In this document: piece after piece, positions 1 through 64,000 of the stretch
Position numbering within the stretch: position 1 is the first letter of the stretch
Layout: every line of letters begins with the position of its first letter
NCBI GenBank assembly: GCA_017466695.1
Contig: JAFTTR010000016.1
Coordinates: forward strand, 4,015-68,014
Reading direction: 5' to 3'
Source of the DNA: Alphaproteobacteria bacterium
GTDB taxonomy: Bacteria; Pseudomonadota; Alphaproteobacteria; CAAHEQ01; UBA3637
DNA length: 64,000 nucleotides
Notes under the pieces: generated by a model
Database searches by the model: none
Seen by the model: the letters and a program-made list of their open reading frames with translations, nothing else
What the model was told of the DNA's origin: nothing
Made by a program: the position numbers and the translations under genes

Positions 1-140
1 GTAAATCCTGTCACCTTCTTTAATCTATTTTTATAAGGGGGATAATACCCTGTTAAAAAGGGATCGTTTCGAGAGATAAGAACGCCGTCTAAACCTTCTT
101 TTTCCAAATCTTGTTGAATTTTAACTAACAAATCAGACAT
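1..140 (-). CDS. Xaa-Pro aminopeptidase-like (M24 family) N-terminal fragment; gene continues past window start
   Basis: Minus-strand ATG at 140..138; translation MSDLLVKIQQDLEKEGLDGVLISRNDPFLTGYYPPYKNRLKKVTGFT... ends in a GFTG(S) motif typical of creatinase/prolidase N-terminal domains. Only 46 codons visible. Confidence 0.45.
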   Translation of the reverse strand, partial: MSDLLVKIQQDLEKEGLDGVLISRNDPFLTGYYPPYKNRLKKVTGF

Positions 141-142
141 AT

Positions 143-1012
143 TTATCCTTTTTTAAGAACAAGTGTACTCCATCCATTAATACGGTAACGTTTAACAAAT
201 TCAAACCCAATATCCGTATGCGCTTTTAAAACCCATCTTTCTTGTCTGTTTAAAAAACCTGAAAGAATAGCTATCCCTCCTGCTGTTAAGTGGTCTTTTA
301 AATCAGATGCCATATCCATTAAAGGTCTTGCTAAAATATTGCATAAAACCAAATCATATTTTTCATGAACATCTTTATATCCATCGCTTTGCCAAACACG
401 CATTAAATTTGACAACCCATTAATTTGAGCATTTGAAGTTGCCACACGAACCGATTCAGGGTCAATGTCAACAGCGTCAACTTTCTTTTCAAATGTTTTC
501 GCATATGCCATTGACAAAATACCTGAACCACAACCCACATCAATAACTTTATTGGGCACAAATTCAAGTTCATTCAAAGCGCACAAACAACCATTTGTTG
601 TTTGATGTTCCCCAGTTCCAAAAGCTGTTGCAGCATCAATTTGAAGAGGAATCATCCCCTTAGGGGCTTGCTCTTCAACATGGGAACCATAAATATAATA
701 TTTCCCAATTGAAATAGGTTTAAAACTTTGATAACACTCCAGCAACCAATTTTTATTTTCCATAGCATTCACTTGAATTTTTGGTTTTTCAATTCCAGCC
801 AAGCAAGCAGCATTTTCAATCAAAGTACCAAGAAGAGCTTCATCAGGCTTTCCTTCAAAAATAGCTTGCAATTCCCACTTCCCTTTATGCTCACCTTTTT
901 CAATCATCACCGTTAACACTGCTGAAGCAAATTCAGCTAAAACATCTTCAAAAACAGGAACACTTTCTGCATTTAACAAAATTTTAAAATCATAATTCAA
1001 AATATCGGTCAT
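143..1012 (-). CDS. prmA: ribosomal protein L11 methyltransferase
   Basis: 289 aa; SAM-MTase motif VIDVGCGSGILSMAYAK plus conserved GTGEHQTT and NGxLxL PrmA blocks. Confidence 0.9.
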   Translation of the reverse strand: MTDILNYDFKILLNAESVPVFEDVLAEFASAVLTVMIEKGEHKGKWELQAIFEGKPDEALLGTLIENAACLAGIEKPKIQVNAMENKNWLLECYQSFKPISIGKYYIYGSHVEEQAPKGMIPLQIDAATAFGTGEHQTTNGCLCALNELEFVPNKVIDVGCGSGILSMAYAKTFEKKVDAVDIDPESVRVATSNAQINGLSNLMRVWQSDGYKDVHEKYDLVLCNILARPLMDMASDLKDHLTAGGIAILSGFLNRQERWVLKAHTDIGFEFVKRYRINGWSTLVLKKG

Positions 1013-1136
1013 TTAAATCCTTTCAGTTAGGAGAAAAATACGCCAAATTTCAAAAAAAATCAAGGGATAATAATAATAGCTTGCAAATATCTCTCTTTTG
1101 TGTTAGCTTCAAGAAAAATAAAAAGGATATTATTGT

Positions 1137-2417
1137 ATGAAAAAAGAAGATAAGCTACATCACTCACTTGAGTATGTTTTTAGAGGGGGTGTTGCAACTT
1201 CTGCAATGGATACATTGGCTGTGGGAAGTACCTTAACAGCTTACGCCTTATTACTCGGCGCTGGGAATGTTGCTATCGGTATTTTAGGTGCCATTCCCTT
1301 TATTGGTAATATGATTCACCTTTTTGCTTCTTATCTAATTGAAAAAGGAGTTTCAGCAAAAAAAATTGCCCTTGTTTCTTCATTTGCTGCCCGTCCATTT
1401 TATTTAATAGCTGCCTGTCTTTGTTTCTTTCCAACTGCCTCTTGGGCTGTTCCTGTTCTTATTGGCTCCTTACTTTGCTCCTACTTAATTGGGTCAATGT
1501 GTGGTGGTGCTTGGATGCCTTGGATGAAAGCATTGATTCCAGCCCGTTTGATGGGGAAATTTTTCTCCCATCGATTTAAATGGATGATGATTGCAAAAAT
1601 TATCTGTTTTATTTTTGCTTTTTCACTTATCAAAGTAGCCGAACCCTTTCAAAATGGGGAATTGTATTCCTATGCTTTTTTGATTTTCCTTGCCTTTTTA
1701 ATTAGTTTATATGGTGCTTATACATTCATTCATGTGGAAGATAGAAAAATTGAAACAAAAAAAGAGCTTCCCTTTCTTCAAAAGGTTATTCACACGTTCA
1801 AAAATAAACCATTTTCAAAACTCTTAACAGCTCTAAGTGTTTTGAATTTTTCGATGAATTTCATTACCCCTTTTTTAACCGTCTTTATGCTTAAAAATTT
1901 AAATGTGGATATGTCAACAATTATTGGCCTGACACTTTTACAATGGATTGTTTATACTTTTGTTGTTAAAAAATGGGGAAAGATGTCTGATAAAAAAGGA
2001 CCTGAAAAAATCTTAATTGCTTCTATTCCTATCTTTATTATTTGCACTCTTATTTTTGTTGGATTAAATATATTTTCTGTTCAAGGTATACTCTTGCTTG
2101 GCATTTTGATTTTTGTGAATACATTATTAGGCATCTCAACTGCTGCACTTGCTTTAGGCATTAATAACACAAGCCTTCTTTATATGCCAAAAGATATGTC
2201 CTCGGTTTATTTATCCGTTAATTCTGTTTTTAAATCATTTGCAGCAGCGCTGGGTTCTATCGTTGCTGGCTATGCTCTTCTTGGATTTGAAGCTTTGTCA
2301 AATATACTCTCTATATCTAATAAAGTACAATTTCAATGGAATATGTTCTATTTTACAACAATTATTCTTTGTATTTTATCAATTTATTTATTAAAACAGG
2401 TCAAAAAATGTGTCTAA
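1137..2417 (+). CDS. MFS-type transporter (substrate unknown)
   Basis: 426 aa, about 12 predicted TM helices, two-half architecture typical of major facilitator superfamily. AAGGA SD-like sequence upstream. Confidence 0.7.
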   Translation: MKKEDKLHHSLEYVFRGGVATSAMDTLAVGSTLTAYALLLGAGNVAIGILGAIPFIGNMIHLFASYLIEKGVSAKKIALVSSFAARPFYLIAACLCFFPTASWAVPVLIGSLLCSYLIGSMCGGAWMPWMKALIPARLMGKFFSHRFKWMMIAKIICFIFAFSLIKVAEPFQNGELYSYAFLIFLAFLISLYGAYTFIHVEDRKIETKKELPFLQKVIHTFKNKPFSKLLTALSVLNFSMNFITPFLTVFMLKNLNVDMSTIIGLTLLQWIVYTFVVKKWGKMSDKKGPEKILIASIPIFIICTLIFVGLNIFSVQGILLLGILIFVNTLLGISTAALALGINNTSLLYMPKDMSSVYLSVNSVFKSFAAALGSIVAGYALLGFEALSNILSISNKVQFQWNMFYFTTIILCILSIYLLKQVKKCV

Positions 2418-2436
2418 CAATTAGAAAGTAACTACT

Positions 2437-3126
2437 ATGTATAATGGAAAAAAAATTTTAGCTCTTATCACAGCTCGTGCCGGTTCAAAAGGAATTATTG
2501 ATAAAAACCTTTATCCTATTAAAGGAAAACCACTTATTAATTATTCAATTGAGGCCGCTTTAAAATCAAAATATCTTGACGCCATCTATTGCACAACAGA
2601 TGGTGAGAAAATTAAAAACACCTGCTTACAAGCTGGGATTAATGTAATTGACAGACCAAAAGAACTGGCTTCTGACACATCAAAATCCATCGATTGTGTT
2701 GTTCATGCTATCGAAGAATTGAAAAAACAAGGCAAAGAATTTGATTATATTCTTCAGCTTCAACCAACAAGCCCACTGAGACAAGCCTTTCACATTGACG
2801 GCATCATTCAAGAATGTATCGACAAAGGGTTGGATCAAATGCTTTCTGTCCATCAAGTTGAATACAACCCTATTTTAGTGCGCTTTTATAAAGAGGGAAA
2901 ATTAACAAATATTTTAAATCAACAATCCACTGTTCGCAGACAAGATATGCCCAAAGCCGTTTATGTGAACGGAATGCTTTATTTAAGCAAAACAGAACTG
3001 CTCTCTTTAGAAACAAGTTTAAACGATATTCCAAACGGATTTGAGGTTGACCCCCATTTCGCACTCGATATTAATGATATGCATGATATTGAATTAGCCG
3101 AAATAATGCTCAAAGAAATGGATTAA
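2437..3126 (+). CDS. neuA: N-acylneuraminate cytidylyltransferase (CMP-sialic/nonulosonic acid synthetase)
   Basis: 229 aa. N-terminal ILALITARAGSKGIIDKN and QLQPTSPLR blocks match the NeuA/CMP-NeuAc synthetase family (E. coli K1 NeuA IIAIIPARSGSKGLRNKN ... LQPTSPFR). Short form without the esterase domain. Confidence 0.8.
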   Translation: MYNGKKILALITARAGSKGIIDKNLYPIKGKPLINYSIEAALKSKYLDAIYCTTDGEKIKNTCLQAGINVIDRPKELASDTSKSIDCVVHAIEELKKQGKEFDYILQLQPTSPLRQAFHIDGIIQECIDKGLDQMLSVHQVEYNPILVRFYKEGKLTNILNQQSTVRRQDMPKAVYVNGMLYLSKTELLSLETSLNDIPNGFEVDPHFALDINDMHDIELAEIMLKEMD

Positions 3127-3186
3127 ATCTTTACATTTTTAAATTTTTATATTTTAATAATTTTGTTTAAACTGAAAGGACAAACA

Positions 3187-3732
3187 ATGAAAAAATGGCT
3201 ACTTTCACTTATAGCAGGATTATTTATTACATCAAGCGTAGGAGCTCAAACAATGGATAAAGAAAATACACTTTACTTAGATACTGAAAATGGGCGTGTA
3301 ACAATCGAATTATACCCAGATGTTGCACCAAATCACGTTGCCAGAATCAAAGAATTAACACGTGAAGGATTTTATAATGGCGTTAAATTCCATCGTGTTA
3401 TTCCTGGATTTATGGCTCAAACAGGGGACCCAACCGGCACAGGTATGGGTGGTTCAGGCAAAAAGTTAAAGGCTGAATTCAACTCTAAACACCATGGACG
3501 TGGCACTGTTTCAATGGCACGAGCAATGGATCCAAACAGCGCAGATAGTCAATTTTTCATCTGCTTTGATGATGCTGGATTCTTAGATGGGCAATACACT
3601 GTTTTTGGTCAAGTAACATCCGGCATGGAATTTGTCGATATGATCAAAGCTGGTACGTCAGCAAATAATGGCAAGGTTTCAAATCCTGATATTATTGTTA
3701 AAATGCAAGTTGCAGCAGATGCTGACAAATAA
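3187..3732 (+). CDS. peptidyl-prolyl cis-trans isomerase, cyclophilin type, secreted
   Basis: Start moved to MKKWLL (SD AAAGGA 7 nt upstream). Signal peptide. Cyclophilin core HRVIPGFMAQTGDPTGTGMGGSG. Confidence 0.9.
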   Translation: MKKWLLSLIAGLFITSSVGAQTMDKENTLYLDTENGRVTIELYPDVAPNHVARIKELTREGFYNGVKFHRVIPGFMAQTGDPTGTGMGGSGKKLKAEFNSKHHGRGTVSMARAMDPNSADSQFFICFDDAGFLDGQYTVFGQVTSGMEFVDMIKAGTSANNGKVSNPDIIVKMQVAADADK

Positions 3733-3746
3733 ATTTTAACCTCTTA

Positions 3747-3778
3747 TAAAAAGCGCCGATATTCTCGGCGCTTTTTTA
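3747..3778. terminator. bidirectional rho-independent terminator between convergent ppi gene and GT gene
   Basis: 8-bp GC-rich stem agcgccga / tcggcgct, 5-nt loop, A-run 5' and T-run 3'. Confidence 0.7.
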
Positions 3779-5410
3779 TAAAAGAAATTGAATAAAATAA
3801 GGTACAAGGAAATAAGATACTTTTTCTAACATATAAGAATAATCTCCTTTTTTATCTTTAAGATAATCTAAACAATTTCCCTTTTCCCAACAAATTGTCA
3901 ATCTCAAATCTGATTTATTCTTTATAACCCCACACTTATTGTTTAAATCACAAATATATTTTCCATCAAAAATAAGTTTAATCTTTTCATTTAGATCATT
4001 ACGAATTGTCAAACGATTGATTGGTTTAGCTACATAGATATTTTTTTCTTTTTCATAAATAACTTTTGTCTCTTTTGAGAAATAACTTTTCTTGTTAGGA
4101 TACAACACAACCTTTTTTCCAAATAAAAATAAAGTAAAAGAATCATTGTTTAAAATTGAAAAAAACATTCCATTGTGATATGTTAAATAATCAATTTTAG
4201 AACCCATCAAAATTTTTTCATCATAATACGCTACAGCTGTAAAATAGCTATCTAAATCAATTTTCTTCGTTTTTTCAATTTTTTTAAATGTGTCTAATCC
4301 TTTCTCATATCCTCTATGAATAAAATAACTTTCTATTTTTTCATTTTTGAGATTGTAAAACAAAGAAGACGCCATTCCTGAAAATTTTTCAGCCTCTAAA
4401 CCTGCTATAATAAAAATTTCATAGGGGATTTTTGCATTAACTATTACAACTTTAGGAAAATTCTTTTTAAAAATTTGATTTCTGTTATAAGAACCATACG
4501 AGGGATGAGGTTTAAAAAGAAAAAGATAATCAGGGTACTTTTTAATCAAATCATTAAAATAAGAAATTTCTGCATTATACCTTTTGAACTTATTACCATG
4601 ATGTCCCCCAAAGAACATAAAAATATCATTTTTTTGAAATAATTTTTGATAGTATTCAAAATTAAATCCAACAAATTGATATAATAATTTTTTTTGTTCC
4701 ACTGTTAACTTATCCTTTAACTGATAAAAATCAATCTGTTCAAAATGAGCATCTTTCATTTCTTTAAAAAAATGATGAAATTCGAGCTTGTTTTTTGCCT
4801 CATTTATACCAAACATATGATATGTGGCAGGATAAAATTTGTGAAACGAATATTTCATCTCATCTATATTATTAAGATTAAAATTAGATTCTTTTAAACA
4901 TATCAATGATTGAAAATATGTTGATTCAGTAAATAATCCCCCTAATCCATCTTCATACAAATGAATATGTTTAATTCGTTCACGAGGGAACATTTTTAAG
5001 AAATATCCGGTGAATAATTTATAACTATTTATGTTTGTATATAAAATAATCGGTGAATTTGGATTTTTTGATGCAATATCAAAAGCCATTTCCATAAATT
5101 TTTTTGCATTTTTTTCAGATTCTTCTTCTGCTAACAAAGGAATTTCTATTATATTATATTCTTTTAAATCAACTTTTTCTTTTCGATTTAAAAAACGGTG
5201 CCATCCAATTACTTTTAGTTCATCTTTTGGAAGTTGAACCAAATCAATCATGCCCAAAAACGCAGGTTGTGTCGCATATGTTTCAAAAAAAATGTGTATA
5301 GGCTTATCCTTATATTGCTCATTATCCACTTGGGAACTCATTGCAACTCTTGGTACAAAAAAGAGACAAAAAAACAAAATTACAATTTCAATTTTTCTTA
5401 ACAAAATCAA
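3776..5410 (-). CDS. putative sialyltransferase (GT80/GT52-like motifs) with C-terminal extension
   Basis: 544 aa, N-terminal signal/anchor. Ordered motifs LYEDG (about res 150), KPHPSYG (about res 303) and GMASSL (about res 347) mirror the D/E-D/E-G, HP and SS motifs and the spacing of PmST1-type bacterial sialyltransferases. Convergent neighbour of neuA. Confidence 0.5.
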   Translation of the reverse strand: MILLRKIEIVILFFCLFFVPRVAMSSQVDNEQYKDKPIHIFFETYATQPAFLGMIDLVQLPKDELKVIGWHRFLNRKEKVDLKEYNIIEIPLLAEEESEKNAKKFMEMAFDIASKNPNSPIILYTNINSYKLFTGYFLKMFPRERIKHIHLYEDGLGGLFTESTYFQSLICLKESNFNLNNIDEMKYSFHKFYPATYHMFGINEAKNKLEFHHFFKEMKDAHFEQIDFYQLKDKLTVEQKKLLYQFVGFNFEYYQKLFQKNDIFMFFGGHHGNKFKRYNAEISYFNDLIKKYPDYLFLFKPHPSYGSYNRNQIFKKNFPKVVIVNAKIPYEIFIIAGLEAEKFSGMASSLFYNLKNEKIESYFIHRGYEKGLDTFKKIEKTKKIDLDSYFTAVAYYDEKILMGSKIDYLTYHNGMFFSILNNDSFTLFLFGKKVVLYPNKKSYFSKETKVIYEKEKNIYVAKPINRLTIRNDLNEKIKLIFDGKYICDLNNKCGVIKNKSDLRLTICWEKGNCLDYLKDKKGDYSYMLEKVSYFLVPYFIQFLL

Positions 5411-5444
5411 TGTATTACACCTATATTTTTCAAAACATCATCCT

Positions 5445-5580
5445 GTAAAAAAAACGGTCCTTTATTTTTCCTATTTTTTTAACAAAATCAAAAATAAAAA
5501 ATCATACAATTCATATAGTTATATTTTTTATTCTATCATTTATTTATGTAAAAAAAACGGTCGTTTTTTTCCTATTTATA
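5445..5580. repeat. pair of imperfect ~35-nt direct repeats in AT-rich intergenic region
   Basis: gtaaaaaaaacggtcctttatttttcctattttttt (5445..5480) vs gtaaaaaaaacggtcgtttttttcctatttata (5548..5580). Confidence 0.6.
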
Positions 5581-5589
5581 TTTTTTATA

Positions 5590-5622
5590 TAAAAAAAAGA
5601 GTGGAAAATCCACTCTTTTTTC
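5590..5622. terminator. rho-independent terminator downstream of gyrA (bidirectional)
   Basis: Perfect 8-bp stem agagtgga/tccactct, loop aaa, flanked by A8 and T6 runs, 15 nt past the gyrA stop. Confidence 0.8.
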
Positions 5623-5636
5623 ATCATCTATGCCTA

Positions 5637-8426
5637 TCACTCATCAGATAAGGATTCCTCTATTGATGATACAGGTTCTTCAACAACAGAATTTTCAATT
5701 GGATTTTGAGTTTCCAATTCATTCTCTTCGGAAACTTCTTCATCCACATCTGTGATACATGTTGCTGAAACAACTTTTTCTTCTTTATCAAGTCTAAAGA
5801 GAATTACACCCATTGTACTACGTCCTGCAATCTTAATATCACTGACACGCATACGAATGAGTTTTCCTCCATCCGTTACCATCATCAAGTGGGCATCATC
5901 TGGGACGGGCATTGTTGCGACAACGTCTGCTTTTCTGCGTTCATCCATCTTGATATTGGTTACACCTGATGTCCCACGAGCTGTAATGCGATATTCATAA
6001 GCACTGGTGCGTTTACCGAAACCTTTATCTGTGATTGTTAAGATAAATTCTTCATCTTGTGCCATTTTTTCAAATTCTTCGACTGATAAAGTTGCATTTG
6101 TTGGTGTTTCAATTTCAGGTGTTTCACCCTCTTCTACCTCACCCAATGCACGGCGACGAGCCGCAGCCTCTTTTAAATAAGCATCCCGTTTTTCAATATC
6201 AGCTTTTGCATGTTTAACAATTGACATTGAAATGACACTTTCACCTTCTGGCAATTTCATCCCACGTACACCAGTTGAAGCACGAGATTCAAAAATACGC
6301 ACATCTGAAACAGGGAAGCGAACACACTTACCACCTGCTGCTGCAAGCAATACGTCATCTGTATCATTACAAATTTGAACACCGATAAGTTTATCGCCTT
6401 CATCCAACTTCATAGCAATTTTACCATTTGATTGGACATTATAGAAATCTGTTAATCTGTTACGACGAACGCCACCAGAAGCCGTTGCAAACATCACTGT
6501 TTGATCACCACATTCTTCTTGTTTTTCAGGCAAGGTCAAAATTGTTGAAATTGTTTCCCCTTGTTGTAATGGCAAGAGGTTAATCAATGCCTTACCCAAA
6601 GATTGAGGGGACCCTTCTGGCAAGCGATATGTTTTAATTTTATAAACAATCCCTCTGCTTGAGAAGAAGAGAAGTGGGCTATGTGTACAAGCAACAAAGA
6701 GTTGAGAGACTTGATCTTCATCTCTTGTTGACATACCAGAACGCCCTTTTCCCCCTCTATTTTGAGCACGATATGTTGAAAGAGGAACACGCTTAATGTA
6801 ACCATTATTTGAAACAGTAACAACCATTGTTTCTCTTGGAATTAAATCTTCCATATCTTGTTCAAATTCAGCATTTTCAATCGTCGTTAAACGTTCACTT
6901 GAAACTTGAGCTTTCACAATCTCTAATTCTTCTTTGATGATTGCATAAATTTTTTCACGAGAAGCAAGTGTTGATAAATACCCTTTAATCAAAGCAGCTA
7001 ATTCACCAACTTCGCCATGAATTTTGTCTCTTTCCAAACCGGTCAAACGGTTTAACTTCAAATCCAAAATTGCTTTAGCTTGTGCTTCTGAAAGCATATA
7101 GTGGCCATCAACAACCTTGCGATCAGGTTCATCAATTAATTGAATGAGCGTTTCGACATCAGCAGCATCCCATTTTGTATCCATCAAACGCTGTTTAGCA
7201 ACTTGTGGATCTGGAGCACTCTTAATCATCTCAATAACAGCATCTAAGTTTGCAACAGCGATTGCTAAACCAACCAAAACGTGTGCTCTATCACGTGCTT
7301 TATTGAGTTCATAAACCGTACGGCGACGGACCACTTCTTCTCTAAAAGCAATAAATGCTTCTAAAATTTGTTTTAAATTCATCAACTCTGGACGGCCATT
7401 GTTGAGCGCCAACATATTCATGCTAAAACTTGTTTGCAATGAAGTATATTTAAACAATTGATTTAAAACAACATCTGGGTGAGCATCTTTTTTAAGTTCA
7501 ATAACAACACGAACACCTTGACGATCTGACTCATCTCTTAAATCAGAAATACCTTCAATGACTTTATCTTTAACAAGCTGAGCAATACGGATAATCATTT
7601 CAGCTTTATTAACTTGATATGGTACTTCTGTTACAACAATTGCCATACGGTCTTTTTTAATTTCCTCAATTGTTGTTCGTCCACGCATAATCACAGAACC
7701 ACGCCCCGTTTGATAAGCAGAACGAGCCCCACCTCGACCTAAAATCAAAGCCCCTGTTGGGAAATCTGGCCCTGGAACGTAATCCATCAATTCCTCAATT
7801 GTAATTTCTGGATTTTCAATCATTGCGATACAAGCAGAAATGACTTCTCCTGGGTTATGAGGTGGAATATTTGTAGCCATACCAACGGCAATACCACCAG
7901 ATCCATTCACCAACAAGTTTGGAAAGCGAGCTGGCAAAACTTCAGGTTCTTGACAGGTTTCATCATAGTTAGGTCTAAAATCAACTGTGTCTCTATCAAT
8001 ATCTTCTAACAAACAATGTGCTGTTTGAGCAAGTCTTGCTTCTGTATAACGCATTGCAGCAGCTTTATCCCCATCCATGGAACCAAAGTTCCCTTGTGAA
8101 CCAACAAGTGGAACACGCATAGAGAATGTTTGCGCCATACGAACCATTGCTTCATAAATCGAACTATCCCCATGAGGGTGATATTTACCCATAACGTCAC
8201 CAACGATACGGGCAGATTTTCGAAATGGCTTATTATAATCGTATCCATTTTCATGCATTGAAAACAAAATGCGACGATGAACAGGTTTTAACCCATCACG
8301 AACATCAGGTAATGCACGAGAAACAATAACACTCATTGCATAATCTAAATAAGATTTGCGCATTTCCTCTTCAATGGGTGCAGCAACCGTATCAACGGCA
8401 GTTGAACTTATTGATATATCAGTCAT
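5637..8426 (-). CDS. gyrA: DNA gyrase subunit A
   Basis: 929 aa; N-terminal [26 protein letters not shown], active-site region [11 protein letters not shown]-terminal beta-pinwheel with an inserted acidic segment and acidic tail. Confidence 0.97.
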
Positions 8427-8463
8427 TTTTTCTACTTTCGTATGATTATTTTTTTATAAACAA

Positions 8464-8925
8464 TTAAAATGGAATCTCGTCATCAAATGAATCAGTGCCA
8501 CCGGAAAGAGACGTTGCATCCCATCCAGAAGAGGAAGACCCTGCATCAGATGATAATGAAGATGAAGAACCATCAGACCGTCCATCCAACACAACAAGTT
8601 CACCTCTAAATGCGCCCAAAACAACTTCTGTTGTGTATCTATCTTGGCCACTTTGATCTGTGAATTTGCGTGTTTGCAAAGCACCTTCAACATAAACTTT
8701 TGAACCTTTTTTCAAAAAGCGTTCTGAAAAATCTGCTAAATTAGCATTAAAAATAACAACTCTGTGCCACTCTGTTCTTTCTTGTCTTTCACCAGATTTA
8801 TCCTTCCACGTTTCACTTGTTGCAACAGATAAATGTGCAATTTTTTGACCTGTTGCTGTGTGTCTAATTTCTGGATCACGTCCAAGATTTCCAACCAATG
8901 TGACTTTGTTAATGCTACCAGCCAT
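8464..8925 (-). CDS. ssb: single-stranded DNA-binding protein
   Basis: 153 aa; OB-fold N-terminus [21 protein letters not shown], Gly/Ser-rich linker, C-terminal DDEIPF tail. 37 nt upstream of gyrA on the same strand. Confidence 0.95.
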
Positions 8926-9072
8926 CTTAAATTTCCTTTCTTTCTAACATTTAAAAATCTCGTATTTCAATTTGCAAAAACGATCATAATTACTTTAACT
9001 TTTTTTTCAAAAAAAGAAAAGCATTTTTTCACTTTATTTCAAAAAAAATCGCTCTTTTATTGGCTTTTTTCA

Positions 9073-9990
9073 CTATCTTAAAGGCAAATAACTCAAATCT
9101 GTTGCCAAAACTTTTTTTGCAATCTCCTGTCCTTTTAAAACAGCAGCTTTTAGATCCTTATTTTTCACCCATTCATACAAAAATCCAGCAGCAAAAGCAT
9201 CCCCTGCCCCATTTGTATTGATAATTTTTCGAGCTGATGCAGTTTTAAAAAACAATTTTTCGTTTTTTGTTAAAATTTCAACACCTTTTTTACCACATGT
9301 TTTGACACAAATTGTATTTTGAAGCATTTTTTGATTAATATTTAACACTTCAAACTCATATTCATTCCCAAATAAAATATTTATTTTAGGTAACAAATCC
9401 AAAATAACCTTTTTTTTGTTTTCAACACAATGAACATCCGACAAGGTAAAACAAACATGAACACCAAATCGACAAGCCCTTTCAATTGCTTCAACAATCA
9501 AGTCTTCTCTGCGATTAAGCATATACCCTTCAGTTAAAATATATTTTGTTTCTTTTAAATATTCATCTTTAATTTCATCCGTTGTTAACAAATTAGCTGC
9601 ACAAGCATGAGCACATTGCGTTCTATCCTTATCCTCATGCACCATAACAACACTACACCCTGTTCGATCTTTATCTGTTTGAATCAAATACGAATGAACA
9701 TTATAATCTATTAAGCTCTTTTGAAAAAACTGCCCTTCTTCATCTACACCACATTTACCAACAAACCCTGTTTTAGAACCCAAAAGTCCCATATTTCGAA
9801 CCGTATTGGCAGCAGAACCCCCTGCATAATATGCCTGATGAGGTTTATTTCTTAAATATGTGTGCTCTTGATGTGTTGCAACAAAAAACAACCCCTTCAC
9901 TGGTAAAATTTTTTGCATCACCTCATCTTGCTCATCAAAAGAGATAATCTTATCGACAATTGCATCGCCTATTGCAAGAACATCTAACAT
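9073..9990 (-). CDS. PfkB-family carbohydrate/nucleoside kinase (adenosine-kinase-like)
   Basis: 305 aa; N-terminal DVLAIGDAIVD and C-terminal NTNGAGDAFAAGFLYEW ribokinase/PfkB signature. Confidence 0.8.
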   Translation of the reverse strand: MLDVLAIGDAIVDKIISFDEQDEVMQKILPVKGLFFVATHQEHTYLRNKPHQAYYAGGSAANTVRNMGLLGSKTGFVGKCGVDEEGQFFQKSLIDYNVHSYLIQTDKDRTGCSVVMVHEDKDRTQCAHACAANLLTTDEIKDEYLKETKYILTEGYMLNRREDLIVEAIERACRFGVHVCFTLSDVHCVENKKKVILDLLPKINILFGNEYEFEVLNINQKMLQNTICVKTCGKKGVEILTKNEKLFFKTASARKIINTNGAGDAFAAGFLYEWVKNKDLKAAVLKGQEIAKKVLATDLSYLPLR

Positions 9991-10588
9991 TTTTTTCTCC
10001 CACTATTCTTTTTACATCATTTAACACTGTTTTTGGATTATATACAAGTGATTTTATCCCTAATTGAAGCGCAGCATGTACATTTTCTTTTTTATCATCA
10101 ATAAAGAGTATATTTTGAAATGGTATTTTTGTTTGTTCCTGCACTTTTTTAAAAATCAATTCATCTGGTTTAAGCGCATTTAATTGATAAGACGGAAAAA
10201 TAAATTCTTTATCAAACAAAAGGTTATCAACCGTTGAGGACAATTGAGGCAACGCATTTGAAAGTAGGCCTATTTTTATATTTTTTCCTTTTAAATAAGA
10301 CATCACCTCTTTTGTTTCTTGATAAATTTGCCCTACACCTTTTAATAAAGATAAATTCAACTCTTTTTCAATCTTATCATCAAAATAAAAACCACTTAAA
10401 CAAGAAATATCTTTATAAAAGTCTGAAACCGTTATTTCACCCAGCATTAATTCCCTCCACTTTAAATGAAGCGAATTTTGTTTTATTCCATATTGAGATA
10501 AACACTTGTAAAACGGCTCCAACGAATAAGGATAAACAACCCCTCCACAATCAAGCAAGCAGAGTTTTATATCCTGTTTTTGTCTCAT
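9950..10588 (-). CDS. HAD-superfamily hydrolase (possible nucleotidase)
   Basis: Start chosen at MRQKQDIKLCLLDCGGVV (HAD motif I DxGGV). FIDDKKENVHAALQLG motif near C-terminus. 3' end overlaps the pfkB-like gene by 41 nt. Confidence 0.6.
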   Translation of the reverse strand: MRQKQDIKLCLLDCGGVVYPYSLEPFYKCLSQYGIKQNSLHLKWRELMLGEITVSDFYKDISCLSGFYFDDKIEKELNLSLLKGVGQIYQETKEVMSYLKGKNIKIGLLSNALPQLSSTVDNLLFDKEFIFPSYQLNALKPDELIFKKVQEQTKIPFQNILFIDDKKENVHAALQLGIKSLVYNPKTVLNDVKRIVGEKNVRCSCNRRCNCR

Positions 10589-10595
10589 TTTAAAC

Positions 10596-11015
10596 CTATC
10601 GTTTATTTTCCCAAGGGAGCAAAGGTTTAAAAGGTGGATAAACAAATCCACAGATATCAGGCAGATATGATGAATTTTCAGACTGAAACAAAACACAAGT
10701 TACAAACTCATATTCTGGAAAAATATTCTTCACATCTTCAAAACTTTTTCCTGTTTCTGTCGCATCATCAACCAATAAAAAACGGGTGTTTTTTTCAAAA
10801 TGCTTTAAGGAAGTTCCCCCGTATCCATTTTTCCTTGAATAGTTAATATATTCAAGTTTTTTCCCTAATTGGTAAGCAATAAATCCAGCTGGAATTGCTC
10901 CCCCTCTGCCCAAAGAAACAACAGCTTCAAAAGTAATATTTTGTTCTTTTATTTTTTCCAAACAATTGGCTGCTGATTCTTGAACATCTAACCATGAAAA
11001 ACGTATTTTTTTCAT
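10596..11015 (-). CDS. phosphoribosyltransferase-domain protein
   Basis: 139 aa; PRTase PRPP-binding loop FLLVDDATETGKSF and VVSLGRGGAIPAGF. Confidence 0.7.
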   Translation of the reverse strand: MKKIRFSWLDVQESAANCLEKIKEQNITFEAVVSLGRGGAIPAGFIAYQLGKKLEYINYSRKNGYGGTSLKHFEKNTRFLLVDDATETGKSFEDVKNIFPEYEFVTCVLFQSENSSYLPDICGFVYPPFKPLLPWENKR

Positions 11016-11139
11016 TTTTTATCTTTCCTCTATTTAATCAATGAGAAAGATTATAGGCGTATTTTTAACAAAAAACAATCATTTTTATCCTTTATTTATT
11101 TTATATTATCGGATATAATATAATCAAGGAGTGTATCTT

Positions 11140-11400
11140 ATGAATTTTACCATACAAATAACAACAATTATCGTTTTATTAATTTTGAATATTACAGCAT
11201 ATATTATTACATTTAGCAGTGATTTTGCTATTCAGAATAAGGATTTTTACGATATTATCTCTATTTTTAATGAATTTATTTTCTTAACCTGTTTAATTGC
11301 CGGGTTTAAATTGTTAAAAAAAGCCAAATTCGTTGGATCTATAATTTCTTTTTCAATTCCTCTTCTTTATACAGCTATTCTATATTATTTTTTTAGGTAA
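11140..11400 (+). CDS. hypothetical small membrane protein
   Basis: 86 aa from MNFTIQ (AAGGAG SD upstream); two hydrophobic helices; no recognisable motif. Confidence 0.4.
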   Translation: MNFTIQITTIIVLLILNITAYIITFSSDFAIQNKDFYDIISIFNEFIFLTCLIAGFKLLKKAKFVGSIISFSIPLLYTAILYYFFR

Positions 11401-11409
11401 CAGCTCAAG

Positions 11410-11979
11410 ATGAAAAGAATCCTTCACGTTAATGAAGATATTACACTTATTCAGCAAAACTCCAGAAAAAAACAAGTTTCTGCATTTTTAGGCTTACTTA
11501 AATCAAACGAAAGTAGAATTAAACCCTACTTCCCCGGATTTTATATAGATGGTATTTCTAAAGAATTAGTTGAAGAATCAATTAAAAACAAAGAAAAAGC
11601 ATTTAAAAACAATGAAATAACCAGTTATGCCATTTGTTCACGAAAGAGAAAAAGGATTGTTGGTGAAATTTTAATTTATCATTATCCTAAAAATACAGCA
11701 TCTATCTCCTATTGGATTGACAAACAATCAGAAGGAAAAGGCATTATCAGCCACTCTTTTGATACGGTTCGAAACGAATTATTCCAAACAGATACAGAAT
11801 CTATTTTTGCAAGTTGTGAGGCAAAGAATGAAAAATCCATTCAGCTTCTAAGGAATAAAGGGTTAAAGCAAGTTGCAACATATCAAAATTCAAAGGGGAA
11901 AAAATTTATTGATTTTTGCCAAAGCAAACAAGAATATTTATTTTTAAAAACAAATTTTCAACAAAAGGAAAGAATATAA
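11410..11979 (+). CDS. GNAT-family N-acetyltransferase (RimJ/RimL-like)
   Basis: 189 aa; core IAYWIDKQSEGKGIISHS resembles the GNAT acetyl-CoA binding region. Confidence 0.5.
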   Translation: MKRILHVNEDITLIQQNSRKKQVSAFLGLLKSNESRIKPYFPGFYIDGISKELVEESIKNKEKAFKNNEITSYAICSRKRKRIVGEILIYHYPKNTASISYWIDKQSEGKGIISHSFDTVRNELFQTDTESIFASCEAKNEKSIQLLRNKGLKQVATYQNSKGKKFIDFCQSKQEYLFLKTNFQQKERI

Positions 11980-11982
11980 AAA

Positions 11983-12273
11983 ATGGATTTCATCAATCAA
12001 AAAGAAACTGGCGTTGAAATAAAAGTTCGTATTCATCCAAATGCTAAAAAAGATGGATTTGGTGGTCTTTGGAACGATACACATTTAAAAATTAACATCA
12101 ATGCACCAGCAGTTGATGGGAAAGCAAATTCTTGTCTTATTCAATTTTTAGCAAAATATTTTCACATTAGAAAAAGTGCTATTGAAATAATAAGTGGTGA
12201 AACCTCTCGTGAAAAACGCATTTTCATTCAAGATCTCACCACACAAGATATTTTAGAAAAAATTTCTCTTTAG
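11983..12273 (+). CDS. DUF167/YggU-family protein
   Basis: 96 aa; [19 protein letters not shown] ... VDGKAN ... [18 protein letters not shown] matches the YggU family pattern. Confidence 0.7.
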
Positions 12274-13517
12274 CAAAGTGCTAACAAAATACCTGCTGCA
12301 ATAGCAGAACCAATTGCCCCAGCTACATTTGCACCCATCGCCTGCATTAACAAATGATTTTGAGGGTTTGCTTCCACGCCCAATTTTTCACTCACACGAG
12401 AAGCCATTGGAATAGCTGAAACACCAGCAGAACCAATTAATGGATTGATTTTATTCTTTAAGAATAAGTTCATAAATTTTGCCATCAAAACACCTGAACC
12501 CGTTCCAACAATAAAAGCACATACCCCTAACAATAATACAACCAATGTTTTTGAAACCAAAAACATTTCAGCTGATAACTTTGATCCAACAGAAAGTCCT
12601 AACATAATCGTAACAATGTTAATCAATTCATTTGCTGCTGTTTTTGAAAGTCTTTCCGTAACACCTGATTCTTTTAATAAATTACCAAACATCAACATCC
12701 CAATCAATGGCAATGCCAATGGGACAAATAAGCCTGTCAAAATAACAACCATAATTGGGAAAATAATCCGTTCTTTTTTAGAAACAGGTCTTAATTGAGG
12801 CATTTCAATCAATCGTTCTTTTTTTGTTGTTAATGCGCGCATAACGGGTGGCTGGATAACAGGAACTAATGCCATATATGAATATGCAGCAACAGCTATA
12901 GCTCCTAATAATTCTGGAGCCAACTTGCCAGCCAAAAAGATAGAAGTTGGCCCATCAGCACCCCCAATAATTGCAATGGACGCAGCTTGTTTTAATGTAA
13001 GTCCCAATTCTGGGAATATGCCTGTCAAGCAAATCGCTCCCAAAAATGTTCCAAAAATTGCAAACTGGGCAGCACCTCCTAAAAGTGCTGTTTTTGGATT
13101 TGCCAATAATGGAGAAAAATCAATCATCGCCCCAACCCCCATAAAAATTAAAAGTGGAAAAATTCCATTTTCAATTCCCATGTTGTATAAGACATAAAGC
13201 AAGCCTCCTTCTTGTGTTAGCCCAGCTCCCGGAATATTCGCAAGTAACCCACCCATTGCAATTGGAATTAAAAGTAATGGTTCAAATTTTTTGCAAATTC
13301 CAAAATAGAAAAGCAAGCAACAAATAGCAATCATAATCAGCCTTGAAAAACCAATCGGTAAAAGCATACCCGCTGGTGTTGCCTCTTTAAAAAGCTGACT
13401 AATAGCTGTTTGATCTAAAATAGAAAAAACACTTGTTGAATAAAGCGACAACTCTATCACTAAAAATAGCGAAAAAAGTATAAGTGCACTCCAAAAAAAG
13501 AAAGGATATTTTTTCAT
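12270..13517 (-). CDS. oadB: Na+-transporting oxaloacetate decarboxylase beta subunit
   Basis: 415 aa polytopic membrane protein. Adjacent to alpha and gamma subunits. Confidence 0.85.
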
Positions 13518-15344
13518 TTAAGCAACCTCTACTAGTTTTTTGTTTGTTTCAACCTGTTCACCTGCTTGAACAAATATTTTTGAAATTTTACCAGCTTTAG
13601 GAGCTTGAACAAATGTTTCCATCTTCATCACTTCAACAACACACAAATTTTGTCCTTGAGAAACAGTGTCGCCTTCTTTTACTAAAATTTGTGTAATTGT
13701 TCCCGGCATTTTAGCAGATACAATTTCTTTAGAACCTGTTGTTTCTGATTTAATTTCAGCTTTATTATCTGAATCACTTTCTAAAGCTTTTAATCCAGAA
13801 ACTTGGTAAACCTCTCCATTTACAAAAGCTGTATCCCCTTTAATTTCAACTTTAAACTCTTCCCCATCGATTTTAACACTATATACTTGAGTTGAAGGTG
13901 AATTTGTTTCTACTGATACAGGCTTTTCCTTATAGCGAACGCCAACCTTGGCTTTCCCTTCAAGGAATGCAATCCCCTTTGCCCCACAAGCAGCCGTGAT
14001 AAAGACATTTTCATCTGTCAATGGCAATTTATGTTCTTTTAATATACCTTCATAATGGGTTCGTGATTTTTGTGGATTTTTATCATTCAAAGACAATACA
14101 CTTGCTTTTGTTGGTTTTAATCCCAATTGTTCAGAAGCGATTTTAATAACTTCTTTATCTGGAGCAACCGGTGTTTTACCAAAATAACCTAAAACCATTT
14201 TGCCATAACCTTCAGCAATTTTATTCCACTTTCCAAACATGACATTATTAAACGCTTGTTGGAAATAAAATTGAGAAACCGGCGTAACAGAAGTGCCAAA
14301 ACCACCCTTTAAAACAACCTCTTCCATTGCCTTGATAATTTCAGCATATTTATCCATCAAATTGTTATCACGAAGCATTTGCGTATTAGCCGTCAAAGCC
14401 CCCCCTGGCATTGGAGACCAAGGAATCATTGGTTCTGTATGTAACGCTTCAGGAGGGATGAAATAATCATTCAAAGCTTCTTTAAAATGGTCTTCAACAC
14501 GCATAAGTGCATCAATATCACAATCAAGGGTGTAATCAGATTCTCTTAAAGCATGCCAAAATGTTGCTACATCCGGTTGACAAGTTCCACCAGAAACAGG
14601 TGCCATAGACAAATCAACCATATCTGCCCCACCTTCAACAGCAGCTAAATAACAAGCCAGACCAGTCCCAGCTGTTTCATGCGAATGAAATTGTATCATG
14701 ACATCATTTCCAAGCAACTTCCTAGCTCTTTTAATTGTTTCATAAACAACTTTTGGTACGGCTGTTCCTGATGCATCTTTAAAACAAATTGAGTCAAATG
14801 GTATTTTACTTTTCAAAAATGCTTTTAGCCTATCTTCATAAAAATCCGGTGTATGAGCCCCAGTACAATGTGGAGGAAGCGACATCATCGCTACGCACAG
14901 TTGATGCTTCAACCCAGCTTCTGTGATACATTTTGCACTATAAATCAAATTTTGAGGATCATTTAATGCATCAAAATTACGAATCGTTGTCATTCCATGT
15001 TTTTTAAACATTTGAGCATGTAATTTAATCATCTCCGAACTTTGCGAATCAAGAGCAACAACGTTAACCCCCCGGGCTAATGTTTGTAAATTGACTCCAT
15101 CACCACATATTGAACGAAACGAATCCATAACATCAAAGGCGTTTTCATTATTATAAAAAAAGGCAGCTTGGAAAGAAGCACCACCACCTGCTTCAATATT
15201 TTTCACCCCTGCTGCAACAGCTTCTTTAACAATTGGCAAATAATCTTTTGATAAAACACGAGCCCCAAAAACGGATTGAAACCCATCTCTAAAAGCTGTA
15301 CACAACCATTGAACTTTTTTTTGTTTTTTTGTTTTTGAAACCAT
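13518..15344 (-). CDS. oadA: oxaloacetate decarboxylase alpha subunit (carboxyltransferase + biotinyl domain)
   Basis: 608 aa; N-terminal TIM-barrel carboxyltransferase (pyruvate carboxylase 5S-like); C-terminal biotinyl-lysine motif EVMKME. Confidence 0.9.
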   Translation of the reverse strand: MVSKTKKQKKVQWLCTAFRDGFQSVFGARVLSKDYLPIVKEAVAAGVKNIEAGGGASFQAAFFYNNENAFDVMDSFRSICGDGVNLQTLARGVNVVALDSQSSEMIKLHAQMFKKHGMTTIRNFDALNDPQNLIYSAKCITEAGLKHQLCVAMMSLPPHCTGAHTPDFYEDRLKAFLKSKIPFDSICFKDASGTAVPKVVYETIKRARKLLGNDVMIQFHSHETAGTGLACYLAAVEGGADMVDLSMAPVSGGTCQPDVATFWHALRESDYTLDCDIDALMRVEDHFKEALNDYFIPPEALHTEPMIPWSPMPGGALTANTQMLRDNNLMDKYAEIIKAMEEVVLKGGFGTSVTPVSQFYFQQAFNNVMFGKWNKIAEGYGKMVLGYFGKTPVAPDKEVIKIASEQLGLKPTKASVLSLNDKNPQKSRTHYEGILKEHKLPLTDENVFITAACGAKGIAFLEGKAKVGVRYKEKPVSVETNSPSTQVYSVKIDGEEFKVEIKGDTAFVNGEVYQVSGLKALESDSDNKAEIKSETTGSKEIVSAKMPGTITQILVKEGDTVSQGQNLCVVEVMKMETFVQAPKAGKISKIFVQAGEQVETNKKLVEVA

Positions 15345-15524
15345 TTATTTCCCCTTTTGAGCTGTCATAGCTAACACAATTGCTAATGCTTTTTTATCCA
15401 TATTTTTATTCTTATTTTCTTTTACAAGAACGGATAACAAATGCATAAAACAAACTAAAATAAACAGGAAGAAAAAAACACTTCCCATACCAAGTAATGT
15501 AATAATTAAACTTTTTGTAATCAT
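15345..15524 (-). CDS. oadG: oxaloacetate decarboxylase gamma subunit (small membrane anchor)
   Basis: Not in ORF track (59 aa). Minus-strand ATG at 15524; MITKSLIITLLGMGSVFFFLFILVCFMHLLSVLVKENKNKNMDKKALAIVLAMTAQKGK. Single TM plus basic tail as in OadG; stop abuts the oadA start (TAAATG). Confidence 0.6.
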   Translation of the reverse strand: MITKSLIITLLGMGSVFFFLFILVCFMHLLSVLVKENKNKNMDKKALAIVLAMTAQKGK

Positions 15525-15676
15525 GTTTATCCCCTTTTTTTTATTACAATAACATCAAAAAAAAGCGTTTGCAAGAGATTTAAAAATTTTATTCTTTCAA
15601 AACCTGTTGAAAATTATAAAAAAAAAATGTACTATTATCTTAATTACACATTTATTTTTAGATAATAAGGAAGAAC

Positions 15677-16699
15677 ATGCTCGATTTTAAAAACAAAACT
15701 ATTTTAACTGGGGTTAAACCAACAGGAACGCTACATATTGGTAACTATTTTGGAGCCATTGCTCCTATGGTTGATTTGGGTAAAAAATTTGCACAAGAAG
15801 GCACCCACATTATGTTTGTTGCTGACTATCACGCTATCAATGCAATTAAGGATGCTGAATTTTTGGAAAAAACAACTAAGGAAATTGCCTGTGTTTATTT
15901 AGCAGCAGGATTAGATCCAAATAAATCCATTTTCTATCGTCAATCTGATATTCCTGAAATTTTTGAGTTAACAACGATTTTAATGGCCTATACACCCAAA
16001 GGATTTATGAACAAAGCGCATGCATACAAAGCTGCCGTTGATAAAAATACAGCCAAAGGTGATCCAACAGATGCCGGTATTAACATGGGGCTTTATACTT
16101 ATCCTGTCTTAATGGCAGCAGATATCCTTGCTTATGATACTGATATTGTCCCTGTTGGGAAAGATCAGGTACAACACGTTGAAATCGCAGCTGATATTGC
16201 TGGAGCTATTAATGCTATTTATAATAAAGAGGTATTAAAAATTCCAACAAGCTATCTTAAAGAAGAAGCTCAAGTTTTACCTGGAACTGATGGTCAAAAA
16301 ATGAGCAAAAGTTACAATAACGTTATTCCCTTATTTGGAACTGACGCCGAAATTAAAAAAGCTGTTATGGGAATTAAAACAGACTCCCAAGATATAAATG
16401 CCCCTAAAAATCCGGAAGACATTCTTTTATATCATATAGCAAAAGGAATTGCTCCTCAAGAAACTCTTTTAGAAATCAAAGAAGGACTTGAAAAAGGGGG
16501 TATGGGCTATGGCACAATTAAAAAAATATTGTTGCAAAATATTTTAGACATCATCGGAGAAAAAAGAGAAAAATACAATTACTACTTGTCTCACTATGAT
16601 GAAGTTGAAGACATGTTAAAACAAGGTGCAATAAAAGCAAGAAACATTTCTCGTCCTGTTTTAGAACGTGTCAAAGATAGTATTTTTAACCGGAAATAG
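15677..16699 (+). CDS. trpS: tryptophan--tRNA ligase
   Basis: 340 aa; class I HIGH (TGTLHIGNYFGA) and KMSKS motifs. Confidence 0.95.
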   Translation: MLDFKNKTILTGVKPTGTLHIGNYFGAIAPMVDLGKKFAQEGTHIMFVADYHAINAIKDAEFLEKTTKEIACVYLAAGLDPNKSIFYRQSDIPEIFELTTILMAYTPKGFMNKAHAYKAAVDKNTAKGDPTDAGINMGLYTYPVLMAADILAYDTDIVPVGKDQVQHVEIAADIAGAINAIYNKEVLKIPTSYLKEEAQVLPGTDGQKMSKSYNNVIPLFGTDAEIKKAVMGIKTDSQDINAPKNPEDILLYHIAKGIAPQETLLEIKEGLEKGGMGYGTIKKILLQNILDIIGEKREKYNYYLSHYDEVEDMLKQGAIKARNISRPVLERVKDSIFNRK

Positions 16700-16707
16700 G
16701 AGTTCAT

Positions 16708-17358
16708 ATGAAATATGGCATTTTTTTAGCGAGTTGTTGTCTTATTCCTAATCTTTGCCTTGCGTCTATTGAAAGCGTGAGCGTTATCGGATCAAGTGAT
16801 CCTGTTTTTAACAACTCTTTTTTAAAAAATGCCTCTCAACTCGCTGTATCGCTTGTGAACCAAAAAAAAACTGTCCTTTGCAGTAATGAAGGAACAGGCG
16901 TTTCTGGTGCATTTTTAAAAACACTTTCAGATAGAAAAGGCTCTTTTAGTGCTGTTGGATATAATGAAAAAGACAAAACCAACTGTCCTAAAAATCATCC
17001 TTGTCAAACAATCAATGATCAAAAAGTATCTAGTATTGAAGCCCAGATAGATTATTTTCTTTCTTATGGGGATGGCATTGTATTTCTTCCTGGAAGTTTT
17101 GATGTTTTATATGCCTTTAACTATTTACAAACACTCTCGAAACAGGAAATTATGGTTTATAAACCTGTTGTCTTTTTAAACACAAATCATTATTGGGATA
17201 GACTAAAAGAAATGTTGATTGAAATGAAAAGACAAAATGTTATCTCTCAAAGCATCCTTGACACCATTGCATTCGAAAATAAACCGGATTCAGTTGTAAA
17301 AACACTTGAAAAACTTGAAAAGACAATTCAAAAGCTAAATAAAGATAAAAAGTTATAA
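16708..17358 (+). CDS. hypothetical protein (possible degenerate Rossmann/LOG-like fold)
   Basis: 216 aa; hydrophobic N-terminus; weak resemblance to LOG-type motifs only. Confidence 0.4.
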   Translation: MKYGIFLASCCLIPNLCLASIESVSVIGSSDPVFNNSFLKNASQLAVSLVNQKKTVLCSNEGTGVSGAFLKTLSDRKGSFSAVGYNEKDKTNCPKNHPCQTINDQKVSSIEAQIDYFLSYGDGIVFLPGSFDVLYAFNYLQTLSKQEIMVYKPVVFLNTNHYWDRLKEMLIEMKRQNVISQSILDTIAFENKPDSVVKTLEKLEKTIQKLNKDKKL

Positions 17359-17365
17359 AGTAAAA

Positions 17366-17405
17366 ATAGCCCATTTGATTTAAATTCAAATGGGCTATTT
17401 TTTTA
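17366..17405. terminator. bidirectional rho-independent terminator
   Basis: 13-bp perfect stem atagcccatttga / tcaaatgggctat, 7-nt loop, T8 run; lies between convergent genes. Confidence 0.8.
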
Positions 17406-20400
17406 TTTAAAAAATCGTCCTAAAATCCCTGGAGCAATGCTTGACAAAGGATTAAACGAAACTCTCGGATTCCCTGGAGTCCCTGTTAAATCATATTTAA
17501 CACCCACAAGACCGCCTCCTTTTGAATCTTTGAATAACTGACCAATAATTGGAATACGCCCTGGTAATGAATTAATAATATAAGCAGGAATAACAGACCC
17601 AGAAATTGCTAAAGCTGAAAAAGAAGCTCTTCCTGAAAATGTAACACCAAGAGCAGTTCCATAAGTTACACCATCTTGAATAAATAATGTAAAATTTGGG
17701 GATAATGCAAAAGGAATGCTTCCGTTTGAAAAACTCAAATCGTTACCACTAAGCGCATCCCATATACCTAAAATTGTAACAGCTTGCATAATAAATCCAG
17801 GCTTTTTAAGATTAATATCCTTCAAAGTCAATTCTCCAGAAAATCCTCCATTTGGCAAAATTTTAGCTTCAATTTTTGCTTTTCCTTTTTCAAACTGGTC
17901 TGAAAAACCTAACCGATTGAGCAAATCACCAACATCATTTGTTAAAGCATCTAACTTGCCTTTTTTGGGGGTTAAATTTACTGAAATAGCTTCTCGTCCC
18001 ATTGCAAATAAAAACAAGTTTTGCCATAACGACCCATTCCGATAAGCTTTTAATGAAACTTGTTTTAAAGGCATATCTTTTTTCAATGTCAAAGAATCAA
18101 AATCAACATCAAAATAAATCTCTGACAAATCATTCCCTCCAATAGGCGTCATTTTATGTTCAGCTTTTGGATTAGGTAATGAATTTTTAATCAATGGAAA
18201 ATCTTTTAACCCACTTAAATTCCATGAACTTCCCTTTAAATTAACTTTTAAAAATTCTTTTTGATAATATTCAATGGAACCATTAAAAGAAGAATCTGAT
18301 GTTTTTACATTATCTAAAAACAAAGAAAAACCATCCTTTTCAAACTGACTCTTCCCTTTTATTTTTACATTTTCACCTTCTTTATAGTCAAAATAAATAT
18401 CTGTTAATCCCTTTTTAGGCAAAACTGAAAATTCATTTTTCAAAGTAGCCCGTTTACCTGCATTTTTAAAATACGTCAAGGGATAAAGCGATACATTTGC
18501 AGGTGTCAAATCAGATGATATATCAAAATAATATGTTCCATCATATGTTTTTTCAATTTTCATATTAGAATAAAAATGACCATTTAAAAATGCTGTAATA
18601 TCCTTATAATAAGGAGCTAAAAATGAATCACTCAATAATCCAGAAACCTCATAAACACTTTGTTTATCTTTTGGTTTTGAAACATCAAAAAATTCTTCCC
18701 ATTTTAATTTAAATGGGGTTTCAAAAACCTGAGCATTACCCTCAACTTTAAGTCTATCATTATTCACTTCTAATTCTAAATTTGCTGATTTAAGAAGCAG
18801 TTGATCAAATGGCAATTCTATCGTTGAATTTTGAATACTTGCTTTTACATCTGCTCGGACATCTATTGGTTTCAAATCGTCTGTTAATGGGAAGTTTAAA
18901 ACAACTTGTCCATTGGCCAAACCACTTGTTTTTTGTGGAGCAAAACCCAGTGGTTTAATTAAATCGAACGGCTTAGAATCAATAATTGTCAACATTTCAT
19001 TAATTGGACCTGTTACATTTAATTCAATTTTCGCATTCGAAATATCATCAAGTAATTCCGTTAAATAAACATTTCCCACATCCAACTTAATATTACCCAA
19101 CATCCCTGTATGAGCGAAAATTTCAACTCTATCTGGGTAAAGCATAACCTTGCCCCCTGCTTGTTCAATAGGAGGCTGTGGTCTTAAATAATGCACACTA
19201 ACACCTTCAAAATCAACATCTCCAACTAAATCTGTAATTTCACTTCCTGTAAAATAAAGAGTAAATAAAGCTGTTGAAGCCTCCCCTCCAATTAAATTTT
19301 CTTTTACCCATGCATGTGCCGTTGGGCCCAAATAAGAGGGCCAAACATTTGAAACTTCATTCATTGGAATGTGTTTTAATCTGGCATTAATTGTTGTTTG
19401 AATATCATTCATATCATTGGTATCAAAAAACTGTCCAATACCTGAAATCGAAATATCAACATCAGCTGTTAATCCCGTTGTTAAGGCAACTTCAACCGGT
19501 TGAATTTTTAATTTATCTAATCCATCCCTAAAAACACCTTGAGCTGTAATTTTTTGAATAGGATAAACAATATCTAATGGATGAGGCAAATATACACTAC
19601 CATTATTGGTTGTTTCTATTGAAAAATCCATTTTTTTGATAACATTGCGTAATGTTTCATCTTTTTTAGAAAAATCTATTTCTCCATTTACATTGCCTTT
19701 TAAGGTTACCTTAAAACCTTTAAACAAATCAAAAGCTCTCCCTACCTCATCTAATTTTAAATGATTAAACGCAGCATTAAATGATAAAGTCTTAGCTACT
19801 GATTTTAATTTTCCATTCAAACTCAATTGCATGGGGGCATTATTCTGAGTTAAAATTTTTGCAGTTGACTCAATATCATATTGAAAAAAACGTCTTCGCT
19901 TTACCGTTAAATTTAAATTTGGAAATACAATTTTTTTATTTTCCTTCAAATCATTTACAACCAATGCCGAATCTTTTAATGTAAAACGTCTTAACTTATA
20001 AAATAAATTTAATGGCTTTACAAAATCGTTAATAATGATTGCTTGATGGTCAACTAAAACGGATTGATTAGTGTCTTTTAAAAGGTCAATAGGTGTACTA
20101 TAAGCTATCGTTCCCTCTTGGTCTTCTAAAATAAAACGTCCATCTTTTGTCAAGGTTAAGTGTAAATAGGCTTTTTCAACATAAACTGTTTTAGGAATAG
20201 GATTCAAACTTAAAAGTTGCCAAATACCATATGAAAATTTAACATTTGGTAATGCAATAATCGTAAGATTTTGTTTATCTTTAATTTCTAAATTATCGAT
20301 TTGTACATGAAATAATCCAAGCCTTGTTGCAGAGGCGTTTAAAACAATACTATCGGCGCTCAAATGCAAATTACCCGAAGGTGAAATATACGTTTCAACT

Positions 20401-20552
20401 TGAGGCAATAAAAAACTCAAGTCAATAGGTTCTTTTTCAAGTTTATAATACAAAGTCCCAATTGCCCCAACAATTAAGACAACCATCAATAAACAAAAAT
20501 ATTTTAACCCTCTTAAAAATAATCTCAATGGTTTATTTATCTTCTTTTTCAT
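17403..20552 (-). CDS. AsmA/TamB-like large envelope protein
   Basis: 1049 aa; single N-terminal TM anchor then a long beta-rich periplasmic region with conserved C-terminal GNPRVSFNPLSSIAPGILGRFFK (AsmA-family-like C-terminus). Start overlaps the pit stop codon (ATGA). Confidence 0.65.
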   Translation of the reverse strand: MKKKINKPLRLFLRGLKYFCLLMVVLIVGAIGTLYYKLEKEPIDLSFLLPQVETYISPSGNLHLSADSIVLNASATRLGLFHVQIDNLEIKDKQNLTIIALPNVKFSYGIWQLLSLNPIPKTVYVEKAYLHLTLTKDGRFILEDQEGTIAYSTPIDLLKDTNQSVLVDHQAIIINDFVKPLNLFYKLRRFTLKDSALVVNDLKENKKIVFPNLNLTVKRRRFFQYDIESTAKILTQNNAPMQLSLNGKLKSVAKTLSFNAAFNHLKLDEVGRAFDLFKGFKVTLKGNVNGEIDFSKKDETLRNVIKKMDFSIETTNNGSVYLPHPLDIVYPIQKITAQGVFRDGLDKLKIQPVEVALTTGLTADVDISISGIGQFFDTNDMNDIQTTINARLKHIPMNEVSNVWPSYLGPTAHAWVKENLIGGEASTALFTLYFTGSEITDLVGDVDFEGVSVHYLRPQPPIEQAGGKVMLYPDRVEIFAHTGMLGNIKLDVGNVYLTELLDDISNAKIELNVTGPINEMLTIIDSKPFDLIKPLGFAPQKTSGLANGQVVLNFPLTDDLKPIDVRADVKASIQNSTIELPFDQLLLKSANLELEVNNDRLKVEGNAQVFETPFKLKWEEFFDVSKPKDKQSVYEVSGLLSDSFLAPYYKDITAFLNGHFYSNMKIEKTYDGTYYFDISSDLTPANVSLYPLTYFKNAGKRATLKNEFSVLPKKGLTDIYFDYKEGENVKIKGKSQFEKDGFSLFLDNVKTSDSSFNGSIEYYQKEFLKVNLKGSSWNLSGLKDFPLIKNSLPNPKAEHKMTPIGGNDLSEIYFDVDFDSLTLKKDMPLKQVSLKAYRNGSLWQNLFLFAMGREAISVNLTPKKGKLDALTNDVGDLLNRLGFSDQFEKGKAKIEAKILPNGGFSGELTLKDINLKKPGFIMQAVTILGIWDALSGNDLSFSNGSIPFALSPNFTLFIQDGVTYGTALGVTFSGRASFSALAISGSVIPAYIINSLPGRIPIIGQLFKDSKGGGLVGVKYDLTGTPGNPRVSFNPLSSIAPGILGRFFK

Positions 20553-21556
20553 AAGACTCTCTCAATTAATTTAGATAAGTATAAAAACATATAGCAAAAA
20601 ATTCCTGCAGTTAAAGGGGCTGCAATCCATGAGGATACAACTTGGCCTACAACTTTTAATTTAAGTCCATCAATTCCTTTTGCCAAGGCGATTGCAATAA
20701 TTGATCCTATAACTGCTTCAGATAAAGGAACGGGGAGCAAAGGGAATGAGGGAAGTGAAAGACTTGTTAAAATCATTTTAAGCGTTGCACTTGAAAAACA
20801 AAATAATGTTAAAGCACTTGCAAAAATGGTTATAAATGCTTCAATTGGAGAAAGGGGGAACATCCCACTACTCACTGTTTTAATCACTCTTTTGTCGGCA
20901 CTTGCAAAACCAATTGCAACAGCTAAAGCTGTTAACGCAAATAAAATATTTGTCATCTCTTTATTAACAGAAATATAAGGTCCTGCAATACTTGCAATAT
21001 TATTAGCCCCTAAAGCATAGGCTGAAAAAGCCCCTACAATCACCAATAAAATGCGAATAAGTATATCTCTATACAACAATTTAACAGGGTGTTTTTTTAG
21101 TAAAAACTTAAATATCCAAAACAAGATAAACGCCATCGCTCCAGATAAAAACGGCGTGTAAATCCAACCCATGAAACTTTTCACCACAAGTTTCGTATCC
21201 ACCATTAAATGATTAAAAATATTAAGAGCAATTAATGCGCCAGTACTTGTTTGTGTAATTGAAGCTGGAATACCAACCATACTTAAAAGATAAATCACAC
21301 ATCCTGCAGAAACACAAACAAAAAAAGCCTCTTTATAAGAAAAAATTTGCGCCAAATTATTCACATGTTTTGTTGTTTCAGCCCCGCTGAAAAAAACACC
21401 AAGAAAAACAAAAAAAGAGGCGCATATAACAGCTGTTTTGAGTGTTATCATTCTAGTACCAATCGCACTACCAAATAAATTACTCAAATTATTCCGGCCT
21501 AATGACCATCCTAAAAAAACAGCCCCTATACAATAAAAAGCATCTAAAAAAGACAT
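20549..21556 (-). CDS. inorganic phosphate transporter, PiT family
   Basis: 335 aa polytopic; N-terminal GRNNLSNLFGSAIGT-type PHO4 repeat; classic pairing with the upstream DUF47 gene. Confidence 0.8.
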   Translation of the reverse strand: MSFLDAFYCIGAVFLGWSLGRNNLSNLFGSAIGTRMITLKTAVICASFFVFLGVFFSGAETTKHVNNLAQIFSYKEAFFVCVSAGCVIYLLSMVGIPASITQTSTGALIALNIFNHLMVDTKLVVKSFMGWIYTPFLSGAMAFILFWIFKFLLKKHPVKLLYRDILIRILLVIVGAFSAYALGANNIASIAGPYISVNKEMTNILFALTALAVAIGFASADKRVIKTVSSGMFPLSPIEAFITIFASALTLFCFSSATLKMILTSLSLPSFPLLPVPLSEAVIGSIIAIALAKGIDGLKLKVVGQVVSSWIAAPLTAGIFCYMFLYLSKLIERVL

Positions 21557-21571
21557 TATCCCTTCCTTTTT

Positions 21572-22237
21572 CTATAAAGAATGCTTTACGGCCATAATAT
21601 TTAAAATATCAGCTGTATCTTCTGCAATATCAGATATTTTTTCAATATTATAGATAAACTCTTTTAATTGTATTTTTCTTGCTAACTCAATATTTGATTG
21701 AAAAACAACAGCTTTAAGTTGTAAAGCCTGACTATCAACCAAATGTTCCATTTGATATGTTTTTTTTGTAAACTCTTTAATTTCTTGCCCATCAAAAAAC
21801 ACTCGAACCCCTGATATTAATGAACCAACACATTCTAAATCTGTTTGGATCATTTTTAATAAATTTTCCTTTAAGTCACTAAGAACTTCAGGCTGTTCAA
21901 CAGATACAACCAATAAATTTGATTCATATTTATTGATAACTTTATCGCTCATTTCAAGTAATCTTAAAATATCTGAACGCATGTCTGGCAAAATCATATA
22001 GGCATACAAATTATTTTCTATCAATCTTCTATAAGAATCATTTTGAGCTTCTAAATTAGAAACTGCTTGTAACAATTTTTTAAACTCTTCATCTGCCCCT
22101 GATGAAATATAACAATTCATCGCTTGCCCATAAACAATACCTGCTTGAATGATATTCATAAGGAATGATGTAATCATTTTTTCAAGTTCATGTGTTTTTT
22201 TAAAAATATTCCATCCGAGTAATGTTTGTTTTTTCAT
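21572..22237 (-). CDS. DUF47 / PhoU-like phosphate transport regulator (YkaA family)
   Basis: 221 aa helical protein; position immediately upstream of pit is typical of the ykaA-pit pair. Confidence 0.7.
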   Translation of the reverse strand: MKKQTLLGWNIFKKTHELEKMITSFLMNIIQAGIVYGQAMNCYISSGADEEFKKLLQAVSNLEAQNDSYRRLIENNLYAYMILPDMRSDILRLLEMSDKVINKYESNLLVVSVEQPEVLSDLKENLLKMIQTDLECVGSLISGVRVFFDGQEIKEFTKKTYQMEHLVDSQALQLKAVVFQSNIELARKIQLKEFIYNIEKISDIAEDTADILNIMAVKHSL

Positions 22238-23360
22238 TTAAAATTCCTCGTTTTTACTTTCTTTAAGAGATAATCCGGACAAACTCGCACGCATAAAAGC
22301 ATTCAAATTGCCATCCAAAACACCTGATGTATCTGATGTTTCATATCCTGTTCTTAAATCTTTCACCATTTGATAAGGTTGTAAAACATATGATCGAATT
22401 TGATTACCCCAACCATTATCACCCTTGGCTTCTTCAATATCCCCTTGTGCTTGTTGTCTTTTTTTCAATTCAACTTCATAAAGACGTGATTTAAGCATAC
22501 TCCATGCCTCGTCTTTATTTTGAAATTGAGAGCGTCCTGTTTGACTTTGAACAACAATTCCTGTTGGAATATGTGTAATTCGAACAGCACTTTCCGTTCT
22601 GTTTACATGTTGCCCACCAGCACCAGATGCTCTAAAAACATCAATCCGACAGTCTGCTGGATTGATTTCAATATCAATAGAATCATCAACAACAGGATAA
22701 ACCCAAACTGAGGCAAAACTTGTATGTCTGCGTGCATTTGAATCAAATGGAGAAATACGAACCAAACGATGAACACCAGATTCATATTTGAGCCATCCAT
22801 ATGCATTCAATCCTTCAATCTTGATGGTTGCAGATTTAATACCAGCCTCATCTCCAGGACTTTCTTCCAACAAGGTTACTTTGTATCCATTTTTTTCAGC
22901 CCAACGCATATACATGCGCTCTAACATACTGGCCCAATCCTGCGATTCTGTTCCACCAGCTCCTGAGTGAATTTCTAAGAACGAGTCATTTGCATCCCCT
23001 TCTTTACTTAACAAAGAGGATAAGAGCATTTCTTCAATTTCGGTATCTAAAGAGGCAAAAGATGATTCAGCTTCAGCTAATAAATCACCCTCTCCTTCTA
23101 ATTCTGACAATTCAATCATCTCATACAATGACTTAACTTCATTTTCAACAGATTGAATCTTTTCAATTTTATCAATTAATCGTGTTCTTTCACTAATCAA
23201 TTTTTGCGCGCGAACAGGATCATCCCATAAGGAAGATTCCTGTGTTAAAGCATCTAGCTCGTCCTTTCTGAGTTTTGCGTTATCCCAGTCAAAGACGTCC
23301 TTTCAGCAAATCAATTGCCGTTTGATATTTTTGATAAAAAGATATAATTTCAGCTTTCAT
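22238..23360 (-). CDS. prfB: peptide chain release factor 2, with programmed +1 frameshift
   Basis: Frame 0 from ATG 23360: [23 protein letters not shown] then in-frame TGA. The +1 frame continues [41 protein letters not shown]... into the ORF-track body (GGQ motif [14 protein letters not shown] motif). AAGGGGA SD before the ATG. Confidence 0.93.
23286..23296 (-). other. prfB +1 programmed frameshift site (CUU UGA C)
   Basis: Minus-strand sequence ...AAAGGACGU CUU UGA CUG...: canonical CUU-UGA-C shifty stop with an SD-like AGGA a few nt upstream. Confidence 0.9.
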
Positions 23361-23369
23361 TTTATCCCC

Positions 23370-23801
23370 TTAAGATTTCACTTGTCCATCAGAGAGAGGA
23401 AAATTTCTTTTAGAAGCATTGATTTTCCTTGCAACATCCTTTATTTCTGTTTTTTCTTGAAAATCAACACCTAAATTTTCTTCTAAACACTTTAAACAAT
23501 GTGATACACACAAAATACGACATTCTTTTGAAACGCGCTCAACCAACTTTTTTCGCACAATCTCATTTTTTTTCAACAAATAACGTAATTTTTGAATTTT
23601 TTGATCAGCATATCTATCCGTTTCAAAAACCATTTTATCTAAATGATTTGATACTTTTTTTTTGCAAAGGGGCATATTTTTAAGATAAGAACTAGCATCC
23701 AGCATCATTAAAAAGGCCTCATATACCAAAGGAGTTTGCAACAATTCTTTTGCTGTTTTCAACCCCATCAAATTGTTCTCTGACTTTTTAATTTTTACCA
23801 T
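23370..23801 (-). CDS. hypothetical basic helical protein, paralog B of tandem pair
   Basis: 143 aa; shares blocks AK.LL...LVY and VF..R.YA ... LLLK..E.R..IV with the upstream paralog; C-x4-C-x3-HC-x2-C cluster; stop 9 nt before the prfB SD. Confidence 0.55.
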   Translation of the reverse strand: MVKIKKSENNLMGLKTAKELLQTPLVYEAFLMMLDASSYLKNMPLCKKKVSNHLDKMVFETDRYADQKIQKLRYLLKKNEIVRKKLVERVSKECRILCVSHCLKCLEENLGVDFQEKTEIKDVARKINASKRNFPLSDGQVKS

Positions 23802-24280
23802 TTAATATTTTCCTTTGTTTTAGAAAAACGCGTGAAAAAATTTCCAATCTTACGTGCAATTTTTCTTGGAAAACTTGGGTTTATATTTTTCACTAAGCGA
23901 TTGCAACTTTTTGCAAAATATTTTTTCAGCTCTAAACCTTCCTCCTCTAAAATATCTTTAACAATTTGCATACGAACTTCTTTTGTTTTTAAAAGTAACC
24001 GCATTTGAATAAGTTCATGATCTAAAATCTCATAATAATTGCGCAATCTATCCGGCAAAACACATCCTTCTTGAATAACGGATGCATAATCTCTCGTTTT
24101 ATCAAAAACTTCTCTTTCTTTATTTTTTTCAATCGCAATAGGATTTGAAGAAACTTTATTCTCACTTTGTGTTAACATTAATGATTTGACATGGTTATAT
24201 ACCAAGGCAGATTTTAACAGCCTTTTTGCCATTTTTATTTTTTCATCTGATGTTAAATAATTAATTAATTCATCTTGCAT
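23795..24280 (-). CDS. hypothetical basic helical protein, paralog A of tandem pair
   Basis: 161 aa; overlaps paralog B start by 7 nt; 8 nt downstream of the mrcA stop. Confidence 0.55.
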   Translation of the reverse strand: MQDELINYLTSDEKIKMAKRLLKSALVYNHVKSLMLTQSENKVSSNPIAIEKNKEREVFDKTRDYASVIQEGCVLPDRLRNYYEILDHELIQMRLLLKTKEVRMQIVKDILEEEGLELKKYFAKSCNRLVKNINPSFPRKIARKIGNFFTRFSKTKENIKW

Positions 24281-24288
24281 ATTTTATC

Positions 24289-26682
24289 CTAATATAATCC
24301 ACCAATTTCAGGCATTGCTTCATCTTTTTCTTCAATAATATCTTTTCCTCCAATAACAGACTTTGAAGGCATATCACTGTCCGTTGTTTTAAAGGCTTCT
24401 TGAATGGTTTTTCCTGTTGTTTGAGGAACACCCGTTACAGGATTAACACGAACCAAACGAATACCTTGTGGAACTCTAAATGGAACATCTGGTTTATCTT
24501 TAAGAGCCTCACTCATAAAATCTCTGAAAATAGGACCTGCAACAACACCACCCGTATCATTTGCCCCTAATGTTTGTGGATTATCAAATCCAATCCAAAC
24601 ACCAGCGACTAAATCTGGTGAAAATCCAATAAACCAAGCATCAAAACTATCATTACTGGTTCCACTTTTAGCTCCCAAAGTTCTGCGAACAGCTTTTGCA
24701 ACACGCCCAGTTCCTCTCTCAACCACACCCGTTAAAATATTCACCATTTGATAGGCACTAACAGGATCTTGAATTTGTTCTCTGTCATCAACAATTTCAG
24801 GTTTTGCTTCAGGACTTGCAAGTTCTCCCACACAATTTGGACAAGGTCTCATATCATGCTTATAAATTGTATTTCCATCCCTATCTTGAATACGGTCAAT
24901 TAAATTTGGTGTGATTTTTTTACCCCCATTAACAAAAGCGCCATAAGCCGTTGTCAATTTCATTAAAGTCGTTTCATGTGCTCCTAAAGCAGAAGATAAA
25001 ACTTCTTGCAAATCATCTGCAATCCCAAATTTTCGTGCATATCTTGAAACTTTTTTCATCCCAATTGATTGCGCCAAACGAATCGTCATTAAATTTCGAG
25101 ATTTTTCAAGCCCAATACGAAGCGTTGTCGGACCATAGAATTTTTTACTATAGTTTTTAGGTTTCCAAACACTCCCATCAGGTAAGCGCATTACAATTGG
25201 CGCATCCAAAATTAACGTTGAGGGCGTATATCCAGAATCCAATGCTGCTAAATACACAAATGGTTTAAATGAAGACCCTGGCTGACGCATGGCTTGAATG
25301 CCACGATTAAACTGGTTTCGATAAAAAGAAAAACCACCAACCATTGCTAAAACACGCCCCGTATGAGGGTCAAGCGCAATTAAGGACCCTTCGGCTTTGG
25401 GTTCTTGTTGGAGCAAATATGTCCCTTCTTTTTCATCTTTAGGGCTAACAAAAACAACATCTCCAGCTTTTAAAACATCAGAAACTTTTTCAACCGGTGT
25501 TAATGAAATTCTCGCATTTTCCAATGCCTGACGAGCCCATTTTAATGTTGTTAATAAAATTTTTCCACTCTTACCATTGGAAAGATAAATATCTGCCTCT
25601 TTATTAGATACTTTAGTTACAACAGCATAAAGCCAATTTTCAGGTACATAAGCAGGAACTTCTTTTTTTTCAAAATCAACTTGCCAATTTGATTTTAAAT
25701 CCACATGCTCAACAGCCCCGCGCCATCCATGGCGTTTATCATAATTCAACAACCCTTCTTGCAATGCATTAACGGCAGCAGTTTGTAATTTAGGATCCAA
25801 ACTTGTTCGAATGAATAAGCCACCATTATACATGGCATCTTCACCATATTTATCGACAATAAAACGCCTTACTTCTTCAGCATAATATCCATTCACACGT
25901 AAAGCATTTTTAGGTCGTTCTACCACGACCAAATCTTCCTCAGTTGCTTTTTTTGCTTCATCTAAGGTAATATACCCATCATCCAACATACGAGAAATAA
26001 CCCAATTTCTTCTTAGCAAAGCCTGTTCTTTCTTTCGAGTCGGATGATAATTATTCGGCGCTTTAGGAAGAGCCGCTAAATACGCCACTTCGGCAATCGT
26101 CAAATCTTTTAAATCTTTATTAAAATAATTAAGAGCAGCACTTGCAACTCCGTATGCCCCCTGCCCCAAATAAATTTCATTCAAGTAAAGTTCCAAAATA
26201 TGATCTTTTGTGTAGGTTTGCTCAATTTTTCTTGCCAACAAGGCTTCTTTAATTTTTCGTGCAATTGATTGTTCAGAAGAAAGTAAAAAATTCTTCGCAA
26301 CTTGTTGTGTAATAGTTGACGCTCCCATAGGACGACGACCTGTACCAATATTTTTCACATTGATAATCATGGCACGTGCAAGTCCCATAAAATCAATCCC
26401 AGAATGTTCGTAAAAATTCTTATCTTCTGCTGATAAAAATGCATTCACAACTTGAGTGGGAATACTTTCAATTGGAACAAAAGACCTCTTTTCATTTGCA
26501 TATTCAGCCATTAAAGAGCCATCATTTGCATATAATCTTGATGTTACCAAAGGCCTATAATCTGCCAACTGTTTATAATCTGGCAGCCCAACTGAAAAAT
26601 GTATCACAACGGCAAAACCGATAATAAAAACAATAAAACAGCAGAAAAATGCCAAACTCACCAAAGTTGAAAGTATTCTCAT
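24289..26682 (-). CDS. mrcA: penicillin-binding protein 1A (bifunctional transglycosylase/transpeptidase)
   Basis: 797 aa; N-terminal TM anchor, GT51 motifs (EDKNFYEHSGID, RKxxE), transpeptidase SxxK (GSSFKPF), SxN and KTG(T/S) (KSGTSND). Confidence 0.95.
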   Translation of the reverse strand: MRILSTLVSLAFFCCFIVFIIGFAVVIHFSVGLPDYKQLADYRPLVTSRLYANDGSLMAEYANEKRSFVPIESIPTQVVNAFLSAEDKNFYEHSGIDFMGLARAMIINVKNIGTGRRPMGASTITQQVAKNFLLSSEQSIARKIKEALLARKIEQTYTKDHILELYLNEIYLGQGAYGVASAALNYFNKDLKDLTIAEVAYLAALPKAPNNYHPTRKKEQALLRRNWVISRMLDDGYITLDEAKKATEEDLVVVERPKNALRVNGYYAEEVRRFIVDKYGEDAMYNGGLFIRTSLDPKLQTAAVNALQEGLLNYDKRHGWRGAVEHVDLKSNWQVDFEKKEVPAYVPENWLYAVVTKVSNKEADIYLSNGKSGKILLTTLKWARQALENARISLTPVEKVSDVLKAGDVVFVSPKDEKEGTYLLQQEPKAEGSLIALDPHTGRVLAMVGGFSFYRNQFNRGIQAMRQPGSSFKPFVYLAALDSGYTPSTLILDAPIVMRLPDGSVWKPKNYSKKFYGPTTLRIGLEKSRNLMTIRLAQSIGMKKVSRYARKFGIADDLQEVLSSALGAHETTLMKLTTAYGAFVNGGKKITPNLIDRIQDRDGNTIYKHDMRPCPNCVGELASPEAKPEIVDDREQIQDPVSAYQMVNILTGVVERGTGRVAKAVRRTLGAKSGTSNDSFDAWFIGFSPDLVAGVWIGFDNPQTLGANDTGGVVAGPIFRDFMSEALKDKPDVPFRVPQGIRLVRVNPVTGVPQTTGKTIQEAFKTTDSDMPSKSVIGGKDIIEEKDEAMPEIGGLY

Positions 26683-26946
26683 TATCGTTTAAATCCTTTT
26701 TTAACCGTTATTTACAAAAAAAATCATTCTTATTTTACGTTAAAGGATTATATACGTCTTTTCAAAAATTTTCAAGAATAAAATCAATATGTTTTAAAAT
26801 AATCTTCCCGTAACATTGCAATTTTTAAACACCTTAATTTTATTTTTCTCTATTCAACTTATTTTCTTTAAAACAATAAAAAAATACCAAAATAATTCTT
26901 TAAAAACTTATAGAATAAAAAAGATTGTTTTTTTCATTTAAAATAT

Positions 26947-26974
26947 AAAAAACTCCCAAAAAGGGAGTTTTTTA
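26947..26974. terminator. rho-independent terminator abutting the tRNA-Leu 3' end
   Basis: aactccc aaaaa gggagtt stem-loop followed by T6; A-run on other side (bidirectional). Confidence 0.65.
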
Positions 26975-27059
26975 TGGTGCGGTTAAGAAGACTCGAACTT
27001 CCACGGATCTCTCCACAGCGACCTCAACGCTGCGCGTCTACCAATTCCGCCATAACCGC
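26975..27059 (-). tRNA. tRNA-Leu (anticodon GAG), type II with long variable arm
   Basis: Minus-strand read GCGGTTATGGCGGAATTGGTAGACGCGCAGCGTTGAGGTCGCTGTGGAGAGATCCGTGGAAGTTCGAGTCTTCTTAACCGCACCA: 7-bp acceptor stem, D-loop GGAATTGGTAGAC, anticodon loop TTGAGGT, long extra arm, TPsiC GTTCGAGTC, encoded CCA. Confidence 0.85.
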
Positions 27060-27187
27060 AAAATTTAGGTGCATTATAGATAAGTTTTTTTTAAAATGCA
27101 AGATTTTTTTTAAATTCTTTATAAAAATATTTATCTTATCTAAAATAAAAAAAGTGGCACCCATACTGGCACCACTTTTTTTTAAAA

Positions 27188-27349
27188 CTATTTTCCACAA
27201 GGAGAAACAATTTCTGATAATGATAAAACACCAAACAAATATTGGTTTGTACAAACTTTTTGACCACCAATACGACCACGTTCACCCATACAACCGGACA
27301 ATGTAGAAACAGCAAAAACAAGAGCTGCAACCAATAACAATTTTTTCAT
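27188..27349 (-). CDS. small lipoprotein (53 aa), not in ORF track
   Basis: MKKLLLVAALVFAVSTLSGC|MGERGRIGGQKVCTNQYLFGVLSLSEIVSPCGK: signal peptide with lipobox LSGC; purine-rich stretch before the ATG. Confidence 0.5.
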   Translation of the reverse strand: MKKLLLVAALVFAVSTLSGCMGERGRIGGQKVCTNQYLFGVLSLSEIVSPCGK

Positions 27350-27441
27350 TTTAATATCCTTTCTTTTGTTATTTACAACATTTAAAATACATCAAAACAA
27401 AAACTATTGTCAAATACTATTGTATGAATAAACAAAAAAAC

Positions 27442-27897
27442 TTAAGAACTCAAACTTTCTAAAATAACAGTTCCTTTTTTTTGGCGTGCAGCCATATATT
27501 GTTTACGAAGAGAATCTCTAACCTTATGAGGCTCTCTAATCTTGTGCATTTTTAATAATCCAGTTTTATCTGTTGAATTTATATAAATATCTCCAACATC
27601 AGCCCATACATCAATCATCGATTGCGAGGCAGAACTATCAACAATTCTGAACAATTCAATTTCATCAACATCTTTCGAGAAAATACCAGAAATAATCACT
27701 AAACGCTGTGATGTTAAGACATAACTATGATAAATTCGATTATAGTGCAATGCAATTAAAAAAATACCACATGTTACAATTGTTAAAATTAAATAAAAAA
27801 TATTAAACTTAACATCTCTAATAGAACCAGTCACTTCCCAAATAAAAGTTTCATCCTTATCAATAATACTTTGAATTATTCTGTCATTCAAACTCAT
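27442..27897 (-). CDS. bacterial PH-domain (YdbS/YdbT-like, DUF304) membrane protein
   Basis: 151 aa; two TM hairpin after N-terminal segment then soluble domain; architecture typical of the bPH_2 family. Confidence 0.5.
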   Translation of the reverse strand: MSLNDRIIQSIIDKDETFIWEVTGSIRDVKFNIFYLILTIVTCGIFLIALHYNRIYHSYVLTSQRLVIISGIFSKDVDEIELFRIVDSSASQSMIDVWADVGDIYINSTDKTGLLKMHKIREPHKVRDSLRKQYMAARQKKGTVILESLSS

Positions 27898-28110
27898 TAT
27901 CCGCCTCCTTTAAATACACTTTAATTTAGAAGTACCATACTTCAAAAGAAAACTCAAGAATTTTATTCACACATATTAAAATATAAAAAAAGACACCCCT
28001 TACATAAAGGAATATTTTTTTTGCAATTTTTTCAACCACTTACCTAGACAACCTTTATTTTCATACCTAATGTAAACTTGCTTCAGTTTATTTTAAGAAA
28101 GGAGATTAAA

Positions 28111-28698
28111 ATGAAGAAACATTTATTATCAGGCTTTGCTGCTGCACTTATGTTATTTGCAGCAACATCAGCTTCTGCGTACGATTTTAGCAAGCCTTAT
28201 GTATTAGCAGAAGGTGGTTATTCAATGGGTACAAATGCAAATGGGGATGCAGGTATTTTAGGCGTTGGTGCAGGGTATCATATCAACAAATATTTCCGTA
28301 CAGACTTAACCGTTGGTTACCGTGGTTGGGGTAATGTAGATATGCGTGCGGACAGAAGTAAAAAAACTGATGTTTGGTCTATTCCTGTTTTAGCTAACTT
28401 CTATTTATCATACCCATTAACACAAAAATTTGATGTATATGGTATGGCTGGTCTTGGTATGGCATGGAACAAAACTGATGATATGCCAGATGCAAAAGGT
28501 GCAACAAAAAGTAATTTTGCTTGGACAATTGGTGCAGGCATTGAACACATGTTCACAGATTGCATGGCTTTAGATCTTGGCTATCGTTACTCTGATCTTG
28601 GCGAAGCTCGTATTAAATCACGTGCCGGTTTCACAGGAAAAAGCAAAGAAGACATGCGTTCTCATGACATCAAATTAACTGCTAGATATTATTTTTAA
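28111..28698 (+). CDS. outer-membrane beta-barrel protein (OmpA-like TM domain / opacity-porin family)
   Basis: Start at MKKHLL (AAAGGAG SD). Signal peptide ending ASA|YD; alternating amphipathic beta-strands; C-terminal aromatic YYF. Confidence 0.75.
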   Translation: MKKHLLSGFAAALMLFAATSASAYDFSKPYVLAEGGYSMGTNANGDAGILGVGAGYHINKYFRTDLTVGYRGWGNVDMRADRSKKTDVWSIPVLANFYLSYPLTQKFDVYGMAGLGMAWNKTDDMPDAKGATKSNFAWTIGAGIEHMFTDCMALDLGYRYSDLGEARIKSRAGFTGKSKEDMRSHDIKLTARYYF

Positions 28699-28711
28699 GA
28701 CTCCCACTTAA

Positions 28712-28760
28712 AAATAAACGTGCGTGGCATTTTTTTCAACCAATGCCACGCATTTATTTT
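28712..28760. terminator. bidirectional terminator between convergent omp and rluD-like genes
   Basis: 11-bp stem tgcgtggcatt / aatgccacgca with 10-nt loop, flanked by A-rich/T-rich arms. Confidence 0.7.
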
Positions 28761-29773
28761 ATTACGAATTCAGTTTCAAGAAGCTCTTTTAATTCTTGCA
28801 TATCTTTAGGCATTTTCGCTTCAAAAGACAACCGTTCACCCGTTTTAGGATGAACAAAACTTAAAAAACCAGCATGTAAAGCTTGTCTATTAAAAAAACG
28901 TAACCGTGTGTCAGCCATTTTAGGAACAACCCCATAAACACTATCTCCAATCAGCGAATGACCTAATGAAGATAAGTGAACCCTAATTTGATGGGTCCTT
29001 CCTGTTTCTAACACACATTTAACATATGAAGCTGGCGCTTTAGGATAGCTATCAATACACTCATAATGCGTTACAGCATGTTTTCCCCCTTGTGTTACAA
29101 TAGCCATTTTTTGTCTATTGGATGAACTTCGTCCAATAAAAGTAGAAATCACATCCTCTTTCTTTTTCAACACACCCCAAACAAATGCATGATATACACG
29201 TTCAATTGTGTGTTTTGAAAATTGCTCAGCTAAATGAACATGCGAAAAATCATTTTTAGCAACAACCAAAACACCACTCGTGTCTTTATCAATTCTGTGC
29301 ACAATACCAGGGCGCAACACGCCACCAATTCCCGACAAAGATTCTTTACAATGATACAACAATGCATTTACCAGTGTTCCCGTGTAATTACCTGCACCCG
29401 GATGCACCACCATACCAGCTGGTTTATTAACAACAATTAAATCATCATCTTCATACAATACATCTAACTCAATTTTTTCAGCTTGAGGTATAGCCGGAAT
29501 ACTTTCAGGCAAAGTTATAACAAAAGAATCCCCTTCTTTAACTTTTAAATCAGGCTTATCAGCATATTTTTCAACCCCCACATATTTCACACAATCCGTT
29601 TCAATAAATTTAATAATACGAGACCTTGAATATTCAGAAAAGCAAGAAACCAAAAACTTGTCTAATCTCATATTTTTTTCATCAAAAGACACTTTTTTCG
29701 TGACAAGAGGTTCATTTTTGTTATAATTCTCATCCGATTCTAACAAATTTTCAAAATCTTGTTCTGTGTTCAT
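28754..29773 (-). CDS. RluA/RluD-family 23S rRNA pseudouridine synthase with S4-like N-terminal domain
   Basis: Start chosen at MNTEQDFE (GGAGAA SD), not the longer ORF. Catalytic motif HRIDKDTSGVLVVAKN. Confidence 0.85.
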   Translation of the reverse strand: MNTEQDFENLLESDENYNKNEPLVTKKVSFDEKNMRLDKFLVSCFSEYSRSRIIKFIETDCVKYVGVEKYADKPDLKVKEGDSFVITLPESIPAIPQAEKIELDVLYEDDDLIVVNKPAGMVVHPGAGNYTGTLVNALLYHCKESLSGIGGVLRPGIVHRIDKDTSGVLVVAKNDFSHVHLAEQFSKHTIERVYHAFVWGVLKKKEDVISTFIGRSSSNRQKMAIVTQGGKHAVTHYECIDSYPKAPASYVKCVLETGRTHQIRVHLSSLGHSLIGDSVYGVVPKMADTRLRFFNRQALHAGFLSFVHPKTGERLSFEAKMPKDMQELKELLETEFVIK

Positions 29774-29801
29774 CTTTTTCTCCAACAATAAGGATTGTTT
29801 T

Positions 29802-30110
29802 ATGAATGCACTTAAAATTGCAAAATTAGTCGTCTTTACGTTATCCATCTTTTTAATAGCTGGATTTTGTCTTATTATTTCAAAAATAACAGATAGACAA
29901 GAAAAAATCAACTTTAAAAATATAGCAAATCAAACCACCTTAAATGAAACAAGTGTTTTTTTGTCAGAACAAGAAAATGTTAAAGATATATTTTCTTGCA
30001 GTCAATACATTTGCATAACACTTCAAAAAGAAAATCACCCGACTCAAATTATCATTATTTCTCCTGAAACAGGAAAAATCTTTAATAAAATTTCATTTAA
30101 AACAAAATAA
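29802..30110 (+). CDS. hypothetical membrane-anchored small protein
   Basis: About 102 aa from MNALKIAKLVVFTLSIFLIAGFCLII; single N-terminal TM. Confidence 0.4.
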   Translation: MNALKIAKLVVFTLSIFLIAGFCLIISKITDRQEKINFKNIANQTTLNETSVFLSEQENVKDIFSCSQYICITLQKENHPTQIIIISPETGKIFNKISFKTK

Positions 30111-30200
30111 CTTTTTATATTTACAATAAAAAGCCTCTTTGTTAACCATTTATTCACTCTTTTTAGGGCAAAATTATGTATATTTATTTGTTAAAGATGA

Positions 30201-31571
30201 GTGGACAAGAAAAATATGGAAAAATTCTGGCAACGTCTTAGCATTTTAATAACAACAGAAAGCCTAGTCCTAGGTGTTTTTTGTTTTACTCCATTTTTGA
30301 TACTCGAATCTAAAAATATATCTTTTCAAAAAGATGCTTTTAAAATATCCCTTTATCAGTATACAGCTGTTTTATTTATTTGTCTTTTCGTATTATTTGT
30401 GTGTTTTTATGTTATTCCTCAATTTACAAAAAAACAAAAACTAAAAAAAGTGTGTCACTCACTTTCGCTCCAAACACTTTTACTAAATGAAAATACGACA
30501 TTAAGAAATGAAACACAGCTCTTAATTGAAAAACTTCAACACATTACCCAAACAGCACCTGAATTAATTTTAAATATTTTAAGATATTATTCCGTACAAT
30601 CTTCAAATTCTGTATGTCAAAATATTTTTTCTCCACTTCAACAAACTGGTATTATTCTTTCTTGCTTAGATAATAAGTCACGAAAAAAACTTTTTAAACG
30701 CATGTCTAAAAGAGAAATTAATTCATTCAAACAGCTATGTCACTCTTTGGGGTATATTTCAACTGAAGACAAATTTAAAATTCTTTCAATATTTTTAAAT
30801 ACGTTAACCGAACCAACAAAAAAAATAGAAACATCTGCCTTTGCTCAAAACATACAGCTTTCACAACCTGTTATTGAGATTTTAAAAAAAGAAAATCATT
30901 TTTCTAAAAAAGCTGATATTTGGGAAGAACTTAACTCAATTCCATCTGAAAAAATATCAAATTATTTAAAAAACGAATCTTCTCAATCAATTGCTATTAT
31001 TCTTTATAATCTTTCAGATAAAAAAGCTGGAGAAGTTTTAAACTTACTACCAAAAGAAATCTCAAGCACAGCCTTGTTAAGACTAACAGCTTTAAAATCA
31101 CTTTCAAAAAAAAGAATCCAAAATATTGAAACATCCTTAGAGTCATATTTTTTTAATATAACACCTCACGTTTTTTATCATGGCTGGGAAAAAGCTTCAG
31201 CTATTTTAAGCCTGATGACCAACCAGCAAAAAGACAAATTACTCTTAGCACTTACAAAAACAGCTCCACAAGTTGCAAAACAACTTTCACAACAAATTAT
31301 TTGCTTTGATGATTTAGCTTCTTGGAATAACACTGACATTTGTGCTCTTATCAAAAAAACACCTGAAAACATTTTGACACTAGCCTTATTAGGAGCAAAC
31401 AATAAAACAAGGGAAATCTTTTTAAAAAACATCTCACCCAAAAGATGGGGCGTTTTTCTAAAACAATTGAATAGACCTCATCCAGAAAGAATAAAAGAGA
31501 TTGACGAAGCGCAGTATTTTATTATAAAAAAAGCTCACGTTTTGATAAATAAAAAAACAAAAAAAGGATAA
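30201..31571 (+). CDS. membrane-anchored FliG-like protein (FliG middle + C-terminal domains after two TM helices)
   Basis: GTG start (alternative ATG at 30216). N-terminal TM helices; IAIILYNLSDKKAGEVLNLLPKEISSTALLRLTAL aligns to the FliG-M motif; C-terminus DDLASWNNTDICALIKKTPENILTLALLGANNKTREIFLKNISPKRWGVFLKQLNRPHPERIKEIDEAQYFIIKKA aligns to FliG-C. Confidence 0.55.
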   Translation: MDKKNMEKFWQRLSILITTESLVLGVFCFTPFLILESKNISFQKDAFKISLYQYTAVLFICLFVLFVCFYVIPQFTKKQKLKKVCHSLSLQTLLLNENTTLRNETQLLIEKLQHITQTAPELILNILRYYSVQSSNSVCQNIFSPLQQTGIILSCLDNKSRKKLFKRMSKREINSFKQLCHSLGYISTEDKFKILSIFLNTLTEPTKKIETSAFAQNIQLSQPVIEILKKENHFSKKADIWEELNSIPSEKISNYLKNESSQSIAIILYNLSDKKAGEVLNLLPKEISSTALLRLTALKSLSKKRIQNIETSLESYFFNITPHVFYHGWEKASAILSLMTNQQKDKLLLALTKTAPQVAKQLSQQIICFDDLASWNNTDICALIKKTPENILTLALLGANNKTREIFLKNISPKRWGVFLKQLNRPHPERIKEIDEAQYFIIKKAHVLINKKTKKG

Positions 31572-31574
31572 AAA

Positions 31575-32549
31575 ATGAAATTAAAAACTTTTTTTGCTCC
31601 CAGCATTCCTCAAGCAATGGAAGAAATACGAGAACTTTATGGTGAGCAAGCTGTTATTATTTCATCAACAAGAATTTTAAACAAGGGTGTAAAACTCATT
31701 GTTGCAACTGAAGAAAAAACTTCCGAAGCAGATCTTTTCTCATCTTTAAATGATTCACACAAAAAACAAAGAAAGATTTTTTTTCAAAAAGCACTCAAAC
31801 AACAAACTATTCCAGATGAATTCATTGAACGACTAACCCTTGCCTCCTTGAAAAAAAACATTAAAACACCTGATGAAAAATTATTAACTCATGCGTTTGA
31901 TGAACTTTTTCATTTTAAACCTCTTTATCCTATTGAAACAAATTCAATTTACGTTTTTGTTGGAAATGCAGGTTCAGGCAAAACTCTCACACTCAAAAAA
32001 ATGGCTTTGCAGGCAAAAAAAGAGCATCTCAAACCAAGTATTGTTACGTTAGACACTCAAAAAAGTGGCGCTGTTTCAGATATAAAAAACTTCGCTAAAA
32101 TGTTACAAATTCCCTGCACTGTTACAAAAGACATCAAAACCTTAAACGAAACAGTTACAATGATGCGATTGTCATCTAATTATATTTTAGTCGATACCCC
32201 AAGCATCAATCCATATAAAATAGATGAACTTGAAAAACTAAAAAGTATTAAACACCAAATCAGTGATGCGCAATTTATTTTAACAATGCCAGCAGGGCTT
32301 GATTTTCAAGAAGCAACAGCTCAAGGAGCTTTGTTTTCAAAAAATGGATGTCACCTACTTATTGCAACAAAGCTTGATTGTGCACACAACTATTTTAACA
32401 TTCTACAAACTCTTTTATATAACCAATTATATATGGCTGCATTTTGTTTTTCAAATAAAATTATTGACACGCCAATTGAGGCATCAGCCCAAAATTTAAC
32501 TAAACTTTTCACAACATCTAACACCTTTGCATATGAGGTAACCAAATGA
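31575..32549 (+). CDS. flhF: flagellar-type SRP-like GTPase FlhF
   Basis: N-terminus MKLKTFFAPSIPQAMEEIRELYGEQAVIISS matches the FlhF B/N-domain start; G-domain P-loop VGNAGSGKT, DTPS (G3), TKLD (G4). Confidence 0.8.
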   Translation: MKLKTFFAPSIPQAMEEIRELYGEQAVIISSTRILNKGVKLIVATEEKTSEADLFSSLNDSHKKQRKIFFQKALKQQTIPDEFIERLTLASLKKNIKTPDEKLLTHAFDELFHFKPLYPIETNSIYVFVGNAGSGKTLTLKKMALQAKKEHLKPSIVTLDTQKSGAVSDIKNFAKMLQIPCTVTKDIKTLNETVTMMRLSSNYILVDTPSINPYKIDELEKLKSIKHQISDAQFILTMPAGLDFQEATAQGALFSKNGCHLLIATKLDCAHNYFNILQTLLYNQLYMAAFCFSNKIIDTPIEASAQNLTKLFTTSNTFAYEVTK

Positions 32550-33334
32550 CAGTACAACCACAGCAACCCAAAATTCAAAATAATATTTTATCTCGTATAG
32601 GGGGACGAAACATTTTCGCCATTGCATCTGGTAAAGGAGGCGTTGGGAAAACATGGGTTGCTGTTTCACTGGCACATGCTTTTGCCTTAAAAGGGGAAAA
32701 AGTTCTTTTAATTGATGGAGATTTAGGTCTTTCTAATATCGATATTCAACTTGGCCTAACAGCTATACGTGACATTGGTGTTGTTCTTGCACACAATGCC
32801 CCTTTAAATAGCGCCATTATTCATGATGATACAATTCAATGTGACGTCATTGCCGGACATTCCGGCAGTCAAACACTGGCCGGCATGGAAGAAAACAGAC
32901 TCCAACTTTTATGTGATGATATCAAAATTTTAGCCAATCACTATGATAAAGTCATCATTGACCTTGGAACCGGTATACAAAAATCTGTCACAACGTTAGC
33001 TCAAATTGCCCATGAAATTTTAGTTGTTACAACAGATTCCCCAACATCTCTTGCAGATGCTTATGCATTTATTAAAATTATAACAACTGCTAAAAGTTCT
33101 TCCAATCCCAAGATCTTAATTAATATGGCTAATACAAAAAAAGAAGGTGAACACACATACCATACTTTATTAAAGGCATGCCAAACATTTTTAAATATAA
33201 CCCCTTCATTAGCAGGAATCGTTCATCTAGACTCCATGGCACGTGAAGCTGTTAAAACACAAACCCCTATTTTAAGTATCAATCCTCTTCCTCAAGCAGG
33301 AAAAGATATCCTTGAAATAGCTGGACTCTATTAG
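32546..33334 (+). CDS. flhG: MinD/ParA-family ATPase FlhG (FleN/YlxH)
   Basis: Deviant Walker A IASGKGGVGKT; overlaps flhF stop by 4 nt. Confidence 0.8.
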   Translation: MTVQPQQPKIQNNILSRIGGRNIFAIASGKGGVGKTWVAVSLAHAFALKGEKVLLIDGDLGLSNIDIQLGLTAIRDIGVVLAHNAPLNSAIIHDDTIQCDVIAGHSGSQTLAGMEENRLQLLCDDIKILANHYDKVIIDLGTGIQKSVTTLAQIAHEILVVTTDSPTSLADAYAFIKIITTAKSSSNPKILINMANTKKEGEHTYHTLLKACQTFLNITPSLAGIVHLDSMAREAVKTQTPILSINPLPQAGKDILEIAGLY

Positions 33335-33450
33335 ATTTTTGAAACGTTTTTTTATCAAACAAATAATACATACAATAAAATATAGAAACCCTTGACTTTA
33401 GCATAAAAATGGATTATTTAAAATTCATTCAGCTCAATGAAAGGAAGAGT

Positions 33451-36078
33451 ATGTTTTTAAAAAGTATTTTCGGATCTGCAAATGACAGATATTTAAAAAA
33501 ATTCAAAAAAACAATCAATAAAATCAACGAATTAGAATCACAATACGAACTGTTAAGCGATTCTCAATTAAGAGATAAAACTCAAGAATATAAAACACGT
33601 ATTCAAAATGGGGAAAGTTTAGAAAGCATTTTACCTGAAGCTTTTGCAAGTGTGAGAGAAGCTTCAAAACGTGTTTTAGGTTTACGTCCTTTTGATGTTC
33701 AATTATTAGGAGGTATTATTTTAAATAATGGTCAAATTGCAGAAATGAGAACCGGTGAAGGAAAAACACTTGTCGCAACAATGCCGGTCTATTTAAATGC
33801 ATTAACAGGGAAAGGTGTTCATGTTGTCACGGTAAATGATTATCTTGCAAAACGTGACAGCGAATGGATGGGTCAAATTTATCGTTTCTTAGGTTTAACT
33901 GTCGGCTGTATTGTTCATGACATGTCAACAACAGATAGACGCGCTGCTTATAATGCTGATATTACCTATGCAACAAATAATGAATTAGGATTTGATTATC
34001 TCAGAGACAATATGCGTTTTGAAATAAAGGAAATGGTTCAACGGCCATTTTATTATGCAATTGTTGACGAAGTTGACTCTATTTTAATTGATGAGGCAAG
34101 AACACCTTTGATTATATCTGGTCCTGCTGAAAACTCTTCTGAACGTTATATAGCTATTGATAAACTCGTTCGTACAGTCAAGCCAGAGCATTATGAAAAA
34201 GATGAAAAACATAAAAATGTTTCATTAACAGAACAAGGGTCCGAATATATTGAACAACTTTTAGCTGATGAAAATCTGATCCAAGGATCTTTATATGACA
34301 CACATAATATTGCCTTTGTTCACCACATTGATCAAGCATTAAAAGCAAATACACTCTTCACAAGAGATAAGGATTATATCGTCAAAGATGGCCAAGTTAT
34401 CATTATTGATGAATTCACGGGACGAATGATGCATGGTCGACGTTATTCTGATGGTCTACACCAAGCAATCGAAGCAAAAGAAGGGGTTGAAATTCAACCA
34501 GAAAACCAAACTCTTGCCTCTATCACGTTCCAAAACTATTTCAGAATGTATCCAAAATTAGCAGGTATGACCGGTACAGCTATGACAGAAGCTGGCGAGT
34601 TTGATGATATTTATCATTTGGCCGTTGTTGAGATTCCAACAAATAAAGTTCCTCAACGCAAGGATGAAAATGACGTTATTTATCGCACTGCTGATGAAAA
34701 ATACGAAGCCATTATTGAAGATGTCAAACAAGCTCACGCGAAAGGACAACCTGTTTTAATTGGTACAGGCTCAATTGAAAAATCTGAAATTTTAGCAGAC
34801 TTAATGAGGAAAAAGACATCCATTCCTTTCAATGTACTCAACGCACGCCATCATGAACAAGAAGCTAAAATCATTGCACAAGCAGGTGCTCCTGGAGCTG
34901 TTACAATTGCAACGAACATGGCTGGTCGTGGGACAGACATTCAATTGGGCGGCAATGTTGAAATGCTCTTAAAAGAAGCCCTTGAGAAAAATCCAACAGC
35001 CGATAAAGAAACGCTTTTAAATCAAATCAAAGCAGATGTACAAAAGAAAAAAGAACAGGTTTTAAATGCTGGTGGACTTTTTGTTTTAGGTTCTGAGCGA
35101 CATGAAAGTCGTCGTATTGACAACCAGTTAAGAGGTCGTTCAGGTCGTCAAGGCGACCCTGGATTATCTCGCTTCTATGTATCATTAGAAGACGATTTAA
35201 TGCGTATATTTGGTGCAAATCGCATTCAAAACCTTTTGCCTAAATTAGGATTAAAGAGAGGTGAGCCAATCACACATAACTTCATTACAAAAGCACTTGC
35301 TGTTGCTCAAAAGAAGGTAGAAACATACCACTTTGACGTTCGTAAAAACCTGCTTAAATTTGATGATGTTATGAACGATCAAAGAAAAGCTATTTATGAA
35401 CAACGCAAAGAACTTATGCTTTCTTCTTCTGTTTCCGACACATTAGCAGAAATGCGTCTAGATACCATTCAAAATGTAATCTATGATTTGGCACCTGAAC
35501 GCTCTAACCCTGAAGATTGGAATGCCAATCTTTTGTCAAAAGAAGTTGCTAGAGTTTTTGCAATTGATGTTCCATTTTCATCATGGGTGAAGGAACCAGG
35601 TATCACCCCAGGGGCAATGGTTGAAAGAGTAGACACCCTCCTTCATAAAGATATTGAAACAAAAATGAGCATGCTTCCAGAAGATATTAAAAACAACTTA
35701 GAAAAAAGTATTCTCATTCAAGTTATTGACCAAATGTGGAAAGAACATTTGCAAACGCTTGACTTTATGAAAACAGCTATTAATCTTCGTGCCTATGGAC
35801 AAAGAAATCCTTTAAATGAATATAAAAGAGAAGCCTTTATTTTATTTGAAACTCTTTTAAATAAAGTCAGAGAAAAAGTAACAGAATTAATCTGTCATAT
35901 GCAATTACAAATACAGGCTCAATCCTCTGATGACATAAAAGAAAGTCATCCGCATCCGGTTAATCCAACAACAGAGGACCCATTTTCAACTCCTGAAGGG
36001 CAAATTTCAAGAAATGCACCTTGTCCTTGTGGATCTCAAAAAAAATATAAACACTGTTGTGGTGCCATTAAAAATTAA
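33451..36078 (+). CDS. secA: preprotein translocase ATPase SecA
   Basis: Start at [18 protein letters not shown] (canonical SecA N-terminus, AAAGGAAGAG SD). DEAD motor motifs; C-terminal zinc finger [14 protein letters not shown]. Confidence 0.97.
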
Positions 36079-36088
36079 GGAGACAAAC

Positions 36089-36499
36089 ATGAAAAAACAA
36101 GAACAAACTGGTCGTTCAATGATTGAAATTCTTGCCGTTCTAGCCATTATTGGTGTTTTGTCAATCGGTGGCCTTGCAGGATATAGCTTATCTGCCCAGC
36201 GTATCCAAATAAATAACATTATGGACATTGCAACAAAATTCTCAGCAAAAGGCGTTGGTGGAAGAACTTTTAACTCTTTGGCAGCGGCTGGACTTGAAAA
36301 ACCGAATGGGATTGACATGGTTTTAGATGAAGCAGGAAACGTTTGTTTGAAAGATTTTCCTAGAACTACACCAAAAGACCAACGTATGTTCGCAGCTTTT
36401 AAGGCACAAGCGAGTAGTTATGTTGTTCCAACTGATTCTTTCGCACTCCCTGGACATACTTGCAGTCTTGTTTTATCATTTTCAAGAAGAATTGATTAA
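36089..36499 (+). CDS. type IV pilin / pseudopilin-like protein (orphan)
   Basis: MKKQEQTG|RSMIEILAVLAIIGVLSIGG: short basic leader ending in Gly, Glu at +5, hydrophobic alpha1-N helix; two Cys near C-terminus; AAGGAG SD; starts 10 nt after secA stop. Confidence 0.7.
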   Translation: MKKQEQTGRSMIEILAVLAIIGVLSIGGLAGYSLSAQRIQINNIMDIATKFSAKGVGGRTFNSLAAAGLEKPNGIDMVLDEAGNVCLKDFPRTTPKDQRMFAAFKAQASSYVVPTDSFALPGHTCSLVLSFSRRID

Positions 36500-36623
36500 C
36501 TTTTCTTTTAAGGGATAAAAAATACAAATTATATCTCATTAGTAATATTGTATTTTTTTATTGAAGTTTCTAAAAAGAAGGTATACAATTTTACTATCGA
36601 GGGATAAAAAAAATAGGAGAACC

Positions 36624-37226
36624 ATGAAAAAATACAAATATATAACCGTTTGGGCTGGTGCTGCACCAACAATTTCAGCTTGCCATCATAAACCTATGCA
36701 TGAAATTGGACAAATCCTTGCTCAAAATAAGATTACGATGGTTTATGGAATTGGTGATGAAGGGATGATGGGCGCAGCATTCCAAGGTGTCAGAAGTAAA
36801 AAAGGAAAAGTAAAAGGCATTACCACCCCAAAACTTTTAGAATTACAATGCAAAGATCCAGACTTATTCCAAAAGGGGGAAATTGAGGTTGTCGATTCTT
36901 TAAATGAACGCAAGCGTAAAATGATGGAACTTGGCGAAGTTATTTTAGCTGGCCCTGGGGGATGGGGAACATTAGATGAAATTTCTAATTTTGCCGTACT
37001 CATCCAAACAGGAGAAATCAAAAAGAAACCTCTCATCTTTTTAAATTTTAATAATTTTTGGGCTCCTTTTGGTGAATTAATTTTTAACATGCTTCAAGAA
37101 GGAACACTTAATCAAGATAAGGTAGATTTTATTGATTTTGCAAATTCACCTGAAGAACTATTTGACGTTATCGAGAAAGTCCAAATAAGATTAGATGCTG
37201 CAAAAAAAGCAAAACAGAAAAAATAG
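36624..37226 (+). CDS. LOG-family protein (cytokinin riboside 5'-monophosphate phosphoribohydrolase-like / TIGR00730)
   Basis: Start at MKKYKY (GGAGAA SD). Motifs GIGDEGMMGAA and AGPGGWGTLDEI match the LOG GGGxGxMG / PGGxGTxEE signatures. Confidence 0.8.
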   Translation: MKKYKYITVWAGAAPTISACHHKPMHEIGQILAQNKITMVYGIGDEGMMGAAFQGVRSKKGKVKGITTPKLLELQCKDPDLFQKGEIEVVDSLNERKRKMMELGEVILAGPGGWGTLDEISNFAVLIQTGEIKKKPLIFLNFNNFWAPFGELIFNMLQEGTLNQDKVDFIDFANSPEELFDVIEKVQIRLDAAKKAKQKK

Positions 37227-37235
37227 GGGTAAAAA

Positions 37236-38138
37236 ATGAAATTCAGATATCTTGTCACTTTGTTATTTTCAGTTATTTGTTTTTCAACAATCTCAATTGC
37301 ATCCTCTGAAGGTTTAAATGCATATAATGCTGGAATGAACGCCTACAAAAGACAAGAATATCAAAATGCCGTTTATGCATTTGAGCATGCTGTTAATATC
37401 GATCAAAACCTTTACAATGCTTGGTGCATGCTTGGATTATCTTATATTTTAAATGATGAACCTCAAAAAGGAGAAAAAACTTATTTAAAGGCAATTGATG
37501 CCTTCCCTAATGAGTGGAAGGCTTATTCTTTACTGGCTGAATTCTATGAAAGTCAAGATGAACATGAAAAAGCATTAATATACTATCGTAAAAGCATGGA
37601 ATTAATGCCTGAAAAAGAATCAAAAAATTATCAAAATAAAATTTCAAATATTCAAAAAGAACAAGCTGAAAGTTGGGTTGTATCCGAAGCAGAAAAAGAA
37701 AAAATACTCTCAAACATTATCGTTCCACTTGATAAAAATATCTGGAGAACGGCTCTTGTTGAAAAAAAAGAAACAGCAGTTCATGTCGTTTATGCTTTAA
37801 AAACTGAAAATTTTCGTTCAGGAAAATGGAGCAGAATTCTTGATATGACCTGTACATATACATCCAAACAAGATACAGCTAACTTTAACAAAATCAATGA
37901 ATGGATGGCTTCAACATATAGAAAAAGCAATGCAGACATGGATACAATTGAAAAAACATCCACCTCGCGCCTTTATGAAAGTATTATACATGATAAAAAA
38001 TTAAATATTTTGGGATACATCACACCAGCAAAAAATGGTTTTTGTATTTACCAATTTATGTATAAGAAAAAAATATCCGCCAAAGAAAAAAGTAAGTGGA
38101 TGCAACATCTCAAAAAAATAACTGTTAGAAAATTTTAA
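37236..38138 (+). CDS. secreted TPR-repeat protein
   Basis: Signal peptide; three or four TPR-like repeats (res 25-140); unknown C-terminal domain. Confidence 0.65.
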   Translation: MKFRYLVTLLFSVICFSTISIASSEGLNAYNAGMNAYKRQEYQNAVYAFEHAVNIDQNLYNAWCMLGLSYILNDEPQKGEKTYLKAIDAFPNEWKAYSLLAEFYESQDEHEKALIYYRKSMELMPEKESKNYQNKISNIQKEQAESWVVSEAEKEKILSNIIVPLDKNIWRTALVEKKETAVHVVYALKTENFRSGKWSRILDMTCTYTSKQDTANFNKINEWMASTYRKSNADMDTIEKTSTSRLYESIIHDKKLNILGYITPAKNGFCIYQFMYKKKISAKEKSKWMQHLKKITVRKF

Positions 38139-38151
38139 ATAGGTCATTACG

Positions 38152-39420
38152 ATGGGTTTTTTAGGTATCATTGCTATTTTAGGATTATGTTTTTTAATTT
38201 CAAATAATCGAAAAAATATTAATTATAGAACGGTTTGTGTTGGTCTTACATTACAATTCTTAATCGCATTTTTTATTTTAAAAACGAGCATCGGACAAGC
38301 CACATTTAAAGCCCTTGGAAATGGGATTCAAAAAATTTTGAATTTTGCTGTTGAAGGGGGAAATTTTGTTTTCGGCTTTTTAACAGATAGACCGCAAACA
38401 TTAGTTGAGGTCCTTGGCGAAGGGGCAAATTTTGTTTTTGCACTTACCCTAATTCCTGTTCTTATATTCGTTATGGTACTGGTCAATATTCTCTATTATT
38501 GGGGAATTATGCAAAAAATTATTCTTGTCTTTGGAAAAGGCATGTACAAATTGATGAACATTACTGGGGCAGAAGCAATTTCAAATATAGCAAGTGCATT
38601 TATTGGGCAAGTTGAAGCACAAATGCTTATTCAACCTCATTTAAAAAAGATGAGTCTATCTCAACTTTTAGCCTCTATGACAGGCTCATTGGCTTGTATC
38701 TCTGGAAGTATTATGGCAGTTTATATTGGAATGGGTGTTCCAGCTGAATATCTGCTTGCTGCCAGTTTTATGGCAGCTCCAGGCGCTCTTGTTGTTTCAA
38801 AAATTATTTATCCTGAAGAAAAAAAGATTTCTCAAGAACAAGAGGTTACTTTAAGTAAAGATGTTTCATCTATTAATTTAATTGATGCCATTGCACAAGG
38901 CGCTTCAACAGGGTTAAAAGTTGGAGCAAATATTATAGCAATGATTATTGGATTAATTGCTCTTATTGCTCTATTTAATTACTGTTTAGGTTTGTTTGGC
39001 TCTTTCCTTGTTCATGTGTTGAATGTTCCTGCTCAAATTGGGGTTTTAGATATTCAAAATCTTTCATTAAGTGGATTACTTGGACTTTGTTTTTCAGGTT
39101 TTGCTTTTATTTTAGGCGTTCCTGTTTCTGAAATTTTCACTGTTGGGTCTTTGATGGGAGAAAAGCTCGTTTTTAATGAATTTATTGCCTATCTTCACAT
39201 GACAAGTATGGATACCCAACTTTCTCCAAAGGCGCTTATTATTGCCTCATTTGCATTGTGTGGTTTTGCTAACTTCGGATCTATCGCCATGCAAATTGGA
39301 GGAATCGGAGAATTAGCTCCTGAACGCAGAAAAGACCTTGCAAAACTTGGTTACAAGGCCTTGGTTGCTGGAACGTTAACATCCTATATTTCTGCAGCTA
39401 TTGCTGGGTTGTTGCTTTAG
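38152..39420 (+). CDS. nupC: concentrative nucleoside transporter, NupC/CNT family
   Basis: 422 aa; blocks GEKLVFNEFIAY and FALCGFANFGSIAMQIGG align with E. coli NupC ATKLVSNEFVAM / VSFANFSSIGIIAG. Confidence 0.9.
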   Translation: MGFLGIIAILGLCFLISNNRKNINYRTVCVGLTLQFLIAFFILKTSIGQATFKALGNGIQKILNFAVEGGNFVFGFLTDRPQTLVEVLGEGANFVFALTLIPVLIFVMVLVNILYYWGIMQKIILVFGKGMYKLMNITGAEAISNIASAFIGQVEAQMLIQPHLKKMSLSQLLASMTGSLACISGSIMAVYIGMGVPAEYLLAASFMAAPGALVVSKIIYPEEKKISQEQEVTLSKDVSSINLIDAIAQGASTGLKVGANIIAMIIGLIALIALFNYCLGLFGSFLVHVLNVPAQIGVLDIQNLSLSGLLGLCFSGFAFILGVPVSEIFTVGSLMGEKLVFNEFIAYLHMTSMDTQLSPKALIIASFALCGFANFGSIAMQIGGIGELAPERRKDLAKLGYKALVAGTLTSYISAAIAGLLL

Positions 39421-40705
39421 TTTTTTGCCATCCTTCACTGGCTCGACTGATATAATCTGTATATTGACCTTTTCTTTGTGACGGAATGGCTTTTCGCCCT
39501 AAAACAACATCTTTAGTTCGTCCAGTAATAACGGGCTCTCCCCAAGGATATTTTTTTTCAAAAGAATAGGCCAAATCAGCCATTAATCTAGCCTCCATAT
39601 AAGTACCTCCATCAGGGAAAACAAATTTTAAATCTTTTTTAAATTTTCTTCTTATACAATCAAAAATTGTAACATGCTCTTTTAAAACAAAACCAGTTCC
39701 ATTTAAAATATTTGAAAATGACTGAAAGGCAATTGGATTTTTCCACCCCCCACCAAATAGAATAAAATTTGTTGGTAAATAGTCTATATTTTCAATATGA
39801 TTTAAAGAAAAAGCTGCCACATAACCAGAAAAATAAGACAATGTAAACAGTGTATCAACAAAACTTTTTTCATCATGAATAGAAATAATATCATCCAAAT
39901 GGTACAACGTTGGATCAGCTGATTTTGGAATAGGTAATTCTAAATAATTTTTTCCGTCACGAGTTCTCACTGATTGATAAAAAAGTCTTTCAAGCAATTG
40001 CATATCTAATTGCCCTTTCAACCCCCAAAAACCATCTTTATCGAACGGAATATTTTTATATTCTCGAACAACTTTATCACTAAACTCATTAAAAGGACCG
40101 GCATCAAACCCTAAAAGAACTTTTCCATTTAAAATAAGAGCTAAATTTGATGTATTTCCTGCATTATAAAAAAATGCGTCCTTTAAGCCCATTTGAGAAG
40201 CCATATGCTCATTATGAGGAGGAATTAAAGGGGCTCCTTCTCCATCAAAAAAAACATCATCAGAGCGAAAATCATAAACAACAGGAATACCTAACAAATC
40301 AGAAAGCATTTGACCTGACCCCATTTGTAATGTATAGGCCGGCAATTCACTCGTTGCAACACTGGGGGGATTATGATCTAATGTTTGACCATGGAAACCA
40401 ACCAAATCAATATCATTTGCCTTTAGTGATTCTTGAATAAGTAATTCTTGAATAGATGATTTTATCCACTTGATGTAATTGTCATGTGTTTTTAAAAAAA
40501 ACGAATCGTTTTTTAAATTTTCAGACAATATCTCGCGATTCTTTATTCTTTTTTTTAAGATTAAAATATTTTTTTGTAATGATACTGAAATTTTTTTGCT
40601 TAAAAAAGCAAGATCATTCATTCTTCCATTTTTAAATTCAGTTAAGACAATATCACATCCGTCCAATGAATTTCCAGTCATTACACCAATTATTTTCATT
40701 TTCAA
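39398..40705 (-). CDS. anmK: anhydro-N-acetylmuramic acid kinase
   Basis: N-terminus KIIGVMTGNSLDGCDIVL matches the AnmK signature IGVMSGTSLDGVDVVL; 435 aa (longer than typical). Confidence 0.8.
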   Translation of the reverse strand: MKMKIIGVMTGNSLDGCDIVLTEFKNGRMNDLAFLSKKISVSLQKNILILKKRIKNREILSENLKNDSFFLKTHDNYIKWIKSSIQELLIQESLKANDIDLVGFHGQTLDHNPPSVATSELPAYTLQMGSGQMLSDLLGIPVVYDFRSDDVFFDGEGAPLIPPHNEHMASQMGLKDAFFYNAGNTSNLALILNGKVLLGFDAGPFNEFSDKVVREYKNIPFDKDGFWGLKGQLDMQLLERLFYQSVRTRDGKNYLELPIPKSADPTLYHLDDIISIHDEKSFVDTLFTLSYFSGYVAAFSLNHIENIDYLPTNFILFGGGWKNPIAFQSFSNILNGTGFVLKEHVTIFDCIRRKFKKDLKFVFPDGGTYMEARLMADLAYSFEKKYPWGEPVITGRTKDVVLGRKAIPSQRKGQYTDYISRASEGWQKTKATTQQ

Positions 40706-40763
40706 TAACTCCCTTTTTTATTTTGCTATTATTTATTTCTTTTTGCAATAAAAAGTGTATATT

Positions 40764-40973
40764 TTATTCGTTATTTTCAATAGACCAATTATTTTGAGAC
40801 AATTCCCAAATGCTTGGAGAATAAGGCTTCCAAAAGGTATTTTCTTGATAAAGAGCATAAATAACTCCCTCACTTCCATTTAACAATTCTTTTAAAAATA
40901 TGTCTCCATTTAAACTAATTGTTTTTCCATTTTGTAAAGCGTCTAAAATATTTTCATCTGTAATTTTTCCCAT
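40764..40973 (-). CDS. hypothetical small protein
   Basis: 69 aa, Trp-rich C-terminus, no motif. Confidence 0.35.
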   Translation of the reverse strand: MGKITDENILDALQNGKTISLNGDIFLKELLNGSEGVIYALYQENTFWKPYSPSIWELSQNNWSIENNE

Positions 40974-41114
40974 TTGAATTTTCCTTTCATATTATATAAA
41001 AAAAATAAAATAATTCTTCAATTTTTACATAAAACTTTATGTAACACATTTTATGTGTGGTGTCAATTTAAAAAATCAAGTTTACAAATTCATTTTTTTT
41101 GATATAATAGGCTT

Positions 41115-41546
41115 ATGATAAAAGAAGGAACCCATCACTTTAACTTATTGAAAGTAAAAAGACTAAAATTAGGTCTTTCGCAAAGTGCTCTTGCCAAAAA
41201 GATTGGAGTGAGCCAACAGCATTGGGATCGTTATGAAAAAGGGTATCCCATTCCTTTGGACAAAGTTATTTCCATCTCAGATCTTTTAGGTATTTCAAAA
41301 TGGGCCCTTTTACCTCCAGAATTTACACCTCAATCAATAGGATATCTGAATAAAACCCTTTTGAGTGAAATTATTATTTCAATAGAAAATCTTATAATTG
41401 AAAAAAAACTTCAATTTTCACCAGAAAATAAAGCAAGACTTATTATTTTACTTTATGAGAAATTATCAAAACGCTCATCAAATGATAATATTCAACAAAA
41501 TATCCGTTCTTTGATTGCAGATTTTTCATTAGATCAATCAGCTTAA
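41115..41546 (+). CDS. XRE-family HTH transcriptional regulator
   Basis: HTH LKLGLSQSALAKKIGVSQQHWDRYEKG; TATAAT hexamer 5 nt before the ATG (possible leaderless or short-leader transcript). Confidence 0.7.
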   Translation: MIKEGTHHFNLLKVKRLKLGLSQSALAKKIGVSQQHWDRYEKGYPIPLDKVISISDLLGISKWALLPPEFTPQSIGYLNKTLLSEIIISIENLIIEKKLQFSPENKARLIILLYEKLSKRSSNDNIQQNIRSLIADFSLDQSA

Positions 41547-41555
41547 GAGTTTTTC

Positions 41556-41954
41556 ATGACACCCACTGACGAAATAAATCTACTGTTCCAACAAGCAGTT
41601 ATTGCAAATTCAAATAAAAAGCCTCTCAATAAAGTAAAATTATTTTCAATTTCTACTTTGGCTCCATTTGTTATATTTGTATTGTTTAGTTTTCCACTCT
41701 ATAATCAAACAAAAAAAGCAGAAAGAGCCTTAAATGAAACAGCTCAAATGGTTGTTTACGATACCACCATATCAAATCAAGAAAAAATTGTATTAAGAAA
41801 ATTGGTTAAACAACTTGCTGAAAAAGAACACAGACACGTTAATAGTATCCATGCCGAATTAAGACACCGATTCAACTATCGCTCCTATCATCATCTTGAT
41901 CAAAGAACATACAATAAGGTGAAAAATTATTTAAGTTTTCGTTTAAGTATGTAA
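41556..41954 (+). CDS. hypothetical membrane protein
   Basis: 132 aa, one TM (LFSISTLAPFVIFVLFSF); basic C-terminal half. Confidence 0.45.
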   Translation: MTPTDEINLLFQQAVIANSNKKPLNKVKLFSISTLAPFVIFVLFSFPLYNQTKKAERALNETAQMVVYDTTISNQEKIVLRKLVKQLAEKEHRHVNSIHAELRHRFNYRSYHHLDQRTYNKVKNYLSFRLSM

Positions 41955-41957
41955 ACG

Positions 41958-42416
41958 TTATTTCCCTTTTTGCCACCGTCTTAAATATTGATAAAATTTT
42001 TGTCTGTCACGTGAATGTTTAAGCTTCGCATCAATAAATCCATTATAGTGCCGTCTTAATGCAACTTTAGGAAAGTCTGGAATGTCAATTTCAACAGTTT
42101 CACCTATTTTAATTTGTCTGAGCGCAGGCTCAAAACATTTTTTATTAATAAATTTATGTAATGAACGCTCAATTAAACAAAAATTTGATACGTGATTCGT
42201 TCCACCACCAGACAATGGTAAAATGTGATGCACATCAAAACCATGTGGAATTTTTCCTCTTTTGGCACGTTCTAAATTAATTACATCTTTATACTGATCT
42301 AAATATCCTTTTCGATATAACCATTTTACAAATTTTTGATTCATATTGCGCCTGTCAAATTCTTTTCTCAAAGCTTTTGTGACGGCAGGTGGTTGTAATG
42401 TAAATTGAAGTGCCAT
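41958..42416 (-). CDS. HNH endonuclease-domain protein
   Basis: 152 aa; HNH core GFDVHHILPLSGGGTNHVSNFCLIERSLH; ATG overlaps the recG stop (coupled). Confidence 0.7.
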   Translation of the reverse strand: MALQFTLQPPAVTKALRKEFDRRNMNQKFVKWLYRKGYLDQYKDVINLERAKRGKIPHGFDVHHILPLSGGGTNHVSNFCLIERSLHKFINKKCFEPALRQIKIGETVEIDIPDFPKVALRRHYNGFIDAKLKHSRDRQKFYQYLRRWQKGK

Positions 42417-42418
42417 TG

Positions 42419-44506
42419 TTACCCCGCTTTCAATGTTAAAATTTCAGTTTCTTTTTGAAACAGATATAATAAAGTACGCAAAGCTTTTCCTCTTTCACTT
42501 TGCAAATTTGGATCTAGTGTTAAAATTGTCTTTGCATCCTGAGCAGCTGTTGCAAGCAACTGATAGTGCATAGCCAAATCTGCCATCTTAAAAACAGGCA
42601 AACCACTTTGACGCACCCCTAACAACTCCCCTGCTCCACGCAATCTCAAATCTTCTTCAGCAATCACAAACCCATTTTCACTTTCACGCATAACTTTTAG
42701 TCTTGCAATTGCTGTTTCTGACAATTTTTTACCATGCAATAATAAGCAAATGGATTTACTTCCACCTCTGCCAACTCGTCCTCTTAATTGATGAAGCCCA
42801 GCTAAACCAAATCGTTCTGCCCCCTCAATTACAATTACACTCGCCGTTGGAACATCCACCCCTACTTCAATGACTGTCGTGGAAACAAGAACATCTAAAT
42901 CACCTGATTTAAATTTTTCCATCACGGCATCTTTCTCTATCCCTTTCATTTTCCCATGAACAAGACCAACACGATCTTTAAAAATTTCTTTTAAAGAATC
43001 AAATCGTTTTTCTGCAGCAATTAAATCCATCTTTTCAGATTCTTGTACCAATGGACAAACCCAATACACTTGAACTTTTTCAGAACTATTTTTAATTTTA
43101 TGAAAAAGTTTTTCCATTACTTCTTGAACTTTTTCACTAGAAATAACTTTCGTTTCAACCGGAATTCTATTCTTTGGTTTTTCATCTAAAAGCGAAATAT
43201 CCATATCCCCATACGTTGTCAAGGCCAGAGTCCTTGGGATTGGAGTCGCCGTCATAACAAGCAAATTCACCCCTTTTTGCTTGCGTGTTAATGCTAAACG
43301 TTGTTGAACACCAAATTTATGTTGCTCATCAATAACCACCAAACCTAGTTTTTGATATTCAACATCTGTTGTAAAAACAGCATGTGTTCCAATTAAAATA
43401 TCAATTTCTCCAGATTTTAATTTTTCCAATATTAAATTTCTTTTCTTTCCTTTTTCACGGCCCGTAAGCAACGCTACGGACACATCTATCCCCTGCAACA
43501 TTTTTTCAAAAGATAAAAAGTGCTGTTGAGCTAAAATATCCGTTGGGGCCATAATCACACCTTGATAACCAGAATCTACAGCCATCAGTAAACTTGCCAA
43601 CGCAACAACCGTCTTTCCACTCCCCACATCCCCTTGGAGTAATCGTATCATTTTATCTGAAGACATCAAGTCATTTCTAATTTCTTGTATAACACGCATC
43701 TGCGCACCCGTCAGTTCAAAAGGGAGTCGTTTTAAAACCTCTTCTTCATAATTTTTAATTTTTTCAAAACAAATTCCCTTTTGCCGTTTATGATGCGATC
43801 TAGCTAAAAAAAGCGCCAACTGGTTTGCTAATAATTCATCATAGGCCAATCGTTTTCTAGCATTTGATGTGGGCAATAAATCATAAGAGCTTTTAGGATG
43901 ATGAGATTTTAATAAAGATGTCTTCCAATCTTGAAACCCTTGTTTTTTCATAAAAGGCAAATCTTGCCATTCAGGCAAATTTGGTAAACAAGCTAAAGCC
44001 TGAGAAATTGATTTTGAAAGCACCTTACCAGACAACCCAGCTGTTAAAGGATAAATTGCTTCATATTCTGGAATTTCTTTCAGGTCATTCACAATATAAT
44101 CAGGATGAAGCATCCCTAATTTTCCAGCAAATTTTTCTATTTTCCCTGATATAAAATACGTTTTACCAACACACAGTTTTTTAGATAAATAATCAGCATG
44201 ATAGTTGAAAAATACCAGTTCAAAATCACAACTATTAAAAGAGCCTTGAATTTTATAAGGAATATTTTTTTTAGGTGGTTTAATATGTTTTTCAACTAAA
44301 AAAGGAATTGTACCTAACTGTCCCAGTCGAATTTCAAACTCATTTTTATACAGGGGACGATAATTCACCCCTGATGGTAATGAAAACACAACATCAACAA
44401 TATAGGGCCCACATAAGGATTCTATTAATTTTGATGTCTTTGGACCTACCCCATTGATTTGAGATACCTGACGAAACAAACCATTCAAACTCTCAGGACG
44501 CATCAA
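42419..44506 (-). CDS. recG: ATP-dependent DNA helicase RecG
   Basis: 695 aa; wedge/OB N-terminal domain, SF2 motifs (GDVGSGKT, DEQH, SAT, QLRGRVGRG). Confidence 0.95.
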   Translation of the reverse strand: MMRPESLNGLFRQVSQINGVGPKTSKLIESLCGPYIVDVVFSLPSGVNYRPLYKNEFEIRLGQLGTIPFLVEKHIKPPKKNIPYKIQGSFNSCDFELVFFNYHADYLSKKLCVGKTYFISGKIEKFAGKLGMLHPDYIVNDLKEIPEYEAIYPLTAGLSGKVLSKSISQALACLPNLPEWQDLPFMKKQGFQDWKTSLLKSHHPKSSYDLLPTSNARKRLAYDELLANQLALFLARSHHKRQKGICFEKIKNYEEEVLKRLPFELTGAQMRVIQEIRNDLMSSDKMIRLLQGDVGSGKTVVALASLLMAVDSGYQGVIMAPTDILAQQHFLSFEKMLQGIDVSVALLTGREKGKKRNLILEKLKSGEIDILIGTHAVFTTDVEYQKLGLVVIDEQHKFGVQQRLALTRKQKGVNLLVMTATPIPRTLALTTYGDMDISLLDEKPKNRIPVETKVISSEKVQEVMEKLFHKIKNSSEKVQVYWVCPLVQESEKMDLIAAEKRFDSLKEIFKDRVGLVHGKMKGIEKDAVMEKFKSGDLDVLVSTTVIEVGVDVPTASVIVIEGAERFGLAGLHQLRGRVGRGGSKSICLLLHGKKLSETAIARLKVMRESENGFVIAEEDLRLRGAGELLGVRQSGLPVFKMADLAMHYQLLATAAQDAKTILTLDPNLQSERGKALRTLLYLFQKETEILTLKAG

Positions 44507-44514
44507 AAAGCCTT

Positions 44515-44964
44515 TTATTTTTTCTTTTTAACTTTTTTCTTGGAACTTTTAAAAGGTCTCTGAGGCTTCACAACCTGACCATTTGGCATTTTTATTGTTC
44601 CATCACGATAAATAACAGATTTAAAAATGTCTTGTTTTTCAAACCGTTTCAAAACCTCACTACAACGCATTAAAGACTTTTTCTTTTGTTCTTGAAAAGC
44701 CTTCAACTTTGCTTTTGCATAAACATTTAAAGCCTCTTTTTCTTCTTTTTCAGTTTTGAGTGGATTTGCAATAATTCGACTTGCAATCATTTCATAATTT
44801 TTAAGTTGATCTGTATCCACCTGGCAGGCAAGCGCAACACCAGCAGAAATTCCCAACTGTTCAGTCAGAGAAACTCCTTTTGCAGTCCGACTGGCTGTCA
44901 TCCCCTCTAAAGGCATCATTAATACAAAACCAAAGCAAAAAAGAACCAAGATATTTTTTTTCAT
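44515..44964 (-). CDS. hypothetical secreted Lys-rich protein
   Basis: 149 aa; signal peptide; K-rich tail SSKKKVKKKK; 9 nt upstream of recG. Confidence 0.45.
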   Translation of the reverse strand: MKKNILVLFCFGFVLMMPLEGMTASRTAKGVSLTEQLGISAGVALACQVDTDQLKNYEMIASRIIANPLKTEKEEKEALNVYAKAKLKAFQEQKKKSLMRCSEVLKRFEKQDIFKSVIYRDGTIKMPNGQVVKPQRPFKSSKKKVKKKK

Positions 44965-45051
44965 TGCTTTTCATCCTTAAAAATTCTATACTGTATCCAT
45001 CTATAGTTATGTTTTTTAACATATTTAAAACCTATTTTCAAGGGGAATTTA

Positions 45052-45702
45052 ATGCTCAGTGGCCCATCTTTTGTTCCTAAAGAACCCCAGAATGCCCTTA
45101 TTCTATTTCATGGATACGGTGCTGATGGTGAAGATTTATTTACATTGACGACTGAATTGAAAAAACACTTTAAAAATATGGCGTTTTTTGCGCCTAATGC
45201 ACCTACAATAACTTTTGGGGGTGGGTACGAATGGTTTTCATTAGATGACTATTTTTCAAAACCAGAACTTGATATTGATTATTTAAAAATTCTTGAAACA
45301 AGAGCTATTGAAAAACTACCTATTGTTGAAGAATATATATCTCAAATTGAAAATCAACTAAACATCAAAAGAAACCACATTTTCATTGCAGGATTTTCCC
45401 AAGGGGGTCTTATTGCTGCTCAAACAGCTTTCAAATCAAACACTTGCTTCAATGGGCTTATTTTAATGTCTCCTGTTCCAATGGCAAGTATTGAAAGCAC
45501 TGCAAAAAAAACGCCCATATTGTTAACAAGAGGTTTACAAGATACGGTTATCCCCCCTCAAGCAGCTCAATTAGTAAAACCATTATTAGTAAGAAACAAT
45601 TTTTCTGTAACCGAATCAAATGATTCCCTTCTAGGACATGGCATCAGCTCACAGCACGTTGAAGCCTTGATTCAATTCATTCAAAAGCATATTAAAAATT
45701 AA
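45052..45702 (+). CDS. alpha/beta hydrolase (phospholipase/carboxylesterase family)
   Basis: 216 aa; nucleophile elbow GFSQGG; Asp/His downstream. Confidence 0.75.
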   Translation: MLSGPSFVPKEPQNALILFHGYGADGEDLFTLTTELKKHFKNMAFFAPNAPTITFGGGYEWFSLDDYFSKPELDIDYLKILETRAIEKLPIVEEYISQIENQLNIKRNHIFIAGFSQGGLIAAQTAFKSNTCFNGLILMSPVPMASIESTAKKTPILLTRGLQDTVIPPQAAQLVKPLLVRNNFSVTESNDSLLGHGISSQHVEALIQFIQKHIKN

Positions 45703-45718
45703 TTTATCGGAGTAACTT

Positions 45719-47497
45719 ATGTCAAAACCTGAAATAAAAAAAGTTAACATTGTTGAAGCCTACAAACGCATGTGGCCATTTGTTAAGCCCTATTGGTTTC
45801 GTTGCCTTTTAGCGACATTAATTACACTCCCAATCGGCGCTCTGGATGCTGTTATTGCTTTAGCTCTCAAACCTTTTATGGATACTGTTGTTATTGAACA
45901 AAATGGAGCAACACCTTTTAATTTACCTTTATATGTCATCCCTGTTTTTATTATTGTATTCACATTGTTTCAATCGGCACTTGAATATGGTTCAGCTTAT
46001 TTAAGCACTTGGACTGGTGGTAAAATTACGCAAGGAATGAAAAAAAAGCTTTATGAAAAATTATTAACATTAGATGCATCATTTTTAGATAATGCTTCTT
46101 CTGGTCTTATTGTGACACGATTTGACTCAGATGCCAATACAGCTTGTTCAGGTCTTTTAAATAATGTTAAAACCTTTACAACAAGAATTTTCTCTTCCTT
46201 AACTTTAATTGGGGTTTTGCTTTACACCTCTTGGCAACTTGCTATTATTGCTATTATTGTTCTTGGTTTTTCACTTTACCCTGTAACAAAGATTAGAAAA
46301 CGTATCAAAAAAATTGTTGCTCAAAGCGTCATTGTTAACGGACAAGTTTTAACAGCTTTCAATGAAACATTTGCTGGCAGTAAAACGATTAAGTCATACA
46401 ATTTACACACATATCAACGTAAAAAATTCTTTGACATTTTAACACAAAGCTTCAAACTTACCATTAAAAACACACAACGTACAGCCTGGCTTTCCCCTGT
46501 TATGCATATGATTATTGCGACTGGAATGGCAGGGGCTATTTGGTATGGAAGCTATTTAATCAAAAGCAAAACCATTACAGCTGGTGATTTTGTTGCATTC
46601 ATGACGGCCATGTTAATGCTTTACACCCCAATTAAAAATATTGGGAAAAATTTCAACGCTGTTCAACTCTCCTTAATGGCAATTGAACGTGTATTTGAAA
46701 TGATTGATATGCCAGTTGCTATTAAGGAAGAAGAAAAAGCAGCCTCCATTCAATCATTGGAAAAAGAAATCTCATTTAAAGATGTTTCGTTTTCTTATAC
46801 TGAAGAAAAGACCATCTTAAAAAATATCAATTTAACCATTCCTAAAGGACAAACAATTGCCTTAGTTGGAAATTCAGGAGGTGGAAAAACAACCGTTGTC
46901 AGTTTAATTCCAAGATTTTATGATGTAACAAAAGGAGCTATTGAAATTGATGGTAAAAACATTAAGGATATCAATTTAACCTCTTTAAGAGACAAAATTG
47001 CTGTTGTTTTTCAAGACAATTTTTTATTCTCTGGCACAATTTTAGACAACATCTTACTTGGGAAACTTGATGCAACAAAAAAAGAAATTGATAGAGCTGT
47101 TAAAATGGCTTGCCTAGATGAATTTATCGCCTCACTTGATAATGGATTAAAAACAGAAATTGGCGAAAGAGGTGTTCTTCTTTCAGGAGGACAAAAACAA
47201 CGCATTGCAATTGCAAGAGCCTTTTTAAAAAACGCACCTATTGTTATTTTAGATGAAGCAACTTCAGCACTCGACAACAAATCTGAAGCCATTGTTCAAC
47301 AAGCTATTGATAATTTAATGAAAGATAGAACGGTGATTGTTATTGCGCATAGATTATCCACCGTTCAAAATGCAAATAAAATTGTTGTTATTAATTCAGG
47401 TGAAATTGTTGAAACAGGCACTCATCAAGAATTACTAGATAAAAAAGAAGCTTACTATACCCTTTATCAAGCCCAATTTAAACATAAAGTAGCCTAA
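45719..47497 (+). CDS. ABC exporter, fused permease/ATPase (MsbA-like)
   Basis: 592 aa; 6-TM N-terminal domain, Walker A GNSGGGKTT, signature LSGGQKQRIAIARA, Walker B ILDEATSALD. Confidence 0.9.
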   Translation: MSKPEIKKVNIVEAYKRMWPFVKPYWFRCLLATLITLPIGALDAVIALALKPFMDTVVIEQNGATPFNLPLYVIPVFIIVFTLFQSALEYGSAYLSTWTGGKITQGMKKKLYEKLLTLDASFLDNASSGLIVTRFDSDANTACSGLLNNVKTFTTRIFSSLTLIGVLLYTSWQLAIIAIIVLGFSLYPVTKIRKRIKKIVAQSVIVNGQVLTAFNETFAGSKTIKSYNLHTYQRKKFFDILTQSFKLTIKNTQRTAWLSPVMHMIIATGMAGAIWYGSYLIKSKTITAGDFVAFMTAMLMLYTPIKNIGKNFNAVQLSLMAIERVFEMIDMPVAIKEEEKAASIQSLEKEISFKDVSFSYTEEKTILKNINLTIPKGQTIALVGNSGGGKTTVVSLIPRFYDVTKGAIEIDGKNIKDINLTSLRDKIAVVFQDNFLFSGTILDNILLGKLDATKKEIDRAVKMACLDEFIASLDNGLKTEIGERGVLLSGGQKQRIAIARAFLKNAPIVILDEATSALDNKSEAIVQQAIDNLMKDRTVIVIAHRLSTVQNANKIVVINSGEIVETGTHQELLDKKEAYYTLYQAQFKHKVA

Positions 47498-47511
47498 AAA
47501 AGGAGGCAAAA

Positions 47512-48894
47512 ATGTACTATAGTTTATTTGAAGTTTTTTCAATTGGAATTGGTCCTTCTAGCTCTCACACTGTGGGACCGATGAAAGCTGCTAAACGCTT
47601 TACTGAAAATTTAATAGCACAAAATAAACTTCAACAAACCACAAAAGTAAAAACAACCCTCTATGGATCTTTAGCATTAACTGGGGTTGGGCATGGTACA
47701 TTAAACGCTGTTATTTATGGTTTAGCAGGATTTGAAGCTGCAGAAATTGATTTAACTTTAAATCCATTAGAAACAATAAAATCAACAAAAACACTTTGTC
47801 TTGGCAATCAAAAAAATATCCCCTTCATATTTGATAAAGATATTCTTTTGGAAAAAGAAACATTTTTAAAAGAACATTCAAATGGACTTAAATTTGAAGC
47901 TATCAATGCAGACGGGAAAACCATTTTTGAGGAGACTTATTTTTCTGTTGGAGGTGGAACCATTGCAAGGCAAGATGAAATTAAGAATAGAATTGCTCGT
48001 TCACAATACAATGTTCCTTATCCTTTTGACAGTTGCGCCGAATTGATTGAATTAACAAAAAAACACAATATGACAATCGATCAAATTGTCATGCAAAATG
48101 AAGAAGCTATTCGTCCGTTTAAAGAAATCAGAGAGGGCATGTATAAAATTCATCAAATTATGCAAGATTCTATTGATGCAGGGATTCATCACAAAGGTGA
48201 ATTACCTGGGGGATTAAATATCAAACGAAGAGCGCCTCAAATATACAAACGATTAAAAGAAAATTTTCTTCAAAATGATGCCGATCCATTAATGGTGATT
48301 GACTGGATTAATTTATGGGCTTTTGCCGTTTCTGAAGAAAATGCCTGTGGGGGAAAAATCGTGACAGCTCCAACAATGGGTTCTTCTGGGATTATTCCAG
48401 CCGTTATGCGTTACTATCAAAGATTTGCTGCCCCTAAATCACCTTTTCAAGTCGAGATTGGAAATGGCATTTTCTTATTAACAGCATCAGCTATTTGTTC
48501 ACTTTATCGCACAAATGCTTCTATTTCTGGCGCTGAAGTAGGCTGTCAGGGTGAAGTTGGTGTTGCCTGCTCAATGGCTGCAGCCGGTCTAACAGCAGCA
48601 ATGGGTGGTGATCCAAAACAAATCGAAAATGCTGCAGAAATTGCAATGGAACATAATTTGGGTTTAACATGCGATCCAATAGCTGGACTTGTTCAAATTC
48701 CTTGCATCGAAAGAAATGCTATGGGGGCAACAAAAGCTGTTAATGCAGCAAGACTTGCTTTACGTGGTTCTGGAGAACACATTGTCAGCTTAGATAGCGT
48801 TATTAAAACAATGTATGAAACAGGAAAACATCTCAATAGCATGTATAAAGAAACCTCTCTTGGTGGCCTTGCAGTTAACGCTCTTACTTGCTAA
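47512..48894 (+). CDS. sdaA: L-serine dehydratase (single-chain, Fe-S)
   Basis: N-terminus [20 protein letters not shown] is nearly identical in pattern to E. coli Sda[21 protein letters not shown]. Confidence 0.92.
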
Positions 48895-48965
48895 TAAAAA
48901 ATTATTGACAGAAAAATAATTTTCTGTTATACTCACTCCATTATTAATTAAATTATGGAGCTCTA

Positions 48966-49757
48966 ATGGATTTACACCAAGATAAAAGAAATATAACAAT
49001 TCGTGAACTTTGCACAGACATATCAAACTTTTTTGAGGTAACACCTATTCACATTTTCACAAACTCTTTGCTCGAAAAAAGGCTCGACACGCACAAAAAA
49101 ACAGCTGGAAGGAATATTGTTCTACTTGTATCCAATGGTGTTGAAGAAGCGCAAACAAATATAACCCCTTCACGTGTGAATAACTCTATACGCATTTTAA
49201 ACCACTACAACTTAAATGATTCCCACGTTGTTAAATTAGGGCATGATAGAAGTCAATTGATATACAATGACGTTGTCAATTTCATCAACAGAAAAACAAA
49301 TCAAGAATTGCCTCCTCATTCTCAAGCAACATTGCTTTCACATACAAATTACCCTTCTGATCAAGCTATATTAGAACAGATTCAAAATGTTATTCGAAAC
49401 AAAAAAGAACCTCAATTTGTTACAGCTTTTCTGAGTTCAACTTTTTTAACACAAACAGGAACTTTAAATCAAAATGCATTACCTATTTCTAATTTAATTG
49501 AAAATTTAAATGGCTCAGGAACACTTTATCTTTTAACATCAACTCATGAATTAGCTCAAAAAACAAAAGAAGCAAGTTCAAATACATTTAAAACACACAT
49601 TCAACCAATTGTTCCCCTTCTTGTTGCAGCTGAATTATTAAGACATTCAAAAAATCATAAAATATCTGTTCAAGAACCAATTGATTGGAGAAGAAATCAT
49701 AAAGATAAAATTGATTTTTCTTGTTTAGCTAGAATATATCACGGCCACAACAGATAA
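48966..49757 (+). CDS. hypothetical protein (no signal peptide, no motif)
   Basis: 263 aa; Asn/Thr/Gln-rich; followed by a strong terminator. Confidence 0.45.
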   Translation: MDLHQDKRNITIRELCTDISNFFEVTPIHIFTNSLLEKRLDTHKKTAGRNIVLLVSNGVEEAQTNITPSRVNNSIRILNHYNLNDSHVVKLGHDRSQLIYNDVVNFINRKTNQELPPHSQATLLSHTNYPSDQAILEQIQNVIRNKKEPQFVTAFLSSTFLTQTGTLNQNALPISNLIENLNGSGTLYLLTSTHELAQKTKEASSNTFKTHIQPIVPLLVAAELLRHSKNHKISVQEPIDWRRNHKDKIDFSCLARIYHGHNR

Positions 49758-49785
49758 CTTTTTAAGAGATTTTATATTTTTCACT

Positions 49786-49824
49786 CAAAAACAAGAGCGC
49801 TTTTTTAAGCGCTCTTGTTTTTAT
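49786..49824. terminator. bidirectional rho-independent terminator
   Basis: 12-bp perfect stem acaagagcgctt / aagcgctcttgt, loop tttt, A5 and T5 flanks; between convergent genes. Confidence 0.85.
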
Positions 49825-49827
49825 TCT

Positions 49828-50799
49828 CTACTTTAAATTCTTTAATGTTTGAAACATAATATCAAAAAAACTTTTTTCATTCACCTTTCGAATAACATTT
49901 ACCAAGAACCCTTCATCATCAATAAGAGTTTTACCCCTTGTATTTGTTAAATCAATTTTAAGTGGTATCTTTTCTTGAACAAAAATCGATGGCTCAATTA
50001 AATATGCCATCGCAACGGCATCATGTATAGCTCGGACAGGGTCATTCTTGTTTTTTCGTAATGCCCCATAATCTAAAACATCCTCTGGTCCCACAGTTGC
50101 AAGCATATCAGCAACAGATATGCCCATCCAACCAATAGAACGTAACTTTTTATCAATTTCACCATTATATAAAATTTTTCGTGTTACGTCCAACCCTATT
50201 AAATTAATCTGTTTTATCTTAGAACTCAAAACTTGATGAACAGCTTCTGGATCAGTGGCAAAATTATATTCTGCATAAGTTTTACCTCCATCATATGAAA
50301 TATTGCCAAATCTGTTGTGAATATGTTCTTTAAAAACACACCCACCCATAATTGTTAAACTAGGTATATTTGTTGCTATTAATGAATTTCTTTTTAAAGC
50401 ATGCGCTATATTTGTTTGAGGAGCCAATGCACACAAATGAATATTTGATTGACTACTATACAAATCACTCAAAAAGTCAGAAGCACTTACAGAGGATATA
50501 TTTCCTTTTAAACAGGGCCAATAAGATGTCCCATCCATCCCAGAATATCCAAAAACATCTTCAAGCGTCACATGTTTTTGTTTTAATGGTTTAGTTGCAC
50601 CTTTATAAATTGGAATATCTTCTCTTTTTGCTAATGAGAGTATTTTGCAAGCGTTTTGTAATGTTTTATCAACACCAACATTTCCTGCAACAACCGAGAG
50701 TGCCTTTACCTTAATATTTTCAGCACCCAACGCCATCAAAATAGCAAGCGCATCGTCTTGTCCTGGATCGCAATCAATTACAATTTCTTTTATGCTCAT
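49828..50799 (-). CDS. inosine-uridine preferring nucleoside hydrolase
   Basis: N-terminal aspartate cluster DCDPGQDDALAIL (IUNH signature DxDxxxDD). Confidence 0.9.
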   Translation of the reverse strand: MSIKEIVIDCDPGQDDALAILMALGAENIKVKALSVVAGNVGVDKTLQNACKILSLAKREDIPIYKGATKPLKQKHVTLEDVFGYSGMDGTSYWPCLKGNISSVSASDFLSDLYSSQSNIHLCALAPQTNIAHALKRNSLIATNIPSLTIMGGCVFKEHIHNRFGNISYDGGKTYAEYNFATDPEAVHQVLSSKIKQINLIGLDVTRKILYNGEIDKKLRSIGWMGISVADMLATVGPEDVLDYGALRKNKNDPVRAIHDAVAMAYLIEPSIFVQEKIPLKIDLTNTRGKTLIDDEGFLVNVIRKVNEKSFFDIMFQTLKNLK

Positions 50800-50803
50800 T
50801 TAT

Positions 50804-51748
50804 TTACCGCAAAATAAAATCAACTCGTTCTTTGAATGATAAATTTTTAGGGTAAGAATCTATTTCTTTTAAAATATGGACTAACCCTTTTTGATTCGCT
50901 ATTTGAATTGCTAACCCTGGACGAGCGTTTAACTCTAACATCATAGGACCCAGCTCTTTATCCATCACAATATCAGCTCCCAAATATCCAAGACCTGTCA
51001 TATCATATCCTTTTGAAGCAATTTCCAAATGTGTACGCCAATCAGGAACTTTTAATGTTAACAGGTCAGCCCCTGTATCTGGATGATATGAAATAGGCAT
51101 ATTATGTTGAACAGCTGCCAAAGCTTTCCCTGTTTTAATATCGATACCGACACCAACAGCTCCTTGGTGCAAATTGGCTCGCCCTCCTGATTCTTTTGTT
51201 GCAAGTCGCATCATAGCAATAGCTGGATATCCCTTATAAACAATAATACGCACATCTGGAATCCCTTGAAAGCTATAATCTTTAAATTGATCTGAAAAAG
51301 AAACAACCTCCTCAATAATTGCTTCATCATATTGACCACCCAAACTATATAATCCACTTAATACATTTGAGATGTGTTGGTAAACTTCTGTGAATTTTAT
51401 AACTTTATTTGAAGCCGTTCTAAAATGATTTTGTGTGTAATGTTTAATAACTAAAACCCCTTTACCCCCGCTTCCATGAGCTGGTTTTATGACAAATCCT
51501 TTCCATCCTTTTACCATTTGAAGAAAATTTTTCACTTCATACTGCGCTTTTATAACACCTATTAATCTTGGCGTTTGAATCCCAACCGTTGTTGCCAACT
51601 CTTTTGTTTTTACCTTATCATCAACCAATGGATATAATCGTCTTGAATTATGTAATCCAATAATTGAAAAATTACGATAATTCATATTTAAGACACCTGC
51701 TTTTTTCAAAGCCCAAGGAGATGCAAACATTCTAAAAAATTTAAACAT
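50804..51748 (-). CDS. ATP-grasp enzyme, alpha-L-glutamate ligase-like (RimK-related)
   Basis: 314 aa; ATP-grasp core GFVIKPAHGSGGKGVLVI ... DIVMDKELGPMMLELNARPGL. Confidence 0.75.
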   Translation of the reverse strand: MFKFFRMFASPWALKKAGVLNMNYRNFSIIGLHNSRRLYPLVDDKVKTKELATTVGIQTPRLIGVIKAQYEVKNFLQMVKGWKGFVIKPAHGSGGKGVLVIKHYTQNHFRTASNKVIKFTEVYQHISNVLSGLYSLGGQYDEAIIEEVVSFSDQFKDYSFQGIPDVRIIVYKGYPAIAMMRLATKESGGRANLHQGAVGVGIDIKTGKALAAVQHNMPISYHPDTGADLLTLKVPDWRTHLEIASKGYDMTGLGYLGADIVMDKELGPMMLELNARPGLAIQIANQKGLVHILKEIDSYPKNLSFKERVDFILR

Positions 51749-53318
51749 TTCCCCCTCTTTTATTTGTTTTTTTCAGTTTTTTTTTACTTTTTACCAAAGG
51801 AGCAAAACGTTTCAATTCCGTAAGTCTATATCCTGTATATATTCCAAGCAACATAATTAAAAAGAGAATAACAACATTTAACTCATTAAAAGCAAATGTA
51901 ATATGTCTAATTGACTCATTTACAATCACAAAATAAATTACAATTGCAGCAAACAAACTGTATAACATTTCTTTAAATGCATTTTTAAAACCTTCTTCCT
52001 CCCAAATAATAGACCCTCTTTCAATAACCCAAGCTATAATAATAATTGGGAAAAAGAGTGCTGAAGAAGCGACTTGCCAATCAAATTGATAACCCAAAAT
52101 AGCAAATATTTGAATAAGTAATATCACAAAAACAACAACAGCAGAAATACGTGGAACAAGCAATAAATTCAAGCGTGATAAACACATTCGAATAAATAAA
52201 CCAACACCAACAACAATACTAAAACAAATCAATCCTTTTAAAAATCCAGTTTCAACCAAAGCCATAGAAATCAACATTGGTGTAAACGTCCCCATTGTTT
52301 TAATGCCTATTACATTTCTTAAAATAACAACGACTAAAATCGCCAAAGGAAAAACCATCAACCATTTGAGTGCATTTTGCTGTTCGAGGGGCAAATTATA
52401 AACAGAATAAGAAAAAAAGTTTTCAATATCTGCATTTTTCGATCTATGTTTTGCCATACTAAATGAAGAATTAAGCGATTTTAAAACAGAATATTTTATT
52501 GAAGAATCCCCTCCTCCGATAACATCTACCAAAGAAGCATTGCCTTTTTGAAATACAATAAAATCTGCAGGCAAACCTGTTTTCCCTGTTTCGATATTAT
52601 AAACATACCATTTTTTTTCATTTAAGTTATAAGCCTCTATCATCACATCAGCTGTAACCGATTTTTTCCCTTCAACTAAATGAACACCTCTAATGACTCT
52701 GGCTGGTATATTTTCAAGCGCCAACAGATCGACAATTTTTTCTGCTTTTTCTTTTAATTTAGTTCTTTTAGGTAAAAAAGACTGAACAAGTTCTGTTGCC
52801 TCCTCATTATTTAAAAGTGCAATAATTTTTTGCGCATTATCCCCTTCTTCTTTTTTTGCAACTTGAAGCAATTCTTTAGCAATCATCATTGTTTCATCAT
52901 CAAACAATGGCTCAACAATTTTTGGTGGATTATTTTCTTTTTTTGCTTTTTTTGCATCAACTGTATCATAAAGCAAAATCCGATAATACACATTTTGTGT
53001 CTTTTTTAAATTTTTCCCAACCAACTTGATTGTTCTATCTTTTTTTTGAACAGTATAATTACCCTTTGCAATTGTATTTTCATCCAAAATTTTAAATGTG
53101 CCATCCACAATGGGTCGAGAAAAAACAATTTCCACATTTTCAGAGACAGGTTTAAATTTTAAGTTTGCTTCAATTGTCCAAACAGGTGTCTTTTTATCAA
53201 TCTCCCATGTAAAATTCAAAAAATGTTGTTTGTAATAAATTCCAAAACCAGCATACAAAAGAGAAAAGATTAATCCTACAAATAAACTCCATCTTACAAT
53301 TGCTAGTTTTTTAAACAT
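51741..53318 (-). CDS. 7TM membrane protein with large N-terminal extracytoplasmic domain (inactive-transglutaminase-fused 7TM family-like)
   Basis: 525 aa; N-terminal anchor, about 280-aa soluble domain, then seven predicted TM helices (res 310-505); overlaps the ATP-grasp gene start by 8 nt. Confidence 0.6.
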   Translation of the reverse strand: MFKKLAIVRWSLFVGLIFSLLYAGFGIYYKQHFLNFTWEIDKKTPVWTIEANLKFKPVSENVEIVFSRPIVDGTFKILDENTIAKGNYTVQKKDRTIKLVGKNLKKTQNVYYRILLYDTVDAKKAKKENNPPKIVEPLFDDETMMIAKELLQVAKKEEGDNAQKIIALLNNEEATELVQSFLPKRTKLKEKAEKIVDLLALENIPARVIRGVHLVEGKKSVTADVMIEAYNLNEKKWYVYNIETGKTGLPADFIVFQKGNASLVDVIGGGDSSIKYSVLKSLNSSFSMAKHRSKNADIENFFSYSVYNLPLEQQNALKWLMVFPLAILVVVILRNVIGIKTMGTFTPMLISMALVETGFLKGLICFSIVVGVGLFIRMCLSRLNLLLVPRISAVVVFVILLIQIFAILGYQFDWQVASSALFFPIIIIAWVIERGSIIWEEEGFKNAFKEMLYSLFAAIVIYFVIVNESIRHITFAFNELNVVILFLIMLLGIYTGYRLTELKRFAPLVKSKKKLKKTNKRGGNV

Positions 53319-53330
53319 GGTATCCTCTTA

Positions 53331-53906
53331 TTAATATAACGTTTTTGAAAGAGCCGTATCAACAATAGCTCTACCTTTTAAAACATTTCGCCCAATTAAA
53401 CCTTGATAATCAAACTTAGAGCGATCAGCTAAAGAAAATTGTGTTGTTATTTTTTCATCTCCCATTTTAATGGTCATCAGAACAACTATTCTTTCTTCCG
53501 ATTCTTTTTGTCTTTTTATAGCCGTTTGGCGATAAACTCGTTTTTCAAAATGGTGTGTCTCCCCATTTTTTTTATTCACAACATCAAAAGAAACCCACTT
53601 AACTCCTTCTCTTTCAAAAAGATTAATATTTTGAGCATCAATAGAAGATGTCGCAGCCCCCGTATCAATTCTAGATAAAATCGCCTTTTTCATTGGTAAA
53701 AAATAAACAGGTTCAACCTCACCAATAATTCCTAATTTATGAGTTTGAGACACCTGTTCTTCTAGAGAGACAGCTGGGACTTTTATTGTTTTAATTGTTT
53801 CAATAACTGTTGGTTTTGTTGGCGTTATTTCTTTTTTTTCAACAGCACAAGATGAGCAAATAGCCAATGACAATACTAAAAAAGAACTTAAAAAATGTTT
53901 TTTCAT
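53331..53906 (-). CDS. retropepsin-like aspartic protease (COG4067 / putative ATP-dependent zinc protease family)
   Basis: Start at MKKHFL (AAAAGGGG SD); signal peptide; catalytic-type RIDTGAATSSID motif. Confidence 0.65.
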   Translation of the reverse strand: MKKHFLSSFLVLSLAICSSCAVEKKEITPTKPTVIETIKTIKVPAVSLEEQVSQTHKLGIIGEVEPVYFLPMKKAILSRIDTGAATSSIDAQNINLFEREGVKWVSFDVVNKKNGETHHFEKRVYRQTAIKRQKESEERIVVLMTIKMGDEKITTQFSLADRSKFDYQGLIGRNVLKGRAIVDTALSKTLY

Positions 53907-54026
53907 TTTTACCCCTTTTATGACATTTTTTTTATATTTTAATAAAAACATACAAAAAGTAAAGCAAAAACTTGCTATTTTTTTTTGAATAAAATATATT
54001 CATCATAAACAAAGGAGACGACTATA

Positions 54027-54395
54027 ATGACAGAGAAAAAAAGTGCCATTAAACATATTATTGACGCCTGTTTTTATTCATATAGTGGAATAAAATCTGC
54101 CTATAAAAGCGAGATTGCATTTCGCCAAGATATTGCTATCTGCACCTTTTTATTTATTTTTGCACTTATTCTTCCTGTTTCTTTTGTTTATAAGCTACTA
54201 ATGATTGTTTCTCTTTTCATCATCTTAATTGCTGAACTCATCAATACGGCTATCGAAACAGTTATTGATAGAATTTCAAGTGAAATTCACCCCCTTTCTA
54301 AAAAAGCAAAAGATATCGGCAGTGCTATTGTATTCTTTGCATTTTTGCAAATGATTTTTGTTTTTCTAAGTTCACTCATCATAGCTATATTTTAA
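54027..54395 (+). CDS. dgkA: diacylglycerol kinase
   Basis: 122 aa, 3 TM; LINTAIETVIDRISSEIHPLSKKAKDIGSAIV aligns to E. coli DgkA ILNSAIEAVVDRIGSEYHELSGRAKDMGSAAV. Confidence 0.92.
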   Translation: MTEKKSAIKHIIDACFYSYSGIKSAYKSEIAFRQDIAICTFLFIFALILPVSFVYKLLMIVSLFIILIAELINTAIETVIDRISSEIHPLSKKAKDIGSAIVFFAFLQMIFVFLSSLIIAIF

Positions 54396-54397
54396 CA

Positions 54398-54751
54398 TTA
54401 TCTACGTCCTTTATGGCCTTTAGGTCTCTTTGAGGATTTATGTTGTTTATAATGATGATTTTTAATCTTTTTATGATGATTATGTGAAGCAACACCTAAA
54501 ATGATACCCCCAACCAAAGCACCAATACCTAATGCAGTTATAGCAGCATCAGAAGCATCTGATGAAGTTTGAATATACTTTTCTTGAACAACAATTTTTT
54601 CTTGAACTGGTTGATTAACAATGACTGTGGTAGCAGGTTGTGGCTCATTCACGTAAATTGTTTTATAATAACCAGCATGAGCTGGTAATCCTGCCATCAT
54701 TGTGATTGCTATCAATAAAGAAAAAGCTATTGGTTTATTCACTTTTAACAT
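54398..54751 (-). CDS. small secreted/membrane protein with glycine-zipper segment and His/Lys-rich tail
   Basis: 117 aa; signal peptide AHA|GYY; ITALGIGALVGGIILGVA glycine zipper; tail HNHHKKIKNHHYKQHKSSKRPKGHKGRR. Confidence 0.5.
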   Translation of the reverse strand: MLKVNKPIAFSLLIAITMMAGLPAHAGYYKTIYVNEPQPATTVIVNQPVQEKIVVQEKYIQTSSDASDAAITALGIGALVGGIILGVASHNHHKKIKNHHYKQHKSSKRPKGHKGRR

Positions 54752-54876
54752 TTTATTTCTCCTTTATGATTTAAAACTCATTATTCCTAACGAAAAGAAA
54801 AATAAAATTGTTCATTTTTTATAGCTTGATATTTATTTTCTATTTATATAACATAAATAAGAAACGAGAACTTAAA

Positions 54877-56049
54877 ATGAAAAAATCACTTTATTTAAAT
54901 AATATTCAATTAAAAGCTGAGCTTGATCGATGCTTAGGATGCTCGAGTAAACCTTGCAAAATAGCTTGTCCTATCAAATGCGATCCTCATTACTTTATAA
55001 AAAAAGCAAAAGAAAATAATTTTAAGGAAGCTGCCACTTCTATATATCAACAAAATCCATTGGGGAAAATTTGTGGACTTGTGTGCCCTGAACATTTATG
55101 TATGAAAGCTTGCATTCGTGGGAAAATTGACTTTCCTATTAATATTCCAAAAGTTCAAGCAACAATCATTGAAAAAGCAAACATCAAAGACCCAATTAAA
55201 AGCACAAACAAAATCCATAGCCAGGCCCATATTGCAATCATTGGCGCAGGTCCTGCCGGCATTTCAGCAGCAATTACTTTTGCTCAACACGGAATCTCAA
55301 GCACTTTATTTGAAGCCGAACCCAACATTGGTGGTGCAATTAATCTCATTCCCGAAGATAGACTACCTAAACAAGTTATTAAAGAAGAATTTTCTTATTT
55401 TTCAAATGCAGAACTTATCCATATTTTAACACACAAAAAAATAACCAACCCCCAAGCTCTTTTGAAAAAAGGTTTTTCTCATATTATTATCACAACAGGA
55501 GAAGATAAACCTCATTTATTAAATATTATGGGCGAAGAATTTTGTATACCATATCAAGATTATCTTAAATCTCCTAAAACATATTCTCATTTTAATAAGA
55601 TTGCAATTATTGGAGGGGGGAATGTGGCAGCCGACTGTGCACTTACAGCTAAAAAATTAGGAACAAAAGAAATCGATATTTTCATTCGAAGACGTTCTTG
55701 CGATATGCGATTATCTCCTCATCAACAGCTAGAACTTATTCAAGAAGAAATAAGTATCAATCCTCTTTGTTCCCCTGTCGAAATTTTACAAGATAAAAAT
55801 AAATTTTCACTTAGAGTTATTCTAAATAAAGTAACTGAATCAACTTTTAAATCCAACCCGAATGAAACTCATTTATATACAAACTTTGATGCTGTTATTC
55901 GAGCGACTGGCGCAAAATCAAGCATTCAAAAATATGACGAAAATATTTTTTATGCAGGAGACTGCAAAAATGGTTCTTCAAGCGTTGTTGAAGCATTAAG
56001 TGATGGCAAACAAGTTGCTCTTAAAATTATAAAATCTCTTTTAAAATAA
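54877..56049 (+). CDS. FAD/NAD(P)-dependent oxidoreductase, glutamate synthase small-subunit-like (GltD/PreT family) with N-terminal Fe-S cysteine clusters
   Basis: Start at MKKSLY; Cys clusters CLGCSSKPCKIACP and CGLVCPEHLCMKAC; two Rossmann dinucleotide motifs IAIIGAGPAG and IAIIGGGNVA. Confidence 0.75.
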   Translation: MKKSLYLNNIQLKAELDRCLGCSSKPCKIACPIKCDPHYFIKKAKENNFKEAATSIYQQNPLGKICGLVCPEHLCMKACIRGKIDFPINIPKVQATIIEKANIKDPIKSTNKIHSQAHIAIIGAGPAGISAAITFAQHGISSTLFEAEPNIGGAINLIPEDRLPKQVIKEEFSYFSNAELIHILTHKKITNPQALLKKGFSHIIITTGEDKPHLLNIMGEEFCIPYQDYLKSPKTYSHFNKIAIIGGGNVAADCALTAKKLGTKEIDIFIRRRSCDMRLSPHQQLELIQEEISINPLCSPVEILQDKNKFSLRVILNKVTESTFKSNPNETHLYTNFDAVIRATGAKSSIQKYDENIFYAGDCKNGSSSVVEALSDGKQVALKIIKSLLK

Positions 56050-56137
56050 AAAAAATTCCCTATTTGATAACAAGTAAAAAAAACTTGATGATTTTTTACT
56101 TTTTTGTTATATTCACATTAATTTAAAGGATTATATT

Positions 56138-56602
56138 ATGAAATTAAATACGGATGTCACAGGGACTAATTTTAATAATCATGCTTTTCATTCTGAGAAA
56201 GATGCAATTTCTCTTGAAAAAAAAGCTCAAGATCTCATTCATTCCTTAACAAAATCATTTTTACAAGAAGCTAATCTTTCACTTTTACATATGCAACAAA
56301 TATTAAATGATACCTCTTTTTTAAAAGAAAGTGAAAAAACAAGGGTTATTCAATCTATTTTTTTTCAAGCAGCTCATGATTTAAAAGGCCAAGGAACAAC
56401 GTATGGATACCCACTTGTTACAAAAATTGCATCCCATATCTGCTCTAAAATAAAAAAACAAAAAATTTATTCCAATGAAGATATTTTTTCATTCAAAAAA
56501 GATGTATCAAATATGATTGAAGTACTTCAAATGCAACCTAATCAAAAAAATTTAAAATTAGAAACCCACATTTTAAAACAGCTGGAGTGTGATAATGAGT
56601 AA
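56138..56602 (+). CDS. Hpt (histidine phosphotransfer) domain protein
   Basis: 154 aa; Hpt signature AAHDLKGQGTTYGYPLV. Confidence 0.65.
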   Translation: MKLNTDVTGTNFNNHAFHSEKDAISLEKKAQDLIHSLTKSFLQEANLSLLHMQQILNDTSFLKESEKTRVIQSIFFQAAHDLKGQGTTYGYPLVTKIASHICSKIKKQKIYSNEDIFSFKKDVSNMIEVLQMQPNQKNLKLETHILKQLECDNE

Positions 56603-57275
56603 TATTTTACCTCACATATTGGTCATTGATGATGATACTCGTTTAAGACGATTATTAAAAAAATACTTAAGCGAAAATAATTTTGAAGTCAGTGAAGCAG
56701 CCAATGCGCAAGAGGCAAAGTCTCTTTTAAACTTGTTCACATTTTCTATTCTTATTATGGACGTCATGATGCCTGGTCAAAATGGCCAAGAATTAACAAA
56801 AGAACTGCGTCAAAATCAGATTAATATTCCCATTTTAATGCTCACAGCAATGGGGGATATTGACAATCGTATTTCAGGTCTTGAGGCTGGCGCAGACGAT
56901 TATTTACCTAAACCATTCGAACCCAAAGAATTACTCCTTAGAATAAATAATATTTTAAAAAGGCAAATCCAGCAAGAAATCCGAACTGAAATTTTATTTG
57001 GCGATTGCAGTTACGATTCAAAAACAGGAAAACTGACAAAAAATAATGCACCTGTTTTATTAACCGGTGCAGAACAAGATTTACTTAAAATCTTAGTTTC
57101 AAAAATTGGAAATCCTATTTCAAGAGAAGAAATTGCCCAATCTCTTGAAACAGATAATATCAGAGCAATTGACGTTCAAATTACAAGATTAAGACGAAAA
57201 ATTGAAACAGATATCAAAAAACCGATTTGTATTCAAACACTGCGTGGGCAAGGTTATATTTTGGTGCCAAGATGA
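56595..57275 (+). CDS. OmpR-family response regulator
   Basis: Receiver domain (DDD ... D57-equivalent IMDVMMPG, T/K residues) and C-terminal winged helix (ITRLRRKIE ... IQTLRGQGY). Confidence 0.9.
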   Translation: MSNILPHILVIDDDTRLRRLLKKYLSENNFEVSEAANAQEAKSLLNLFTFSILIMDVMMPGQNGQELTKELRQNQINIPILMLTAMGDIDNRISGLEAGADDYLPKPFEPKELLLRINNILKRQIQQEIRTEILFGDCSYDSKTGKLTKNNAPVLLTGAEQDLLKILVSKIGNPISREEIAQSLETDNIRAIDVQITRLRRKIETDIKKPICIQTLRGQGYILVPR

Positions 57276-58678
57276 GCAAAAAAACACCCTTTATTATTTT
57301 AAAACGTTTTTTAATTTGGTTAATGCAAGCCTTTGATGGCGTGCGTATCCGTATTTTTCCACAAAGTCTTTTTTATCGTTTTATTTTAATTATACTGCTC
57401 CCTCTTATTTTTTTGCAAACGGTTATGTTTATCTTCTTCTATGACAGGCATTGGCAAACGGTAAGTAGAAGATTGGCTGCTGACGTTGCCGGAGAACTGA
57501 CACTCATCTCAGATTTTATTTCTTCTGGCGCAGATGAAAATAGTATCCATAATTTTCTCGCCAAAGCCTCTCATAATTTATCCATAAAATTATCATTTAA
57601 AAAACAAGAGCTCATTTTAAATCAACGTCTTAATTATGAAGATTCCTCTGTTACACACCTTACAAATGAATTAGCAGATATTCATTATCCTGTTTATATG
57701 ACACCCATTACAAATAAAAGAATCCTTGTTTCCATTCAATTACCCTCCGGTGTTTTAAACGCCATTATTCCACAAAAACGCTTTTTCAGCTCAACAGTTC
57801 TTGTCTTTCTTGGATGGACAATTGTTTCATCTATTTTATTATTTTTAATTGCATTCTTGTTTATGAAAAATCAGGTTCGATCTATTGAAAAATTAGCAAG
57901 AGCTTCTGAATTATTTGGAATTGGACAAGATATACCTTTCAAACCTGCTGGTGCGACAGAAGTTAAACGTGCAGGTCTAGCCTTCCTTCTTATGAGAAAC
58001 AGAATTTTAAAATATTTAAGTGAACGAACAACAATGCTCGCTGGGGTATCTCATGATTTAAGAACACCTCTTACAAGAATGAAACTCCAATTGTCTATGA
58101 TGAATAAAGATGAAACAACCCGTGATCTTGCATCAGACGTAGAAGAAATGGAGAAAATGCTTACCGGCTATCTAACATTTGCACGTGGGGAAGGAAAGGA
58201 ATTGCCTCAACGCTTTCAATTGGATGAGCTTATCAAACAGTTAGTTGAAAAACAACGCAAAACAAATCAAGCCATTTCTCTTCATATTGAAAATGATATT
58301 GAAATATCCGGACGAGTGAATGAACTTACTCGTGCAATAAATAATATTTTAACCAATGCAGCAAGATACGCTTCACAAACAGCTGTTGTTCTTGGCATTC
58401 GAAATGAAACTGCAACAATTACCATTGATGATAACGGCCCAGGTATTCCTCTTGAAAAAAGACAAGAAGTATTTAAAGCATTCTATAGGCTCGAAGCATC
58501 GAGGAATCAGGCTACAGGTGGGATTGGACTTGGGCTAACCATCACCCGAGACATCATCCTTTCTCATGGTGGCGACATTTCTTTATCCAATAGCCCCCTC
58601 GGTGGTTTGCGTGTTGTCATTTCATTGCCACTCTCTGGTTTTGAAACACCTCAAAGTGAAAAAATAATGCAAATTTGA
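57272..58678 (+). CDS. sensor histidine kinase (EnvZ-like: 2 TM, HAMP, HisKA, HATPase)
   Basis: ATG overlaps the RR stop (ATGA). H-box LAGVSHDLRTPL, N-box ILTNAARYA, G1 DDNGPGIP, G2 GGIGLGL. Confidence 0.9.
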   Translation: MSKKTPFIILKRFLIWLMQAFDGVRIRIFPQSLFYRFILIILLPLIFLQTVMFIFFYDRHWQTVSRRLAADVAGELTLISDFISSGADENSIHNFLAKASHNLSIKLSFKKQELILNQRLNYEDSSVTHLTNELADIHYPVYMTPITNKRILVSIQLPSGVLNAIIPQKRFFSSTVLVFLGWTIVSSILLFLIAFLFMKNQVRSIEKLARASELFGIGQDIPFKPAGATEVKRAGLAFLLMRNRILKYLSERTTMLAGVSHDLRTPLTRMKLQLSMMNKDETTRDLASDVEEMEKMLTGYLTFARGEGKELPQRFQLDELIKQLVEKQRKTNQAISLHIENDIEISGRVNELTRAINNILTNAARYASQTAVVLGIRNETATITIDDNGPGIPLEKRQEVFKAFYRLEASRNQATGGIGLGLTITRDIILSHGGDISLSNSPLGGLRVVISLPLSGFETPQSEKIMQI

Positions 58679-58861
58679 TTTTTCAAATTTATTATCCCTT
58701 AAAAAAAAATAATTTTTTGTTGTATGTGCGCATTTTTTTGCTTGCAACTTCATTTTCAAAGTTGTAGTATGAATTATATTCTATAACAAGAAGGGGATGA
58801 ATACGTCTTACAAATGTTGTTCGAATATATATTTTTTATATATTTTTCAGAGGGATAAAAA

Positions 58862-60004
58862 ATGGGACAAAAAAATTTTCTTTTACATTTATGCGTTTGC
58901 AGTCTGTTAAGTTATGCTCCATTTTTTGCCTTCAATGTTCAAGCATATAATAACTTAGAGGTTGCTCAAGGGGATGGAGAGCCTGTCGAAGTATCTGTCG
59001 AAGAACAATTACAAGCAGCCCAAAAACTTGCTGATGAAGAAAATGAAAACACAGCAACAATTACAGCAGAAGGTGATTTTTTACTCCCAACATATTTATT
59101 AAAAACCACTGAAGATACATCAAGTAAAATTGAAGAGATACCTACTGATGAACCTCTTTTTGATGAGCCAACTGAGAAAAAAGAACCCTCAGTAAAAAAA
59201 ATTACTGCTGTTAAAAAGAAAACACAAACAGACTTACCTGTTGTAATGATTAAACAAACAGAGCTTATCCCTGTGAATGAGCAAATGGAAGTTGAGAGAA
59301 AATTAACAGGATCAACAACACAAACTCAAAAGATTTACGATCAAGCAACTCAAAAGAAAAATTCTTTTTCTGTAAATAAAAAAGAAAATAACTTGAGCGT
59401 CTCCAAGAAAAAACAATCAAATCAATCTTTAGCATCTTCAACAGATGACGAAATCAGTAGTATTTTAAAAGGAACTGATTCCTTAAAAACACAAGAAATC
59501 GAAACAGGGAAGAAAAAGCCTCTTCTTTTGCCATTAAAAGGAACAAAAAAACCAGTAAAAGCAGAAAGTGTAGATGAATTTATCCCTAATCCAAGATTGA
59601 AAACATATTCTTCCGTCTATGCAGATAAGGTTCTTGAAGCAGCACAAACAAATCAAGAATTGCCTTTAATTATGCCAATGGATTTAAAAGTTTCATTTTA
59701 TCCAAACGCTGCTGATTTTTCGGGTCAAACAATCAAATGGTTAAAGGTTTTTTCACTCAAAGCTTTGCAAGATCCACGTTATGTTATTGAAGTTCGTCTA
59801 AGTAAAGAAGATCTTTTATTACAACAAAAACGCTTGTTTGTTATTCAAAAGATTTTAGCAAATTCAGGTTTATCAAGTCATCAATTAGTTGTTGATTATG
59901 TAAAAAGGCCAAAAGATAGTCTTATTTTAAGAATGGTTAAGAAAGAGCCTTCTGTTAACATTCGTTCACGTACAAAAAAAGAAAAAAGTGTTATTAACTG
60001 GTAA
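58862..60004 (+). CDS. secreted hypothetical protein, low-complexity Lys/Thr/Gln-rich middle, possible OmpA/MotB-like C-terminal region
   Basis: 380 aa; signal peptide; C-terminal RLFVIQKILANSGLSSHQLVVDYV loosely resembles the LSxxRA-type peptidoglycan-binding motif. Confidence 0.45.
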   Translation: MGQKNFLLHLCVCSLLSYAPFFAFNVQAYNNLEVAQGDGEPVEVSVEEQLQAAQKLADEENENTATITAEGDFLLPTYLLKTTEDTSSKIEEIPTDEPLFDEPTEKKEPSVKKITAVKKKTQTDLPVVMIKQTELIPVNEQMEVERKLTGSTTQTQKIYDQATQKKNSFSVNKKENNLSVSKKKQSNQSLASSTDDEISSILKGTDSLKTQEIETGKKKPLLLPLKGTKKPVKAESVDEFIPNPRLKTYSSVYADKVLEAAQTNQELPLIMPMDLKVSFYPNAADFSGQTIKWLKVFSLKALQDPRYVIEVRLSKEDLLLQQKRLFVIQKILANSGLSSHQLVVDYVKRPKDSLILRMVKKEPSVNIRSRTKKEKSVINW

Positions 60005-60020
60005 CAATAAAGGAGTTTAG

Positions 60021-60833
60021 ATGAGACAAGATTATTTAAAACAAACCACAATAGCAGGACTTTTGTTCTGTGGTTTAAGTTTTATGAGTGGATGTGCTTC
60101 TCTCTCACAAGGTGATGAAGTTATTGCACAAGAAGAACCTGTAACATATACTGCTCCTGCGCAAGGTGTTGTTGATCCAAACATTTGCTCTCCAGAAAAT
60201 CCAGCAGCCTGCATCGTTTCTTATGAAGATCCAAGTTTAACACTGGGCCAAAGTTATACACCTTATGAAGGATTGGCTGTTTCAACAAACGCATCTTATC
60301 TTGTTGATATGGCCCCAGTGTCCATTTCCGTTCCCATGATTGAACAAGGCTTATCAGTTAAAGAGAAAATGGCTCAAAAAGAATTAGAACAACAACAAAA
60401 AGATTTAGCATTAAAACCTGTTTCAAATGCTGATATTATTTGTAATGGAGAAGACTGCCAAGATCAATTATTTAAAACCGAGATTGAAAAAGAAGTTCAA
60501 ACAACCATTACAGAAGAAACAACATTAAGAGCTCCAACATTGAAAGATAAACTCGCTTATGGCGAGGAAGTTCATGATTGGGAAGCAAAAGCTGGTGACA
60601 CAATGCGTACTCTTTTAAGACAATGGGGGGAAGCCTCTGGTTGGACTGTTGTTTGGAAACTAGATAGAGACTATCATTTAGAGGCAGGCGTTGTCTTTAG
60701 AGGGAATTTTACTGAAGTTGCAGCCGCATTTATCCGTTCTTTTGCAAGAGCAACTCCAGCTCCAATTGGTACATTCTATAAAGGAAACAGAGTTCTAGTT
60801 ATAAATGCACAGGAGAATGAAAATGCAGATTAA
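60021..60833 (+). CDS. lipoprotein with TcpQ/PilL-like C-terminal domain (type IVb pilus biogenesis)
   Basis: Lipobox FMSGC|AS. C-terminus GDTMRTLLRQWGEASGWTVVWKLDRDYHLEAGVVFRGNFTEVAAAFIRSFARATPAPIGTFYKGNRVLVIN fits my recollection of the TcpQ-family pattern (tLR..L..WA..aGW.v.W..dy.l ... f.G.f..A ... fy.gNrVLvv). Confidence 0.5.
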   Translation: MRQDYLKQTTIAGLLFCGLSFMSGCASLSQGDEVIAQEEPVTYTAPAQGVVDPNICSPENPAACIVSYEDPSLTLGQSYTPYEGLAVSTNASYLVDMAPVSISVPMIEQGLSVKEKMAQKELEQQQKDLALKPVSNADIICNGEDCQDQLFKTEIEKEVQTTITEETTLRAPTLKDKLAYGEEVHDWEAKAGDTMRTLLRQWGEASGWTVVWKLDRDYHLEAGVVFRGNFTEVAAAFIRSFARATPAPIGTFYKGNRVLVINAQENENAD

Positions 60834-62481
60834 TTTTATTAAATCACTTATGATCGCAACCGTTCTTGCAACGACGTTGTCTTTGTCTGCTTGTAATAAA
60901 TATGTCGAAAAAACAGATGCCAAAATCGAAACGATTATTGAACAAGCTGATGAGCATCTGCAGCAAGCAACTATTCCTGATTTACCTGAGACAACCGACA
61001 CTGTTCGCACAAAAGATGATATTTGGCTAGGGAACAGTAGTGTTAAAATTTCACAAGGGGATAATCTACCTCCAGAAATGGAAGAAGAAGATGCTCTTAC
61101 GCTTACAATTGCTCAAGAAGCTACATTGCCATTCATTGCAAATGAAATTGCAGAAGCGACAGGTTTGCACGTTCGCTTAGATAGTTTAAAAGCATCAGAT
61201 TCACTTCCCACCGAAACAGTTCCTGTTGACTACACAGGAACTCTTAGTGGTTTATTAGATTACGTATCAAATAGATATGGTGTTTGGTGGCGTTATAAAA
61301 ATAGAACCATCAATTTCTATACAAAAGAAACACGTATTTTCAATATCTATGCGCTTCCTGTTGAAACAAATATTTCAAACTCATTATCTGGCGCAACAAT
61401 GGGGAGCTCAGAGTCTAGTTCATCGAACGCTTCCTCATCTTTAACATCTTCAGCAAATCTTGCTTTGTGGGACAATATCGAACAAAGTTTAAAACAAATT
61501 GTTGGAGAAAATGGGGAACTTTCATTTAGCCGCGTTGCTGGAACTGTTACTATTACAGCAAGTCCTTTTGTTATTAAAGAAGCAGCTGAATGGATTAACG
61601 ACTTCAACCAAAAACTTGCTCGTCAAGTTGCCATTTCTGTGAAAGTCTTACAAGTTAATGTTTCAAATCAAGACAATTATGGTTTTGATCTTGGATTGGT
61701 CTTTAAAAACTCTGACATTCTTGGCACATTCTCAAGTGCTTATTCTTTAGGCACTGCAGATGCAGCAGGTACATTGTCAATGATGTTGTTAAAACCAGAT
61801 TCAAAATGGACAAATTCAAAAGCAATCATTCAAGCATTTTCTGTTTTAGGGAAAACAGCCTTAGTTACATCAGCAAGTGCAACAACGTTAAATAATAAAG
61901 TTGCACCAATTCAAATCACCACTCAAGAAAACTACGTAAAAGAAACAAACGTTTCAACTTCTGGTAGTGGAACCGATAGAAGTGTTGATGTTGATATGGA
62001 AACAGATACATTAAACTATGGCTTTATGATGGAAGTTTTGCCACGTATTTTAAATCATGGAAATTTAATTTTGATGTTCTCATTAAATTTAACTGATTTA
62101 GTTTCCTTGACAAACTTTAGTTCATCTGGAATTGGATCAGATGCAAATAAAGAAAAAGACGATAATTCAACTAATTCAGAAGATGAAGATGAGGATGAAA
62201 ACTCTTCTGGAGAAGATACAGCTACTGTTGTTCAATTACCAAAAATTCAAACTCGTGGATTCATTCAAGAAATTGCAATGCGTTCAGGTTCAACTCTTGT
62301 TTTAAGTGGTTTTGAGCAAGTTGGTAATTCAACAGCAACAAGTGGTATTGGTAAAGCAAAAATGGGCCTTTTAGGAGGTTCAGCAATCAGCCAAAATACA
62401 AGAGACGTCATTGTCATTTTGTTAACACCAGAAGTTTTAGAATCACCCCTTTCACCTGAAGCAAGAATGAGGGATTTTTAA
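60823..62481 (+). CDS. outer-membrane lipoprotein secretin (PilN/TcpC-like, type IVb pilus)
   Basis: Start at MQINFIK (AGGAGAA SD). Lipobox LSLSAC. Acidic Ser/Asp/Glu linker. C-terminal secretin domain TRGFIQEIAMRSGSTLVLSGFEQ ... KMGLLGGSAISQNTRDVIVILLTPEVL. Confidence 0.7.
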   Translation: MQINFIKSLMIATVLATTLSLSACNKYVEKTDAKIETIIEQADEHLQQATIPDLPETTDTVRTKDDIWLGNSSVKISQGDNLPPEMEEEDALTLTIAQEATLPFIANEIAEATGLHVRLDSLKASDSLPTETVPVDYTGTLSGLLDYVSNRYGVWWRYKNRTINFYTKETRIFNIYALPVETNISNSLSGATMGSSESSSSNASSSLTSSANLALWDNIEQSLKQIVGENGELSFSRVAGTVTITASPFVIKEAAEWINDFNQKLARQVAISVKVLQVNVSNQDNYGFDLGLVFKNSDILGTFSSAYSLGTADAAGTLSMMLLKPDSKWTNSKAIIQAFSVLGKTALVTSASATTLNNKVAPIQITTQENYVKETNVSTSGSGTDRSVDVDMETDTLNYGFMMEVLPRILNHGNLILMFSLNLTDLVSLTNFSSSGIGSDANKEKDDNSTNSEDEDEDENSSGEDTATVVQLPKIQTRGFIQEIAMRSGSTLVLSGFEQVGNSTATSGIGKAKMGLLGGSAISQNTRDVIVILLTPEVLESPLSPEARMRDF

Positions 62482-62493
62482 GGAGTTAAAATA

Positions 62494-63852
62494 ATGGTAG
62501 AGGAATATGGTGAACAACCCATTCAGTCAAATCAATTAAGTCCCTCAGTAGAGGATACCTCTCAAGGAACAGTTACCATTCGCAAAGTTAAATATGCGGT
62601 GGGTTTGATTTGGCAGCCTCTTCAAGATCCTGACAATCCTACGCCAGAAATTCGTGAGGCAATGGAAACGGATACAGATTCGGATTTATACTGTCTTCGC
62701 ATTACATCAACCCCCCAATATGGTCTTGCAAAAACATCGTTAGGACATCGTTCTGGTGAATTATCTTTGGCGGCAATGGTTGCGTCTGCTTTATCTGATA
62801 AGACATCTATTTGTGGTGTCTTTAAAGTAGAGGAAGGATGGTACTTCTTAGCAGTCAGAAATGATTTGATTCTTTCTGAAAATGACGTATTATTTAAAAC
62901 GGAACAAGAAGCTGAAGATGCTTTTTATTCTATGATGGCTGTTCCTGATTGGGATTTAAAAATTGTCCCTGCTGAATGGAAAATCGAAGGAACAGTTTCT
63001 AGAACCATTGAATCCATTGTTCGTGATGCTCGTACAAAGGTTCGTCTCGAAGAATTAGGGGCCAAAAAGAGAAACCAAGTCCTTTTATTTATCGGTATTA
63101 TTCTTGTTGTTGCCTTTGTTTTAATCTTTTATTCAATGTTAACTGTCTTTACACCGGTTATACAAACAGAAGAAAAGATTGAACCAATACCTATTCCAGA
63201 AATTATCAGACCGGTCGAACCAACCCCAGAAAAACCAAAACCTTGGGAAAAAATACCTGAAACACGTGCATTTTTAAACAAGTGCTGGAATAATGCTTAC
63301 CAATTAAAAGCATTGAATATTCCTGGGTGGAGTTTAGGAATTATTTCTTGTTCAAATACGGCTCTTGTAACATCTTGGAGCCGGGGGGATACCCGTATTT
63401 GGAAAAATCAACCTCGTATTGCGTGGATTAAATCAGCACTTAATGAATATAAATTAACTAATGTCAATTTAAAAATTAATAGTGATGGAGCTTCTGCTAA
63501 CGGACAAGTTGTTTTTTATGATATTCCACTTGTTGCTTCTGTTCCAATTTACACAGAACAACAACTGTGGGAAGAATTAACAGATATCAAGCAAGCAGCT
63601 CAACTCAATTTGACATTCCAAAGACATACGGTTTTAGATCCACCAAACAATCCTGATGGTTCAAAACCTGATCATCAACAAGAGTATGTATTTTTTGTTT
63701 TTTCAATTACGTCACCATTTACACCTTTTGAATGGATGACATTCTTTGAAAAATTTCCAGGATTAGAGTTAACAAGAATTGAGTTTAATCCATCATCAGA
63801 TACAAAAGATCAAAACAAGTGGAAGTACAATGGGAGAATCTATGCAAAATAA
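62494..63852 (+). CDS. PilO-like bitopic membrane protein of type IVb pilus cluster
   Basis: 452 aa; single central TM LLFIGIILVVAFVLIFYSMLTVF; position after the secretin gene as in pilLNOP clusters. Confidence 0.4.
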   Translation: MVEEYGEQPIQSNQLSPSVEDTSQGTVTIRKVKYAVGLIWQPLQDPDNPTPEIREAMETDTDSDLYCLRITSTPQYGLAKTSLGHRSGELSLAAMVASALSDKTSICGVFKVEEGWYFLAVRNDLILSENDVLFKTEQEAEDAFYSMMAVPDWDLKIVPAEWKIEGTVSRTIESIVRDARTKVRLEELGAKKRNQVLLFIGIILVVAFVLIFYSMLTVFTPVIQTEEKIEPIPIPEIIRPVEPTPEKPKPWEKIPETRAFLNKCWNNAYQLKALNIPGWSLGIISCSNTALVTSWSRGDTRIWKNQPRIAWIKSALNEYKLTNVNLKINSDGASANGQVVFYDIPLVASVPIYTEQQLWEELTDIKQAAQLNLTFQRHTVLDPPNNPDGSKPDHQQEYVFFVFSITSPFTPFEWMTFFEKFPGLELTRIEFNPSSDTKDQNKWKYNGRIYAK

Positions 63853-64000
63853 CACATTATCATTATTAGCCATATTAGGTTTATCAGCAGCATTTGTCAT
63901 TCAACCTGCTTTTGCACAGGAAGCAACGGATCAATCTGTTGAAAAGGCAGCTGAATCTCAATCCATTGAACAAAAAAAAGAGGAAGCATCAGCCCCACAA
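63842..64000 (+). CDS. PilP-like secreted protein, 5' fragment (continues beyond window)
   Basis: ATG overlaps the previous gene by 11 nt; signal peptide MQNNTLSLLAILGLSAAFVIQPAFA|QEA. Confidence 0.4.
   Translation, partial: MQNNTLSLLAILGLSAAFVIQPAFAQEATDQSVEKAAESQSIEQKKEEASAPQ

Follow-up and report, generated by a model that had tools for sequence, protein, structure and literature searches.

The known GT80 sialyltransferases come mainly from Pasteurellaceae and Vibrionaceae, and the family is heavily used in biocatalysis. The reference enzyme here is Pasteurella multocida PmST1 (PM0188; PDB 2c83, 2ex0 and 2ihz), a GT-B fold protein in which D141, H311, E338 and S355/S356 are listed as catalytically important residues (PMC4202792). 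Three domains have been described for a Photobacterium GT80 enzyme, and the same paper documents several functions in the family, which include sialidase and trans-sialidase reactions (PMC4202792). In Haemophilus influenzae and other Pasteurellaceae, LOS sialylation by scavenging runs from an uptake transporter through the CMP-Neu5Ac synthetase SiaB/NeuA to a transferase. Neisseria carries Lst, a surface-exposed outer-membrane LOS sialyltransferase of family GT52, and gonococci take their CMP-Neu5Ac from the host.

Here, we describe a GT80 homolog encoded in a window of 64,000 nucleotides (contig JAFTTR010000016.1, assembly GCA_017466695.1) from an uncultured, small-genome alphaproteobacterium of the ruminant gut, a host quite different from the pasteurellaceal pathogen that carries PmST1. 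The locus follows the same transporter, synthetase and transferase logic as in Haemophilus, with no synthase gene in view, and the niche is host-associated in both; here, however, physical linkage joins the three genes, the transporter belongs to an uncharacterised MFS family and is neither a TRAP (SiaPQM) nor a NanT-type carrier, and the host is a commensal-type gut anaerobe. The sialyltransferase gene is convergent with the last gene of a same-strand MFS-NeuA-PPIase string, with 649 bp separating it from the stop of the NeuA-like gene:

1137..2417, plus strand: MFS transporter of a clade-restricted, uncharacterised family (Pfam MFS_1, 63 bits)
2437..3126, plus strand: NeuA-like CMP-nonulosonate (sialate) cytidylyltransferase, 229 aa (Pfam CTP_transf_3, PF02348, 90 bits)
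3163..3732, plus strand: cyclophilin-type peptidyl-prolyl isomerase (Pfam Pro_isomerase, 160.7 bits), between the NeuA-like and GT80 genes
3776..5410, minus strand: GT80-family sialyltransferase homolog gene, 544 aa, with a TTG start at 5410 and its stop at 3776-3778

The initial annotation had described the sialyltransferase and NeuA-like genes as convergent; they do lie on opposed strands, but the cyclophilin gene stands between them, so the convergence is not direct.

The reading frame 3776-5410 is open throughout on the minus strand and is initiated by TTG, as seen in the open reading frame list and translation, with an AGGTG Shine-Dalgarno sequence preceding the start at a spacing of 7 nt. 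A plus-strand reading of the same interval was rejected, its translation being riddled with stops. The NCBI gene call begins at M24, giving a 521-aa product that thereby loses the hydrophobic N-terminus:

5330..5410, minus strand: residues 1-27, export signal or signal anchor at the N-terminus, with R5/K6 in the n-region and I9-P21 as the uncharged run

In 27 of the 29 family members, a positive n-region is followed by an uncharged stretch of 12-24 residues and then by a conserved KPIH block. Since these relatives keep the export-type N-terminus, both the 544-aa reading and the annotation's description of a signal-anchored protein are supported over the NCBI start. The structure model places a predicted helix at residues 2-31. 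On visual inspection we rejected a lipoprotein signal, as the family N-termini contain no conserved lipobox Cys. PmST1 likewise has an N-terminal hydrophobic segment before its catalytic domain.

Three sialyltransferase motifs had been read from the 544-aa frame, and they are indeed present, as IHLYEDGLGG (residues 149-158), FKPHPSYG (299-306) and GMASSLF (345-351); judged from the Pfam and phmmer scores, this motif set is far beyond chance. Pfam PF11477 (PM0188/GT80) gives the protein 48.7 bits (E 7.1e-13), well over its gathering cut-off of 25, and a phmmer search of the PDB returned GT80 sialyltransferases only, at E 6.6e-12 to 7e-9. A profile built from the 29-member family matched all solved GT80 sialyltransferases (E 7e-32 to 1e-23), with the Photobacterium damselae alpha-2,6-sialyltransferase ST0160 (4r83/4r9v) and the enzyme of Photobacterium sp. 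JT-ISH-224 (2z4t) as the best matches (E 7e-32); its positions 44-378 align to 4r9v, 2c83 and other chains over the whole catalytic domain. The AlphaFold (AF2) model (pLDDT 86.5, pTM 0.78; catalytic-domain blocks mostly >90) is a confident two-Rossmann GT-B fold. Each of the best 24 Foldseek matches in the PDB is a GT80 sialyltransferase (E 2.2e-18 to 1.1e-15; target-normalised TM-score 0.58-0.75, with PmST1 structures at <=0.75), and generic GT-B proteins follow only at E 1.3e-6, a gap of ~12 orders of magnitude. The profile search and fold comparison thus agree with the annotation's reading, and the protein is a true relative of the Pasteurella and Photobacterium sialyltransferases within GT80:

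4259..5305, minus strand: residues ~36-384, catalytic domain of GT-B fold, with homology to PmST1 and the Photobacterium enzymes

On sequence grounds it is a deep GT80 branch, with ~20% identity to PmST1. The enzyme family is already well known and the core assignment is reachable by a standard Pfam scan, which makes the surprise moderate. A scan of genome contigs with the single protein found no relatives, while the family-alignment scan found 13 loci.

The alignments also define the predicted active site, in which the LY(D/E)DG, HP, (F/Y)E and ASSL(Y/F) blocks of PmST1 and the window enzyme are in register. The initial annotation had proposed residues 152, 304 and 346-347 as the equivalents of the PmST1 residues, and these have to be replaced: both phmmer and profile alignments place D154, H302, E331 and S348/S349 in register with D141, H311, E338 and S355/S356.

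4946..4954, minus strand: D/E-D/E-G motif E153-D154-G155, with D154 as the predicted catalytic base (PmST1 D141)
4502..4507, minus strand: HP motif H302-P303, aligned to PmST1 H311-P312
4418..4420, minus strand: E331, aligned to PmST1 E338, a CMP ribose contact (PYE aligned to SFE)
4364..4369, minus strand: S348-S349, aligned to PmST1 S355-S356, a CMP phosphate contact (ASSLF aligned to ASSLY)

For the first motif, LYEDG aligns to LYDDG of 2c83_A at chain index 116-118, which with an offset of +24 corresponds to PmST1 140-142. D154, G155, S348 and S349 are invariant in 29/29 family sequences, and conservation across the 29 is at least 90% for H302, P303 and E331, with H302-P303 invariant in the cassette-linked homologs. 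Two further PmST1 residues differ, in loops where the alignment is less certain: H112, reported to matter for activity, is S129 here and Asn in most family members, and the acceptor-stacking W270 is Gly. These residues are not family-defining, yet they bear on acceptor prediction; because they are not conserved, acceptor and linkage are not predictable from PmST1. This highly divergent GT80 set may differ in acceptor or linkage specificity, which could be useful for glycan synthesis.

Beyond the catalytic domain, a Cys-containing C-terminal extension had been noted and put at about 180 aa. The extension is present and has four Cys (487, 493, 507 and 513), but its length is ~160 aa (385-544); the region is kept in ~24 relatives and is lacking in PmST1.

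3824..4258, minus strand: residues 385-529, all-beta domain at the C-terminus, unmatched among known families and folds
3830..4024, minus strand: terminal ~65-aa 4-Cys module, residues ~463-527, common to other glycan-modifying enzymes

The domain contains ~13 beta strands in both models. Pfam gave no match to it in any of 18 family members, and the best Foldseek hit in the PDB had E 0.039 and TM <=0.26, which is no fold match. An exhaustive HMM search with the C-terminal profile, by comparison, recovered 118 clusters at E<=1e-3, most of which match profile positions ~70-139 in 1-5 copies each. This part corresponds to the module, modelled at block pLDDT 81-94 in the window protein and fused elsewhere to GT2, GT10+GT2, DUF4422 and arylsulfotransferase domains; one protein (P0010) has it in two copies. 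A match to Ig repeats in P0124 was set aside as compositional, since only a short 'SGDCGNVTS'-type stretch aligned, and the profile found no further copies elsewhere in the window or in the homolog loci. The Photobacterium GT80 enzymes are likewise three-part proteins with an accessory domain on the GT-B core, except that their accessory domain is N-terminal and Ig-like, whereas the one described here is C-terminal and all-beta. The C-terminal domain with its 65-aa module may serve an accessory role, probably in envelope or acceptor association.

Like P. multocida, the organism encodes a CMP-sialate synthetase. The PDB matches of the NeuA-like protein are CMP-Neu5Ac synthetases only (6ifd, 9.5e-33; 1eyr, 3.7e-25; 1qwj, 5.5e-20), KdsB is absent among them at E<=1e-3, and the alignment to 1eyr is end-to-end (residues 5-226 on 3-224). 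Its best NCBIfam model is PseF, with 122 bits, below the cut-off of 205.7, and the 'DID' motif of the Nm enzyme reads 'LDIND', so that D209 corresponds to Asp and D211 to Asn.

The MFS protein shows no likeness to any named transporter family in the NCBIfam, PDB and NanT comparisons. NCBIfam had no match for the window protein or its L017 and L024 homologs, while a NanT control scored 947 bits. A NanT assignment was rejected, as BLASTP against E. coli NanT gave E 0.06 and neither NF003024 nor TIGR00891 matched, both of which recognise the NanT control. Domains of NeuB (PF03102), NeuC (PF02350), NanA and sialidases were absent among the called genes of the window (~1-57.5 kb).

The MFS, NeuA-like and GT80 genes are linked in four gene orders, that of the window and three more, across related gut Alphaproteobacteria MAGs. 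Two loci (L017 and L020) have the order MFS-ST-NeuA; in L024 the MFS gene is divergent from NeuA-ST, with LptF/G and GT2 genes adjoining, and L029 has ST-MFS-NeuA with an 11-nt overlap. Catalytic residues are retained in all the cassette enzymes. Viewed from the transporter, a NeuA-like gene adjoins six of eight MFS homolog contexts and a GT80 gene five of the eight, while two of the eight lack both partners. The flanks of the cassettes in L017, L020, L024 and L029 have no NeuB, NeuC, NanA or sialidase domains, and no NeuB- or PseI-type synthase lies beside any of the five cassettes examined. It is doubtful that the cyclophilin gene is part of the sialylation system, because it is not beside the cassette in these four loci. 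Conserved synteny of the long-form GT80 homologs was also considered and rejected: most of them (L002-L016) have no NeuA or MFS gene within 8-10 kb and lie among unrelated housekeeping genes.

Almost all GT80 relatives come from Alphaproteobacteria MAGs from the guts of yak, sheep and rabbit. Reduced RF32 genomes have been described in ruminant guts (PMC8199421). The initial annotation considered surface sialylation unusual for an alphaproteobacterium, which turns out to be softer than stated, given that another alphaproteobacterium, Rhodobacter capsulatus, is reported to have Neu5Ac in its LPS (PMC9631793). Still, our search of the literature library found no paper linking GT80 with Alphaproteobacteria; a search for sialyltransferases with rumen MAGs returned nothing.

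We consider it reasonably probable, as an explanation of the whole locus, that a catalytically intact GT80 enzyme, an activating enzyme and a sialic acid importer together produce a sialylated surface glycan. The result is probably a cell surface coated with host-type sialic acid. In this mechanism, the MFS protein, encoded directly upstream of the NeuA-like gene, would most likely import free sialic acid, its substrate and direction of transport being suggested by the gene linkage. The imported sugar might be Neu5Ac or Neu5Gc freed from host mucins in the ruminant hindgut; the finding of no NeuB or NeuC in the ~57 kb annotated indicates such scavenging. The NeuA-like cytidylyltransferase, encoded ~650 bp away, would supply the CMP-activated sugar to an inverting GT-B sialyltransferase that appears catalytically intact by its residues. 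By analogy with PmST1, D154 would deprotonate the acceptor hydroxyl, the CMP phosphate leaving group would be handled by the HP-motif residue H302 with S348/S349, and E331 would hold the ribose. The enzyme may be tethered or exported by its N-terminal signal or anchor, and a surface glycan (LOS/LPS or capsule) of this uncultured reduced-genome gut alphaproteobacterium would end up capped with sialic acid.

The location of the enzyme bears on this explanation. An export-type N-terminus together with four conserved Cys suggests a periplasmic or surface enzyme, and such a placement raises the question of donor supply, since the CMP-sugar is cytoplasmic; we count this against the favoured mechanism, together with the long-form homologs that have no NeuA or MFS gene nearby and the two MFS contexts in which both partners are missing. 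Neisseria Lst poses the same question, as both enzymes are apparently outside the cytoplasm and both have the D/E-D/E-G and HP motifs, although they belong to different CAZy families and the window genome encodes its own synthetase where gonococci rely on the host. One answer, which we regard as improbable, is that the enzyme is exported and the MFS protein carries CMP-sialic acid across the inner membrane, sialylation then being a periplasmic or cell-surface reaction. Export is suggested by the Sec-type N-terminus of 27/29 members, by Cys residues that are even in number and lie in the C-terminal module only, and by the occurrence of that module on an arylsulfotransferase, normally a periplasmic enzyme. 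If this were true, the MFS protein would do in bacteria what the CMP-sialic acid transporter does in the Golgi and would offer an answer to how extracytoplasmic bacterial sialyltransferases are supplied with donor, and the 65-aa module would be a new domain that directs a set of exported glycan-modifying enzymes of these gut Alphaproteobacteria to the envelope or the acceptor. A related possibility, highly doubtful in our judgement, is that the exported protein acts as a CMP-dependent sialidase or trans-sialidase, stripping host sialic acid for MFS uptake or for direct transfer to the surface. GT80 enzymes have both activities (PMC4202792), as PmST1 can show, and the export-type N-terminus, the even Cys count of the C-terminal domain and the mucin-rich gut habitat would all fit. 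Tight linkage with a CMP-sugar synthetase nevertheless favours the forward transferase reaction, and the four Cys could instead bind metal in the cytoplasm. Sialidase and trans-sialidase side activities in GT80 are, moreover, CMP-dependent and minor.

Another reading keeps the fold and chemistry and changes the donor to legionaminic acid, pseudaminic acid, Kdn or Kdo, with the de novo genes lying elsewhere and the MFS protein unrelated to sialic-acid uptake. GT80 enzymes accept Leg and Kdn donors in vitro, and the sub-threshold PseF model as best NCBIfam match, together with Asn in place of the catalytic-motif Asp of Nm NeuA, means that the donor could be another nonulosonate; the MFS protein is unlike NanT, and the 64 kb of genome in view leave space for NeuB and NeuC elsewhere. 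The PseF score is, however, far under its cut-off, the PDB matches of the cytidylyltransferase are all CMP-Neu5Ac synthetases with no KdsB among them, characterised GT80 enzymes are all sialyltransferases, the five cassettes have no adjoining synthase, and a tightly linked transporter in a reduced genome fits scavenging better, so we regard another donor as unlikely. That the protein has degenerated into a non-catalytic relic of GT80, such as a glycan-binding or structural envelope protein, seems to us barely credible. In two relatives, P0023 and P0025, the HP motif is gone (KTNFAES) and LYNDG is present, and both share the unusual C-terminal tail of the window protein, whose C-terminal domain is the most divergent of the family (94 bits vs 155-211); the window protein itself, though, keeps every catalytic and CMP-binding residue, and the model of its catalytic domain is highly confident.

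These data extend the range of GT80 to a deep-branching clade of uncultured, reduced-genome Alphaproteobacteria of animal guts. Sialic acid import and transfer, as favoured above, suggests that poorly understood commensals may decorate themselves with host-derived sialic acid, with host mimicry or immune tolerance as a possible outcome, by way of a compact transporter-activator-transferase cassette. The new MFS family is a candidate carrier of sialic acid or CMP-sialic acid, and the ~65-aa unit is a new accessory module found across several classes of glycan-modifying enzymes.

A scan for promoters and terminators around the GT80 gene gave a signal no better than in shuffled sequence, and Rfam recognised one tRNA and nothing else in the whole window. 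The region upstream of the gene does contain repeats, comprising an inverted repeat (I3) and direct repeats (D2/D3):

5411..5636, minus strand: intergenic region upstream of the sialyltransferase gene, with a gyrA terminator hairpin, a duplicated ~35-nt element and AGGTG

Within the window, the duplicated ~35-nt element occurs in this region only.

The gene at 3776-5410 encodes a protein whose catalytic domain is a bona fide member of the GT80 sialyltransferases. Across this interval the minus strand alone is open, with dozens of stops in the plus-strand translation, and the gene converges on a string of three genes, its end lying 43 bp from the stop of the cyclophilin gene and 649 bp from that of the cytidylyltransferase gene.

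Genes at the sialyltransferase locus (window positions)
1137-2417, plus strand (opposite to the sialyltransferase): MFS transporter, co-directional with the cytidylyltransferase and cyclophilin genes
2437-3126, plus strand (opposite): NeuA-like cytidylyltransferase, 229 aa
3163-3732, plus strand (opposite): cyclophilin, separating the NeuA-like gene from the sialyltransferase gene
3776-5410, minus strand: sialyltransferase, 544 aa, TTG start at 5410, AGGTG seven bases 5' of the start

The Pfam profile PF11477 (sialyltransferase PM0188, equal to CAZy GT80) scores 48.7 bits with the protein, where the gathering score is 25, bearing out the family proposed in the initial annotation. Every one of the 15 significant chains returned by phmmer from all PDB sequences is a GT80 sialyltransferase (Pasteurella multocida, P. 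dagmatis, Photobacterium), and a 29-member family profile gives E 7e-32 for 4r9v of P. damselae and about 1e-27 for PmST1, the P. multocida enzyme, with matches covering profile positions 44-378, the entire catalytic domain. The confident AlphaFold2 model derived from the family alignment (mean pLDDT 86.5, pTM 0.78) opens with an N-terminal helix (2-31), followed by alpha/beta structure (38-390) and by a C-terminal region made up of beta structure alone (398-526). The expected structural likeness to PmST1 was also recovered, since GT80 structures fill the first 24 places among Foldseek matches in the PDB (E from 2.2e-18 to 1.1e-15, TM-score normalised to the target reaching 0.75), and generic GT-B enzymes first appear after them, at E 1.3e-6. 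Because the catalytic domain is bona fide GT80 and is caught by a routine Pfam scan, the GT80 core belongs to established biology; the new elements are the lineage, in a gene annotated 'hypothetical', the C-terminal domain with a module common to other enzymes, and a conserved MFS/NeuA/GT80 cassette.

In two MAG assemblies NCBI has the product begin at M24, as a 'hypothetical protein' of 521 aa (MBQ8250816.1; contig JAZPMT010000012.1), a gene call that removes a conserved N-terminal signal or anchor (window 5339-5410). A positively charged n-region and then 12-24 uncharged residues precede the first conserved block, KPIH-I/V-F, in 27 of the 29 aligned family members, as the signal-anchored N-terminus suggested earlier would require. 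This conservation favours the TTG-start product, with its putative signal or anchor, as the better reading of the sequence.

The three motifs first noted in the translation are all present (IHLYEDGLGG 149-158, FKPHPSYG 299-306, GMASSLF 345-351). For comparison with PmST1, 24 was added to the 2c83_A chain index, a numbering confirmed by the HP His (index 287, equal to 311) and the Ser pair (331/332, equal to 355/356). In register, PmST1 LYDDG (D140-D141-G142) aligns with LYEDG (E153-D154-G155), H311-P312 with H302-P303, E338 with E331, and S355-S356 with S348-S349. The motif correspondence proposed in the initial annotation therefore stands, but its residues E/D152, H304 and S346/S347 become D154, H302 and S348/S349. 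Across 29 family sequences D154, G155, S348 and S349 are invariant, and H302, P303 and E331 are conserved in at least 90%. Asp141, His311, Glu338, Ser355 and Ser356 are exactly the residues given as important for PM0188 catalysis in a review, which also names D/E-D/E-G and HP as motifs common to GT38, GT52 and GT80 enzymes (PMC4202792). Judging from the global structural alignment and the sequence register, the motif residues would converge in three dimensions. PmST1 H112 pairs with S129 (Asn in most relatives) and W270 with Gly in the profile alignment, neither being conserved, so acceptor and linkage specificity is not transferable from PmST1. With the catalytic set retained, we consider it hardly credible that the protein is a non-catalytic relic. 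Two homologs, P0023 and P0025, have lost the HP motif (KTNFAES) and carry LYNDG in place of LYEDG (A1 columns ~150, ~350), and from these changes may be inactive paralogs; they have an unusual hydrophobic C-terminal tail in common with the window protein.

In none of 18 members does the C-terminal region (residues 385-544 here) match a Pfam model. It had been described as an unrecognised Cys-containing extension of roughly 180 aa, of which the cysteines (487, 493, 507, 513) and the lack of a match hold but the length does not. Modelled separately, it consists entirely of beta hairpins, with a pLDDT of 73.5 overall and of 81-94 in the final 70 structured residues, and nothing in the PDB is significantly similar to it (best E 0.039, TM <=0.26). 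When 1.84 billion representative proteins were searched exhaustively by HMM, 118 clusters matched at E<=1e-3, and most matches outside the GT80 family cover profile positions ~70-139 only, often in 2-5 copies. Fusion partners of this ~65-aa module (consensus HPxWxDxL...CR...DCG...ICW.KWGCE.F.K..G.Y) are GT2 glycosyltransferases (P0115-P0117), a protein combining a GT10 fucosyltransferase with GT2 (P0123), DUF4422 (P0126), an arylsulfotransferase, where the module is N-terminal (P0147), and an ankyrin-repeat protein (P0125); the module is found on its own too, in small anchored proteins. P0136, P0144 and P0155 are listed as module-bearing together with P0115-P0117, P0123, P0126 and P0147. The module is without a model in Pfam (2025 copy) and might be worth describing as a new domain.

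In GT80 family members the module has four conserved Cys, at the positions named for the window protein. The C-terminal domain of long-form members holds 4, 6 or 10 Cys (one exception) and their catalytic part of ~350 aa 0-1; modules outside the family often lack these Cys. An exported, disulfide-stapled accessory domain would fit this distribution of Cys, the Sec-like N-termini and the fusion to an arylsulfotransferase, while a cytoplasmic metal site is a possible reading of the same cysteines. Our working guess for the module is envelope or acceptor association.

The opposed orientation to a NeuA gene noted in the initial annotation is correct, although the two genes are not directly adjacent, the cyclophilin gene intervening. 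Among solved structures the cytidylyltransferase matches CMP-Neu5Ac synthetases alone (V. cholerae 6ifd, 9.5e-33; N. meningitidis 1eyr, 3.7e-25; mouse 1qwj, 5.5e-20), aligns end-to-end with 1eyr and retains the ARxGSKG, QPTSPLR, RRQD and NG-x-Y blocks. The NCBIfam model that fits it best is PseF (122 bits, well under the cut-off of 205.7), and one metal-site Asp of the Nm enzyme pairs with Asn. The cyclophilin, which lies outside the cassette in other genomes, scores best with the periplasmic PpiA model and has ~37 residues before its domain, features from which it may be exported.

Long-form sialyltransferase homologs show no synteny, each standing alone amid unrelated genes. The MFS gene is more telling: of its 8 contexts, 6 have a NeuA-like gene next to it and 5 a GT80 gene, four different gene orders occur, and catalytic residues are kept in all cassette enzymes. 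Two mutually syntenic loci (L017, L020) have MFS, GT80 and NeuA-like genes in the same orientation; L024 has MFS divergent from NeuA-like plus GT80, adjoining LptF/G and a GT2; and L029 has GT80, MFS and NeuA-like (GT80/MFS overlap 11 nt) beside PrmA, as in the window. L025 has PrmA, MFS and NeuA-like with no GT80 within 6 kb, and L026 and L028 have MFS with neither partner. Since the linkage persists through rearrangement, there is good evidence that the cassette genes are functionally coupled. L017 (CAYPVK010000006.1) is labelled 'uncultured Lactobacillales bacterium', yet its CorA, MFS, GT80, NeuA, UDP-glucose dehydrogenase and hydrolase genes are syntenic with Alphaproteobacteria bacterium UBA7488 (L020), and this MAG is likely mislabelled or misbinned.

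Family, fold, motifs and gene linkage are thus far demonstrated. The best-supported reading is a scavenging-type surface sialylation route, for which we infer donor identity, transporter role, acceptor and topology: free sialic acid would be taken up, with the MFS protein as candidate carrier, the NeuA-like enzyme would activate it to the CMP-sugar, and the GT80 enzyme would carry out inverting transfer onto a surface glycan. NeuB, NeuC, NanA and sialidase domains are absent among called genes in ~57 kb of window plus cassette flanks. A different nonulosonate made de novo elsewhere, to which the PseF score could be turned, is an unlikely donor beside the exclusive CMP-Neu5Ac synthetase matches. 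It is very unlikely that the enzyme, its possible export notwithstanding, acts mainly as an extracytoplasmic sialidase or trans-sialidase. Were the GT80 enzyme exported, the MFS protein might instead supply it with CMP-sialic acid, which we think rather improbable. The 75-member MFS family has 'MFS transporter' as its sole source name, and the window protein matches no NCBIfam model; a NanT-like identity was rejected, similarity to E. coli NanT being E 0.06 only, against 947 bits for a NanT positive control on sialate symporter models.

At 90% identity the family falls into about 30 clusters, which share 34-41% identity with the query and measure 520-610 aa; four short forms (~400 aa) without the C-terminal domain come in addition. 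A family-alignment scan of species-representative genomes found 13 loci, 12 of them in MAGs titled 'Alphaproteobacteria bacterium', with isolate names including Yak_Rectum, Sheep_Rectum and Lapin; the sample labels XIEF21 and TONG22 point to ruminant gut metagenome collections. In a study of ruminant gastrointestinal MAGs, novel Proteobacteria were dominated by uncultured Alphaproteobacteria, and RF32-order genomes were reduced (~1.6 Mb) (PMC8199421). The window has 31-37% G+C and otherwise housekeeping genes (GyrA, SSB, SecA, FliG, PBP1, an oxaloacetate decarboxylase Na+ pump). The suggestion that such an enzyme is unusual in this lineage agrees with our literature search, which found no paper tying GT80 to Alphaproteobacteria, but sialic acid itself has a precedent in the class, Neu5Ac being reported in Rhodobacter capsulatus LPS (PMC9631793, citing Krauss et al. 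1992).

PM0188-family gene pairs adjoin in some MAGs (L006 8001-10985, convergent; L014 10001-12405, tandem), which indicates local family expansion. In one lineage (L007/L008; 308-6135, 15088-16443) the GT80 homolog lies amid at least five ankyrin-repeat genes and a neighbour with a faint OspF/SpvC match, surroundings that hint at a eukaryotic host or a protist as interaction partner. In the window, the gyrA-sialyltransferase intergenic region (5411-5636) holds a ~35-nt element twice, ~103 nt apart (5444-5476 and 5547-5577; minus-strand core GGACCGTTTTTTTTACA) and nowhere else in the window, and a perfect 13-nt inverted repeat (5593-5605 / 5609-5621) with A/T runs on both sides that looks like a bidirectional terminator hairpin. 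A minus-strand cluster at 49828-53951 (nucleoside hydrolase, ATP-grasp (ATPgrasp_ST), 7TM transglutaminase-like membrane protein (PF14400/PF14402) and RimB-like protein) is a conserved, poorly understood peptide-modification-type set with no relation to the sialyltransferase.

Follow-up and report, generated by a model that had tools for sequence, protein, structure and literature searches.

Why would a genome keep a FliG-like gene together with flhF and flhG when nothing else flagellar lies near them? The question is raised by a stretch of 64,000 nucleotides (hereafter the window), whose operon belongs to a host clade of uncultured gut Alphaproteobacteria. The original prediction offered two answers, a dispersed flagellar regulon with an unusual FliG, or an FlhF/FlhG module repurposed with a membrane-tethered FliG-like adaptor. 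The second is better supported, because the torque charges are lost, the FliF ring domains are deleted, the operon is conserved beside housekeeping genes and its genes are under purifying selection. The adaptor itself has to be redescribed: its anchor is a FliF remnant and not a novelty, and the N-terminal domain of FliG had been missed.

Layout of the operon and its surroundings

The three predicted open reading frames (30201–31571, 31575–32549 and 32546–33334) are present, with secA behind them as had been claimed (Table 1). The start of the first gene in databases is the ATG at 30216, not the GTG at 30201, and the resulting protein has the same sequence as P0001, a protein called on nine contigs. 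A gap of 3 nt separates the stop codon of this gene from the start of flhF, and flhF and flhG overlap by 4 nt. The three genes are translationally coupled and form one conserved operon, which is tightly coupled and adjoins housekeeping genes in every relative examined. Homologues of the small membrane protein encoded upstream precede the fusion in seven related loci (L004, L005, L008, L010, L011, L014, and L017), the ORF being absent in L015; family searches gave no family match for it, only DUF6476 at E 0.042, and its membership in the module is uncertain.

Table 1. Features of the operon and its flanks, in window coordinates (aa, amino acids; TM, transmembrane helix).
Feature	Position	Strand	Remarks
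Small single-pass membrane protein	29802..30110	+	102 aa; recurrent neighbour 5' of fusion
Vestigial-FliF–FliG fusion gene	30216..31571	+	451 aa from ATG 30216; ORF open from GTG 30201
TM1, FliF TM1 equivalent	30243..30299	+	residues 10-28 from ATG 30216; hydropathy 1.85 over 19 residues
Residual periplasmic loop	30300..30359	+	~20 aa in place of the ~400-aa ring-building region of FliF
TM2, FliF TM2 equivalent	30360..30416	+	residues 49-67 from ATG 30216; hydropathy 2.73; positive-inside flank
FliF C-terminal tail helix	30498..30596	+	approx. residues 95-127; contains TAPELILNILRYY
FliG N-terminal domain	30633..30821	+	PF14842, 32 bits vs cutoff 25; residues 145-207 of the 456-aa ORF
FliG middle domain	30948..31151	+	PF14841 (FliG_M), E 8.6e-17
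FliG C-terminal domain, degenerate torque helix	31251..31547	+	PF01706 (FliG_C), E 3.8e-20
FlhF-like SRP-type GTPase gene	31575..32549	+	324 aa
FlhG/FleN-type MinD-family ATPase gene	32546..33334	+	262 aa
secA	33409-36078		3' of flhG
Prepilin-type (type IV pilin-like) gene	36089..36499	+	directly after secA; TIGR02532, 18.3 bits vs cutoff 16.3

The predicted isolation of the trio was borne out. Precomputed Pfam calls (about 1–64 kb) include no other flagellar or chemotaxis gene in the window, and tblastn with 40 E. coli flagellar and chemotaxis proteins plus alphaproteobacterial references, in which the positive controls worked, found no further flagellar gene in the 64 kb. None was found either in the 285 kb formed by the window and related loci, which are the scope of this absence.

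A natural FliF–FliG fusion

Two N-terminal TM segments had been predicted for the first protein and are present. They had also been thought to stand in place of the FliG N-terminal domain, which is not the case. FliG_N is above its Pfam cutoff and is supported by a match to 5tdy_B (E 0.005); TIGR00207 aligns over model positions 13–315 of 338, and in a search with the family profile full-length FliG 3hjl (E 5e-34) aligns from its residue 3. The TM part is an additional N-terminal extension derived from FliF, and the protein is a natural end-to-end FliF–FliG fusion.

Several comparisons place the FliF-derived part. In a junction alignment, TM2 of the fusion aligns with FliF TM2, the tail helix falls on the FliF tail and the sequence across the junction keeps the order of a virtual FliF+FliG join. 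Directly after TM2 comes a stretch of basic, cytoplasmic residues (PQFTKKQKLKK), and the match of the family profile to the engineered FliF-FliG chain 8z4d begins at profile position 101. The AF2 model of the fusion, of moderate confidence only (pLDDT 66), has a helix at residues 2–34 spanning TM1 and gives the tail helix pLDDT 86–90. In flagella, this tail segment of FliF binds FliG_N. The relative P0009 matches E. coli FliF by BLASTP (E 9e-8) from TM2 through the FliG-binding tail, pairing TPDLAVRVIRRWL with DPRVVALVIRQWI. YscJ_FliF_C lies between both TM helices in P0009, P0014, P0018 and others, and the model of P0018, an intermediate form, matches both FliG (E 1.7e-14) and the RBM3/collar S-ring of FliF (E 8.5e-9). 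In the window protein the FliF part consists of TM1, TM2 and the FliG-binding tail, and all periplasmic ring-building domains are gone. The MS ring scaffolds the export gate and rod; with those domains gone, the fusion is unable to form an MS ring for either.

The FliG part is complete, with N, M, and C domains. The middle and C-terminal segments recognized in the original prediction have significant Pfam matches, and FliG_C is further supported by hhalign against E. coli FliG (probability 98.4) and by Foldseek (1qc7, TM 0.82). The fliG equivalog TIGR00207 scores 97 bits, far under its cutoff of 226.7. FliG_C carries L264, K281, K288, Q289, and R297 (E. coli numbering), and the stator-contact charges are replaced (K264→L, D288→K, D289→Q). 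Acidic residues at both 288 and 289 occur in 97/109 canonical FliGs vs 0/15 members of the window clade, and K or R at 264 in 105/109 vs 0/15. Lacking these charged residues, the FliG part is not a canonical torque generator. Longer fusions of the family, P0103 and P0101, keep canonical torque residues. The EHPQR motif of the middle domain reads E-S-S-Q…R in the fusion, with H126 and P127 lost. E-S-S-Q variants are also found in P0062, a FliG of canonical length with an intact torque helix, so that the motif alone says little on FliM loss.

Relatives, selection and the two partner proteins

Relatives of the fusion form a reduction series from a canonical operon through S-ring fusions to the window form. 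The series starts from a canonical alphaproteobacterial fliK-flgD-fliF-fliG-fliN operon (L019), and the closest unfused relative, P0180, lies in a classical alphaproteobacterial fliF-fliG-fliN operon. Intermediate forms are fusions of 520–650 aa that keep only the S-ring domain, some with FliN next (the order fusion-fliN-flhF-flhG is seen in L015, L016, and L024), and fusion-flhF-flhG, the window form, is the most reduced order. The TM1–TM2 loop measures 404 aa in E. coli FliF, 396 in FliF of L019, 137–212 in the broad fusion family and 10–20 in the window clade. In the wider family, L017 is without FlhF and FlhG, and in L018 and L020 the pair is reduced to degenerate FlhG-like proteins; since the pair is not constant, the fusion may have a function independent of both.

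The three genes are under purifying selection and are maintained, not decaying. Rough dN/dS values (dS is near saturation, about 0.8–1.8) are 0.19–0.32 for the fusion, 0.08–0.21 for flhF and 0.07–0.15 for flhG. Each of the three genes, and each region of the fusion, has a pN far under its pS, the ratio for the TM hairpin being 0.28. Every sampled relative has intact reading frames; grouped at 90% identity, the close clade contributes at least nine clusters to this sample, and the wider family, grouped at 50%, contributes dozens. Translational coupling is conserved among relatives.

The second and third proteins are FlhF-like and FlhG-like, as predicted, both scoring under their equivalog cutoffs. 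For the second, TIGR03499 FlhF is the best NCBIfam match (E 8.6e-31) and B. subtilis FlhF the best solved-structure match; its N-terminus, MKLKTFFAPS…, is typical of FlhF. It retains G1 (GNAGSGKT) and G4 (TKLD). G2 DxxR has become DTQK and G3 DTAGR has become DTPSI, substitutions that remove the two catalytic arginines as well as the G3 glycine. DTP[SAC] without arginine occurs in 7/7 FlhF orthologues of the window clade, and the G3 arginine is also absent from FlhF of L014 and L015. The third protein matches FleN (5j1j, E 1.6e-36) and FlhG (4rz2, E 5e-33) better than MinD (4e-17) and keeps all ATPase motifs, including the deviant Walker A SGKGGVGKT. Its alignment stops at FlhG residue 267 of 295, right after the core fold; the C-terminal amphipathic, membrane-targeting helix is absent, and there is no clear N-terminal DQAxxLR activator motif.

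Possible function and comparison with known systems

The operon probably serves a purpose other than swimming. The reading favoured here, with moderate confidence, is that of a module derived from the flagellum, which serves as a membrane scaffold and in positioning but not as a motor. The trio most likely represents what survives of the initiation of polar flagellum assembly, retained for spatial organization as a scaffold; of a flagellum the host would retain only the earliest components, an anchored rotor protein and two placement enzymes. FlhF pulls down the N-terminal 108 residues of FliF, TM1 included (bioRxiv 10.1101/2023.01.12.523874). The FlhF-like protein would likewise recognize the FliF TM1 region and help the fusion to enter the membrane, or to gather there, at a specific site, probably as a nucleotide-bound adaptor rather than a cycling GTPase. 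The FliG domains would then form a cytoplasmic platform, to which FlhG, having no membrane anchor of its own, could be recruited, or by which it could be regulated, in an ATP-dependent manner. As for the output, the module, speculatively, probably marks or organizes a cell pole; the two candidate tasks are the blocking of polar division, as in C. jejuni, and the positioning of a type IV pilus machine.

The last of these outputs has also been considered by itself. The module would place a type IV pilus, or some other machine of the envelope, with the FliG platform as a polar hub recruiting pilus components. This is thought unlikely, and it is a variant of the scaffold reading with a different output and no true alternative. 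The only prepilin-type motif in the 64 kb directly follows secA, and a cluster of type IVb pilus genes (TcpQ, PilN-type secretin, PilO) is found at 58.8–64 kb. Homologous pilin-like genes recur no more than about 3 kb from the module, in three arrangements: the window clade has the gene behind secA, L004 has it immediately 5' of the fusion, and in L015 and L024 it lies past rluD. This recurrence lends slight support to pilus placement, an example given in the original prediction. However, three arrangements are few and the adjacency may be inherited synteny (a rough, not rigorous, chance estimate is about 0.01), the type IVb cluster is 25 kb distant, and no known interaction of FliG with a pilus protein was found; a functional link of the prepilin-type gene to the module is uncertain. 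Quite improbable is a functioning flagellum with its remaining genes dispersed over the genome, in which the fusion would be an unusual but functional rotor component or a paralogue of canonical fliF and fliG. With about 20 periplasmic residues in place of RBM1-3, the fusion cannot scaffold an export gate or rod; the stator-contact charges and the catalytic residues of FlhF are lost, housekeeping genes surround the operon, and no fliM, fliN, motAB, flhA or fliA lies near it in the contexts examined, except that fliN, absent from the window clade, adjoins the fusion in the less reduced L015, L016, and L024. These observations have to be set against the torque residues retained in P0103 and P0101, the survey's scope of loci, outside which the genomes may hold a canonical fliF/fliG and regulon, and the engineered full-length FliF-FliG fusions of Salmonella and Vibrio, which form rings and allow motility (PMC4768692; PMC10941966).

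Degenerate motifs in FliG (torque helix) and FlhF (G2, G3), the stepwise loss of domains and genes across the family and the fast evolution of the fusion (67–71% identity, vs 95–97% for GyrA between the same organisms) could also be taken as signs of non-functional, still-decaying remnants of a lost flagellum. That explanation is very improbable. The selection analysis, with pN far under pS in each gene of the trio, goes most of the way to refuting it, and it is also opposed by the uninterrupted reading frames of all sampled relatives, by conserved translational coupling and by the full set of ATPase motifs kept in FlhG. A repeat protein of generic MgtE-N/FliG fold with no relation to flagella, to which next to no probability is given, would account for the weak MgtE_N match (E 1.3e-4, 22.8 bits) under the Pfam cutoff of 25.9. 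This identity is refuted by the three FliG domains, all above their Pfam cutoffs, by the 3hjl profile match, by Foldseek (E 7.8e-10 for FliG in C-ring structures vs 0.63 for MgtE), by FliF homology in relatives and by FliN, FlhF, and FlhG as neighbours; the protein is more than a generic MgtE-N repeat, as the original prediction had held.

Seen beside known systems, the scaffold reading has partial precedents. The fusion shares with canonical FliF and FliG the homologous TM1/TM2 topology, the FliF tail helix, all three FliG domains and an order collinear with adjacent fliF-fliG genes. It differs in joining two proteins in one polypeptide, in the reduction of the periplasmic RBM1-3 region (~400 aa) and in the lost torque and EHPQR residues. 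Full-length FliF–FliG fusions, engineered or spontaneous, are able to fold, to enter the membrane and to assemble into rings (PMC4768692; PMC10941966; PMC11481574). Those of Salmonella and Vibrio are joined end to end at the same junction as the window protein, but have an entire FliF, a functional torque helix and a complete flagellum. A natural fusion of shortened FliF to FliG sequence is described in Chlamydiaceae, which are thought to lack flagella and keep few flagellar genes (Bergeron 2016, PMC4768692). The Chlamydia protein, of ~330 aa, has two periplasmic ring-building motifs and only a fragment of the FliG middle domain (PMC4768692), whereas the window protein shows the opposite pattern, its FliG being complete and its periplasmic domain nearly gone. 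The phylum is another one, and the window fusion is associated with FlhF and FlhG instead of FlhA, FliI or an injectisome; to judge by the published description, the two fusions probably arose independently.

The FlhF–FlhG polar system of Vibrio, Pseudomonas, Campylobacter, and Bacillus, which determines where polar flagella form and how many there are, has the same SRP-type GTPase and MinD-type ATPase side by side, and window FlhG is closest to FleN/FlhG structures. The window pair, however, follows fliF-fliG instead of flhA, has no fliA next to it, and is set apart by the missing FlhF residues (G2/G3 arginines, G3 glycine) and FlhG elements (DQAxxLR, C-terminal helix). In function, the nearest parallel to a module of such content is found in C. 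jejuni, where an early flagellar subset and FlhG can act apart from motility (Balaban & Hendrixson 2011, PMC3228812). FlhF, FliF, FliM, FliN, and FlhG form there one pathway against polar division, in which the export apparatus and rod are dispensable; FliM and FliN are required and fliG mutants have little effect (PMC3228812). The content of the window is the reverse, with FliG kept, FliM missing and FliN only in less reduced relatives, and the C. jejuni proteins are part of working flagella. Re-use of part of the flagellar gene set is reported for the non-flagellated Lysobacter enzymogenes, which is described as keeping export-apparatus genes (PMC7688988, PMC9927559), whereas the window lineage, with the export apparatus missing at the surveyed loci, keeps the rotor and placement proteins.

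Architecture of the fusion protein

The three genes of the module are translationally coupled, as indicated by their junctions: 3 nt lie between the first and the second, and the second and third overlap by 4 nt. Their coordinates, and the presence of secA downstream, agree exactly with the original prediction. P0001, the database entry for the fusion, matches the ATG-start product exactly, is annotated as a 'hypothetical protein', occurs on nine contigs and comes from an uncultured Alphaproteobacteria MAG of a ruminant gut data set. Exact database lookup of the GTG-start product gives no match, the databases using the ATG. The window is AT-rich throughout (G+C about 28-39%), and promoter and terminator scans are uninformative in such DNA, terminator-like sites occurring at chance rate. 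A tRNA gene is the only match in an Rfam scan of the window, and two mechanical ORFs overlapping it are probably spurious.

Coordinates of the module, its surroundings and related genes (window positions unless a relative's locus, L004-L024, is named)
Feature	Position	Remarks
Fusion ORF	30201-31571	456 aa from GTG; database start ATG 30216, 451 aa (ORF call)
FlhF-like gene	31575-32549	324 aa (ORF call)
FlhG/FleN gene	32546-33334	262 aa (ORF call)
secA	33409-36078	next gene after the trio (ORF call)
Prepilin-type gene	36089-36499	directly after secA
Small membrane protein	29802-30110; L004 7082-7402; L014 1152-1496; L017 483-788	
gyrA	5637-8426	
tRNA gene	26978-27059 (-)	Rfam
Mechanical ORFs	26974-27306; 27024-27254	overlap the tRNA gene
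Transglutaminase-like/ATP-grasp/RimB-like cluster	49828-53951 (-)	
Type IVb pilus-like cluster	58862-63852	runs past the window end; includes a 380-aa protein without family match
TcpQ-domain protein	60021-60833	type IVb pilus-like cluster
PilN-family type IVB secretin	60805-62481	271.6 bits, cutoff 287.65
PAP_PilO protein	62494-63852	type IVb pilus-like cluster
Pilin-like genes of relatives	L004 8241-9839; L015 8448-8696 (-); L005 and L008-L011 ~15.8-16.3 kb	
P0103 gene	L020 1702-3648	FliF-FliG fusion, 648 aa
MinD/FlhG-like genes of relatives	L018 2731-3348; L020 4330-5046; L015 13197-13988	degenerate P-loops

The FliG part of the fusion is a true full-length FliG homologue. Pfam identifies, in 456-aa numbering, FliG_N (PF14842; residues 145-207, E 2e-7, 32 bits, cutoff 25), FliG_M (PF14841; residues 250-317, E 8.6e-17, 61.6 bits) and FliG_C (PF01706; residues 351-449, E 3.8e-20, 72.6 bits). 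The fliG equivalog TIGR00207 scores 97.4 bits, far under its cutoff of 226.7, and covers model positions 13-315 of 338. When the nine closest relatives are combined into a profile, it aligns with full-length Aquifex FliG (3hjl) at E 5e-34 from residue 3 of that structure onwards, and hhalign against E. coli FliG gives a probability of 98.4. The AlphaFold model of the fusion has a mean pLDDT of 66, with the domains at about 75-90, and is matched by Foldseek to FliG chains of Salmonella C-ring cryo-EM structures (E 7.8e-10; TM 0.82 for the C-domain). The original prediction was thus largely right in its observation and wrong in one anatomical claim: the FliG middle and C-terminal segments are those seen by Pfam, whereas the two transmembrane (TM) helices do not take the place of the FliG N-domain, which is present, the approximately 135 N-terminal residues being additional. 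The prediction also allowed for a match to a generic MgtE-N protein alone, and the fusion is not such a protein. FliG_N, FliG_M and FliG_C all score above their Pfam cutoffs, and MgtE_N reaches 22.8 bits, below its cutoff of 25.9 and far under the FliG domains; the Foldseek match to MgtE has E 0.63, and the fusion has no CBS or transporter domain.

The additional N-terminal part is a remnant of FliF. By hydropathy, TM segments occupy residues 10-28 and 49-67 with a joint of about 20 residues, followed by a basic stretch, PQFTKKQKLKK; the TM pair and the basic residues after TM2 give an N-in, C-in topology, as in FliF. Neither of the FliF periplasmic domains PF01514 (ring-building motifs RBM1-2) and PF08345 (RBM3) is found in the fusion by Pfam, and the close-clade profile has no meaningful hhalign match to E. 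coli FliF, because the periplasmic domain is lost; homology becomes visible just via a longer relative, P0009 (615 aa). In P0009 and many other relatives YscJ_FliF_C lies between both TM helices, PF08345 being the sole FliF domain kept. P0009 and E. coli FliF align by BLASTP (E 9e-8) over a stretch that starts where the periplasmic region ends, crosses TM2 and reaches the FliG-binding helix at the C-terminus, TPDLAVRVIRRWL facing DPRVVALVIRQWI in this tail helix. In the junction alignment, APELILNILRYY of the window fusion shares the column of the FliF tail helix, and the match of the family profile to structure 8z4d reaches upstream of the FliG part. The fusion thus possesses the C-terminal cytoplasmic FliG_N-binding helix of FliF, and its FliF remnant consists of TM1, TM2 and tail, with a short loop and a linker joining them.

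If FliF and FliG are joined end to end in silico, the natural fusions are collinear with the product, whether the two proteins are those of E. coli or the canonical alphaproteobacterial ones of locus L019; the order at the junction is TM2, basic linker, tail helix, about ten residues and the FliG N-terminus. The fliF stop overlaps the fliG start in both canonical operons, so that the genes could be fused simply by a minor frameshift or by loss of the stop. The FliF tail is known to bind FliG_N (PMC4768692), and FlhF pulls down the N-terminal 108 residues of FliF, TM1 included (10.1101/2023.01.12.523874).

Motor residues and the two partner proteins

Experimentally defined sites were read from an alignment of 109 canonical-length FliGs and the FliG portions of the fusions to E. 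coli FliG, and canonical proteins were compared with a group of 15 sequences, composed of the window clade and its nearest long relatives. K/R264 (E. coli numbering) is present in 105 of 109 canonical proteins and in none of the 15, R/K281 in 104/109 and 8/15, and acidic residues at both 288 and 289 in 97/109 and 0/15, respectively. The window fusion has L264, K281, K288, Q289 and R297 where E. coli has K264, R281, D288, D289 and R297. At the two positions where canonical FliG contacts the stator with acidic residues, the window fusion therefore has one basic and one neutral residue, which suggests that it is not a motor. The EHPQR motif for FliM binding reads E-S-S-Q…R, with E, Q and R kept and H and P lost; this change alone is weak evidence, because the E-S-S-Q variant is also found in P0062, a canonical-length FliG with an intact torque helix. 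The MS ring serves as the scaffold for the export gate and the rod, and a fusion without periplasmic ring domains cannot scaffold either.

In the broad fusion family, the acidic pair of the torque helix is kept in just 2/22 distant members. P0103, with an RBM3-only FliF, keeps R281, D288 and D289 and is followed by a FliN gene, and in P0101 (869 aa) FliF and FliG are joined at full length and the torque helix is intact. These two and P0099, another relative, could be working rotor fusions in flagellated organisms.

The second and third proteins are FlhF-like and FlhG-like, as had been predicted. TIGR03499 (FlhF) is the best family of the second protein with 108 bits (cutoff 174.15) vs 44.6 for SRP54 and 41.8 for FtsY; the best solved structure is Bacillus subtilis FlhF (E 1.8e-10), with SRP54 marginally behind (E 1.5e-9). 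The G1 (GNAGSGKT) and G4 (TKLD) motifs are present, whereas G2 is DTQK instead of DxxR and G3 is DTPSI instead of DTAGR; none of the nine FlhF-like orthologues examined has the G3 arginine. From these motifs we infer that the protein binds nucleotide without canonical hydrolysis.

The third protein is a well-conserved FlhG/FleN, closer to FleN (E 1.6e-36) and FlhG (E 5.4e-33) than to MinD (E 4.3e-17), and its deviant Walker A motif, SGKGGVGKT, is intact. It stops three residues past the stretch aligned to residues 24-267 of the 295-residue FlhG of G. thermodenitrificans, and its orthologues have at most about eight more. The C-terminal amphipathic membrane-targeting helix of FlhG/MinD sits in the missing part; ending three residues after the core fold, the protein is without this helix. 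An N-terminal DQAxxLR motif of FlhG is reported to activate FlhF (10.1101/2022.03.19.484964). The N-terminus of the window protein, …PKIQNNILSRIGGRN, has Q and L at compatible spacing, D, A and R being missing, and the segment is variable among orthologues; the activator motif seems vestigial at best.

Stepwise reduction and maintenance of the module

An exhaustive profile search gives 5,561 FliG-like representatives. Dozens of proteins of 520-650 aa are among the best matches, with a shared layout of TM1, FliF C-terminal periplasmic domain, TM2, tail helix and full FliG. The loop between TM1 and TM2 is about 400 aa in canonical FliF (404 in E. coli, 396 in L019) and 384 aa in P0101, 137-212 aa in the broad fusion family and 10-20 aa in the window clade, the window fusion having about 20. 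The structural model of P0018, one of the intermediates, matches FliG (E 1.7e-14) and the RBM3/β-collar S-ring of FliF (8t8p, E 8.5e-9; 6sd1, TM 0.56); intermediates therefore retain the ring-forming domain deleted from the window fusion.

Gene contexts parallel this series. Among unfused relatives P0180 is the closest, and its gene is part of a classical alphaproteobacterial operon, fliK-flgD-fliF-fliG-(223 aa)-fliN-σ54 activator. P0018-type fusions are found in the order rluD / fusion-fliN-flhF-flhG-rpsD, FliN scoring above its equivalog cutoff, and P0009, the related P0014 and the window clade in the order rluD / small ORF / fusion-flhF-flhG, followed mostly by secA. In the branches of L017, L018 and L020 FlhF is lost, and the FlhG-like protein is degenerate or absent. 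The P-loop of the MinD/FlhG-like neighbour reads ATLPHDNI for SGKGGVGKT in L018 and SGGGGNGKT, without the signature lysine, in L015; together with that of L020 these FlhG-like proteins look like pseudo-ATPases.

The RBM3-only FliF-FliG fusions (P0011-P0104; loci L014-L018, L020 and L024) form a large family of dozens of 50%-identity clusters, apparently undescribed, and all its sampled members with a named source are annotated just as Alphaproteobacteria MAGs. The close form is found by a reference-genome scan in only four species, plus one canonical FliG locus. A scan of JGI metagenomes gives no match with the close-clade profile and one locus with the P0018 subfamily.

Natural FliF-FliG fusions have a precedent in the non-flagellated Chlamydiaceae (Bergeron, 2016; PMC4768692). 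The chlamydial protein has two periplasmic motifs and just a fragment of the FliG middle domain, whereas the window fusion shows the opposite pattern. Engineered full-length fusions are functional in Salmonella (PMC4768692) and are reported to form rings in Vibrio (PMC10941966). Subsets of flagellar genes are reported to be retained after loss of flagella in Lysobacter (PMC7688988, PMC9927559). A literature search finds no description of the alphaproteobacterial fusion family, its coupling to FlhF/FlhG or the reduction series.

The module is maintained and not decaying. For window genes vs four orthologues, dN/dS is 0.19-0.32 for the fusion, 0.08-0.21 for flhF, 0.07-0.15 for flhG and 0.03-0.06 for secA, values that are rough since dS is near saturation. 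Every region of the fusion is constrained, the TM hairpin included (pN/pS 0.28), with pN far below pS everywhere. Between the window organism and those of L008 and L009 the fusion is 67-71% identical vs 95-97% for GyrA, which indicates that it evolves fast compared with housekeeping genes. The lineage is diverse, and a cultured representative is absent from these data; identity does not fall below 77% in the best 120 GyrA matches, the named ones all being uncultured 'Alphaproteobacteria bacterium' MAGs.

Possible outputs of the module

Precomputed Pfam calls identify no other flagellar genes across the window, as originally noted. In agreement, a tblastn search of 285 kb (the window and all related loci), for which the queries were alphaproteobacterial references and 40 proteins of flagella and chemotaxis from E. 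coli, detects just FliF fragments and FliG, plus FliN in less reduced relatives. The same search detects FlhA (E 8e-146), FliF, FliG, FliN and FlgD in two canonical loci used as a positive control. CheY matches fall on an OmpR-type response regulator (Response_reg and Trans_reg_C) and were rejected as a chemotaxis gene. No FliM, FliN or MotAB genes are found in the window or within ±10 kb of the relatives, except FliN in L015, L016, L020 and L024.

The operon structure, anatomy, homologies, conservation and motif losses of the module are shown by the analysis. From there it can be inferred to be the surviving initiation stage of polar flagellar assembly, the individual steps having support in published work such as the FlhF pull-down of the FliF N-terminus and the binding of FliG_N by the FliF tail. 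The idea of an FlhF/FlhG module repurposed with a tethered FliG-like adaptor, put forward in the original prediction, is supported as to repurposing, the membrane anchor of the adaptor being a FliF remnant. In the proposed mechanism, the FlhF-like protein would target or cluster the fusion in the membrane, the FliG domains would make a cytoplasmic platform, and FlhG, without a membrane anchor of its own, would be recruited to or regulated by this platform. A bolder reading, to which slightly less than an even chance is given, is that these gut Alphaproteobacteria lack any flagellum and that the fusion, FlhF and FlhG make up a self-standing cell-pole organiser derived from the first step of flagellar assembly, a FliG platform being placed by non-hydrolysing FlhF and used by FlhG to control another process, for example division-site choice, as a Min substitute, or pilus placement.

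Both outputs are speculative. Polar division control would have an analogue in Campylobacter jejuni, where FlhF, FliF, FliM, FliN and FlhG belong to one pathway against division at the poles, which requires neither rod nor export apparatus (PMC3228812); the fit is imperfect, as fliG is not required in C. jejuni and the module has no FliM. Pilus placement is the other candidate. The prepilin-type gene (GRSMIEILAVLAIIGVLS…) that follows secA is the only one in 64 kb, pilin-like homologues occur no more than about 3 kb from the module, where the gene order takes three different forms, and a type IVb pilus-like cluster lies near the window end (see table). In L004 the pilin-like homologue is encoded directly before the fusion; it has 532 aa and contains many Cys-rich repeats.

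As a surviving initiation stage, the module would be a natural minimal flagellar initiation complex and a simple system for what FlhF recognises and for roles of FlhF/FlhG beyond flagella building. Since TM1 lies in the reported FlhF-binding region and the tail is the FliG-binding segment, the fusion bears on which parts of FliF are worth keeping after flagellum loss, namely TM1, TM2 and the FliG-binding tail. The relatives record how a machine is dismantled stepwise and one piece of it re-used, from canonical operon via S-ring-only fusions, accompanied by FliN, to a TM hairpin alone. Should the wider family form rings that lack an export gate, there would be an unrecognised membrane structure in many uncultured Alphaproteobacteria. 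If the reading of a pole organiser without a flagellum is true, the 520-650-aa S-ring-only fusions would form 'empty' MS/C-ring-like structures that are not motors, a class both widespread and so far unrecognised.

Two further features of the surroundings can be mentioned. In the interval between the divergent rluD and the fusion, just ahead of the latter, there is repeatedly a gene for a small single-pass membrane protein (about 100 aa). Its TM helix is N-terminal, two of its cysteines are conserved and its C-terminal part contains a …P.TG.I… motif; it matches no family in Pfam or NCBIfam, and is present even in the distant L017 and absent from L015. Elsewhere in the window, a 7TM transglutaminase-like protein (Transglut_i_TM and 7TM_transglut, 525 aa), an ATP-grasp enzyme (ATPgrasp_ST, 314 aa) and a RimB-like protein (206 aa) are encoded together, adjoined by a nucleoside hydrolase gene.

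Follow-up and report, generated by a model that had tools for sequence, protein, structure and literature searches.

What does a three-gene cassette encoding a retropepsin-like protease, a membrane protein with seven transmembrane (TM) helices, and an ATP-grasp enzyme do for an uncultured alphaproteobacterium of the animal gut? An earlier note on this DNA recognized the cassette and held that no experimental function had been assigned to it. That view is outdated: as rloABC, the system has been studied structurally and genetically in Pseudomonas aeruginosa PA14 and Pseudomonas fluorescens (Lormand et al., mBio 2025, PMC12239564), disruption of a Shewanella homolog of the membrane protein causes hyper-vesiculation (PMC12096838), and NCBIfam holds models for RloA, RloB, and RimB. 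The locus described here is almost certainly the ortholog of the Pseudomonas rloABC operon, carried on the chromosome of its host, and its genes are named as such below. The system itself is already known, and the present copy is an intact, added member. What appears to be new is the host, from an uncultured gut/rumen alphaproteobacterial clade, together with an RloA that is apparently a lipoprotein and that has no disulfide and shorter flaps than the Pseudomonas enzymes. The direct evidence consists of homology, architecture, conserved active-site and Glu-binding residues, operon structure, and purifying selection. As the best overall explanation, to which we give a probability of roughly 55%, we propose both this identity and a mechanism in which a glutamate-rich chain is made, exported, and trimmed.

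The window (the whole 64-kb stretch of DNA analyzed) contains, at the positions given in the earlier note, three open reading frames (ORFs), all on the minus strand: rloA (53331..53906; a retropepsin-like aspartic peptidase precursor of 191 amino acids), rloB (51741..53318; an inner-membrane protein of 525 amino acids with 1 + 7 TM helices), and rloC (50804..51748; a cytoplasmic, alpha-L-glutamate-ligase-like ATP-grasp protein of 314 amino acids). The co-oriented genes follow the order protease, 7TM-transglutaminase, ATP-grasp, with a gap of 12 nt between rloA and rloB and an 8-nt overlap, ATGTTTAA (51741..51748, minus strand), between rloB and rloC. Good Shine-Dalgarno sequences serve both rloB and rloC, with AGAGGGGGA upstream at the overlap. 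The overlap, which recurs in a relative locus (L001) and in Pseudomonas, suggests translational coupling of the two genes.

Where does rloA begin? The ORF listing ran it from 53951 to 53331. Like the earlier note, we prefer the start at 53906, because the Shine-Dalgarno sequence AAAGGGG lies 5 nt upstream and all homologs begin at the aligned M-K/R-K. The ATG at 53951 is unconserved and falls within the spacer of a phylogenetically conserved promoter. This probable rlo promoter (TTTACT, 16-nt spacer, TAAAAT; 53936..53963, minus strand) came from a consensus scan, which by itself is not above chance, and from an alignment (A2); its support is that both hexamers are invariant in eight relatives whose coding DNA is only 60 to 88% identical. 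Back to back with it lies a probable divergent dgkA promoter (TTGCTA, 17-nt spacer, TATATT; 53972..54000, plus strand), whose box AAAAAATAGCAAG is invariant across eight relatives. At the other end of the operon, an inosine-uridine nucleoside hydrolase gene (49828..50799, minus strand; PF01156, E = 1.4e-65) lies 4 nt downstream of rloC. No terminator-like site was found between the two, and the gene is probably cotranscribed with rlo here; just 3 of 80 loci carry it there, which places it outside the conserved cassette. A recombination-like tract of 98 to 100% identity adjoins the 3' end of rloC.

The triad is intact, with synteny kept, in 77 of 77 testable loci of relatives, in agreement with the earlier claim of a conserved cassette, and no gene beyond the triad is conserved across 80 loci. 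The dN/dS values of the rlo genes, 0.05 to 0.14, indicate strong purifying selection. Because of this synteny and selection, and of E-values that reach 1e-126, the three-gene cassette is far beyond what chance would produce.

The product of rloA matches PF05618 (E = 1.4e-29) and, at E-values of 1e-11 to 2e-10, the PDB entries 9G59, 2PMA, and 9G58; 9G58 is RloA-Pfl, and 9G59 is RloA2-Pa (PMC12239564). Its protease domain is modeled by AF2 at pLDDT >90, and Foldseek retrieves first 2PMA (TMt 0.88, E = 9e-12), a structural genomics entry for Legionella pneumophila Lpg0085, then 9G58 and 9G59, and then retroviral proteases. The NCBIfam models RloA3, RloA2, RloA, and RimB all match, each under its cutoff (at best RloA3, with 99.6 bits versus 210); these models are tuned to Pseudomonas-level orthologs. 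The retropepsin call made earlier from the motif RIDTGAATSS is upheld by these matches: the motif is there, and its catalytic D81-T-G-A84 (53655..53666, minus strand, read from the sequence) is invariant in 80 clade sequences and the three PDB relatives. What would this active site bind? In RloA-Pa, K46, R92, R114, and R137 coordinate poly-Glu (PMC12239564). Aligned by way of 9G58, in which the spacing recovers each of the eight residue types that the study names, these positions correspond to R79, R126, R139, and R162 here. R79, R139, and R162 are invariant across the 80 clade sequences, 77 of which have R or K at position 126.

How is RloA held in its compartment? Its signal peptide (53847..53906, minus strand) runs from an M-K-K start through a hydrophobic helix (residues 3 to 16) to a lipobox-like C-S-S-C20, as judged from the alignment and the AF2 model. 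Cys20 is invariant in a 32-sequence alignment of RloA (A3). A strict PROSITE-type lipobox is found in 55 of 81 clade sequences, with near-lipobox variants in the remainder; the C-S-S-C of the window misses the strict pattern in having Cys at position -3. A tether of residues 21 to 58 (53733..53846, minus strand), which shows no secondary structure in the AF2 model (block pLDDT 48 to 64), joins the putatively lipidated Cys to the protease domain, and the distance from Cys to DTG has a clade median of 50 residues. RloA is thus probably a lipoprotein on a flexible, disordered tether of ~38 residues. The earlier note called the protease secreted; free secretion is the less probable reading. The protease domain contains no Cys in 81 of 81 clade sequences, such that the Pseudomonas-type disulfide pair, which has been called conserved in periplasmic orthologs (PMC12239564), is absent; the position of the Pseudomonas disulfide Cys is K here, as it is in Legionella 2PMA. 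The pair is a stabilizing feature of RloA, not a catalytic one.

RloB has an N-terminal TM helix (residues 5 to 28), a soluble stretch of ~290 amino acids, and then seven C-terminal helices, so that the topology proposed in the earlier note is reproduced by both the hydropathy profile and the AF2 helices. It matches PF14400 (E = 6.5e-20) and PF14402 (E = 6e-83), with the Pfam 7TM_transglut match spanning positions 2 to 247 of 248, and the NCBIfam RloB model NF052267 over its full length (15 to 507 of 508 positions, E = 6e-75), under the model's "exception" cutoff. The periplasmic domain (residues 29 to 310; 52389..53234, minus strand) keeps the transglutaminase-like fold; LapG, the pseudomurein endo-isopeptidase PeiW, and TgpA in its periplasmic domain are among its fold relatives. 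The Cys-His-Asp triad is missing: there is no Cys in the whole extracytoplasmic domain, and no invariant His is listed there. The domain is related to transglutaminases by fold but is not an active transglutaminase/cysteine protease member. For the 7TM module (residues 311 to 510; 51789..52388, minus strand), the nearest solved fold is, by a weak match, that of ion-translocating subunits of the RnfA/NqrE type. Conservation is deepest in the cytoplasmic loops and the C-terminal juxtamembrane segment, on RloC's side of the membrane.

RloC scores 421.8 bits against TIGR02291 (cutoff, 314.2) and matches PF14397 (E = 1.2e-86); with it, all three family assignments of the earlier note are borne out by Pfam and NCBIfam profiles. 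Aligned with RimK (7QYS), it keeps the ATP-grasp motifs VIKPAHGSGGKGV, RANLHQGA, and GADIV...LELNARPGL, and its sequence gives no sign of a signal peptide or a TM segment. The characterized proteins among its weak matches are all alpha-carboxylate amino-acid ligases, mostly glutamate ligases (RimK, MptN, LysX, GshB, and cyanophycin synthetase). The Pfam label of the family, "Sugar-transfer associated ATP-grasp," was chosen from gene context.

How might these three proteins work together? In Pseudomonas, RloA forms a dimeric retropepsin. It cuts stretches of eight or more Glu, an activity that Arg insertions abolish, and it cleaves polyglutamylated RpsF in vitro (PMC12239564). In P. aeruginosa, losing all three RloA paralogs (rloA1-3) results in hypo-osmotic lethality, and deletion of rloB or rloC rescues the mutant (PMC12239564). 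From this rescue, we infer that RloBC produce, or allow the production of, a harmful agent that RloA clears. Mutants that lack rloB or rloC alone are ampicillin sensitive and have shorter cells (PMC12239564); therefore, the RloBC product would be useful, not merely toxic. P. aeruginosa is without a genome-encoded periplasmic poly-E substrate (PMC12239564), and none is visible in the window.

We posit the following model, to which we give even odds. It presumes that RloC has the proposed ligase chemistry, that RloB serves in transport, that RloA is lipidated, and that the physiology known from Pseudomonas carries over to this host. RloC, a cytoplasmic RimK-related ATP-grasp ligase, would build a glutamate-rich chain, most likely poly-alpha-glutamate, while probably bound to the cytoplasmic face of RloB, which is strongly conserved. 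The 7TM module of RloB would move or present this product across the inner membrane, and the Cys-less transglutaminase-like domain would bind it in the periplasm without transforming it. Homodimeric RloA, held at a membrane in this clade by its lipid anchor and tether, would cut the runs of at least eight Glu, which would set the size of the polyanion or turn it over and keep it from accumulating. Together, the three proteins would run a make-export-trim cycle by which the cell adjusts its envelope, in osmotic tolerance, cell shape, wall integrity, and vesiculation.

Can this model be taken further? We speculate, as a tentative idea that is on balance doubtful, that RloBC are a previously unrecognized synthase-exporter for a periplasmic poly-alpha-glutamate polyanion. 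In that case, RloC would polymerize Glu on the cytoplasmic face of RloB, the RnfA/NqrE-like 7TM module would thread the chain to the outside, perhaps with an ion gradient as the driving force, the inactive transglutaminase domain would hold it, and membrane-tethered RloA would set its length, with the fragments exiting via porins. If so, the polymer would serve as an osmoregulated polyanion of the periplasm, much like the osmoregulated periplasmic glucans, and the gut clade would have a minimal, non-redundant version of Rlo, given that the triad is universal there and that RloA may be a single copy.

Is the substrate instead a component of the cell wall? RloC could attach an amino acid, or a short peptide, to a precursor that is lipid-linked, a glycan, or related to peptidoglycan. 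RloB would flip or position it, and RloA would remove or edit the modification; the transglutaminase-like domain would then bind stem peptides or glycan, and poly-Glu cleavage in vitro would be a proxy for an acidic natural substrate. The Pfam name of the RloC family would suit such a role, as would LapG, TgpA, and PeiW as fold relatives of RloB and the altered vesicle production that follows disruption of the Shewanella homolog. The rlo mutant phenotypes of P. aeruginosa (cell shape, wall-antibiotic sensitivity, and hypo-osmotic lysis) point the same way, and the authors of that work raise peptidoglycan homeostasis (PMC12239564). However, the requirement of RloA for at least eight consecutive Glu and the invariant Glu-binding Arg residues here argue for a long polyanionic peptide over a stem peptide, and none of the 80 loci has a linked gene for a glycosyltransferase or for wall synthesis. 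We consider wall modification unlikely.

Could RloB be a receptor, in line with the membrane signaling module that the earlier note cited from the 2009 amidoligase survey? A 7TM protein with an extracytoplasmic domain of the ligand-binding type has a receptor-like architecture, and RloB might sense a periplasmic ligand, made or destroyed by RloA, and control the tagging of cytoplasmic targets by RloC, with its conserved cytoplasmic surface as the regulatory interface. The phenotypes that P. aeruginosa shows on loss of rloB or rloC alone leave room for signaling, and the Vibrio cholerae operon is under VxrAB control (PMC12239564). An OmpR-type two-component system also lies 2.6 kb away in the closest relatives, but it is kept only in the nearest ~7 genomes. 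Signaling fits the Pseudomonas epistasis less well, for which production of the RloA substrate by RloBC is the simpler account: poly-Glu, which RloA cuts, is the product class expected of a RimK-like ligase, and this places the RloC product or a derivative of it in RloA's compartment. The best structural matches of the 7TM module, weak as they are, are translocating subunits, not receptors. A signaling module therefore seems improbable to us.

RimK and RimB, of the RimABK system for polyglutamylation of ribosomal protein S6 (PMC11957791; PDB 4IWX, 5ZCT, and 7QYS), likewise pair an ATP-grasp enzyme with a retropepsin-like peptidase acting on poly-alpha-Glu, with homologous folds and common active-site motifs. 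Might the locus be such a ribosome-modification pair, which adds and reverses S6 polyglutamylation, with an unrelated membrane gene lying between its two members? RloC and RloA are indeed distant homologs of RimK and RimB, and RloA does cut polyglutamylated RpsF in vitro, but this reading is effectively refuted. The Rim models fail their cutoffs (TIGR00768, 41.8 bits versus 143.4; NF007764, 23 versus 331; RimB NF052261, 54.9 versus 200). RimK and RimB work in the cytoplasm without a membrane partner, whereas RloA acts outside the cytoplasm because it carries a signal peptide with an invariant lipobox Cys, and rloB is coupled translationally to rloC and present in every locus. In addition, rimB deletion shows no genetic interaction with rloA mutants of P. 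aeruginosa (PMC12239564).

That the locus is a mobile or anti-phage defense cassette, or an annotation or assembly artifact, would suit the recombination-like tract beside rloC but is contradicted by the absence of PADLOC defense-model matches for RloA, RloB, and RloC at E-values up to 0.01, by GC that is uniform between cassette and flanks, by flanking housekeeping genes that are syntenic in relatives, by an independent JGI assembly of this species that is collinear, at 98.8% identity, across 8 kb, and by strong purifying selection.

How does this locus compare with known systems? In 2009, Iyer, Abhiman, Burroughs, and Aravind reportedly predicted by computation a neighborhood of an ATP-grasp enzyme, a 7TM-fused inactive transglutaminase, and a putative Zn protease, in an amidoligase survey that is the source of Pfam PF14397, PF14400, and PF14402. 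The domain set of this neighborhood is exactly the one found here, as the earlier note had recognized, and the protein predicted as a "Zn protease" proves to be an aspartic retropepsin. The survey is reference 35 of PMC12239564. In Shewanella vesiculosa HM13, disruption of hm2192, which encodes an inactive transglutaminase fused to 7TM, leads to hyper-vesiculation and altered vesicle size (PMC12096838). This gammaproteobacterial protein is likened to RloB by architecture, and the screen caught the membrane protein only.

In Gram-positive bacteria, poly-gamma-glutamate is made by the Pgs/Cap synthetase complex and cut by depolymerases of the PgdS/CapD type. The functional analogy is membrane synthesis and export of an anionic glutamate polymer paired with an extracytoplasmic cutting enzyme; the proteins are unrelated, the linkage is gamma versus the alpha expected for Rlo, and the Rlo polymer is hypothetical. 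The parallel is raised in the discussion of PMC12239564.

That study discusses rloABC in Gammaproteobacteria only, whereas the present host belongs to an alphaproteobacterial gut clade. Identity to the Pseudomonas proteins is 34% for RloA, 30% over the full length for RloB, and 45% for RloC. Pseudomonas RloA has an SPase-I signal (AIA|G) and no tether, in contrast to the lipobox Cys and ~38-residue tether here; the present RloA also lacks the disulfide pair and the C-terminal tail and has a flap shorter by 9 residues. P. aeruginosa has three RloA copies, whereas no second RloA paralog was found within the 64-kb window. The nucleoside hydrolase gene after rloC and the NCBIfam RloA and RloB scores under their cutoffs are further differences. 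What the two systems share is the core: identical families in the same order with coupled rloB-rloC (Pseudomonas locus L082), an RloA with DTGA, Glu-coordinating K/R residues, and an N-terminal export signal, and an RloB that combines a Cys-less transglutaminase-like domain with 7TM.

The minus-strand genes at 50804-53951 form an rloABC operon that is real and intact, and that is orthologous to the operon named rlo in Pseudomonas by Lormand et al. (mBio 2025; PMC12239564). The earlier note had described three minus-strand open reading frames, and these are present as described: rloA (53331..53906, 191 aa), rloB (51741..53318, 525 aa) and rloC (50804..51748, 314 aa). Its three family assignments were also right, given that the protease matches PF05618 (E 1.4e-29), the membrane protein PF14400 (E 6.5e-20) and PF14402 (E 6e-83), and the ATP-grasp protein PF14397 (E 1.2e-86) together with TIGR02291, the “alpha-L-glutamate ligase-like protein,” at 421.8 bits against a curated cutoff of 314.2. 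NCBIfam matches to RloA, RloA2 and RloA3 (retropepsin-like aspartic peptidase) and to RimB fell below their own cutoffs, as did the match of rloB to “osmotic stress tolerance membrane protein RloB.” The genes are closely packed, with a gap of 12 nt between rloA and rloB, an overlap of 8 nt (ATGTTTAA) between rloB and rloC, and a strong Shine-Dalgarno sequence for each of the latter two.

An open reading frame lister begins rloA at the ATG at 53951; the earlier note placed the start at 53906. The latter is correct, because AAAGGGG precedes it by 5 nt, an aligned M-K/R-K forms the N terminus of all RloA homologues, and the ATG at 53951 lies inside the spacer of a promoter-like site (TTTACT-16-TAAAAT, 53963..53936, minus strand) and is not conserved among eight relatives, in all of which both hexamers are invariant. 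In the dgkA-rloA intergenic region (53936-54000), the noncoding boxes AAAAAATAGCAAG and TTTTTGCTTTACTTTTT...TAAAAT are invariant in the eight relatives, whose gene-level identity is only 60-88%, and five of these relatives carry 10-12 nt inserted between the two boxes. The boxes are consistent with a back-to-back pair of sigma-70-type promoters, one reading into dgkA and the other, divergently, into rloA. A promoter scan by itself was not above chance and is informative only through this phylogenetic footprint; a terminator scan returned nothing convincing 3' of rloC or 3' of the nucleoside hydrolase gene that follows it.

Within an uncultured alphaproteobacterial clade of the gut and rumen, the operon is universal and vertically conserved. 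RloA, RloB and RloC occur in the same order and orientation in 77 of 80 species-level loci, and the remaining three end at a contig edge, so the co-occurrence that the earlier note had proposed checking holds in 77 of the 77 testable genomes. Uncultured Alphaproteobacteria in animal gut and rumen metagenomes are the source of all the nearest RloB homologues (50-99% identity), under labels including “Azospirillum sp. 51_20,” “Acetobacter sp. CAG:977” and Candidatus Scatocola. More broadly, a library with 1.84 billion cluster representatives contains 1570 RloB relatives at E <=1e-3, and among the matches listed nearly all are about 510 aa and matched full-length. To judge from the sequences, all three genes are under strong purifying selection, with dN/dS against two relatives of 0.05-0.14, ratios that are approximate because dS is near 1. 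The same species has an independent JGI assembly, which is collinear, with 98.8% identity over 8 kb. GC content is about 33% throughout the window, and a tblastn search of its 64 kb for further RloA, RloB or RloC paralogues or a rimK/rimB pair found none (best E, 0.16).

The triad alone is conserved. We considered dgkA, a GltD-like oxidoreductase, a 117-aa membrane protein, an OmpR-type regulator and the hydrolase as parts of the system and rejected them, because outside the closest 2-17 of the 80 loci they are not conserved. The 117-aa open reading frame (54398-54751, minus strand; no family match above threshold) adjoins dgkA in 11 of 80 loci and has an N-terminal signal or transmembrane segment, a second hydrophobic segment and a tail rich in His, Lys and Arg (HNHHKKIKNHHYKQHKSSKRPKGHKGRR). 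The GltD-like open reading frame (small-chain glutamate synthase or PreT type; 54808-56049, plus strand) lies two genes from the operon, which it adjoins in only 6 of 80 loci. Its homologue in L001, a locus among the closest relatives, carries Fer4_20 and Pyr_redox_2 and has 390 aa against the 413 aa listed in the window, so that translation probably begins at the internal MKKSLYLNN. A Shewanella vesiculation screen that identified an RloB-type gene also hit a glutamate synthase beta subunit (PMC12096838); this match is probably a coincidence. Further out, 2.2-2.6 kb from the operon, a 154-aa open reading frame of unassigned function, the OmpR-type response regulator and a 483-aa open reading frame follow one another on the plus strand (56138-58678), syntenic in the closest relatives only; by synteny with L001, the 483-aa frame is the counterpart of a HisKA/HATPase sensor kinase. 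A regulatory link from these two-component genes to rloABC is possible by analogy, since VxrAB controls the Vibrio operon (PMC12239564). On the other side, the nucleoside hydrolase gene (49828-50799, minus strand) holds the same position in only 3 of 80 loci, and beyond it lies a 263-aa open reading frame (48966-49757, plus strand) with no Pfam or NCBIfam match. The roughly 1.9 kb at 48900-50800 are 98-100% identical in DNA to L003, a locus from a metagenome-assembled genome, against 78-90% for rloABC and 82-94% on the other flank, and one edge of the tract coincides exactly with the stop codon of rloC and the start codon of the hydrolase gene. The pattern resembles a recent exchange, by recombination or gene transfer, between two lineages at species level; an assembly chimera at the hydrolase junction was rejected because the JGI assembly is collinear there. 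The only Rfam match above the gathering score in the whole window is a single tRNA gene (26978-27059, minus strand).

The earlier note held that the cassette had no experimentally assigned function, a statement now out of date given the published genetics and biochemistry of Pseudomonas rlo (PMC12239564) and a Shewanella transposon screen in which disruption of a 7TM inactive-transglutaminase gene caused hyper-vesiculation (PMC12096838). Pseudomonas RloA is a secreted, dimeric, retropepsin-like protease whose substrate channel is positively charged (crystal structures 9G58 and 9G59), and in vitro it cleaves runs of at least eight consecutive Glu residues; no genome-encoded poly-E substrate was found in Pseudomonas (PMC12239564). 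A triple rloA1-3 deletion does not grow in hypo-osmotic medium, and its defects are rescued by deletion of rloB or rloC (PMC12239564). Loss-of-function mutants of the Pseudomonas operon are altered in tolerance of osmotic stress, in sensitivity to beta-lactams, in biofilm formation and in cell shape. That paper left the activities of both RloB and RloC uncharacterized (PMC12239564), and a search for later papers resolving their mechanism found none in the collection covered. The earlier interpretation is supported in part, its families, architecture and conservation being right, and the published phenotypes do not settle the biochemical function of the cassette.

The best-supported model is a make-export-trim cycle in which RloC would build a Glu-rich chain, RloB would pass or present that chain to the periplasm, and a tethered RloA would cut it once exported. 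Two points of this model have been demonstrated in Pseudomonas, namely the specificity of RloA and the fact that losing rloB or rloC suppresses the protease-null phenotype (PMC12239564). In the window operon, the active sites and Glu-binding residues are intact, rloB and rloC are coupled and the cytoplasmic surface of RloB is conserved; the chemistry of RloC and transport by RloB are what we infer, and the physiology would presumably be that seen in Pseudomonas. A pathway that modifies the cell wall or a glycan is an unlikely alternative reading of the cassette, and a 7TM signaling module is a little less likely again.

The anchor, soluble domain and seven helices that the earlier note described in RloB hold up. 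Hydropathy, the positive-inside rule and an AF2 model (mean pLDDT 75.9, 15 sequences) concur that the N terminus is inside and that a single anchor helix leads into a periplasmic domain of about 290 residues, after which come the seven helices and a cytoplasmic tail that is basic. The periplasmic domain has no Cys in the window protein, in 75 of 80 relatives or in Pseudomonas RloB, and in that sense is catalytically dead. Seventy-three RloB positions do not vary among 15 clade sequences and have the same residue in Pseudomonas, and the polar ones (R334, N335, T341-x-G-T-F-T-P347, R390, E433, R434, W439-E-E-x-G443 and Y494-x-G-Y-R-x-x-E-L-x-R-F505) cluster on the predicted cytoplasmic side. This pattern points to a putative functional interface or gate facing RloC, and these residues are obvious targets for mutagenesis aimed at the product of RloB and RloC and its route to RloA. 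RloB had no match in a PDB sequence search. We also considered the RloB C terminus as a RimK-style Glu-Glu acceptor and rejected it, because this tail (KSKKKLKKTNKRGGNV) is basic and unconserved and is modeled at pLDDT <50.

RloC aligns with RimK in retaining the glycine-rich ATP loop, R-x-N-L-H-x-G and the D...E-x-N metal ligands, and its weak secondary matches are all amino-acid or glutamate ligases. RimK and RimB form a homologous cytoplasmic pair in which ribosomal protein S6 is polyglutamylated and then trimmed (PMC11957791). That the window operon is a ribosome system of this kind is nonetheless very improbable, given that RloC scores far below the RimK model cutoffs, the RimB match is likewise below cutoff and RloA carries a signal peptide and lipobox-type site. 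A defense cassette or an artifact is scarcely credible, since PADLOC defense models match none of the three proteins and the independent JGI assembly is collinear.

DTGA is invariant in clade RloA sequences, and the four pseudosymmetric Glu-coordinating residues of RloA-Pa (roles: PMC12239564) map to R79, R126, R139 and R162. Three of these (R79, R139, R162) do not vary in the clade, and the fourth, position 126, is R or K in 77 of 80 sequences. What makes the mapping credible is the 9G58 spacing, which reproduces all eight residue types named in PMC12239564. The AF2 model is confident over the protease domain (pLDDT >90), and Foldseek places 2PMA, 9G58 and 9G59 first and retroviral proteases next. 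At the end of the signal peptide stands an invariant Cys that follows small residues, with a strict lipobox in 55 of 81 clade sequences and near-lipobox variants in the remainder, among them the C-S-S-C20 of the window protein, which fails the strict pattern. Residues 21-58 are modeled at low confidence and without secondary structure, which fits a putative lipoprotein tether, and RloA in this clade is probably lipidated. Directly after the lipobox, many clade members (L018-L043 and related loci) carry the tether motif (V/I)RPAIVPGVE(V/I)(K/R), and the window's subclade has a related motif, KPTVIETIKT(I/V)xVPAxS; the motif could serve as a strand on which RloB docks or could belong to the dimer platform. 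A search of the window for a genome-encoded acidic run of at least eight residues as a candidate RloA substrate found none, the sole acidic-run match being EDEDEDE (62179-62199) in a 558-aa open reading frame.

The product of RloB and RloC is an interesting question, but it is already being pursued in the tractable Pseudomonas model, and the window locus makes it no more testable. The published account discusses the operon for Gammaproteobacteria only and mentions neither Alphaproteobacteria nor lipoproteins (PMC12239564); the window extends rloABC to an alphaproteobacterial gut and rumen clade. Against a Pseudomonas rloABC locus recovered via the 9G58 sequence (L082, CP150919), gene order and rloB/rloC coupling are the same, and identity is 34% over the RloA protease domain and, at full length, 30% for RloB and 45% for RloC. 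Where clade RloA has its lipobox-type Cys, Pseudomonas RloA has AIA|G and lacks a segment equivalent to residues 21-58, and relative to the Pseudomonas enzymes the clade protease has a flap 9 residues shorter and no C-terminal tail. Because the protease domain is free of Cys throughout the clade, it lacks the disulfide that has been reported for periplasmic orthologues; Legionella 2PMA, like clade RloA, has Lys at the disulfide position. Window RloA is thus a natural protease variant with a predicted lipid tether, no disulfide and short flaps, and what is new here, relative to an rloABC system already known, is the membership of this clade and its specific variation in the protease.
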